Source of the DNA: Styela clava
Lineage: Eukaryota
DNA: 64,000 bases
Assembly (NCBI RefSeq): GCF_964204865.1
Contig: NC_135253.1
Span: forward strand, 15,624,001-15,688,000
Direction: 5' to 3'
Shown one piece after another: positions 1-64,000 of this stretch (its first letter is position 1; each line of letters starts with the position of its first letter). The notes beneath the pieces are model-generated. The model saw nothing but the letters and a program-made list of their open reading frames with translations, was not told the origin of the DNA and searched no databases. Both the position numbers and the translations under genes were made by a program.

Positions 1-103
1 ACCAAGAGAAGTTTAATACGAGAAAAAACAGTAGCAATAGACTGCGCAAATTCGCGTTTGACATGAGGTATATTTCCTTGTGCGCCAACTTATTAGTCTA
101 TAT

Positions 104-409
104 AATGAACAAACTACAGCCCGTGGGCCAAATCCGGCCCGTTGGGTAATTCAGTCTGACCACCTGATGCTACCACAACCATACTAAAACCAAATTTTTA
201 TGTTTTAGCTAAAAGGAAAGGCTCAAGGAATTTGTTGAGATTGCAATTAAATTTAGTTTTGGCTCGAGGCTTATTGTTTTTCACTTTTGCTTTCTTAACA
301 CTGTAAATATTGTTAATAAAATGTAACTTTTTACGGCACGCTTACATGGCCCGCCAGTCTAGGCGTACACATTTTTTGGACTCTGGTCCGAAAACCGTGC
401 CCAACCCTG
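104..409. mobile_element. hAT (Charlie-like) MITE in intron 1 of gene A
   Basis: 8-bp direct repeat GTCTATAT at 96-103 and 410-417; right end ...TGCCCAACCCTG; internal GGGCCAAATCCGGCCC motif; absent from the paralogous intron of gene B (~11760). Confidence 0.65.
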
Positions 410-722
410 GTCTATATTGTAAATCGTCAGTTCGGCGCACCTAGGTACCAATTTTCATATAACTGACTTGACTAGCGTCATGACAATCGACTCGGCCCTC
501 GTTTTGGCAAGTTAAAATAGAGGCTGTCTCGGTCAATTTTTGTCTGATGCCTGTCCAGATAATTCGATTGATGCTTGAATTGATCACAAGTTATTAATGT
601 TAAAATGTGACTCGATTTTCCTCAAGAAAATAACCCTCCCCTACCCCAAAAGTGTTTGATTGTAACCAAAACAAAATCAAACGGCTACCACTTGTTGTGA
701 TACGTTTTCTTTTGTTTTATAG

Positions 723-2558
723 GTTTATGTCATATGAGCCTCGTGGACATCACGCTGTTTCTGTGTTGCGGGTAAAACCTGACAATCCAAAAGCGGACGT
801 AGCAATTTTATTTTATGAAAAAGAAGGATGTTTAACCATGTGTGGCGAAGCAACTCTGGCTTTTGGAAGGTTTAAATATGTTATGTAATTCTGCTCCAAC
901 TCTATTTAAAATAGTATTGCTTACAATCAATCAAATTAGAAAAGAAGGAAACGTATGTGCGTACATCTTTTCATCAATGCCTTTGAAAACTATCCTTTTT
1001 TACACCAATTATTTTCTACAAAAATTCAGGTATTGTATTGATAATGGTCTTGTAAAACCAACAGAACCAGAAACCTCTATAGCGATACAATGCCCATGTG
1101 GCTTGGTACCAATATCTGTCAAATACAAAAATGGAATATCAGGAAATGCAACCTTGCGAAGCGTTCCATCCTTTGTATTCGGAACAGGTTAGTTTCTGAA
1201 TACTACTGGACATATTTTTAGTAGTGGCAGAGCAGACGTTTGATTTATTTATGGTTACGAAAGTACGGTATGGTGCAAGCTGAGTGAAAACGCAGTAATA
1301 AAGCCATGTCTGGATAATATACACTCCTTTGTTTCACATTTATGTCCCAATGCATCCTATAAAATAAAAAGCTTGCGTGTTGAAGAGTTGAATACAACAA
1401 CCTTAATAATAAAGGTTGTATTATAAATTTACTGTTGCAAAAGAAGTTTACACCATACGTGAAGTAACTGAGAACTCATTAAGTTATCACATTATCATTG
1501 AGATATTGAAATAAATTTGGACGAAATTGGAGTTATAAACGTGGATGTCGCTTTTGGAGGAGGCTTCTATGCCATCGTATCAGCAGAGGATATTGGTGTA
1601 AATTTTTGTGATATAAAATCGTTGAGATTGGCGTCTAGGATCGGGCATATGCTCAATGAAGCGATTGTAAAAAAGGTAATTTGATACTGCGTTCTTACCG
1701 TAAAGATGATTCTAATTCGAATCTCTTTTTCCTGCATATAATTTCACACATTTATTCTGTAGGTGAAGCTGAGCCACCCGGACAATGATGGCTTAGCTCT
1801 CTTCATTGGAACTCTGATTGTCGATACTTCTGATTTGTCAACGAATCGTGTGGTAAAACAAATGCCCGTATTCAGAGACAGCGAGGTAAATCTATTATAA
1901 CAATACTTGAAAGAACAGTTTTCTCTTGAAAAAATATTTCTACCATTACAGTTGCTCTGACTATTATGAAGTTGAATGCACTTGAGTTAGCTGCAACAAC
2001 AGACATATGGGACCAAAAACAACACGTTTGATTCTGCTGTTTATTTCACGTACCCATTTTCTATAATCCAAATTCACTTCTTTCCATATTTCAACACGTA
2101 TTACCACAATACTAATAATTTGAGCCAATGGGGAGAGCTTATTTTATAATTTAATACAGGGAAGAGGGCCGTGTGGATCAGGTACGTCAGCACATATCGT
2201 CACGCTTCTGGCAAAAGAGAAATTGGCATTAGGAGAATCCGTAGTGTTCAACAGTGCCATGAGTGGAGTTGGGTAAGCTTTAAAAAAATTCTAACTATAC
2301 TGAAGTGTTTTACTATTTTGCACTCTATAAAAATAACTCACGGAATCTAAGTAAATGGGAATTGGGGTGGAAGGTCGGTTCATAATATTCAGATTTTATT
2401 TCATCAGATTCACTGCTAAAGTTATTGAGGAAACAAAATGTGGAAAACACCGAGCCTTCACTGTTGAAATATCAGGAAAGGGGCATTATATTGGAAAACA
2501 AGTAATGACACTGGAACAAGACGATGCTCTAAAAAGAGGATTTATCGGAATTTCCTAA
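723..2558 (+). CDS. L3HYPDH-like: Proline racemase / trans-3-hydroxy-L-proline dehydratase family protein, copy A (first coding exon lies upstream of the window)
   Basis: Exons 723-869, 1030-1187, 1503-1675, 1763-1885, 2160-2272, 2408-2558 splice in frame. Motifs YEPRGHH, TMCGEA, QCPCG, SVPSF, DVAFGGGFY, HPD, GRGPCGSGT, VEISGKGHYIG, DDALKRGF*. Window start matches intron 1 of copy B. Confidence 0.9.
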
Positions 2559-4489
2559 TTTGGGAAAATTATGGATAGTTCATAGAAAAGTTGTAAACAC
2601 AGTTATAAAATGATTAAATGGTAAGCGGTGTAATAAAATTGCTTTAATCTTTACTTAGAAGTTTACTGAATTATATTGATATATTTTTGATTACAAAATG
2701 CGTCTTTGAGAGATATTCGGGATTTTCAAAGGTTTCAATTTTATTGATTGATTTTATTCCAAAACTCATATTTAATTTTCTATTCATCAATTCATATTAA
2801 TTATTGTGTGCGAATTTATATTATGCATTCTGATTACTTCACAGTCTTGTTTCTGTCTGGAAATTTTCTTTTAATTTTCTTTTGCAATACATCTACAAAA
2901 TATACTGTTCGGGAAAAATAGTCAAACATGCGCATAATAGTGATGTTTATAGGCGAAGTATATTCATCTAGCGATTTACAATTACGCAAAACAGGTGAAC
3001 GTAATCGCGACGGTTCATTTAAGTCTTAAGACATGGTATATAACGAACCCAGATCAGTACTAAGTCATGCAGCAACAACAGTAATCAAAACGGCCTTTTA
3101 TAATCAACGTGAGGCTTTCATCGAGATTACGCTCAGATGACTCTTTCTTAGATTGTGGTTGATTAGTTTTTTGATTAACATTTTTGATTTTTCTGTACAA
3201 TCTCTTGAAATTGCTCAGTACACAATAGATGAATAGACAATCATTTATTTCTACAAAATATCATTCGTGCAAAAAATCACAACACAAATTCACAACAGAT
3301 GAAAAAAATTATGTATTATAGTAACGGATTTCATTGCAATTGACAGAAACTCGCGAAGGACCAGAAATGGTCATCATAAGTCTGCGACACCCAGATTTAG
3401 GACGAGTCAAAAGTAAAAATTGCGATAAAAGAAGGCAATGGATACAATGAAAAACTTAGTTATTCAAAAAATTACCCACAAAACAGGGAATGGTATAAAT
3501 CTTTATATACGATAGCATTTGAAAGAGAGAGAAAATAAATACAAGTCGGAAAAATTCAATTAATTCACTTAGGTTTTAAAATTAGTTCACCATGTCATTG
3601 AGCTGTCCTGCTGTACAATTGCAGCGATTAATTTTATTTATCTTTTGACAATACTCTTATTTCGTCATGCAGGAAATCATACACAAATTCAAGGCACAAC
3701 TTATTATACAATACAGCAACGGATTTCATCCCAATTGCCAGCAGGTGGCTTTCATACTAAGGACCAGAAGTGGTCATCATGAGTCTGCGACATCAACATT
3801 TGAAATGAGTCCAAAATTGAAATAATAAAAAAAGCAACTGAATAAGGAATATAAGTCATTCAAAAAAAAAAAAAATTGTCCAACAAGGGGAGGGGGAGGG
3901 GGGATTTATGAATCTTCACATAAAATATCAGAATGAGAAAAAGTCGGGGAAATACAATTAGACACAGTAGTTCTGGAAAAAAATTTTTTTACCATATCAA
4001 TTTGCTGAATTTCTGTACAATGACAGCTATTAAATTTTAATATATTGGTACTTGCAACTTCGAATCGAGCGATAATTTTTATTTGAGAAGAATAAATAAA
4101 TAAAATTACACAACTGCCATCCATAATTAAAGAGTCGATATGTTTGAAAGATTGGAGATTGGAACGCAAAACTATAACCTGCGATACCACCTTAGACAAA
4201 CCCAACGCCCCAAGTCTTTTTTGTATCACGAACTATTGTAGTAGAAAGTGGACAAGCAAAACATTTTATTTCCACCAGAATAATGGCATTTCAATGCCTC
4301 GAAGGATACTTTTATTATCTCGAAGAATAACTTCAAAATAGTACCAGGAAGAAAAATCCAAAAAATAACGAAGTAAAAATCAATTGAAATCAGATCATAC
4401 CTTGAAATTATCTTACAATTAGCATCGGGGGTATGAAATCAGAATTTTGTTATACCCGATTTGTTGGACAAGTAGTTATTTGTTTGAAA

Positions 4490-5780
4490 TGAATTGTTTC
4501 AAAACGACTATTTTAAATCAAGTTTTTTTTGCTTCTTAAAATTTCTGTAATATTTTTATTTTTTTTTGTATTAGATGGTTGAAACTAAAACAAGATTAAG
4601 GGATGTAAAAACTTGTCAATTTCTTCTTATATGCAACAAGCCCTTCGAAACGCCCCAAATATCGATGACTTGCCGATACGCGTTTTCTCAAGCTGTAGCG
4701 CAATGCGTCCGCAAACCACTCTGCGATGGCGAGGAGTTCAGAAATCCTCTTGCACAACGTCACCTCACTTCACATGGGATTCAAAAGTGGGTCGGATATA
4801 CCATTAGGCAAGATAGACTACAGCCTAGGAGCATCAAACCGAAGGAGCCTTGAGAATCAATTTTGAACTAATATTAATTTTAAATCGTTTTTTAATTGAA
4901 ACGCTTGTTCCAGAACAATGTCAGTTTAAAACTTCATAGATCTCATATTTTTTATTCAGGTTTATAATTCCCAATATTTACCGTTCGAAAGATTAAAAAC
5001 TTGGAATACGGCCGAATAAATGAATTTCTATAACTTTGAAAAACTCTATATACTCGTATATCATTCACCTTAAAAACAAAGCATGCTAATTTAAATTAAC
5101 TGAACAGTTTTCACCGTAATGATGCTTTTATTTTATGAAAAAAATATCGATATATAATAGGTATTTGTATTGAATGTAAGCATTATAATATTTTTTACTA
5201 TGTTAGATCTCACAGAAAGCGAGTATTCAGATGTCGGGCCTGTAGCGAGAGTTTTGTAATTCACGCAATTTGAAAATGCACTTGTGATGTCATAACACAT
5301 AAATTTGAAATTTATATTATGACGTTAAACAGATTAGTTGTGACGTCATTGTTACGGAGGGGCCTCACAATTAGCATAGCCTGGGCACCAATTTACTTTT
5401 CATCGTCTAAATCCGGCCCTGATTCGAACCTATCTAGATTTTCGCCAATCTAGGTATATTCTCTATTATTGTATTTAAGCACTTGTTCTATCGAATTTAG
5501 ACAGTGAGCTGGCCCCTGATATATTGCTTTGTAATTGTAGTAGTAGCCCGTGAGCTATGTTTCGTGATTTTTAATGCCCTTTTAGCTCAAAACGTCTCTC
5601 TGATATATTGGTCAAACATTCATATTGAAATATTATGACTTTGGTGTAGGTAGGTACTAACCTGACGATAAAGTTACACGATGAAAGTGAAAGCAAGAAT
5701 TTTTTCTGACGTTCCTGAAATTATCATTTTGGAAGCGTGTGTACCTTCCAGAACGCAACATTTTGACGTAGTTCCGCAGC
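4490..5780. repeat. Diverged segment present in inverted orientation at ~14990-16460 and ~42990-43880
   Basis: 4640-4720 is the reverse complement of ~16225-16300 (GCGCTACAGCTTGAGAA core); ATGAAAGTGAAAG near 5680 matches CTTTCACTTTCAT near 15080. Confidence 0.75.
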
Positions 5781-6756
5781 GATGCCAGGGGTATTTCAGT
5801 AAATAATGAGAAGATACAAATAAAAAATTGATTTCAAAACAAGGTTGCATAAATTTCCCAACGTGCCTAAAATTGTAGACGATCAGGCAAACACTAATTT
5901 ATTTCAACAGGAAATCAAATCAAGAGAAGTACATTTGGATAGAATTGCCGTTGAGATATCATAACCAATAATCGTGCTCCGCCATTGGAAGCCGTTTGAA
6001 TATTAGACCGCAAAAAAGCATCATAGTCCTTTAAAATTAATAATTGAATAGCGTATTAAACAAAAGAGATACGCTCAAATAAACGGACACCCAGAGCTAA
6101 ACAAAGTATTTCATAACCAGTTCCCCCAAAATCATATGCGGTAACTTACCAGTACCTGTATCGGGGTACCGTGCACAGAGACTGTCATAGCTTTTTCAGG
6201 TCCTGTGACGATCAATTCTTTATAATTCAGTTTCAACGTAAATTGAATTACTAAGTGATTCGAGTCGCTTCTGTATTACTTGATCAGTTACTGCAAATGG
6301 GGGTACCAATGGGAGGACGGTACAAGGACTGTCATATCTTTTCCAAGTGCTGTGGACGTGGTGGTGATCTATTCTTGTTGTTTCAGTTTCAATGTGAATT
6401 GAAATACCAACTGATCCGAGTCACTTCTGTATAACCAGATCAGGTCACACAGTCTACCGTTCCCCATATAATAACTTCCAAAATTCGCTAAGCGGCGTAC
6501 CATCGACTTTCGCCGAGCAACACAGGATCGACTGATATGCGTTCGCGGAACCGCCACAAGGTGGCACATTTTGGTGACGTCATTGCAAACGAAAAACAAA
6601 TCTCATAGAGCTCACAGAGATAAAAAAAAAAAGGTAATAGCTATATAGCATGATATACATTCTTTACCCAATTGAAAATTCAAAGCAATTGGTCCAGTAG
6701 TCATCGATAAGAGTGATTTTTCCATAACGATAGGAAGAAGAACTATGCTAATATGT

Positions 6757-6988
6757 GGGCACGTAGGTATGTGAACCAAGAAGGCGGACACCGGAACGTA
6801 ATATGTGTACCAGGATAGAGTTAGGCCATCATTTCGGGTACAAATACTACAGGAGTCACTTGGCTAGTCCCCGAACTCGTAATATAACTAAATTAAGGAA
6901 CATTGGAATAAAATGGCCTAACCCTAACATGTTACACATATTACGTTCCGGTGTCCGCCTTCTTGGTTCACATACTTCGGGAGTACCC
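6757..6988. mobile_element. MITE with long (~60 bp) terminal inverted repeats
   Basis: GTATGTGAACCAAGAAGGCGGACACCGGAACGTAATATGTGT at 6767 and its reverse complement ending at 6975. Confidence 0.75.
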
Positions 6989-8010
6989 AATCAGATACCG
7001 CAGTCAACCATTTCCCATAAAAAACGTCCCATATGCGGTAACTTATCAGCAAATGACGATACAGAGACTGTCATAGCTTGTCCTGTGGCGATGATCTATT
7101 CTCCTTCATTCAATTTCAACGTGAATTATAACACCAAGTGATCCGAGTTACTTCTCTGTGGGGGCCCATCGTTGTCACTAGTAAAATTGAAATAAAGTTG
7201 AAAAAGTAAAATAAAAAACTAAGAAAAAGAATAAATTGGGGAAAAAAAATAAAATAAAAACGGAATAAAAAAATAAAATTGCAAAAGAAAAAATGAAAAA
7301 AAAAAACACAATACCATCAATTCCCCGTAAATCATATGCGTACCTGTAGCTGTAGGCCTAATATTTGATAACGGAAAGGTTCTATCTTGGCAGATAAAAA
7401 CTTAATTCATTTGCTCTCAAGAAAATAAACATATACGGTAGGCTACAAAATTTAGGCTGTTTACAGCAGAACTGTAACAAAAAGCAAAAGACAAAGTGAC
7501 AAATTTTGGGGATGTCATAGCAAACAAAAAACGAATTCTACAGAACTCCCTGAAATATGTGAGATAAATGAAAGTAATAGCCTTCTAAAGAAAAATTCCA
7601 TCTTTAGCCACTGAAAATTTCAAAATTTCAGGTGTCCCAATAGATGTCCAAGAAAAAGCATGCAAGCCATAGGTCCACTACGTATCCAAAAACTAAACAG
7701 TCCTGGGGCAGCCCTACCTACCATTACAGCCGAAATGCCGTCGTTACGGCAGCAAAATTTCATCCGCCATTGGTTTTTAATTTGCTACCGTGGTACCGGC
7801 ATCTCGCCACTTGTTTGTGGCAGCTAAAAAGTCAGTCGCCGTGGTTTGGCCATAGCAGCTATGGTTTGAAAATACGGCCATGGTTGTGCGGGAGCTCCAG
7901 ACGCCAATAAATACTTGAAACTGCACTTGCCAACAGAAGCCGAGACTCGACTATATTATCGTAAACAAATTCACACAACCACGGTTCACGTAATCAAGCA
8001 CACGCCCATA

Positions 8011-8100
8011 CCGTGTTTCCCCGAATATAAGACTGGGTCTTATTTTAATTCCTTTCCAAGAAATAAAACTAGGGCTTATTTTCGGGTGATGTCTTATATT
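8011..8100 (+). mobile_element. Possible single end of a Tc2/pogo-like DNA transposon
   Basis: TA followed by CCGTGTTTCCCCGAATATAAGAC; matching other end not found. Confidence 0.3.
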
Positions 8101-8339
8101 TTCATTTATTAAAAACAAAATTAGAAAGTGGAGAATTACGAGATTTTCAAATATACAAAACATAAAAACCGATATCCATTTACTTATAAATACCACGTTT
8201 TTATTCAAAATACCTGCAAAACATAGAGATTTCTTGCTATTGTCACGGACTATGATGTTGCTACCGCATCGCGTGACGTCAAAGTTACAAGAGGGATATG
8301 GACAATGCTTAAAGATTACCGGTAATCACGAGATGCGAT

Positions 8340-8655
8340 CTAGCGGTGTGTATCCTTCGCTAGCGTGCAAACTTGCGCATCGCACACACACACAGCGCGT
8401 CTCAAAAATCTCTCGCTTTGCAAAAGTCGTTCTCTCGATTTGCAAAAATCCAGATCTTTTCATCACTAATTAATTGATAACTCGCTAATTATACGACATA
8501 ATTCATCCAAAATCAATAGGCTTCTGATCCGAGCTATGATGAATGCACATGCAAAATTTGGAGCAGATTCATCCTCGCTTTCGTGAGATATCGCGTGCAT
8601 CTAACAGACAGACAAATACCTATCAACATATTTACCGATCTTAAGATCGATAATA
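8340..8655 (-). mobile_element. Helentron-associated (HINE/DINE-1-like) non-autonomous element
   Basis: Reverse complement of the family at 9749-10446 and 20606-20924, with (CAGA)n microsatellite and CGATCTTAAGATCG palindrome. Confidence 0.6.
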
Positions 8656-8684
8656 GTTATGTTTGCTACTCGTTCTCTTCACAG

Positions 8685-9750
8685 CACGATAAGATGGCTC
8701 CATATTGCTTGTTTTCATCGCGAATTCCCAAATTTGTTATTCGAAGAGAAAACCACGTTTGCCAAGAATTATATCATTATGTCACCTTTGATTTCAAATA
8801 GAAAGAATTGGACAGGTAAACTCTACTCTGTTTCCGTATGTAGTTATCACGATAATAGGATAAAGGTATAGTTAGTCACAGATCACATATATAGGATTAT
8901 ACAGTTACGTATTTACTTTTAGTACTATGGTATGAGCTATCAATAACAAGAGCAGACTACATGGTGACTAAAACTGCTGAAGGAATCCAACTTTCTGAAC
9001 TTCTGGAATGGGGTGTTTCAGGATGGGGATATGATGTAGCAAGTTTTCTCAAGCAGATTTACAAACGCTCTTCACTGGAAGCGAGAATTAAATTTGGGCA
9101 AAGTTTTGCTGACACGGATATGACGCTTGGTTAGGCTGAAATATTCATCAAAACATGGAAATTGTAGAAAGCCGAGTTTAAACACCGGGATATTGATATT
9201 TAGCGTTAAATTTGCGTTGCGTTGTTTGAACAGAAAGTAAATGATTGACGTGAACTTCCGCGATTTTTTAAACAATACTGATCTCGTATAATCACGAATG
9301 TGTTTTGGAAATGCTTTACTTTGATTGCATGATCATAACATTTTTTTTCAATTCGTCACATTCCATGATGCACAAACTCATGACGTTTCTGTAAACATTG
9401 TAACACTGCAGGAAGTGAGCAAGACCGTGACACTTCACGGTCATTATGCTGAGAGATGTTTCTTCTGTAGAGAACTAGGCCTATTGGTAATTTTTAAAGG
9501 ATTAAGAGCGATATAGTAGTGATCATCTTCAGTTTCTGGAGTTCGTTAGAGCTTTGCGTGTATATATATATAAATATATATAAAAAAATTGATACTATAA
9601 ACTATGTCACATTTCATTAAAATAACTAACCAGAAAAAATACAAATTGCCCATAATTTGTAGCACATCGCAAATGTGCCCATTTTTGTTTTGTTATACAG
9701 ATTATGAAAAAAGTGATATTTTTATAAATGGGACAGAGTATGGAGTTGTT
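8685..9750 (+). pseudogene. Glutathione synthetase-like pseudogene
   Basis: Exon 2 homolog HDKMAPYCLFSSRIP has an in-frame TAG; exon 3 deleted; exon 4 homolog (YELSITRADYMVTKTAEGIQLSELLEWGVSGWG) has a stop; exon 5 (NGTEYGVV) is cut by a transposon at 9750. Confidence 0.85.
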
Positions 9751-10446
9751 ACTTATCGATTTCAATCGGTAAGTATGTTGATAGGTATTTGTCTGTCTGT
9801 CTGTATGTCTGTTTGTCTGTTAGATGCACGCGATATCTCACGAAAGAGAGATTGAATCTGCTCCAGATTTTGCATGTGCATTCATCTTATCTTGGACCAG
9901 AAGCCTATTGATTTTGGATGAATTATGTCGTATAATTAGCTAGTTATTAATTAATTAGTGATGGGACACAAGGTGTCACTATGGAGTAAGAGCGCTGTTT
10001 TGGGGGATAACCTAAATTTCGATCGATAAGTCTTCGGTCTCTGACCGATATTTTCGTTTGTTACTAATCGATTTTAATCGGTAAGTATGTTGATAGGTAT
10101 TTGTCTGTATGTCTGTATGTTTGTCTGTTAGATGCACGCGATATCTCACGAAAGCGAGATTGAATCTGCTCCAGATTTTGCATGTGCATTCATCTTATCT
10201 CGGACCAGAAGCCTATTGATTTTGGGCGAATTATGTCGTATAATTAGCGAGTTATCAATCAATTATTATTGATATAGTGATCTAGATTTTTGTAAAGCGA
10301 GAGAATTTTGAGACCCACCGAGTGTGTGTGTGCGATGCGCAGTGCGCAAGTTACAAGAGCGGATGAATCGAAACTGCAGTTTCTGTTTTGGGGGATCCCC
10401 TAACTATCGATCGATAAGTCTTCGGTTTCCAACCGATATTCTCGTT
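9749..10446 (+). mobile_element. Two tandem HINE/DINE-1-like elements
   Basis: Each has a 5' palindrome-like ACTTATCGAT...ATCGGTAAGT, (GTCT)n microsatellite, shared core, 3' CGATCGATAAGT subterminal inverted repeat and TCGGT-N5-ACCGA stem-loop; T-rich insertion sites, no TSD. Confidence 0.65.
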
Positions 10447-11287
10447 TTTCTTTTTACGGGATTTAGGCATTTTAGAATATATTTCTTTAAAATAATACGA
10501 TCAGGTACGACAGTTTTGCATTGTAACTCGCTCATAAAGAACAACGCTCGCAATGTGATAGGGCATTGGCAGTCTAAAGATAGAAAATGTGTAACTTTGA
10601 ACCATTAACTCTTTTGAACATTTGAGCTAACGAACATTTGTACAAATGATAACTGATAAAAACATAAAATTTAACTCAAGGTAGTTTTGAGCTAACTGGC
10701 TGGCTGGTTTATCAAGACATTCATGATAATTAATTGCTAATAACAATTGAGATTGAATAAAATAATTTTTTTTGCATCGGAAGATATATAGCAATACCTA
10801 TTGTTCGTTTGTGGGTGAACACACAACCGTTCAGAATGCTTGGGTATATTTATGAATATAACACAGACATCATGGATCACAGCACTTAGCAGCATGCAGT
10901 ACAAGCAAGAGAGAGTGTAAGCAAGCAAGGTCAAAGATGACAAGTATAGCACTAATAATGACATCATAAATATCATCTTACACCTATGACGTCATCTGTT
11001 CATGCGGTGTATGATCTTCATCGCAAATGCTTCCGGATTCAACTATATGAATGTGTAGATATATTTGGGTGCTATTGTCGTTACGGACACATGAGCATAC
11101 AGGGGCAAGTTTAGCCATATTCAATATTCATGTGTACTAATGCACAGATGCTACAGATACCATTCCCTTAGTTACAAACAGATTCTAAATAAGCATTTTC
11201 ATTCAACTCTCGAATTGATTATATTCATGTTTCAGATTTGTTGTATTCATCGTGTTTCTATGAAAGTATTCGATATCATCAAGTATT

Positions 11288-24150: not shown

Positions 24151-24969
24151 CAGTGGTTCCTGACCGTTCGACTAAATTGAAAAATTTTGTTGTTTGTTTT
24201 ATCTTTCTGTCAGTGTAACCGATTGAATGCAAAACAGATGGAGTAACATAGGTTTACGATTTGCCGTCCGCCGTTAAAATTGATGTTCGACAAGCAACAT
24301 ATTGATTGCTCGGCGTTGTGTTGGCCGACGAGAAATCACAATTTTCAAGTTCAATCTGTAACGAAATCACTTTGTTAATTAGTTTACATTGTCCCACATT
24401 TAAGTAAACAATGTCACAGAGCATTATATATGTATTTCGATAATAAAATAAACAGAATGTTACTCGCTTCAAAATTTATACTTCCAATGAATATTGCTTA
24501 AAATTTACATCGGAAAATACTGTCAAATTATTTAAGATTAAATGTTCAACCCAGATTTGTGTTTGGTCGCAATAAACTGTATCGCATGATGGTTCTTCTC
24601 ACACCAAAATACGTGGAAAATGTCATGTAAATGTATAATAAGAATACTTTACAAGTTAATGGGTAAATAACGCGGAACGACACAAATTTAAAAAAGCGAT
24701 GACAGCTCCTACAAAGCCTAGAAAGAAAAGAATGAATTATTCACTTCGTGTGTTGCGGTAATGCGTGAAAGATTTTTTGCGTTAAAACAAAAGTGTATAT
24801 TTGCGTTTAATTGATCGTTTGTTGTTCTATTATATTTTGTTGTAGTATGTGCCAAAATATTGTTACTCAACTACAGTTACTCAAACACAGGTGATTATGT
24901 CATGTTTCATTCATTAGTCGGTCTGTAAGGACAAATCTACCGTGGGGGTAGAAAGATTGGGAACCACTG
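24151..24969. mobile_element. hAT-like non-autonomous element
   Basis: TIRs CAGTGGTTCC (24151) and GGAACCACTG (ending 24969); no clear TSD; twin at 51473-52291. Confidence 0.55.
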
Positions 24970-25084
24970 AAATATTGTATCCTATATATTCTAATGATAA
25001 TAAATAATAGCAATATAATGTATTATGCAGCTGCCAACGTCAATCGGTAGTCATTGACTTCCAAGATAAACTGATACGCGGATT

Positions 25085-28000
25085 TCATGTCGTCAATATG
25101 AGATCTAAGGCAAAATTGCCTTTAGATGTACTGATTGCGTCAACTCCATAGTTCTTCGTTCTGGAAATGTTTCCAAAGCATTCGTTTGCTAAGATATTTC
25201 TTCCTTTACTGCAAAAGCAAAATCAAATACAAAATAGTGAACCCCATAACTAATCTATGATCTACAATGAAATAAAAAAAAGAAAGGGATTTCAATACAT
25301 GATTGGGAAATGTATAAATTTCGAAGTATGCGACATATAATCGCTCTTCCACGTAGCTCAAGCAATTTTACAGATTTCTCTACAGATTTATTCATATCAA
25401 ATATCATGAGATCATTCAAACCTAAATATTCTGTCATATTTTAATTTCACTAAGCTCAGTAGTTTAATACAAATTAAGAATTCAAATCCCAAAAACGATA
25501 TATGATGTTACTCACGTAAGGAATGCTCCGAATGTTGCAATTTCTGTGACGGTATTCACAACAGTAAGATCTGGATTTTCATCCGAAAAAATCATAACGT
25601 TTTTCCCAACAACTGGTTTGATATAATCCACGAGAATATATTGGCCCCTCAAATATAATGTAAAGCATCAATTATTTTAAGATATTACGTATGTGGTTCG
25701 GATACACACACAATAATATCTTCAGACATTTATCTATTAAATGTCATTGTATAAATGATTTTATTTATGATCGATGTGTTTCCGATACCGGGCGAGTTAA
25801 GGACTCATTATGATGGCATTTTTATAGCAGGGTCATAAAAGAGACATTTGTAAAAATACTCAAGAATAGAATCAGATTGGCTGAGGATACCTTTCATGTG
25901 TGCCTTGCAAATTTTCCAAAATTTCCTTAACGTCTTCGCGAAAGTATTTCACTGAAAATAAGATTAATTGAATGAATTTTTGAATGCATTTTTTTTCGTA
26001 ATACCCTATTTTATCACCTAAATTTTTTATGAAAATACACAAGCATATGTTTATCTTTTAATTAAGTTTTTTTCATATATATAGAAATAGCACTGCTTCA
26101 CAGAATTTTATTATTAACATCAATAAATTGTGTGAAAAGAAATTTGTTGTTTTTTATTTACAATTTTTAAAATTTATTTTTAAATTCAATTTCAAACAAA
26201 CACACTCCACCTCCACCCTCTCTCTGATCTTTCAACACGTATTCGTGGGGATTCGTGATTCCTAATTTTGCATTCATGTCACCCGCATTGCCCTGAAAAT
26301 TAAAAGCAATCATATGCGAGATTACATGAACGATGAAACGTTGCGATGCAGCATGCACTAAGTTGCTTCGTTTTTCATAAAATATAACTTTGTTGTTGAA
26401 ATTAGTACAAATACAAAGAGTAGCACCTAAATATTACTCCGATATCTGCACCTCGTCATATTTTATGAACATTTATTTACCTGTTCTAGAGTTCGCTATT
26501 TGACCAGGGCATTCCTGATAAGACGTGCCTCCGCATCATCAACGTACTTTTCCATATGTTTGGGTCTGGACATAACTTCCATAATCTTATTCAGTTCGAC
26601 AATCGAATGAAAAATATTTGGACACAAAATAGCAGTGCTATATTCCATCAGTTCACGGGCGAACCAATCCTAAGTTTAAAGAAACAGATGATTCAAATTT
26701 GAAAAAAAAAACAGTGAAATGAACCCTTGCAAACATTCTTTAAACTTGCTTTGTTAGACGCACTAGGGGTAATATTAAATATCCACCTAACAATTTGTCG
26801 TTTGAAATCATAGAAATAATTCAACATGATGTTCCGAAGCCGTTCGAGAAACTGTGCGTTGCATAATTCTAAATAATTTATATAACGATAAATAACAAAA
26901 ATACCATCGACGGTAAATGTACAATTATAAGAGCAACATACCTGTTCAGTTTGATATTCATGTTCTTCAAAACCGGTGAGAAGAAAAACAACTCCATACT
27001 CTCTTCCATTGCTGAAAATATTACCTTGTTAGCTTATATAAAATGACTTTATTGTAAACATTTTAGACCACATTTCTTTAAATGCCATTAAACTAGAAAC
27101 AACGTTTTTCTGAATTATTAAAATACAATTCTTATGCATTAGGTTATATGAAATATACATGCAAAGCTAGACCCAAGAAGCTAAACATGATTACTATATC
27201 GAATTTAAACCTTTATATAATATCAATATTTCGGTACAGAAAAACCATTTCTCTCGACATAAAACCATGTATGTTGATACATTACTTACACTAACAATTC
27301 CTTCTGACCTCCAAGTGTAACATTCTTGCTCACTTCCTGCAGTGTTAAAATGTCTACAAAAATGTCATGGTCAATTTTAAATATTTTGTCTTTTAAATCG
27401 TAACATTCAATGAGACCAAAATATTGCTCGCAAACAACGATTAATATCCCAGCGTTTGAATTGTTGTGCAATTTCAAAGTTTTGATAAACATTTTTGCCA
27501 GACGAAGCGTCATATCTGTGCCACCAAAACCTTGCTCAAATCGAATTTTCGCTTCCTGTAAAGAGCGTTTGTAAATTTGCTCAAGAAAACTTGCTACACC
27601 AAATCCCCATCCTGAAACACTCCATTCCAAAAGTTTAGGAAGTTGAATTCCTTCAGCAGTTTTAGTCACCATGTAATCAGCTCTTGTTATGGATAGCTCA
27701 TACCGGTCCTGGAACGTATCAAATCAATTACCATGTGATTTTAATGATAAATTTATCACGATGAGTCGTTTAAAACACGATAAATTAATATGAATTCATG
27801 AAATTGTCAACAACATCACATTCACATGTATGGCTGATTTTTCACAGCATGAAGGGCGTTATAACTAGACATATTTTTGATTTCCCATTGCAATGCATTA
27901 CTTCCTACCCATTTAGTCATGAGCCACACGAGGTGGTCTTGGTTTATCTGTTTAAAAATTTGTTGACAAGAATTCTACACACACCTGCAATCGACATTCG

Positions 28001-29117
28001 ACACTTACATCTCGAACCAGAATTAACTAGTTAACTTACCTCACGATTGACTGCTTTAGACGCTCTTTCGTAAATGCCAAACAGTTTTTCAATAAACCAG
28101 TCAGCTTTAGTAACACTAAAAGTAAATATATAACTCTATATTCATATATATAAACGTATACAGGGAGCGTATTAGGAAGAACTTGAGACGGAAGTCTTGT
28201 TGGCGGAAATCTTTTTTTTTCGCTTCCCTAAAGATCACAGACTAATCAAGCAAGAAACGGTATGAGACTTACAAAACTGTCTAAAGACTAATATATTTGC
28301 CTGTACTTAGTTCCTATTTATGTGATCACAGACTAGATATAAGTTTGCTGAATAAGTTGTTCTATAATTATGATTGCTACATACGCAAACAGAGTAGGAT
28401 TTACCTGTCCAATCCTTTCTTTACAAAATCGAAATCAAAACTGACATTATGATGAAGTTTGTGAAATTCTGGGCAAACCTGGTTTACTCTGCGCATAACA
28501 TCAACGGGAATTCTCGAAGGAAACAAACAAAATGGAGCCATCTTGTCATACTGCAAAACCAACCATTAGTAAATTTCATTCGCTTAGATCCAATATTTTT
28601 AACGCTTGGTATCTGGATAAATTGCAAGTGCTTATTAGAAAAGAACAAAAGTCTAAAAAGTGAAAACGACTTCAATCGTATACGTCCGTGTGTAACTGAT
28701 AAGCATTTTACTATCAGCGCAACGAATTTTGCTTGAATGTCATTCTGTGTGGACGAATTTCAGTTGACAAGTATATAGTTCATGAAAATAGTCGGTCTTA
28801 TTTTTTGGAATTTACTTTCTAGAAATTGAATATTTTGACGGAAAAGATAGTTTTTTATTTTCAAACATGACATAGCGAGGGTACAACCAATTTTCAATAA
28901 TTTTAAATTTTATAGAAAAAACCTAAAACTAGTTTATTCTTCTACAATGCAGATATTTACGTACTGGTTTTCTTGACTCATCATCGTCATACCACTGGAA
29001 GAAAAAATTTTGCTTCTTGGCCTCTTCGATCGCTGATGTTGAGCATTTTTTCAACAATTCTTCCGATTGAAATACATTTTCAAAATGATGTTCAGTAATA
29101 CTATTACCAGAAGACAT
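25085..29117 (-). pseudogene. GSS-like: Glutathione synthetase-like copy E, full 10-exon structure with one nonsense codon
   Basis: Exons 29117-28965, 28550-28405, 28115-28040, 27708-27290, 27011-26942, 26669-26481, 26292-26211, 25951-25891, 25647-25516, 25208-25085. TAG at 26498-26496 in exon 6 where twin E' has TAT (Tyr). Confidence 0.85.
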
Positions 29118-29594
29118 TTTCTATGTATTTAGTATATTTTTTTTTTGAACCGGAAAATATATTCTATGATATATGTATCTGAAATAAAATAAATATCTTT
29201 CTTTTCATGTGATATGTGAATCTCTTCTAAAACATACCCCATACAAAAATACCATATATATATGGAAAATATATAGTTATAAAAGCAACAAGATTGTTCA
29301 ATTTGATATTCACGTTCATCAAATTCCGTAACAAGAAAAACATCTCCATACTCCATGTTCCATTTCTAAAAATATTACTTGTTTTCGATTTTATAAAATG
29401 ACTTTATTAGTAACATTTTAAACAATATGAACAATATAAACTTCAGTTCCACAAAGTAAAAACAAAAGCTTGTTTTGATGAAGGATATTTTTATCCAAAT
29501 CCAACTTTTATGAATTCGGGTATATGACATAAACATTCAATGCCGGACTACAGAAACTAAACATAATTACCATACCGCTTTTAATCATTTAGAA

Positions 29595-30083
29595 CAGGAT
29601 TTTCCAAACTTTTTGGGTCGCGGACATCTATTTGTGAATTTCAGTTTTGACGGACCTCCATCTCAGGACGCATCAATTTTTGTGACTATCCAACGAAGAA
29701 AGATAATGTTTTAATTACAACACGAAAGACGTTAATGTGATGAATGAGGTTGTTTTTCACTTATCAATTTTCAGACCAAACGTGATCAGCAAACACATTG
29801 ACCGGACGCTACGTCAAGTTTAGACCTTCTTTTATCATCGTATTGATAAAAGCTGAAAATGCTGCCTCACACGTGTGGGTCGTTGCCAAAGGCAATTAAA
29901 TTGTAATTGCCTTTTCTGACAGAAATGTATATTCATCCATAGCGCTCAAACAAAAAGATGAAATGGCTTTTTGATTTGATTGAAATCAAACAATAAAGAT
30001 CGATCAGATTATTTTCATATTGATGAGGATACCCCGCGCAGTCATTACAGACCACCAGGGGCAACCTAGTTTGGGAAACCGTG
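29595..30083 (-). mobile_element. hAT (Charlie/Buster) non-autonomous element
   Basis: Ends CAGGATTTTCCAAAC and GTTTGGGAAACCGTG; 8-bp TSD ATTTAGAA/CTTTAGAA; minus-strand relic EYTFLSEKAITI*LPLATTHTCEAAFSA. Confidence 0.75.
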
Positions 30084-31322
30084 CTTTAGAAATTAATTAC
30101 CAACATTTCTGTACAGAAAAAATCTTCTCACTTACATCAAACCAAGTATGGTGAGACACTACTTACACTAACAATTCCTTCTTATCGTCCAAGTGCAACC
30201 ATACTATAGTGTTAAAATGTCTACAAAACGTTGTGGTCAATTTCAAATCGTAACAATATATAAGGCAAATATATTGATCACACACAACCATCAATATCCC
30301 ATTGTTCAACTCATTGTTCCTATTTGAAATGTTTGATAAATATTTCTGCCAGACGAGGCGTCATATCTGTGGCAGCAAAACCGTGCTCATGTTGAACTCT
30401 CGCTTCCAGTAAAGAGCCTATGTTAATCTACTTGGGAAAACTTGCTACACCAAATGTATGTTATCTGGATAAATTTCAAGTGCTTACTAGTTAAGAACAG
30501 AACTCTTAATGCGTCTTCAATTGTACGCCCATGTGTAACTGATAAGCATTTTACTATCAGCGCAACGAATAGTAATTCTGTGTGGACAAATTTCAGTTGA
30601 CAAGGATACATTTCATAAAAATAGTCTTATCGTGTTTTGGAATTGATTTAATATATATATATATATATATGTATATTTCGACAAAAGAATTGTTTTTTTT
30701 TATTGATCATAAAGCTTTATAAGTTTATTATTATTCTACAATACAGATAGATGATACACGTACTGGTTTTAATGACGTTTTGCTCCTTGATCTAATATGT
30801 CTGTGACAATGGTGTTATTGAACAGTAATTTAAGAATGTATTTTAATCGGATGAATTGTTAAAAAAATGCTCAACATCAGCGACTAAAGAGGCTAAGAAG
30901 CAAAAAAAATTCTTCTAGTGGTCTGGTATGATGATGATGAGTCAAGAAAACCAGTACCCATCTATCTGCATTGTATAAGAATAAACTAGTTTTAGGTTTT
31001 TCTATAAAATTTAAGATTATTGAAAATTGGTTGTACCCTAGCTATGCCATGTTTGATCACTATTCCGTAGAACTATCTCTTTCTACAAAGTATTTAATTT
31101 CTAGAGAGTAGATTCCAAAAAATGTTAGGACTAACTATTTTCTTAAATTATATCCTTGTCAACTAACATTTGTCCACACAGTGTCCACACAGTGCCACAA
31201 AGTAAAAACAAAAGCTTGTTTTGCTGAAGGAGATATTTTACCCAAATCCAACTCACATTAACATTCAATGCCGGACTACAGAAACTAAACATAATTACTA
31301 TACCGCTTTTAATCCTTTAAAA

Positions 31323-31811
31323 CAGGATTTTCCAAACTTTTTGGGTCGCGGACATCTATTTGTGAATCTCAGTTTTGACGGACCTCCATCTCAGGACGCA
31401 TCAATTTTTGTGACTAACCAACGAGAAAAGATAATGTTTGAATTACAATACGAAAGACATGAATGTAATGGATGAGGTTGTTTTTCACTTATCAATTTTC
31501 AGATCAAACGTGATAAGCAAACACATTGACCAGACGCTACGTCAAGTTTACCCTTTATTTTATCATAGTATTGATAAAAGCTGAAAATGCTGCCTCACAC
31601 GTGTGGGTCGTTGCCAAAGGCAATAAAATCTTAATTGCCTTTTCTGACAGCAATGGATATTCATCCATGACGCTCAAACACAAAGATGAAATCGATTTTT
31701 GATTTGATTGAAATCAATTATTAAAGATTGATCAGATTATTTTCCTATTGATGAGGATCCCCCGCGCAGTCATCGCGGACCACCAGGGGCAGCCTAGTTG
31801 GAGAAACCTTG
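31323..31811 (-). mobile_element. Duplicate of the same hAT element (local ~1.73 kb duplication)
   Basis: Same ends and flanks as 29595-30083; a single hybrid copy occurs at 56909-57400. Confidence 0.75.
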
Positions 31812-33524
31812 CTTTAGAAATTAATTATCAATATTTCTGTACAGAAAAAAACTTCTCACTTGCATCAAACAATGTAGGGCGAGACATTACTTACACTAAC
31901 AATTTATTCTTAACCTCCAAATGCAAGACATACTGTGGTGTTAAAATGTTCACAAAACGTCATGGTCAATTTCAAATTGTAACATTCTATAAGGCAAATA
32001 TATTAATAACACACAACCATCAATATCCCATCGTTTGAACAATTGCTCCCTTTTCAAAGTTTTGTAAATATTTCTGCCAGACCAGGTGTCATATCTGTGC
32101 CAGCAAAACCGTGCTCATGTTGAATTCTCGCTTCCAGTAAAAAGCTTTTGTAAATCGGCTTGAAAAAACTTGCTACACCAAATGTTTGTTATCGTGAAAT
32201 TGGGGGGAGACGTCTGGTGCTATGCCGCGATATTTCGAGAAAAGCGCAAATTTGAATTGAAACACTTACATCGATATTTGGCTCGGACCAGTTGTAGGGC
32301 CCCATTTGATGTTACTTTTACTTTTGTAAACGACTCTATTGGGTATGAAAAGTTCATAAGCATCGTATTGCAAAGTCGTCGTCGTTGTTAGTCTTGATAT
32401 TGAAACGACCTTTTGTTGAAGGGGATATTCGCGTTTCTCCACAACCAAGTTTAGAATTTTCAGTGCTTAAGAAAGAAGTGACAAAAGGCTATTTTATTTT
32501 CAAATCAACTCTGGGTATTACGGGACCCGATATTAAATCCCAAATTTTGCTGTTTTATTTCAATTCATTGTGATATTTTTTCTTCTGTCAAAAGTTACCG
32601 CCGCCGTTGCGAATGTCCGCCGTTTGGCTGAGGGAATTTGCTGCTATGGTTAACATTTTTATTGGAAACGAAGTGGACCTATCGATCGTTATGTTGTTAG
32701 TTCAGCTTGATAGAAATATAAATATATTGTTGCAGAAGCTACCAATATCAAAAGCTCAAGTGCCCAACGTGTTGTCACAGAAAAACCACCACAACCAGTG
32801 GCCACGTCTGCTCGGATTTTTGCCTGGATATAAACAGAACAGGTTCTGATAACTATTGTAACATTAGCGTGACAGCAACCCGACCTGATGTTTAATTGCG
32901 AGTACCAGCATTTGTTGGTAATTGTCATTACAACAATTGATGCTGTTTGACAGAAATTACTCGTAGGAACCATCGTACTCCTGCAGGCCTTAATCGGGTT
33001 AAAAATTGGCCGCTACTTCTATCATAGTAGTAATTACTACTGTAAATAATAGTGACATAAAAACATCCTGGTCAGGATTTCTGACATTCAATTGCAGGTA
33101 CCATTAGTCAGCGTGCAAATGATCTGGCGTCTATTTCGCCGTCGTCTGGACTTCTCCAGAGCATGCGGTCTAATTCTTATCGAATCTGTTTTTTGTTGTT
33201 AAAATGTTAAAAGGTAACATGCATAATGTATTTTTGTATTTTTTGAGAAAGCAATCATTAACAAGGTATATGCATGTGTAATCAACAAGGTACATATATA
33301 TACAAGCTTTTTAGACACGGTTCAGGTCTGACCTAATATCTTTGCAGAAAAAAATCAAAATTTATATATTTGTCGTTAAAGAACACAGATGATAGTCATT
33401 GTATAGTAAGTCAAATATCTAATTCTGAAAACAGTTGGAAGAATTGAATACGATGAATGAGCCACAAATTGCTGTTATAACTAAATTTAGTTGGATTCGT
33501 TCTAAACTATTTTTTGTAACCTTT

Positions 33525-35397
33525 TTACCCAGATTTTAACAACAATGGTTTGCTTTCATCAATGATGCTCCTTCGTTGACTCGGAGTGTCTGTTTCATGA
33601 ACCATCTCTGCAGAGAGTCGTCTATAGTCTGGCTTAACAAGGACAACAAGGAAGCACTGCATAAAACATGCAATCAATGGAACTATGATAGCCATGGTTG
33701 CCCCATGCATGTCCATAATTTTCCTAATCACAGCACCAAAAACGAACGCTGCCACCTCGGAAGGAAAATAATATATTGACATAAGTGTCGTATTGTCGAA
33801 CGGGTAGATGACTTCAGTGAGAAATTCCGTAAAAATGACGTTGGAGCATATGCGCAAGGCCGCAAGCGCGGGATAGAGAACGATTAACACTGGGAAATAT
33901 TTACATAAATGCCCAAAATATATTCCTCCAGTTACCAGCAACATTCCGACAACGACTGAAAAATAATAATTTTTGGGCTTGTCACAAAAAACTGAATTAA
34001 CGTTTTCTACATGTATTACAGTATTCGCAATAAAATTCCAAGTCTACAGGACAGTTTGCGAAAAATACACACCTGTACATAAGTATATATAATGTTTCAG
34101 AAAGTATGTATTTTTGTATGGTTACAGGGTAATGCAAAGTTTGCACATGCGGTATGCTAGAATAGCATATATATGATATGTTTTAGGAGATGTCTGGATC
34201 GTATAAATTGTGCAATATTAACTGTGAATAGAGCAATTCAAGTGATAAATGAATAGCATATACTAACACCTAGATGACTTACTTGCCATAGCGAATTTTT
34301 TGAATTTCTTCAATCTGTCTAAATAGTATCCAACAGCAAGACCAGCAATTATCGATGCAAGAGTACCAGCTATTCTAATCCACCCAATTTCACGGTATGT
34401 TACTTCGGGAAATGTCATTGAGATCAACGAAGGAGCAAGCACTTTTGCTAATATCAAGGCTGACAATCCAAGTGAGTTAGCACTAGCAAGAAGTAGAAAT
34501 TGACGATTTACCAACAAATTCAAAACTAATTCCAAGAAAGATGTGTCTACTTCAAGAGAAGCCCTCTCGTTTTTATCCGCTTTCAACGAAGTAAGTATGT
34601 TAGCCTGTGCTGCTCCCGGCGGTGTTGGTGGTTGATTTTTCAACATAAAAACGAAAAACAATGCTGATATCGTAAGAATGAGAGCAGAAGTTCCTTTTGT
34701 GCTCATGAAAATAAGCCTAATATCATGGGAATTGTTCTCTATTTGTGTAGCGTTCCTGTAAGGAAGACACATAGGGTAGACTAATGCTGCTGTCGCCTCT
34801 CCCAAACTCACAGCTGACCATGTTACGCCGATGGCGGTCGCCGTTTCTTGTGCAGGAAACCAGCTAGCAGCAAGCGTAACCGGTAATATAAAATTGATTC
34901 CGTTGGATAATCCAGTAAATAGTACTGCAGATAGAATCATCGGATACAGTTTTCTGCAAAAGAATAGGAGGCATAATATGCAGTTAAAGTGTGTCATACG
35001 TACCTTGTACATTTAATTATTGTGAAAAACATCAACCGTGCGGCAGGTTATTTGGTACATGAAAAAAAATACAACTATACAAGAATTACATAACTTGCCT
35101 GTTATTAAATGCAAAAGTTCCTATGCCGATTCCGATACCAGCCGACAGCGCCATTATTGTTGCTTGAAATCGTAATCCAATTTTATTTTTAAAAATTGGT
35201 ATCAACACCGTACATACTCCAGCCACCAAGAAGTTCAACAGCGTCAAAATGTCTATTTGAAATGGGGTGACATTGAAGTAATTCGCGACGACGTCATTTA
35301 CAAAACTGTACGAATAAATTTCACAGAGAATGATCGCCATGCAAATTGATAAAACTGCTAGAAACACCCAACGAATTGGATAAACTTTGTATTCCAT
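33525..35397 (-). CDS. FLVCR-like: FLVCR/SLC49-family MFS transporter (466 aa)
   Basis: Exons 35397-35099 (GC donor), 34953-34283, 33955-33525 total 1401 nt, open. Motifs YKVYPIRW, LAASWFPAQETATA, PPTPPGAAQA, GYYLDRLKKFK, EFLTEVIYP, KPDYRRLSAE; many hydrophobic helices. Confidence 0.88.
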
Positions 35398-38300
35398 CTC
35401 TTCTATCTGAGAACAATAGAAAATATATTCTATTTTCAAAAGGCCATCAACGTCGAAAACCACCGTTACATCAGCAATGCATTGGCGTTACATCAGAGCT
35501 TATGATATTACAATAATCGCAAAAATTTGTGTGAGGGTGGGGATTGGGTAAAACAAAACGTTTAAAAATGATTTCGCGAAACAACGCAGTTTACGAAGTC
35601 AAGAAACATACAGTTCTTTGAGGATAGCATTTCTTCTCAGATGCAAAATTATCTTGTAGTTGAAAATTTAGGAATATTTTTAATTTTAGCCGTTTAACAT
35701 GGCTCGTTTTGAGCAACTTTCGTTTGATGATTTCAAAATCTCTAGGCTAGGCTCGATGATGAGCCGTGCAAATTTGAAACTCTGTATCTAAAAGAACATG
35801 CGATGTGCAGAGGATTGAAATAATGGAAAATGGAATTAACAATGAACAAAGTACTCTCTTTAACATCTGACAATCTGCATCTTCTTAACGAGTTCTTTCA
35901 CTTATAATTTTTTTTTATTATAGTGGAGATTTGCAGAAGAAAATTCTTGAAGTTCAGATTATTTCCGGATGGAATATTACGAAATATTTGATTCGTATAC
36001 TTATTTGAATTTTTCTGAAAAGTTCGAACCAAAAGTTGTAATTTAAGTGTGCTGCAAACGATTTCATCTATCGTTCTTACCTTAGCTTTGACTTGGCCGA
36101 TAGGGAGAACTGCACATTTACGCTACTAATCGATGTTGATATCGTCCTTGAGTTTCTAATTCACCTTCTGCTTAGAGAAACAATTTTCAATGGAACTGAT
36201 TAGAAAGCAAATTCTATTCGCCGCTTCTTACAGCAATAAATTCTAAAAAAATCTATTCTAGCCAACGATAAACAAGACTATGATAACACTACAAAATCTC
36301 GTTTCAATAAGTTTGAAAAGCAAACAACAAAAAAACACGATGTATTTTTGACTGACGCTGAATCGGGTGCAAGGAAAATAAGGACAAACCTTGACTAACT
36401 GGTATAAACGATAAACGAGGCGTACATTTGCCTCTTCGAAGGTTGTTTGTTTTCCGCAAAGAAACTCGACAAACGTTCAGGAAATAACACATCATGCGCT
36501 TTTTTTTTATGTCATATTGATCAAGCATATCCCACTGATAAAGTTTCAGATATGCTTCGTTTGTGCGTTTGGTATGAAATGTTTCCTGAAATGTGCGTAT
36601 CCGATTTTATGATACTATTCCACTCACAGGAAGCTAAACTCCTCTGTACCGGAACATTAATTTTTCAGGAAATGTGAAAACAAAGTAAAATTGAAGCTTG
36701 ATAATTTGAGTAAATCTCATGATATTAACCGCGTATTATATTTTGCTATGTATATGATGGCCTATCTTATATCCGTACTATCCGACCGCAGTTTATTATA
36801 GAATATCTCATATTTATTCCATAAGCTTAAGTTTTCTTAATTTGGTGATCAAAAACATAAAAAATCTGTTCGATGAGTTTCTTTTCGTCGGTTATGAGCT
36901 TGGCTGGATTTACCATTGGCCATGGTATGCTAAAGCCTAGTTGCCTCGAAATTCAATTAACTATTCATGTTTAGTCGTTTTTGAATTATAAAGGCTTGTT
37001 TCAGAATAAATCAAGTTTAAAATTTTCTGAAAAATGATAATTTTTCAATTAGATTGAGATTTCTTGTTCCAAATATTATATTATATATAAATACGGTTGA
37101 ATAAACGAATTTGTCGAATTACCCTACCCATCAAACCTTGGGAACAAAATATGCTAGGTTAAACTAATTAATCAGTTGATACTGTAATAATGTTTTTATT
37201 TTTTTAAATAAGAGGAAAATATCGATATATCACTATACTGATTCATTCAAGCAGAACGGGCTTGACAACGCCTAAATCCGACCCAGGCTATGAGACACGA
37301 TACGCAGCAACAATGTTTTACCTGTATTATATATATTTTTCTGTTATAGCTGCAGATACGGAATTTGTTGTTTGGGGCGACTTTCTGCACCCCTAGATTT
37401 GGGGGAGGGGTCAGTTCACAATTCGAAAGTTGAGTTCTTAATCATACCTTGAAATGTTCTTTCGCGACATATAGAAAACAAAAATCACTTTCATACTGAG
37501 ATGTCAGGAGATGCAACAAAACAATTTAGTGAAAACTTACGCATTTTATTAAAAAGGTGCTAGAAATAAAGTGCGTTGGAAAAGCGAAAATACGGATAGT
37601 TCTGGCAATCCTTGTTTAGCCGATCCCCGATGTTAGAATAGGACATTTGTTAATGCAGCGGTTTGCAGCAGTGTATTTAAGTATTGATAGCCGTAATTAT
37701 ATGACGTCATAGTTAGAATTGTTTTGATAGGAGGTTCACGAATATATGCCATTTCCTGTTGACTGCTTAGGGCACGAGTTTAGGGCGTTAGTGTTGTTCC
37801 TGTACATATTCTAGGCTTGGCTTGATTAAGATTATTTTAATGCCTAATTTGCTGTTTTGAATTAATATGTAGAATTATAAAGTTAGGATATGTACTGGTA
37901 TTGAGCTTAGTTGTATATTGTCTCGATGAAAATGTAGTTGTGATTTCTATTTGAACGGTTCTTTTTCTGTATTAATATAATAATCTGGCAAAGAAGCACT
38001 GAATTCAATTCAGCAATTCAGTTACCGCAGTTTCGAAAGTATGATTGTCACTTTAATTGGAAGACAATACATATCGTTATGTTTTTATTAATTTCATGAA
38101 CTCGTCCTGTGTATAGGGCTATGATCGTTATTTCCTGCATATTGGGTTTCTTTAAATTATTAAAACTTTCGAGTATTAACTGCATTGAATTGGAACACAA
38201 TATTATATCAGTCTATTACAATTCAAACAAAAGAGAAAGCTGCATGCCTGCAGCAACAGCATTAGTACTAAAGTAGACCAGACCCTCTGATTTGAAGATA

Positions 38301-39289
38301 ACTACGAATTTAGTCGTTCACACAAGTTATTTTTACTGTGTGACGGGGATTAATTTTAACAAAAACTATTCAGGGCTGCATTCATAATCCACTCGAGCTT
38401 GCAATTCTCATTTATTGGCTAGCAAAAATTATAGCTCATTTCTTTTATATGAATAGTTGTTTCATGCATTGAATATTGTAATAAATAAGTATATGTTATT
38501 ACAGTAGCTATAATATTTCGAAATCCCACATAGCCATACTAAATAACAAACTCTCCTGATAGAATTTCGAACATAGATGTCTTAAGTAGCGTTTTGAAAT
38601 GATCGATATCAAATCGCAATTCTGTTTGATGTGTTACTCATGTCTTACTCTACTTGGTGTGTAGATATCATCTTAGGAAATTTGCTCATGACTTGACTGA
38701 ATTTATTATATATATACATGCTATGTAATGCTTAGCATTATTCAAGTTTTGTGTATCGATCCTAAATAGGCAAATATGTTAAAATGTCAAAAACGAAAAA
38801 ATGACAGAGCTTCAATAGATTCGAATACACTTGAATACAATGACAGCAAATGTATTCAATGCATGGCCCATCGGTCGGATCCGGTCGGTAAGGCTGCCTC
38901 AGATAGAATTTAATTTTCAAAATGAAAATGACATCCAAGTAAATCATGACCATTTATATTTTTCGATTTGATTTATTGGCAGTTCTTATTCAATTCGGTA
39001 AAAACAATAGTGGTTTTATGATGCCCAGTATAGAAGCTATCTTAAAATAAATGCATAAAATAAAAACACAGAAATACCACAAGAAATCAAAATTACAGAA
39101 CTCAGGTTCAAAGGTTAGAAACTAGTTAAGATGAAAAAATTTGAGGAGATTTCTCAAGTGTTTGCACCCAGGGCTGCCGCAATCTGCAAAGTTTGAAATC
39201 AAAACTTTCTGATTTTCAAGTCGTTTTAGGTTGGTTCTGTGTGCTGAAATAGTAGAAATTTAACAAGTGATACTGATTAGAATCAGACC

Positions 39290-41141
39290 ATGCATATTAC
39301 TACCTGCGAGATGCACACATGCGGCGAGCAGTTGAGAATCATTGAAACTGGATTTCCAAATATCTCGGGGGAAACAATCTTGGAAAAGATCGCTTACATA
39401 CGAGAAAATTGCGATGATATAAGGAAGTATGTATTTCTGAAATTGCAAAGTTTGCCATATAACTTTTGCCCTCAATGTTAAACTACCAGAGAAACATAAA
39501 AAACATCACAATGAGACTAGAATCCCATAGTCAAATAATCATATCTCCCTTCCCTTGTATAGAATATCATCTTGTGGTACTCCTGAAGTATGCGCACCAA
39601 GATGTCGCATAAGCTGAACCCTAACGTGGTACACAATCTGAATTCGGGTTATGTGTCATCTTGGTGCGCATACTTCAGGAGGTCTCATCTTGTTTTATAC
39701 TGAATAAACATTTAGTACTGCCAGATTGTAGTTGGTATATTTGGCCCTGGTGGAGTTTGAAGTTGTAGTTAAACTTAATGCAAAAACTGTCATACTTCTG
39801 GAATTTATTTAAGGTTTTTGATGCATGAGCCTCGTGGACATCATGATATGTTTGGAACATTGAGAGTTGAACCAGATTTACCAAATGCAGATGCAGCATT
39901 TATATTTATACACAATGAAGGATATGGTACAATGTGTGAACATGCCATCATCGCCTTGGGAAGGTAGAATGTTATGATTAACAGTTTTGTATATTTTTAA
40001 AATACACACATATGCTTGTTTCATGCATATTTTTGTTCATTTTCACACCTGATAATTTTGGTAGAAATAGTAGTTCAGCTTGCGTGTGTGACAAAATAAA
40101 TTAGTATTTTTGGAATTGGCTTATGAGATGGGTTTTTCATCTTTTCTCTGTTTGCTGAGATAATAACCAATGTTTTCAGATACTGCGTTGATTACAATAT
40201 AGTTGAAGCAAAAGAGCCAGAAACCTTGGTCAATATTCAATGTCCATGCGGGCTTATTCCAACCTATGTTTCGTATGGTAATGGTTTATCTGGGAGACTG
40301 AGGTTTCAAAGTGTGCCATCATTTGTTTTGAAAATGGGTAAGAAGAAAATGCTGGTGTGATTTTTTTTTGTTATTCAATATGTTACTGTATACAATGTTG
40401 GGTAGACCATAGAGTCTCAGCTCAAGTCTCTCAAACGCTCGTCTGTACATACCAAGGACGAACACAATGCTATACAACACATTACATTGTACACATACCT
40501 AGATGTTAGAATATGTAATATATATAAATGGAAATCTCAATATAAAGCAGTTTTTGTGCATACCTATTTAAACAACAACATTGTCATTTTCAGATGTCAA
40601 TGTGAATGTACCAAACATTGGTATGATCACTGTATACATATCTTATGGAGGAGTATTCTATGCCTTTGTTTCTACTGACGTACTCGGTTTGACAGTCAAG
40701 GCTGGTGATGCATTGAAGGCCGTGGAAATTGGGCAAGCTGTAATGAATGCCACTAAAAAGATTGTAAGACATACCCGTAACTGTTTTGAAGCATTTAAAA
40801 ATTACCAAACTTAGATATGAAGGTATTACCTCAAATTAAACTCATATTCACAAAAAAGCCTGTAAATCGGTATTTAGGAAGGACAAGTTTTACGGAACAG
40901 GGTAACAGTATAATTATCAATACAAAAAAGTTTCCGCCATCTTCGTACATTATTTCACATCTTAGTTTTGTAAAACTGCTAATAATGCACAAACATCATA
41001 GGTTAAGGTTGAACACCCGGAAAATGAAGATCTTGGATTCTTATATGGCACTATAATATATGATAGAACAGAATTAAAATCAAAGGATTTGATTCGACAA
41101 ATGATAGTGTTTGCGGATCGTGAGGTAGGTGAAATTACACC

Positions 41142-41177
<36 letters not shown>

Positions 41178-41569
41178 CTATCAACAACTATTGTCTGGTC
41201 TCTTTTATTTAGTAGTTACATTGAAATTGGTGATTTTTTTAAGTTGGATAGAAGCCCATGTGGTTCAGGAACAGCAGCTCATATTGCTCTGATACACGCC
41301 AAAGGTCTACTGGATGGTAATTGTCAAAAAACATTCCAAAGTATCTTCAATGATTCAAAGTAAGTACTCTGATGTCTAAAAAGTTATTTAGTGTCCAATT
41401 GGTTCTCAATAACTCTTACAATCACTAGCTCATATACGTTTAAATTTTTCCAAGGTTTACTGGAAAGGTTGTCAAAAAAGCCAAATGCGGAAACTTCGGT
41501 CCAGTATTCGAAGAGAAAAGCGACTTTTTAAAAACGTGTCGAACAACAAGAACAAGAACAACAACATAA
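39290..41569 (+). pseudogene. L3HYPDH-like: Proline racemase / L3HYPDH family copy C, C-terminus replaced by repeat sequence (probable pseudogene or aberrant allele)
   Basis: Exons 39290-39426, 39814-39963, 40180-40337, 40594-40763, 41002-41124, 41244-41359, 41455 onward. Motifs MHTCGEQ, EPRGHHDMFG, HNEGYGTMCEH, LYGTI, VFADRE-LDRSPCGSGT. After KCGNF the frame runs into a repeat and stops at 41567-41569. Confidence 0.85.
39580..39681. mobile_element. Small MITE in intron 1 of gene C
   Basis: Perfect 25-bp TIR CTCCTGAAGTATGCGCACCAAGATG / CATCTTGGTGCGCATACTTCAGGAG; related to the 6757-6988 element. Confidence 0.75.
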
Positions 41570-41609
41570 TATTGAAACGATCGTTATGTCCACTTCGTGT
41601 CCAATAAAT

Positions 41610-42172
41610 TGGAATTTAGTCGTCCGGACAATTTATTTGAACTGTGTGACGTGGATTAATTTTATTAAAATCTATTCATAGCTGCACACAAAATTCATTT
41701 GAGCTCGAGAATCTCATTCGCTGGCCAGCAAAATTTCAAAGTGAACCATCTTTCATATATTATCATAAGCTATTGTGAATAAGTCTACCAGACAGTTTTA
41801 AAAGACTATTATAGTACTGCTTACAGTTAACTTGTGAAGACACTGTCAATGATACAGTGCGTATATATCTAGAAAAGATAAAATGTGCTCATTGTAGCTC
41901 ATTTCTTTTATATAAATAGTTGTTTCATGCGTTAAATATTGTAATAAATAAGTCTATGCTATTACATTAGCTATAATACTTCGAAATCCCACATACTAAA
42001 TAACAAACGCTCCAGATAGAATTTCGAACATAGATTAACTTCTTAAGTAGCGTTTTATGATCATTATGAATGATCATTATCAAGTCGCGATTCTGTTTTA
42101 TGTCGTATTCTTAAAATTACTTGGTGTGAAGATATCATCTGAAGCAAATTTGCTCATGACTTGACTGAATTT
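41610..42172 (+). repeat. Diverged direct copy of the upstream region of gene C (~38305-38705)
   Basis: Shared GAATTTAGTCGT, TAGCTCATTTCTTTTATAT, GATAGAATTTCGAACATAGAT and TTTGCTCATGACTTGACTGAATTT in the same order. Confidence 0.8.
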
Positions 42173-42596
42173 TACCGCTACCTTACTTTGTACAGGTTAT
42201 GCAATCGAATGTTGTGTTGAGTAAAAATCAATGAAACAAGAAATATCAAACCATCTATATGGGTTCTCATTGTAACCTTCTTTAAAATATTACTAGTTTT
42301 GATGATCAAGCCATAGCTTTTGAGTTTGAATTATAACAAATTTGTTGGCAGTACTGTATAATAAGCGATATGTATATATATATATATATACAAATTATCA
42401 CCAAGTCTAGTATACTGTTTTATGCTCAATATTTGTATTTAAATGACGTTAGATGATTTATTATCCAAATTCACAACAAAGTGCCAAGACAAAAATTTTG
42501 TTAAATGCTTTACATTTAGTATTTGGTATTAATTTGTTTCGAAAAATTTTGACAAAATATATATTTACAATCAAACATTACATTAACAATTATACA

Positions 42597-42997
42597 TGCG
42601 CCCATCGCCTAAATTTGGCAAAACAAGTGGGCCTATCCAAAATCAGTTGGACCAGGGGTGCGCCCATCGCCTAAATTCGGCAAAACAAGTGGGCTTATCC
42701 AAAAGCAGTTGGATCAGGGGTGCGCCCTTCGCCTAAATTCGGCAAAACAAGTGGACCTATCCAAAGTCAGTTGGATCAGGGGTGCGCCCATCGCCTAAAT
42801 TCGGCAAAACAAGTGGGCCTATCCAAAAGCAGTTGGATCAGGGGTGCGCCCATTGGCTAAATTCGGCAAAATAAGTGGGCCTATCCAAAAGCAGTTGGAT
42901 CAGGGGTGCGCCCATCGCCTAAATTCGGCAAAACAAGTGGGCCTATCCAAAAGCAGTTGGATCAGCGGTGCGCCCATCACCTAAATTCGGCAAAACA
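42597..42997 (+). repeat. 62-bp minisatellite, ~6.5 copies, at the start of duplication copy 2
   Basis: Units at 42611, 42673, 42735, 42797, 42859, 42921, 42983; array begins mid-unit. Confidence 0.97.
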
Positions 42998-45584
42998 ATG
43001 CACTGATACAATAATGAAGTATATACTTATATCGGCGGCAACATACGTAGGTTCGAATCATGGCTGGATTAGACGATGAGACACCCCAGGCTTTACTAAT
43101 TGTAAGACCGCTCTGTAATAATGGTGTCACAGCAAATCTGGTAAAACAACATAATGGGGATTTTGAGTTTATGTATTATGGCATCACAAGTACTGTCATT
43201 AATTGCATGAATAATAAAACTTAAGCTACAGGCAAGATACATACGTACAAAATGCCATCAGAAAATCCGACATCATAATAGTCGTTTTTAGTGAGATCTG
43301 ACATAGTAAAAATTATATATAATAATCCACACATTCTATGTTGCTTAGATTAATTAGTATATCGACATTTTTTTTATAAAATAAAGACTTTTAATATAAA
43401 TAAAAATATGAGATCTATAAAGCATTTTTTACAATTTAAAAAATATATAAAATTAATAATAGTTCAAAATTGATTGTCAAGGCCCAAGTTTGAAGATCCT
43501 AGGCTTTATCCTACTTTTTCTTATGGTATATCCGATCCTGGTTCGAATTCCATGAGTTATGTGACGATGTGCAAGAGGATTGCTGGAATCCTCGCCGCTA
43601 CATGGTGGCTCACGTGGCATATCGGTTGCGTCTTCCTCCGCCAACCTCGTTTGCAGACACATTGCGCTACAGCTTGAGAAGGCGTGCATGGAAAAGTCGT
43701 CAATATTTGTGGCCTTTCGAAGGGTTCATTGCGAATAAGAAACAATTGTCAGGTTCTTTCATCGATTTTTCTTGTTCTAGTTTATTCTAATTATTTATTA
43801 CAAAAAAATCAAATAATACAGCCATTAAAAAAAATCAGGCAACAAAACTTGATTTAAAACAATTATTCAAAAACAATTCTTTTTGCACAAATGCCCAGTT
43901 ATTTGTGATCGACATCTATTGCAACTTCAGTGTCCAAGAAAGAACCTGAGTGGTGATATCAAACGGGTACTTCACATTCACTCCACTGTATGGTTTCTAT
44001 CTGCGAATTTGATTTCAATTATTTTGCAATAGTCTACATCTACATAATATACTACACATACTAGTGGTGATTATAGAAGAATTTTTTTTTATCCATCCGA
44101 ACTACAATTACAAGCAAAACAGGAGAACGCTATCGCGACTGGTTCATTTAAAACTTGGTATATAAATATAACAAACCATAAATAATACGAAGCCATGAAC
44201 AGCAATCAATACGGCCTTTGATAAATAATCAGCGTAAGATTATCATCGAGATTACGGTCATATGCTACGTTTCTTTTGTTCACTCAAAATAAACCTATTG
44301 GAGTGTTTAATTTTAAAAAAGAGAGTAAACGCTGTTCTAGGTTGTGGTTGATTAGATGTGTCTTGATTTTTCTATGCATTCTTCTAAAATTGCTCAGTGG
44401 ACAAGCAGCTATTCATAATTTAAAGGTCAATATCTCTAAAAGATGGTAGTGTTTCCGATTCTCTATTGCCTATACGGTGGACTTGGTCAACCTGCGATGC
44501 TAAATTACAAACTCGTTTGTAGCACAAAGTGGGCAAGCAAAACTGATCATTTCCACCAGAGTAATGGAGTAAGATTTTACCTTCAAAATATATTTTTTGC
44601 AATTGGCATTGGGAATATGGCATCAGACCTTTTTTATACCTGATTTGGTGGACAAGTAACTTATGTACTACCAATTCATTTCTGTGTTCGACGATCGAGA
44701 AAATGTCAACTTTTATTAAAAGAAGTAAATTTGGATAGACTTGCTATTGGAACATCATAACCGTTAATAGGGCGGAAGTCGTTCGCATATCAAACAGCAA
44801 AATAGTATTATGTCCTTTGAGCTGAATATGGATAGCAGCCTATCCCGAAAATGCTCTCTGAAGCCGATGCATTTCCCAGCATGTATGTTCAAAGAACTTG
44901 AGTCGTTGGCTAAACAAACGAAATACAAGTTAGGCACCTTTTTTTTTGGGGGGGGGGGGGGTTAATATAACAAATGGAAAATTTAACAAAAGGATTTTTA
45001 ATATATGTTGAATCATATTCAATAGTCTAACAACAAAATAATTGACATTAGAATAGTACAAATCTTGATAATCTGTGTGAAGGTGTGAAGACACGAGTGA
45101 ATAGCAGGAAATGATTTATCAAAGCGTCGTCTGTTTGCAATTTCGACATCACGACAGGAAATAAACACGGGAAGATCAATTACAGCAGAAGGAAAAGATG
45201 TCAAAAAAATATATGTAAATTGAGAAATCGCAACTCGTTAACGTGTACTGATTATTTAGGATACTTGCAGGTTAAAACTGAAGACACTCGCTCAGATTGA
45301 TGTGTTTATTATATATACAAAAAGGTTGAAGAATATTCATCTTTCAAACAAGCAGCGATTCAATTGTACGTTTTTTAAAAAGTCGGTAATTGGAAGTAGT
45401 GCAACATTACATTTCCAGCACTGAGTTGTTAAAGAAGGAAGTAAGGTTTAATATAACATTGAATACGCAAATTTTGTGGGTGAAATGAAATTAATTTAAG
45501 TCATTATACATTTTGGATTCATGTATATAAATATATATTTTATGGTGCAAATAAATAAATAGAAATAACATATATATTAAAGAA

Positions 45585-48500
45585 ATGTCTGCTAATAACG
45601 GTTTTATCGAACAAGAATTTGAAAAAATATTCAAATCGGAAGAATTGTTGAAAAAATGCGCAAACTCATCCATCGAAGTAGCCAAGAAGCAGAGCTTTTT
45701 CTTTCAGTGGTATGACAAGTCAAGAAAACCTGTAAGTATTTGGCGTGTGCTTAGCACAGTAAAATAAGTTAATGTTTTAGAATAAAATTAGGTAACAATT
45801 TAATTACTTGGAAATTCGCTGCATCCTAATTGTACCAGATAACATTATTTTAAACCTTTATAAAATTTCCTGGTAAGCACCAGCTTATATAGGCCTACAG
45901 TAGCATTTTATTGAGACACCCATATTCAGCATCAGGCAGGTCAATACATGAATAATGTTTGCTGCTGGTTCTCTTCACAGCACAATAAGATGGCTCCATT
46001 TTGTTTGTTTCCATCGCGAATACCCAGAAATGTTATTCGAAGAGTAAACCAAGTTTGCCCAGAATTTCATAAACTTCATCATAATGTCAGCTTTGATTTC
46101 GATTTCGTAAAGAAAGGATTGGACAGGTAAATTCTACTCTGTTTGCGTTTGTATAAATCACGGTAATATGATAAAGTTATGTTTAGTCATAAATTACATA
46201 TATATTGTTATAGAGTTAAATATTTACTTTTAGTGTTACGAAAGCGGACTGGTTCGTTGAAAAAATGTTTGGCATATACGAAAGAGTGTCTAAATCAGTC
46301 AATCGTGAGGTAAGTCAAATGGTTATTCTGGTCCTCCAAGATGTACGGTAAGTGTCGAATGTCCGTATCAGGTGTGGGTAGTTCTACTTGACAGCAAGTA
46401 TCTATCATGACAAGTTTGTTTGTGATTCATCCCTTTATGTGTAAAAAGTGATGCGTTGCAATGGTATTTTTTCAACTTCTGTACCCAAAAAAAGAATTTA
46501 GTTATAGCACTTTTTACGATGTGATGATTTAAATAAATATACGCATGTGTTGTTGTTAACAATTTCTACAAATTTATCGTGTAATTGAACAACTCATTAT
46601 GATTTATCTGTTATTTAATACATATGGTAAATAATTTACATTCCAGGAACGGTATGAGCTATCAATAACAAGAGCAGATTACATGGTGACAAAGACTGCT
46701 GAAGGAATCCAACTTCCCAAACTTCTGGAATGGGGTGTTTCAGGATGGGGATTTGGTGTAGAAAGTTTTCTCAAGCAAATTTACAAACGCTCCTTACTGG
46801 AAGCGAGAATTCAATTTGAACAAGGTTTTACTGGCAGGAATATGACGCTTGGATTGGCTGAAACGTTTATCAAAAGTTGGAAAATATACAACAAGTCAAA
46901 CACCGGAATATTGATTGTTGTCAGCGAAGAATATTTTTGCCTCATGGAATGTCACAAATTGAAAGAAAAAATATTAGAAATTGACCAGGATGTTTTTGTA
47001 GACATTTTAACACTACAGGAAGTGAGCAAGAATCTTACACTTGGAGGTCAGAAAGAGTTGTTAGTGTAAGTAATGTATCAACATACATGTTATTATGCTG
47101 AGAAATGCTTCTTCTGTACAAAAATATTGGTAATTTTTGAAGGATTAATTAATAGCGATATAGTGATCATCTTTAGTTTCAGAAGTCTGTTATGGGCTTT
47201 GAATTTATATGTCATATAAAAAATTAATACTATCAACCTAAGTCGCATTTTAATAAAAAACACAATTACAAAAACCGACTTTGTCTATAATTTGTGGTAC
47301 ATTGCAAATACTGTATGCTCATTTGAATATAGTCTATAAATGTTATCAATAAAGTGATTTTATATAGTCTAAAAGAGGCGACATTTTTAGAAATGGAACA
47401 GAGTATGGAGTTGTTTTTCTTCTCACGGGATTTGAAGAATTTGAATATCAAACTGAACAGGTATGTTGCTTTTATAACTATACATTTACCATCGATGGTA
47501 TTTTTATGTACGATTTTTTCTCAGAAATGCATGTTGGTAATAAAGCTATATAAAGTTGAGAGAATGTTTGCAAGCGTCTATTTCACATATTTATGAATTT
47601 TTTCAACTGTTTTTTTAAACTCAGGATTGGATCGCCCGTGAGCTGATGGAATATAGCACTGCTATTTTGTGTCCAAATATTTGCCATTCGATTGTGGAGC
47701 TAAATAAAATTATGGAAATTATGTCAAGACCCAAACATATGGAAAAATACGTTGACGATTCGGAGGCTGGTCTCATCAGGAATACTCTTGTTGAATATCG
47801 AACTCTAGAACAGGTAAATATCTTAATGTTCAAAATATGTGACAAAACGCAGATGGAGTAATTTTCATGTGATACATTGATATTCAATTTATTCTGTTTG
47901 AACTGTTGCTCATTCAAAAAGGCAAATTGCAACCACGAAGTTATTCTTAAGATCGATAAGTATGTTGATAGGTATTTGTCTGTTTGTTTGTTTGTTTGTC
48001 GGTTAGATACACGCAATATCTCACGAAAGCGAGGTTGATTCTGCTCCAAATTTTGCATGTGCATTCATCATTGTTCGGAACAGAAGCCTATCGATTTTAG
48101 ATGGATTATGTCGTATAATTAGCAAGTTAATTAGCAATTAATTAATTAGTGATGGGACACACGGTGTCACTATGGAGTAAGACCACTGTTTTGGGACATC
48201 CCCTAACCTCCGATCGATAAGTCCTCGGTTTCCAACCGAATTCTAGTTGAAACGTTGCATCGTTCATAATATCTTTTATTTGATTGCGTTATATTTTCAG
48301 GGCATGGTAGGCGACATGAATGCAAAACTGGGAATCACGAATCCCCACGAATACGTGTTAAAAGATCAGAGAGAGGGCGGAGGTGAAATTTTTGTTTAAA
48401 ACAAAGCAAGTGAATAAAATAAAAATGGAATAAACCTTTGACTGCTCATTGAAGTGAAGCATTGCAAAAAGAACGTGAATCCTCCATTGGCTCAATTATT

Positions 48501-49722
48501 TATAGAACCTAAAATTCTGTGAAGTCTAGTTATTTTCATATACGACGAAAGGACAACACGTGCCTGTTGACAATGTGGGTGATATAATAAGTTATTACAA
48601 AGCAAATTGCATTCATGAATTTAGTTCTTTAATCTTGTTTTCAGTAAAATACTTTCGTGAAGACGTTAAGAATATGCTGAAGAAATATCAAGGCACGCAA
48701 CAAAGGTATTTTTAGTATAACTAGATTTGAACATTACTCTTGTCTTGACTATTTTACCAGAATGTCTCTTTGGGGGTCCACGATGACTGCACAGGGGGTC
48801 CGCAACGAAATGCAAAGGCTCTGATCGATCCCTAATGATTGATATTAATCAAAAGGCCATTGCATCTTATTGGTTGAGTGTTGCGGACTAATATCCATTG
48901 TTGTCCGAAAAGGCATTTACAATTTTATTGACTTTTGCAACGATCTACATATGTGAAGAAGCATTTTCAGCTTTACCCATATAATGACAAAATACAGGTC
49001 GAGACTTGCCGTGGACTCGGACCTACGAGTTTGCTTGTCACAATGTCGTTTGTGTTGTAAATGAAATATTATCCTTCCTCGTTGGTTTGGCACAGAAATT
49101 GATACGGCTTATTATTGGGGTCCCCGTAGCCTAATAAGTTTGGAAAACTCTGTATTTGACAATAACATTTAACAGATTATAATGTATATCAGCAGCACTT
49201 AGTAAAATAACAAAAAGATTGTGTTTTATTTGAGGGGCCAATATATTCTCGTGGATCATATCAAACCAGTTATTGGAAAAAACGTTATGATTTTTTCGGA
49301 TGAAAATCCAGATCTTACTGTTGTAAATACCGTCACAGAAATTTCTTCATTCGGAGCCTTCCTCACGTAAGTTACATCATATATCGTTTTTAATATTTAG
49401 AAAAAAAACTTTTAATGTTCCCATGATATGTTATGTCCACGTGTGAAAAAGCTTTAGCTATGGAAAATATGCGGCATACATCGAAATATATAAATTTTCC
49501 GATCGTGTTATGGTCATAAATAGGACTTTTTTTCAGTATATAGAGCATAGATAGGTCGTGGAGCTCACTAATTTGTACTTGATTTTTTTCTTTTGCAGTA
49601 AAGGAAGAAATATCAGAATAAACGAATGCTTTGGGAACATTTCCAGGACGAAGCAATATGGAGTTGACGCAATCAGCACATCTAAAGGCAATTTTGCTTT
49701 GGATCTCATATTAACTACATGA
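45585..49722 (+). CDS. GSS-like: Divergent glutathione synthetase-like ATP-grasp protein, copy D'
   Basis: Exons 45585-45731, 45981-46126, 46234-46309, 46647-47065, 47391-47460, 47625-47813, 48301-48382, 48645-48705, 49235-49366, 49599-49722; about 4 aa differences from D. Confidence 0.9.
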
Positions 49723-52406
49723 TCGATTTATCTCGGAATTCAAGACCTACCGATTGACGTCGGCGACTGCATAATAATTATACAACCTCAAATACACATT
49801 ACACCATGGATGAAGTATACCTACTTTTTAAATTACTTTAGGCGAGAATTTCGTATACATCAACAGTTTTTATAAATTCGGAAAGATTTTTGTGAAGTCA
49901 ATCATTTGCCAAATTTTGACACTTTTAAAACAGTCATATATAGACATGGAACAGCGCTGCAGAGTCGGAATATAAATTACATTTTTGACGTGATCTATCG
50001 CTTCTTTAGCATTCGGTGTTGAGTCGTGAAAATCATCAACATAAAAAACATCATAAAACAGCATTGATTGGCTGTTTTCCCTTACCAGTGTGCGCGTGCA
50101 ACAATGACAGTTGCCCCGCTTCCAATATCAGTAATCATTATCGACATTCGTAGGTGAATCATTATACCGACCCCATTCTATAATTTTTACCCCAAAAATA
50201 ACGGTATATCAAAACATGAATAACAATAAGCTGAGTAATCTGAGTGCTTGGAATCCGAATATGTGTACCTGTTCATTAACAAAACCTAGAACTGTGTTGG
50301 CATCATTTACGTTCGGCTTCTTGAAAATTTCCCCGTCAAATTTGCCGTACAAGCCACTAGATTGACACACAAAAATCTGAATTCTTGATTGCCATTCTTC
50401 ATTACACGTTTTGTCGTTGTTTAGTATGAAGAAATGATTTGATCTGACTATCGTTACAGTTTGTATGAGGAGGAGGTTACGCGTTTCACTACAACTAATG
50501 CACCAATCAATTTTCATTACTCATATATGGGAGGAGTCGCCAAACGGGTTCTACTTTTTTTTTCAAATCAGCTATGGGCCCGATATTTCACTTTAAACTT
50601 TATCATTTTCGGTCAGACGAGACCGCCGCTTCGCTTGGTAAAATCAGTGCTACCTGTACCGATGTACTTGCGGGAAAGCGTGTCCGTTAACATCATTTGT
50701 CAAAATTTATAAAATTTACATGCATATTGAGGAAACAGGAATTTGACAACGAAAAGGGAAGGCAGTAAGCAATTTCGTCTCATATTACCGTCACATCGAA
50801 TCATTTCAGACGCTTCCTAACTTGTTGTGGAAGTCAGTATTTCTTGACTGAAATATGGCAGATTGTACTTATTTCAATTTCTTTAGCAAGAACAAAAAAT
50901 GGTTAGGTACATAATAAATGTCTCACTAAGTAAATTTGATGTTGCATGGTTAAGATAAATGCCACACAGCATTATACCTTTTTCCTACAACAAGACTTTC
51001 ATAAATATGAAACAAACATAATATTTGTCTCTGTGGAACAAGGACATTACTGAGAACGGCGTTGAAAACAAGGTGATTTCATTCTGAGTTAGTATCTTTG
51101 GCGTAGTGATTTGACTTTCCTGCCTATATGTATTTGAGCATTGCTTCTTTGTTTAGTTGATTTGCAAATACAAGAATTAATATAGAAAGGGAAAAACATC
51201 ATTCTGACTTGATTATACATTTATTAGTTACACATGGTAAATATTTACAAATGCATAAATCGACACTGAAACTAGCCTTAGTAGGATATATATATATAAC
51301 AAAATTGAAAATAAGATTCTCCTGATAGTTACTAATAATGAAAAATGATTTATAAAAATTCTAATTTAAATTCTAACAACTTTATCGAGTTTACTTTCTG
51401 ATATAATGACTTAGGTAAAAATGTTGATTCTTGATTAATATAATGGGAAAAGCAAGTATTATTCATCTATGGCAGTGGTTCCTGACCGTTCGACTAAATT
51501 GAAAAATTTTGTTGTTTGTTTTATCTTTCTGTCAGTGTAACCGATTGAATGCAAAACAGATGGAGTAACATAGGTTTACGATTTGCCGTCCGCCGTTAAA
51601 ATTGATGTTCGACAAGCAACATATTGATTGCTCGGCGTTGTGTTTGCCGACGAGAAATCACAATTTTCAAGTTCAATCTGTAACGAAATCACTTTGTTAA
51701 TTAGTTTACATTGTCCCACATTTAAGTAAACAATGTCACAGAGTATTATATATGTATTTCGATAATAAAATAAACAGAATGTTACTCGCTTCAAAATTTA
51801 TACTTCCAATGAATATTGCTTAAAATTTACATCGGAAAATACTGTCAAATTATTTAAGATTAAATGTTCAACCCAGATTTGTGTTTGGTCGCAATAAACT
51901 GTATCGCATGATGGTTCTTCTCACACCAAAATACGTGGAAAATGTCATGTAAATGTATAATAAGAATACTTTACAAGTTAATGGGTAAATAACGCGGAAC
52001 GACACAAATTTAAAAAAGCGATGACAGCTCCTACAAAGCCTAGAAAGAAAAGAATGAATTATTCACTTCGTGTGTTGCGGTAATGCGTGAAAGATTTTTT
52101 GCGTTAAAACAAAAGTGTATATTTGCGTTTAATTGATCGTTTGTTGTTCTATTATATTTTGTTGTAGTATGTGCCAAAATATTGTTACTCAACTACAGTT
52201 ACTCAAACACAGGTGATTATGTCATGTTTCATTCATTAGTCGGTCTGTAAGGACAAATCTACCGTGGGGGTAGAAAGATTGGGAACCACTGAAATATTGT
52301 ATCCTATATATTCTAATGATAATTAATAATAGCAATATAATGTATTATGCAGCTGCCAACGTCAATCGGTAGTCATTGACTTCCAAGATAAACTGATACG
52401 CGGATT

Positions 52407-55400
52407 TCATGTCGTCAATATGAGATCTAAGGCAAAATTGCCTTTAGATGTACTGATTGCGTCAACTCCATAGTTCTTCGTTCTGGAAATGTTTCCAAAG
52501 CATTCGTTTGCTAAGATATTTCTTCCTTTACTGCAAAAGCAAAATCAAATACAAAATAGTGAACCCCATAACTAATCTATGATCTACAATGAAATAAAAA
52601 AAAGAAAGGGATTTCAATACATGATTGGGAGATGTATAAATTTCGAAGTATGCGACATATAATCGCTCTTCCACGTAGCTCAAGCAATTTTACAGATTTC
52701 TGTACAGATTTATTCATATCAAATATCATGAGATCATTCAAACCTAAATATTCTGTCATATTTTAATTTCACTAAGCTCAGTAGTTTAATACAAATTAAG
52801 AATTCAAATCTCAAAAACGATATATGATGTAACTCACGTAAGGAATGCTCCGAATGTTGCAATTTCTGTGACGGTATTCACAACAGTAAGATCTGGATTT
52901 TCATCCGAAAAAATCATAACGTTTTTCCCAACAACTGGTTTGATATAATCCACGAGAATATATTGGCCCCTCAAATATAATGTAAAGCATCAATTATTTT
53001 AAGATATTACGTATGTGGTTCGGATACACACACAATAATATCTTCAGACATTTATCTATTAAATGTCATTGTATAAATGATTTTATTTATGATCGATGTG
53101 TTTCCGATACCGGGCGAGTTAAGGACTCATTATGATGGCATTTTTATAGCAGGGTCATAAAAGAGACATTTGTAAAAATACTCAAGAATAGAATCAGATT
53201 GGCTGAGGATACCTTTCATGTGTGCCTTGCAAATTTTCCAAAATTTCCTTAACGTCTTCGCGAAAGTATTTCACTAAAATTAAGATTAATTGAATGAATT
53301 TTTGAATGCATTTTTTTTCGTAATACCCTATTTTATCACCTAAATTTTTTATGAAAATACACAAGCATATGTTTATCTTTTAATTAAGTTTTTTTCATAT
53401 ATATAGAAATAGCACTGCTTCACAGAATTTTATTAATAACATCAATAAATTGTGTGAAAAGAAATTTGTTGTTTTTTATTTACAATTTTTAAAATTTATT
53501 TTTAAATTCAATTTCAAACAAACACACTCCACCTCCACCCTCTCTCTGATCTTTCAACACGTATTCGTGGGGATTCGTGATTCCTAATTTTGCATTCATG
53601 TCACCCGCATTGCCCTGAAAATTAAAAGCAATCATATGCGAGATTACATGAACGATGAAACGTTGCGATGCAGCATGCACTAAGTTGCTTCGTTTTTCAT
53701 AAAATATAACTTTGTTGTTGAAATTAGTACAAATACAAAGAGTAGCACCTAAATATTACTCCGATATCTGCACCTCGTCATATTTTATGAACATTTATTT
53801 ACCTGTTCTAGAGTTCGATATTTGACCAGGGCATTCCTGATAAGACGTGCCTCCGCATCGTCAACGTACTTTTCCATATGTTTGGGTCTGGACATAACTT
53901 CCATAATCTTATTCAGTTCGACAATCGAATGAAAAATATTTGGACACAAAATAGCAGTGCTATATTCCATCAGTTCACGGGCGAACCAATCCTAAGTTTA
54001 AAGAAACAGATGATTCAAATTTGAAAAAAAAAACAGTGAAATGAACCCTTGCAAACATTCTTTAAACTTGCTTTGTTAGACGCACTAGGGGTAATATTAA
54101 ATATCCACCTAACAATTTGTCGTTTGAAATCATAGAAATAATTCAACATGATGTTCCGAAGCCGTTCGAGAAACTGTGCGTTGCATAATTCTAAATAATT
54201 TATATAACGATAAATAACAAAAATACCATCGACGGTAAATGTACAATTATAAAAGCAACATACCTGTTCAGTTTGATATTCATGTTCTTCAAAACCAGTG
54301 AGAAGAAAAACAACTCCATACTCTCTTCCATTGCTGAAAATATTACCTTGTTAAAATGACTTTATTGTAAACATTTTAGACCACATTTCTTTAAATGCCA
54401 TTAAACTAGAAACAACGTTTTTCTGAATTATTAAAATACAATTCTTATGCATTAGGTTATATGAAATATACATGCAAAGCTGGACCCAAGAAGCTAAACA
54501 TGATTACTATATCGAATTTAAACCTTTATATATTATCAATATTTCGGTACAGAAAAACCATTTCTCTCGACATAAAACCATGTATGTTGATACATTACTT
54601 ACACTAACAATTCCTTCTGACCTCCAAGTGTAACATTCTTGCTCACTTCCTGCAGTGTTAAAATGTCTACAAAAACGTCATGGTCAATTTTAAATATTTT
54701 GTCTTTTAAATCGTAACATTCAATGAGACCAAAATAATGCTCGCAAACAACGATTAATATCCCAGCGTTTGAATTGTTGTGCAATTTCAAAGTTTTGATA
54801 AACATTTTGGCCAGACGAAGCGTCATATCTGTGCCACCAAAACCTTGCTCAAATCGAATTTTCGCTTCCTGTAAAGAGCGTTTGTAAATTTGCTCAAGAA
54901 AACTTGCTACACCAAATCCCCATCCTGAAACACTCCATTCCAAAAGTTTAGGAAGTTGAATTCCTTCAGCAGTTTTAGTCACCATGTAATCAGCTCTTGT
55001 TATGGATAGCTCATACCGGTCCTGGAACGTATCAAATCAATTACCATGTGATTTTAATGATAAATTTATCACGATGAGTCGTTTAATAACACGATAAATT
55101 GATATGAATTCATGAAATTGTCAACAACATCACATTCACATGTATGGCTGATTTTTCACAGCATGAAGGGCGTTATAACTAGACATATTTTTGATTTCCC
55201 ATTGCAATGCATTACTTCCTACCCATTTAGTCATGAGCCACACGAGGTGGTCTTGGTTTATCTGTTTAAAAATTTGTTGACAAGAATTCTACACGCACCT
55301 GCAATCGACATTCGACACTTACATCTCGAACCAGAATTAACTAGTTAACTTACCTCACGATTGACTGCTTTAGACGCTCTTTCGTAAATGCCAAACAGTT

Positions 55401-56431
55401 TTTCAATAAACCAGTCAGCTTTAGTAACACTAAAAGTAAATATATAACTCTATATTCATATATATAAACGTATACAGGGGGCGTATTAGGAAGAACTTGA
55501 GACGGAAGTCTTGTTGGCGGAAATCTTTTTTTTTCGCTTCCCTAAAGATCACAGACTAATCAAGCAAGAAACGGTATGAGACTTACAAAACTGTCTAAAG
55601 ACTAATATATTTGCCTGTACTTAGTTCCTATTTATGTGATCACAGACTAGATATAAGTTTGCTGAATAAGTTGTTCTATAATTATGATTGCTACATACGC
55701 AAACAGAGTAGGATTTACCTGTCCAATCCTTTCTTTACAAAATCGAAATCAAAACTGACATTATGATGAAGTTTGTGAAATTCTGGGCAAACCTGGTTTA
55801 CTCTGCGCATAACATCAACGGGAATTCTCGAAGGAAACAAACAAAATGGAGCCATCTTGTCATACTGCAAAACCAACCATTAGTAAATTTCATTCGCTTA
55901 GATCCAATATTTTTAACGCTTGGTATCTGGATAAATTGCAAGTGCTTATTAGAAAAGAACAAAAGTCTAAAAAGTGAAAACGACTTCAATCGTATACGTC
56001 CGTGTGTAACTGATAAGCATTTTACTATCAGCGCAACGAATTTTGCTTGAATGTCATTCTGTGTGGACGAATTTCAGTTGACAAGTATATAGTTCATGAA
56101 AATAGTTGGTCTTATTTTTTGGAATTTACTTTCTAGAAATTGAATATTTTGACGGAAAAGATAGTTTTTTATTTTCAAACATGACATAGCGAGGGTACAA
56201 CCAATTTTCAATAATTTTAAATTTTATAGAAAAAACCTAAAACTAGTTTATTCTTCTACAATGCAGATAGATACGTACTGGTTTTCTTGACTCATCATCG
56301 TCATACCACTGGAAGAAAAAATTTTGCTTCTTGGCCTCTTCGATCGCTGATGTTGAGCATTTTTTCAACAATTCTTCCGATTGAAATACATTTTCAAAAT
56401 GATGTTCAGTAATACTATTACCAGAAGACAT
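52407..56431 (-). CDS. GSS-like: Divergent glutathione synthetase-like ATP-grasp protein, copy E' (intact, 483 aa)
   Basis: Exons 56431-56279, 55864-55719, 55429-55354, 55021-54603, 54333-54264, 53991-53803, 53614-53533, 53273-53213, 52969-52838, 52530-52407; exon 6 is open (LVKYRTLEQ). Confidence 0.88.
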
Positions 56432-56599
56432 TTTCTATGTATTTAGTATATTTTTTTTTTGAACCGGAAAATATATTCTATGATATATGTATCTGAAATA
56501 AAATAAATATCTTTCTTTTCATGTGATATGTGAATCTCTTCTAAAACATACCCCATACAAAAATACCATATATATATGGAAAATATATAGTTATAAAAG

Positions 56600-57775
56600 C
56601 AACAAGATTGTTCAATTTGATATTCACGTTCATCAAATTCCGTAACAAGAAAAACATCTCCATACTCCATGTTCCATTTCTAAAAATATTACTTGTTTTC
56701 GATTTTATAAAATGACTTTATTAGTAACATTTTAAACAATATGAACAATATAAACTTCAGTTCCACAAAGTAAAAACAAAAGCTTGTTTTGATGAAGGAT
56801 ATTTTTATCCAGATCCAACTTTTATGAATTCGGGTATATGACATAAACATTCAATGCCGGACTACAGAAACTAAACATAATTACCATACCGCTTTTAATC
56901 ATTTAGAACAGGATTTTCCAAACTTTTTGGGTCGCGGACATCTATTTGTGAATCTCAGTTTTGACGGACCTCCATCTCAGGACGCATCAATTTTTGTGAC
57001 TAACCAACGAGAAAAGATAATGTTTGAATTACAACACGAAAGACATTAATGTAATGGATGAGGTTGTTTTTCACTTCACATCAATTTTCAGATCAAACGT
57101 GATAAGCAAACACATTGACCAGACGCTACGTCAAGTTTACCCTTTATTTTATCATAGTATTGATAAAAGCTGAAAATGCTGCCTCACACGTGTGGGTCGT
57201 TGCCAAAGGCAATAAAATCTTAATTGCCTTTTCTGACAGCAATGGATATTCATCCATGACGCTCAAACACAAAGATGAAATCGATTTTTGATTTGATTGA
57301 AATCAATTATTAAAGATTGATCAGATTATTTTCCTATTGATGAGGATCCCCCGCGCAGTCATCGCGGACCACCAGGGGCAGCCTAGTTTGAGAAACCTTG
57401 CTTTAGAAATTAATTATCAATATTTCTGTACAGAAAAAAAATTCTCACTTGCATCAAACAATGTAGGGCGAGACATTACTTACACTAACAATTTATTCTT
57501 AACCTCCAAATGCAAGACATACTGTGGTGTTAAAATGTTCACAAAACGTCATGGTCAATTTCAAATTGTAACATTCTATAAGGCAAATATATTAATAACA
57601 CACAACCATCAATATCCCATCGTTTGAACTATTGCTCCCTTTTCAAAGTTTTGTAAATATTTCTGCCAGACCAGGTGTCATATCTGTGTCAGCAAAACCG
57701 TGCTCATGTTGAATTCTCGCTTCCAGTAAAAAGCTTTTGTAAATCGGCTTGAAAAAACTTGCTACACCAAATGTT
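56600..57775 (-). pseudogene. GSS-like exon 5 and exon 4 relics with inserted hAT element
   Basis: Hybrid of the 29280-29620 and 31350-32190 segments. Confidence 0.75.
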
Positions 57776-59109
57776 TGTTATCGTGAAATTGGGGGGAGAC
57801 GTCTGGTGCTATGCCGCGATATTTCGAGAAAAGCGCAAATTTGAATTGAAACACTTACATCGATATTTGGCTCGGACCAGTTGTAGGGCCCCATTTGATG
57901 TTACTTTTACTTTTGTAAACGACTCTATTGGGTATGAAAAGTTCATAAGCATCGTATTGCAAAGTCGTCGTCGTTGTTAGTCTTGATATTGAAACGACCT
58001 TTTGTTGAAGGGGATATTCGCATTTCTCCACAACCAAGTTTAGAATTTTCAGTGCTTAAGAAAGAAGTGGCAAAAGGCTATTTTATTTTCAAATCAACTC
58101 TGGGTATTACGGGACCCGATATTAAATCCCAAATTTTGCTGTTTTATTTCAATTCATTGTGATATTTTTTCTTCTGTCAAAAGTTACCGCCGCCGTTGCG
58201 AATGTCCGCCGTTTGGCTGAGGGAATTTGCTGCTATGGTTAACATTTTTATTGGAAACGAAGTGGACCTATCGATCGTTATGTTGTTAGTTCAGCTTGAA
58301 ATATAAATATATTGTTGCAGAAGCTACCAATATCAAAAGCTCAAGTGCCCAACGTGTTGTCACAGAAAAACCACCACAACCAGTGGCCACGTCTGCTCGG
58401 ATTTTTGCCTGGATATAAACAGAAGAGGTTCTGATAACTATTGTAACATTAGCGTGACAGCAACCCGACCTGATGTTTAATTGCGAGTACCAGCATTTGT
58501 TGGTAATTGTCATTACAACAATTGATGCTGTTTGACAGAAATTACTCGTAGGAACCATCGTACTCCTGCAGGCCTTAATCGGGTTAAAAATTGGCCGCTA
58601 CTTCTATCATAGTAGTAATTACTACTGTTAATAATAGTGACATAAAAACATCCTGGTCAGGATTTCTGACATTCAATTACAGGTACCATTAGTCAGCGTG
58701 CAAATGATCTGGCGTCTATTTCGCCGTCGTCTGGACTTCTCCAGAGCATGCGGTCTAATTCTTATCGAATCTGTTTTTTGTTGTTAAAATGTTAAAAGGT
58801 AACATGCATAATGTATTTTTGTATTTTTTGAGAAAGCAATCATTAACAAGGTATATGCATGTGTAATCAACAAGGTACATATATATACAAGCTTTTTAGA
58901 CACGGTTCAGGTCTGACCTAATATCTTTGCAGAAAAAAATCAAAATTTATATATTTATCGTTAAAGAACACAGATGATAGTCATTGTATAGTAAGTCAAA
59001 TATCTAATTCTGAAAACAGTTGGAAGAATTGAATACGATGAATGAGCCACAAATTGCTGTTATAACTAAATTTAGTTGGATTCGTTCTAAACTATTTTTT
59101 GTAACCTTT

Positions 59110-60988
59110 TTACCCAGATTTTAACAACAATGGTTTGCTTTCATCAATGATGCTCCTTCGTTGACTCGGAGTGTCTGTTTCATGAACCATCTCTGCAGAG
59201 AGTCGTCTATAGTCTGGTTTAACAAGGGCAACAAGGCACCACTGCATAAAACATGCAATCAAAGGAACTATGATAGCCATGGTTGCCCCATGCATGTCCA
59301 TAATTTTTCTAATCACAGCACCGAAAATGAACGCTGCCACCTCGGAAGGAAAATAATATATTGACATAAGAATCGTATTGTCGAACGGGTAGATGACTTC
59401 AGTGAGAAATTCCGTAAAAATGACGTTGGAGCATATGCGCAAGGCCGCAATCGCGGGATAGAGAACGATTAACACTGGAAAATATTTACACAAATGCCCA
59501 AAATATATTCCTCCAGTTACCAGCAACATTCCGACAACGACTGAAAAATAATAATTTTTGAGCTAGTCACAAAATACTGAATTAACGTTTTCTACATGAA
59601 TTACAGTATTTGCAATAAAATTCCAAGTCTACAGGTAAGTTTGCGAAAAATACACACCTGTACATATGTAGGCCTATATATAATGTTTCAGAAAGTATGT
59701 ATTTTTGTCTGGTTACAGGGTAATGCAAAGTTTGCATGTGCAGTATGCAAGAAAATAGCATATGATATGTATTAGAAGATGTCTGGATCGTAGATAAATA
59801 AATTTTGCAATATTAACTGTGAATAGAGTAATTCAAGCGATAAAAGAATAACATATATACTAACACCTAGATGACTTACTTGCCATAGCGAATTCTTTGA
59901 ATTTCTTTAATCTGTCCAAATAGTATCCAACAGCAAGACCAGCAATTATCGATGCAAGAGTACCAGCTATTCTAATCCACCCAATTTCACGGTATGTTAC
60001 TTCGGGAAATGTCATTGAGATCAACGAAGGAGCAAGCACTTTTGCTAATATCAAGGCTGACAATCCAAGTGAGTTAGCACTAGCAAGAAGTAGAAATTGA
60101 CAATTTACCAACAAATTCAAAACTAATTTCAAGAAAGATGTGTCTACTTCATGGGAAGCACTCTCGTTTTTATCCGCTTTTAACAAAGTAAGTATGTTAG
60201 CCTGCGCTGCTCCCGGCGGTGTTGGTGGTTGATTTTTCAACATAAAAACGAAAAACAATGCTGATATCGTAAGAATGAGAGCAGAAGTTCCTTTTGTGCT
60301 CATGAAAATAAGCCTAATATCATGGGAATTGTTCTCTATTTGAGTAGCGTTTCTGTAAGGAAGACACATAGGGTAGACTAATGCTGCTGTCGCCTCTCCC
60401 AAACTCACAGTGGACCATGTTACGCCGATGGCGGTCGCCGTTTCCTGTGCAGGAAACCAGCTAGCAGCAAGCGTAACCGGTAATATAAAATTGATTCCGT
60501 TGGATAATCCAGTAAATAGTACTGCAGATAGAATCATCGGATACAGTTTTCTGCAAAAGAATAGGAAGCATATGCGGTTAAAGTGTGTCATACGTACACT
60601 GTACATTTAATTATTGTGAAAAACATCAACCGTGGGGCAGGTTATTTGGTACATGAAAAATAAAACTATACAAGAATTACATAACTTGCCTGTTTTTAAA
60701 TGCAAAAGTTCCTACGCCGATTCCGATACCTGCCGACAGCGCCATTATTGTTGCTTGAAATCGTGACCCAATTTTATTTTTGAAAATTGGTATCAACACC
60801 GTACATACTCCAGCCACCAAGAAGTTCAACAGCGTCAAAATATCTATTTGAAATGAGGTGACGTTGAAGTAATTCGCGACGACGTCATTTCCAAAGATGT
60901 ACGAATAAATTTCACAGAGAATGATCGCCATGCAAATTGATAAAACTGCTAGAAACACCCAACGAATTGGATAAACTTTGTATTCCAT
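59110..60988 (-). CDS. FLVCR-like: FLVCR/SLC49-family MFS transporter, copy 2
   Basis: Exons 60988-60690 (GC donor), 60550-59880, 59540-59110; open; about 19 aa differences from copy 1. Confidence 0.86.
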
Positions 60989-63900
60989 CTCTTCTATCTG
61001 AGAACAATAGAAAATATATTCTATTTTCAAAGGACATTCAAAGTCGAAAACTACCGTTGCATCAGCAATGCATTGGCGTTACATCAGACCTTATAATATC
61101 ACAATAATCACAAAAATTTGTGTGAGGGTGGGGAGTGGGTAAAACAAAACGTTCAAAAATGATTTCGCGAAACAACGCAGTTTACGAAGTCAAGAAACAT
61201 ACAGTTCTTTGAGGATAGCATTTCTTCTCAGATGCAAAATTATCTTGTGGTTAAAATTTTTTAATTTTAGTCGTTTGTCGTTAGTCGGCTGGTTTTGGGC
61301 AACTTTCGTTTGAGAATTTTAAAATCTCTAATAGTACCTTTAAATGCCTTAATAAGACGTATAAAAAACCATCTCCTTCAATATGCCCGTTATACCTTTT
61401 ATCACTTGCACTTCCTTTGTTGTTTATTCCGGCCTTTTATTATTGGTAATTTTGATATTCAAGGTGACTTATAAGGAGAATAGTTGCAGAATTTATGTAC
61501 TAATTTCACAAATTGTTTATTAGATAAGAATAAAAAATCTAGACAAACGACATGTGCAAAATGTAGCTAAGCTCGATGATGAACCGTGCAAATTTGAAAC
61601 TCTGTATCTAAAAGAACATGCGATGTGCACAGGATTAAAATAATGGAAAATGGAATTAACAATGAACGAAGTACTCTGTTTAATATCTGACAATCTGCAT
61701 CTTAATAACGAGTTCTTTCACTTTAATTTTTTTGAGAATTGCAGAAGAAAATTCTTGAAGTTTTGAATATTTCGGGATGGAATATTACGAAATATTTGAT
61801 TCGTGGACTTATTTGAATCATCCAACTCAATTTTTCTAAAAAGTTCGAACCAAAAGTTGTAATTTAAGTGTGCTGCAAACGATTTCATCTATCGTTCTTA
61901 GCTGAGCTTTGACTTGGCTGATAGGGAGAACTGCACATTCACGCTACTAATCGATGTTGATATCGTCCTTGAGTTTCTAATTCAACTTCTGCTTAGAGAA
62001 ACAATTTTCAATGGAACTAATAAGAAAGCAAATTCTATTCGCCGCTTCTTACAGCAATAAATTCTAAAAAAATCTATTCTAGCCAACGATTAACAAGGCT
62101 ATGATAATTGCGTATTTGATAACAATACAAAATCTCGTTTCAATAAGTTTGAAAAGCGAACAACAAAATAACACGGTGTATTTTTGACTGACGCTGAAAC
62201 GGGTGCAAGGAAAATAATGAAAACCTTGACTAACTGGTATGTACGAGAAACGTACGAGACGTACATTTGCCTCTTGGAAAGTTATTTGTTTTCCGCAAAG
62301 AAACTCGACAAAAGTTTAGAAAATAACATATCATGCGCTTGTTTTAATGTCCTATTGATCAAGCATATCCCACTGATAAAATTTCAGATATGCTTCGTTT
62401 GTGCGTTTGGTATGAAATGTTTCCTGAAATGCGCGTATCCGATTTTATGATACTATTCCACTCACAGGAAGCTAAACTCCTCAGTACCGGAACTTCAATT
62501 TTTCAGGAAATGTGAAAATCTAGTAAAATTGAAGCTCGGTAATTTGAGTAAATGAGTTTGAGTAAATATTAACCGCGTATTATATTTCGCTATGTATATG
62601 ATGGCCTATCATTTATTTATTTTATTTCATCAGCTTAAGTTTTCTGAAAAATATAATTAAATAAATCTTTTCGATAAGTTTCTTTTCGTCGGTTATGAGC
62701 TGAGCTGGATTTACCATTGGTCATGGTATGCTAAAGCCTAGTTGCCTCGAAATTCAATTAACTATTCATGTTTAGTCGTTTTTTAATTATAAAGGCTTGT
62801 TTCAGAATAAATCAAGTTTAAAATTTTCTGAAAAATGATAATTTTTCAATTAGATTGAGATTTCTTGTTCCAAATATTATATTATATATAAATACGGTCG
62901 AATAAACGAATTTGTCAAAGTACTCTACCCATCAAACCTTGAGAACAAAGTATGCTAGTTTAAATTAATTAATCAGTTGATACTGTAATAATGTCTTCAT
63001 TTTTTTAAATAAAAAGAAAATATCGATATATCACTATACTGATTCATTCAAGCAGAACGGGCTTGACAAAGCCTAAATCCGACCCAGGCTATGAGACACG
63101 ATACGCAGCAACAATGTTTTACCTGTATTATATATTTTTTTCTGTTATAGCTGCAGATACGGAATTTGTTGTTTGGGGCGACTTTCTGCACCCCTAGAGG
63201 GGGAGGGGTCAGTTCACAATTCAAAAGCGGAGTTCCTAATCATACTTTGAAATGTTCTTCCGCGACATATAGAAAACAAAAATCACTTTCATTCTGAGAT
63301 GTCAGGAGATGTAACAAAACAATTTAGTGAAAACTTACGCATTTTATTAAAAGGGTGCTAGAAATAAAGTGCGTTGAAAAAGCGAAAATACGAATAGTTC
63401 TGGCAATCCTTGTTTAGCCGATCCCCGATGTTAGAATAGGACATTTGTTAATGCAGCGGTTTGCAGCAGTGTATTTAAGTATTGATAGCCGTAATTATAT
63501 GACGTAATAGTTAGAATTGTTTTGGTAGAAAGTTCAAGGATATCTGTCATTTCCTGTTGTCTGCTTAGGGCACGAGTTTAGAGCGTTAGTGTTGTTCCTG
63601 TGCATATTTTAGGCTTGGCTTGATTAAGATTATTTTAGAGCCTAATTTGCTGTTTTGAATTAATATGTAGAATTATAAAGGTAGGATATGTGCTGGTATT
63701 GAGCTTGGTTGTATATTGTTTCGATGAAAATGTAATTGTGATTTCTATTTAAACGGTTTCTTTTTCTGTATTAATATAATATTCTGACAAAGAAGCACTG
63801 AATTCAATTCAGTTACCGCAGTTTCGAAAGTATGATTATCACTTTAATTGGAAGGCAATACATATATATCGTTATGTTATTTATTAATTTCATGGACTCG

Positions 63901-64000
63901 TCCTGTGTACAGGTGTATGATTGTTATTTCATGCATTTTTTTTTTTTTTGAATTATTAAAAGTTTCGGAACACGAGTATTAACTGCATTGAATTGGAACA

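Follow-up and report, generated by a model that had tools for sequence, protein, structure and literature searches.

The superfamily that includes the human dehydratase L3HYPDH, the proline racemases and the 4-hydroxyproline 2-epimerases (HypE) comprises three types set by the active-site pair, according to the excerpt of PMC3958920, which also states, citing Visser 2012, that a Thr-to-Cys mutant of the human enzyme shows T3LHyp epimerase activity. In the available part of PMC1964878, a Cys/Cys pair is described as insufficient for racemase activity: Phe at site R1 marks racemases, HypE has Ser or Val at R1 and His at R2, and Cys/Cys proteins with Tyr or His at R1 were inactive on Pro and 4-Hyp. 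PMC4364671, again in excerpt, suggests that Phe at site 1 may be limited to racemase-like enzymes and describes one archaeal enzyme with activity on Pro, 3-Hyp and 4-Hyp; excerpts of PMC4113996 and PMC5144071 report, respectively, a single function served by varied active-site pairs and a bifunctional 3-Hyp dehydratase/2-epimerase from Pseudomonas. The proline racemases named in excerpts of reviews are bacterial, archaeal, trypanosomal or fungal, and the excerpts of PMC8779045, PMC5169069, PMC10851380 and PMC12247034 name no animal proline racemase.

Here we describe nine L3HYPDH-like genes (A to I), obtained by gene modelling, in the genome of the tunicate Styela clava. Only H has a Cys/Thr active-site pair; A to G and I have Cys in place of Thr. 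The copies share with human L3HYPDH a direct orthology, the FLYGT and VFAD motifs, the Cys137 region and Gly at R2, and H has the full signature. D, F and I, together with the broken copies C, E and G, differ from the human enzyme in Thr273 to Cys and Tyr76 to Phe; I differs further in Tyr241 to Ala, and in A and B the pocket is rebuilt. The human T273C mutant is alike in substitution and scaffold (PMC3958920, excerpt), but it keeps Tyr76, so its nearest counterparts are the forms of sharks and molluscs, whereas Styela D and I add the Tyr-to-Phe change. The best PDB match of the Styela copies is the human enzyme (top structure matches E 6.8e-105 and 3.1e-98), and of the NCBIfam models the dehydratase scores highest (339.8 bits versus 301 for the racemase), neither model reaching its cut-off. 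The prokaryotic model PRK13969, with an equivalog cut-off of 556 bits, gave sub-threshold scores of 301 for D and 287 for I.

With the proline racemases of T. cruzi (TcPRAC, 1W61) and A. sticklandii (AsProR, 7PB3) and the bifunctional T. litoralis ProR (TlProR, 6J7C), the family has in common the Cys/Cys pair within MCGH and DRSPCG, complete in D, F and I but not in C (MCEH) or in A and B (MCGE, GRGPCG). D and I also share with these racemases Phe at R1 (Phe102) and at Phe290; in the alignment to 1W61 both occur in C, D, F and I, and A and B lack the Phe at R1. Unlike the racemases, the Styela proteins belong to a different subfamily with lower scores, have Gly rather than Cys or Leu at R2 (TcPRAC position 270; every copy, by pairwise alignment to 1W61) and GSG for GTG, and their Cys arose within the dehydratase clade, without bacterial transfer. 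The likeness to HypE extends to Cys/Cys and the fold; the HypE pattern of Ser or Val at R1 with His at R2 is absent from Styela, which has Phe and Gly there and scores far lower.

The L3HYPDH-like genes of Styela clava

The window, by which we mean the whole stretch of 64,000 nucleotides analysed (C4:15624001-15688000, Styela clava), contains copies A, B and C. A genome scan with Pfam PF05544 gave 46 matches among 53 candidates scored, all within C4:15.62-15.77 Mb or at one locus on C6; bit scores were 261.7 for B, 277.9 for C, 336.7 for D, 337.9 for H and 327.9 for I, against a curated cut-off of 27. Our gene models agree with NCBI Styela clava proteins (P0300 for A, P0302 for B and P0003 for C), with seven exons in each of the three genes and GT-AG at all exon junctions. 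Residues are numbered as in the human enzyme, from PMC9309405 or by counting from Cys104 and Thr273. Coordinates without a prefix are window positions.

C4:15623635-15623804, exon 1 of copy A, just upstream of the window
723..2558, + strand, exons 2-7 of copy A, with MCGE (838) and GRGPCGSG (2160)
11288..14118, + strand, copy B (XP_077968020.1), 7 exons, intact 344 aa, spliced, with MCGE (12143) and GRGPCGSG (13515)
39290..41569, + strand, copy C, L3HYPDH-like, 322 aa with a read-through tail
39290-39426, 39814-39963, 40180-40337, 40594-40763, 41002-41124, 41244-41359 and 41455-41569, + strand, the 7 exons of copy C
39836..39856, + strand, GHHDMFG of copy C, with Phe at the position of human Tyr76 and TcPRAC Phe102
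39932..39943, + strand, MCEH of copy C, the first catalytic Cys followed by Glu for an invariant Gly
41247..41270, + strand, DRSPCGSG of copy C, the second Cys (TGT, 41259-41261) at human Thr273
41497..41498, + strand, breakpoint in the last exon of copy C; identity to D, E, F and G runs up to 41497, with unrelated DNA beyond
C4:15688871-15691158, copy D (XP_077968191.1), 333 aa and intact, 0.9 kb past the window
C4:15764852-15767087, copy H (XP_039249428.2), intact, the only Cys/Thr copy with Tyr (DRSPTGSG, GHHDMYG)
On C6, copy I (XP_039254997.2), intact, Cys/Cys with Phe, FLAGT instead of FLYGT

The original prediction placed a Cys/Cys catalytic pair in all three window copies, and this pair is real in each of them. 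The second motifs it named were recovered by a six-frame scan of the window, with DRSPCGSG at 41247 in C and GRGPCGSG in A (2160) and B (13515); a search for the pattern R[SG]PCG[ST]G gave three occurrences in the window and none in 60 base-shuffled windows. Its reading of GHHDMFG in C as carrying a racemase-type Phe agrees with the alignment to the Phe of TcPRAC, AsProR and TlProR, and the intact C-type twin that it expected about 1 kb past the window is copy D. The first motif had been given as MC(G/E); the MC is indeed kept, but that notation merges two different lesions, MCEH in C and MCGE in A and B.

Conservation was judged in a homolog set of 117 non-Styela sequences among the best 120 of 7433 matches. 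Copy C differs from D in G88E, D163Y and an altered tail (dN/dS 0.33, 20 differences). Its Glu at Gly105 (MCEH) and its Tyr for the Asp of DISYGG replace residues that are Gly and Asp, respectively, in 117/117 non-Styela homologs among the best 120 of 7433 matches, and the break in its last exon costs about 33 C-terminal residues. Having broken two invariant residues and lost its C-terminus, copy C is therefore probably dead, a decaying and non-functional duplicate.

Copies A and B are both intact at 344 aa, share 89% identity and have open frames with a dN/dS of 0.23. They lack Asp74, Tyr76, His106, Tyr241 and Asp269, each at least 97% conserved among the 117 homologs (best 120 of 7433 matches); His106, which is Glu in their MCGE, is His in 117/117 non-Styela homologs of that set. 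According to excerpts of PMC4364671 and PMC9309405, the residues absent from A and B close the pocket or hold the carboxylate or ring nitrogen, His and Asp being the ones that PMC4364671 places in contact with the substrate carboxylate or ring nitrogen. The model of B (pLDDT 92.7; TM 0.91 to 6R76) keeps the proline-racemase fold, a two-domain DAP-epimerase-like arrangement, and B groups within the tunicate clade. All six B introns are confirmed by spliced contigs; one of the confirmed junctions encodes E-GRGPCGSG, and the Asp is therefore truly lost. An assembly or annotation artefact as the source of GRGPCGSG is ruled out by these contigs and by the recurrence of the motif in 6/6 cluster members from two annotation versions. 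B-type orthologs were found only in Styela, with nothing above 46% identity among the 50% cluster representatives, and an ESM Atlas search for them returned generic family clusters only. A and B probably still function as proteins, with another ligand or without catalysis.

D and I are both undamaged and carry MCGH and DRSPCGSG together with the Phe typical of racemases; both keep Asp74, Arg270, Asp269 and Tyr192 and have Cys at 273. Tyr241 is retained in D and is Ala in I. Among the remaining copies, E has a 1-base frameshift in exon 1; F is open, its usual exon 2 acceptor is GG and its NCBI model (P0241) begins in exon 2; and G has a 16-base deletion in exon 2, with an intact G-like protein in another annotation (P0244). 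The motifs DRSPTGSG and GHHDMYG of H are the human dehydratase signature, and the catalytic codon at the Thr273 position is ACT in H and TGT in C to G and in I. The case for racemase or epimerase chemistry made in the original prediction would hold for the intact copies D and I and fails for A, B and C; the window copies are thus the weakest racemase candidates, and the good ones, D and I, lie outside it.

D and H are 91.6% identical, with 28 differences in 333 residues, two of them at the diagnostic residues 252 and 59, and form a ready-made natural pair for the one-residue switch known from the human mutant. Values of dN/dS are 0.16 for both D-H and D-I. Exon 6, where the catalytic codon lies, has 9 sites joining D with I and 5 joining D with H, against 29 and 143 elsewhere, where D groups with H against I (Fisher p 2.4e-4, best of 7 exons). 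This mosaic would fit gene conversion in which the catalytic patch was either transferred or left untouched. A single-sequence fold model of D reached a pLDDT of only 31.6 and is uninformative. Copy I is also without the exon 5/6 intron that is present in every C4 copy (C6:10873927-10874165).

Transcript evidence came from four runs of three studies, which we took by guess to be RNA; only contigs were used, aligned to D and B as references, and depth was not used for ranking genes. In these RNA-like runs the contigs skip introns at GT..AG. All six B joints occur in X1, X2 and X6 and five in X5, one contig covering all seven B exons, and A-like contigs are present in X2 and X6. A D-type contig of run X1 spans exon 6 with one difference, the base change that makes the Phe-to-Tyr difference of H (place 2423) occurs in 4/4 runs, and letters specific to I are found at joints in X2 and X5. 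High-copy short interspersed repeats in introns of B (13750-13966) and D (L010:2158-2269) have very deep contig cover.

Distribution and origin of the Cys/Cys pair

In the homolog set, position 273 is Cys in 28 and Thr in 89 of the 117 non-Styela sequences among the best 120 of 7433 matches; none has the intermediate Ser, although TGT and ACT differ by two bases. The same sequences all (117/117) have Gly105, His106 and the DxxYGG Asp; Asp269 is present in 116 of them, Tyr241 in 115 and Asp74 in 114. The original prediction of an unusual lineage does not survive this count, and a Cys/Cys pair unique to one lineage is rejected by its presence across many animal groups. Visser 2012 is said to have reported Thr in most eukaryotic members and may have noted Cys/Cys eukaryotic ones as well. 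A survey of Cys versus Thr across metazoans had been proposed, with widespread and already characterised homologs as a threat to novelty: Cys/Cys is widespread, and no study or assay of an animal Cys/Cys L3HYPDH was found in the literature searched, which largely excluded subscription journals.

Within the best 120 of 7433 matches, Cys at 273 occurs in 8/8 cartilaginous fishes, 8/10 molluscs, 2/5 echinoderms, 2/2 other tunicates, 1/1 amphioxus and 1/2 Priapulus sequences, in 6/44 unnamed sequences, and in 0/38 bony vertebrates, 0/2 hemichordates, 0/3 other spiralians and 0/2 named bacteria. Further cluster members checked from cartilaginous fishes were also Cys in 8/8 cases. Phe at 76 accompanies 3/28 Cys forms and 0/89 Thr forms of this set, the other 25/28 Cys forms keeping Tyr, and its co-variation with Cys is non-significant (sign test p 0.5, few pairs). 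Bacterial relatives of the L3HYPDH clade have Thr at 80/80 loci; Cys/Cys members, sought there for pathway context, numbered 0 in those 80 loci. An unnamed Cys clade (P0160/P0184/P0206) gave no match above 61%, and P0181, an unnamed teleost-like Cys/Cys sequence sister to Oryzias, comes from a single contig. The sampled cartilaginous-fish orthologs (P0137, P0140, P0143, P0157, P0165, P0180, P0183 and P0201) are all Cys/Cys and annotated as dehydratases; one shark ortholog is XP_007891512.2.

A quick PMSF tree was built from 60 rows (27/28 Cys, 26/89 Thr and 7 tunicate), with both trait residues masked and without a bacterial racemase outgroup; its deep branches are weak. The best tree has 14 Cys/Thr changes, which with hand-chosen rows is a minimum that gives no rate and no direction, and 10 independent differing pairs on starred (well-supported) branches. 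These pairs include Styela D/H, two genes of Priapulus that share a contig, a pair of Haliotis species and Diadema/Lytechinus. Sharks, rays and chimaera fall into a single Cys clade (99, starred) within the jawed-vertebrate clade (100, starred), and the Styela copies group with Phallusia and Clavelina as a tunicate clade (95, starred). We show by this comparison of sequences that Cys/Cys is a recurrent animal variant of L3HYPDH, with repeated switching between Thr and Cys in animals, and that the Styela copies descend from L3HYPDH and not from a bacterial racemase. Horizontal transfer of a bacterial racemase is rejected by the introns held in common with the Thr copy, the tunicate clade and the best match to the human enzyme. 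Arguably, the Cys/Cys orthologs of cartilaginous fishes are a larger finding than the Styela array.

Predicted chemistry of the Styela copies

We infer all enzyme activities of the Styela copies from their sequences. In the expansion of L3HYPDH to nine copies one Cys/Thr copy was kept, H, likely an ordinary 3-hydroxyproline dehydratase, and D and I, with Cys/Cys and Phe, are predicted two-base 2-epimerases or racemases acting on free proline or 3-hydroxyproline. One Cys, as thiolate, would abstract the proton at the alpha carbon and the thiol of the facing Cys would return it to the other face, and Thr in place of the second Cys would leave elimination of the 3-hydroxyl as the sole outcome. 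The Tyr-to-Phe change may leave a pocket that fits a ring hydroxyl less well and proline better. Stereoinversion, as epimerase or racemase, is probably the main activity of D and I; free proline as the inverted substrate is plausible though short of an even bet, and inversion of 3-Hyp only seems unlikely. Weighing against the racemase reading are the Gly at R2, the Tyr241 kept in D, the dehydratase as best NCBIfam model, the non-significant co-variation of Phe with Cys and the Tyr kept by 25/28 non-Styela Cys forms, a residue found at this site in inactive Cys/Cys proteins (PMC1964878, excerpt). The role could be the making of D-Pro or, the reaction being reversible, the salvage of dietary D-Pro or cis-3-D-Hyp into the L pathway served by H, two roles that look alike in sequence.

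A second explanation, which we consider rather doubtful, is that the Cys/Cys forms are mainly trans-3-hydroxyproline dehydratases or bifunctional dehydratase/epimerases in which Cys is tolerated and epimerase activity is incidental. The shark clade lies well supported inside jawed-vertebrate L3HYPDH and keeps Tyr76 and Tyr241, with no shark Thr paralog among the matches listed (best 120 of 7433); the ortholog position of these Cys/Cys proteins in cartilaginous fishes, with no Thr copy among those listed matches (8/8), suits a protein that may still be dehydrating. The same explanation draws on the Pseudomonas bifunctional enzyme (PMC5144071, excerpt), the insufficiency of Cys/Cys for racemase activity (PMC1964878, excerpt) and the top-scoring dehydratase model. 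However, Thr is fixed in 38/38 bony vertebrates among the best 120 of 7433 matches and in 80/80 bacterial relatives, which argues against free interchange of Thr and Cys; moreover, Styela keeps both forms at 91.6% identity, and Priapulus has both on one contig.

Action on another small substrate, or a role without catalysis, is an improbable reading for D and I, yet for A and B taken alone it is the likely one. In A and B it is consistent with the five pocket residues absent from them, with a dN/dS of 0.23 in two open genes of which B is spliced and keeps its fold (TM 0.9), and with the lack of any relative above 46% identity among 50% cluster representatives; in I, the change of Tyr241 to Ala points the same way. 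Both Cys are nevertheless kept in A and B, few pocket residues of D depart from the dehydratase consensus, and the superfamily allows varied pockets for one reaction (PMC4364671 and PMC4113996, excerpts).

A possible source of D-proline in animals

Free D-Pro reaches 1625 umol/100 g (94% D) in the polychaete Glycera and 6-238 in bivalves, according to the excerpt of PMC10918092; a D-Pro measurement for Styela was not found in the literature searched. The Cys/Cys L3HYPDH forms, all named 'dehydratase' in databases, are a candidate source of D-proline that would include a vertebrate enzyme, that of sharks. On a tentative reading of the sequences, which we hold at rather less than even confidence, animals may repeatedly have turned their own hydroxyproline dehydratase into a proline racemase by recurrent Thr-to-Cys change, and the resulting enzymes would supply the endogenous source so far lacking for D-proline in marine animals, including vertebrates; Cys would then have become fixed in cartilaginous fishes and common among molluscs and tunicates, with Tyr-to-Phe as a further refinement in Styela, Phallusia, Mactra and amphioxus.

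The duplicated array and its neighbouring genes

The window copies lie in an array with the following further features.

About 15227-38197, repeated at about 42673-64000 (within 15227..64000), segmental tandem duplication
8685-9164, glutathione-synthetase-like (GSS-like) relic between A and B
18252..22399, + strand, divergent GSS-like (ATP-grasp) gene, 10 exons, open 486 aa
About 45585-49719, + strand, its GSS-like twin
About 25088-29117 and 52410-56431, - strand, inverted GSS-like paralogs
33525..35487, - strand, MFS transporter gene (PF07690), with a twin at 59110-61078 (- strand)

The duplicated unit recurs past the window, where it carries copies D, E, F and G; the Cys/Thr copy H belongs to this array as well. 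A 62-base tandem repeat opens each unit (15227-15498 and 42597-42998) and is a possible recombination site. One exon of the GSS-like gene matches human GSS at E 2e-4; the first copy has a changed substrate-binding region and keeps the KxQREGG and TEISSFG motifs. All 17 genome matches of the GSS-like exon fall in this array, the ordinary GSS being on C18, and the inverted copy has an apparent stop near 26500. The MFS transporter is present in five copies, one per repeat unit. The putative racemase, the ligase and the exporter have, as a group, the look of a small biosynthetic cluster, but co-duplication of chance neighbours explains the arrangement equally well; that Styela has an animal gene cluster for making a D-proline amide, with the putative racemase co-amplified beside the divergent ATP-grasp ligase and the MFS exporter, is very improbable. 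About 13 kb upstream of A lies an animal haem peroxidase gene (PF03098; L008:3953-6718, - strand), a single open frame of 922 aa with a WxxW repeat. The right flank of the array holds a dehydrogenase E1 component gene (L018:4694-7084, - strand) and a Skp1-like gene (L019:1838-2209, - strand).
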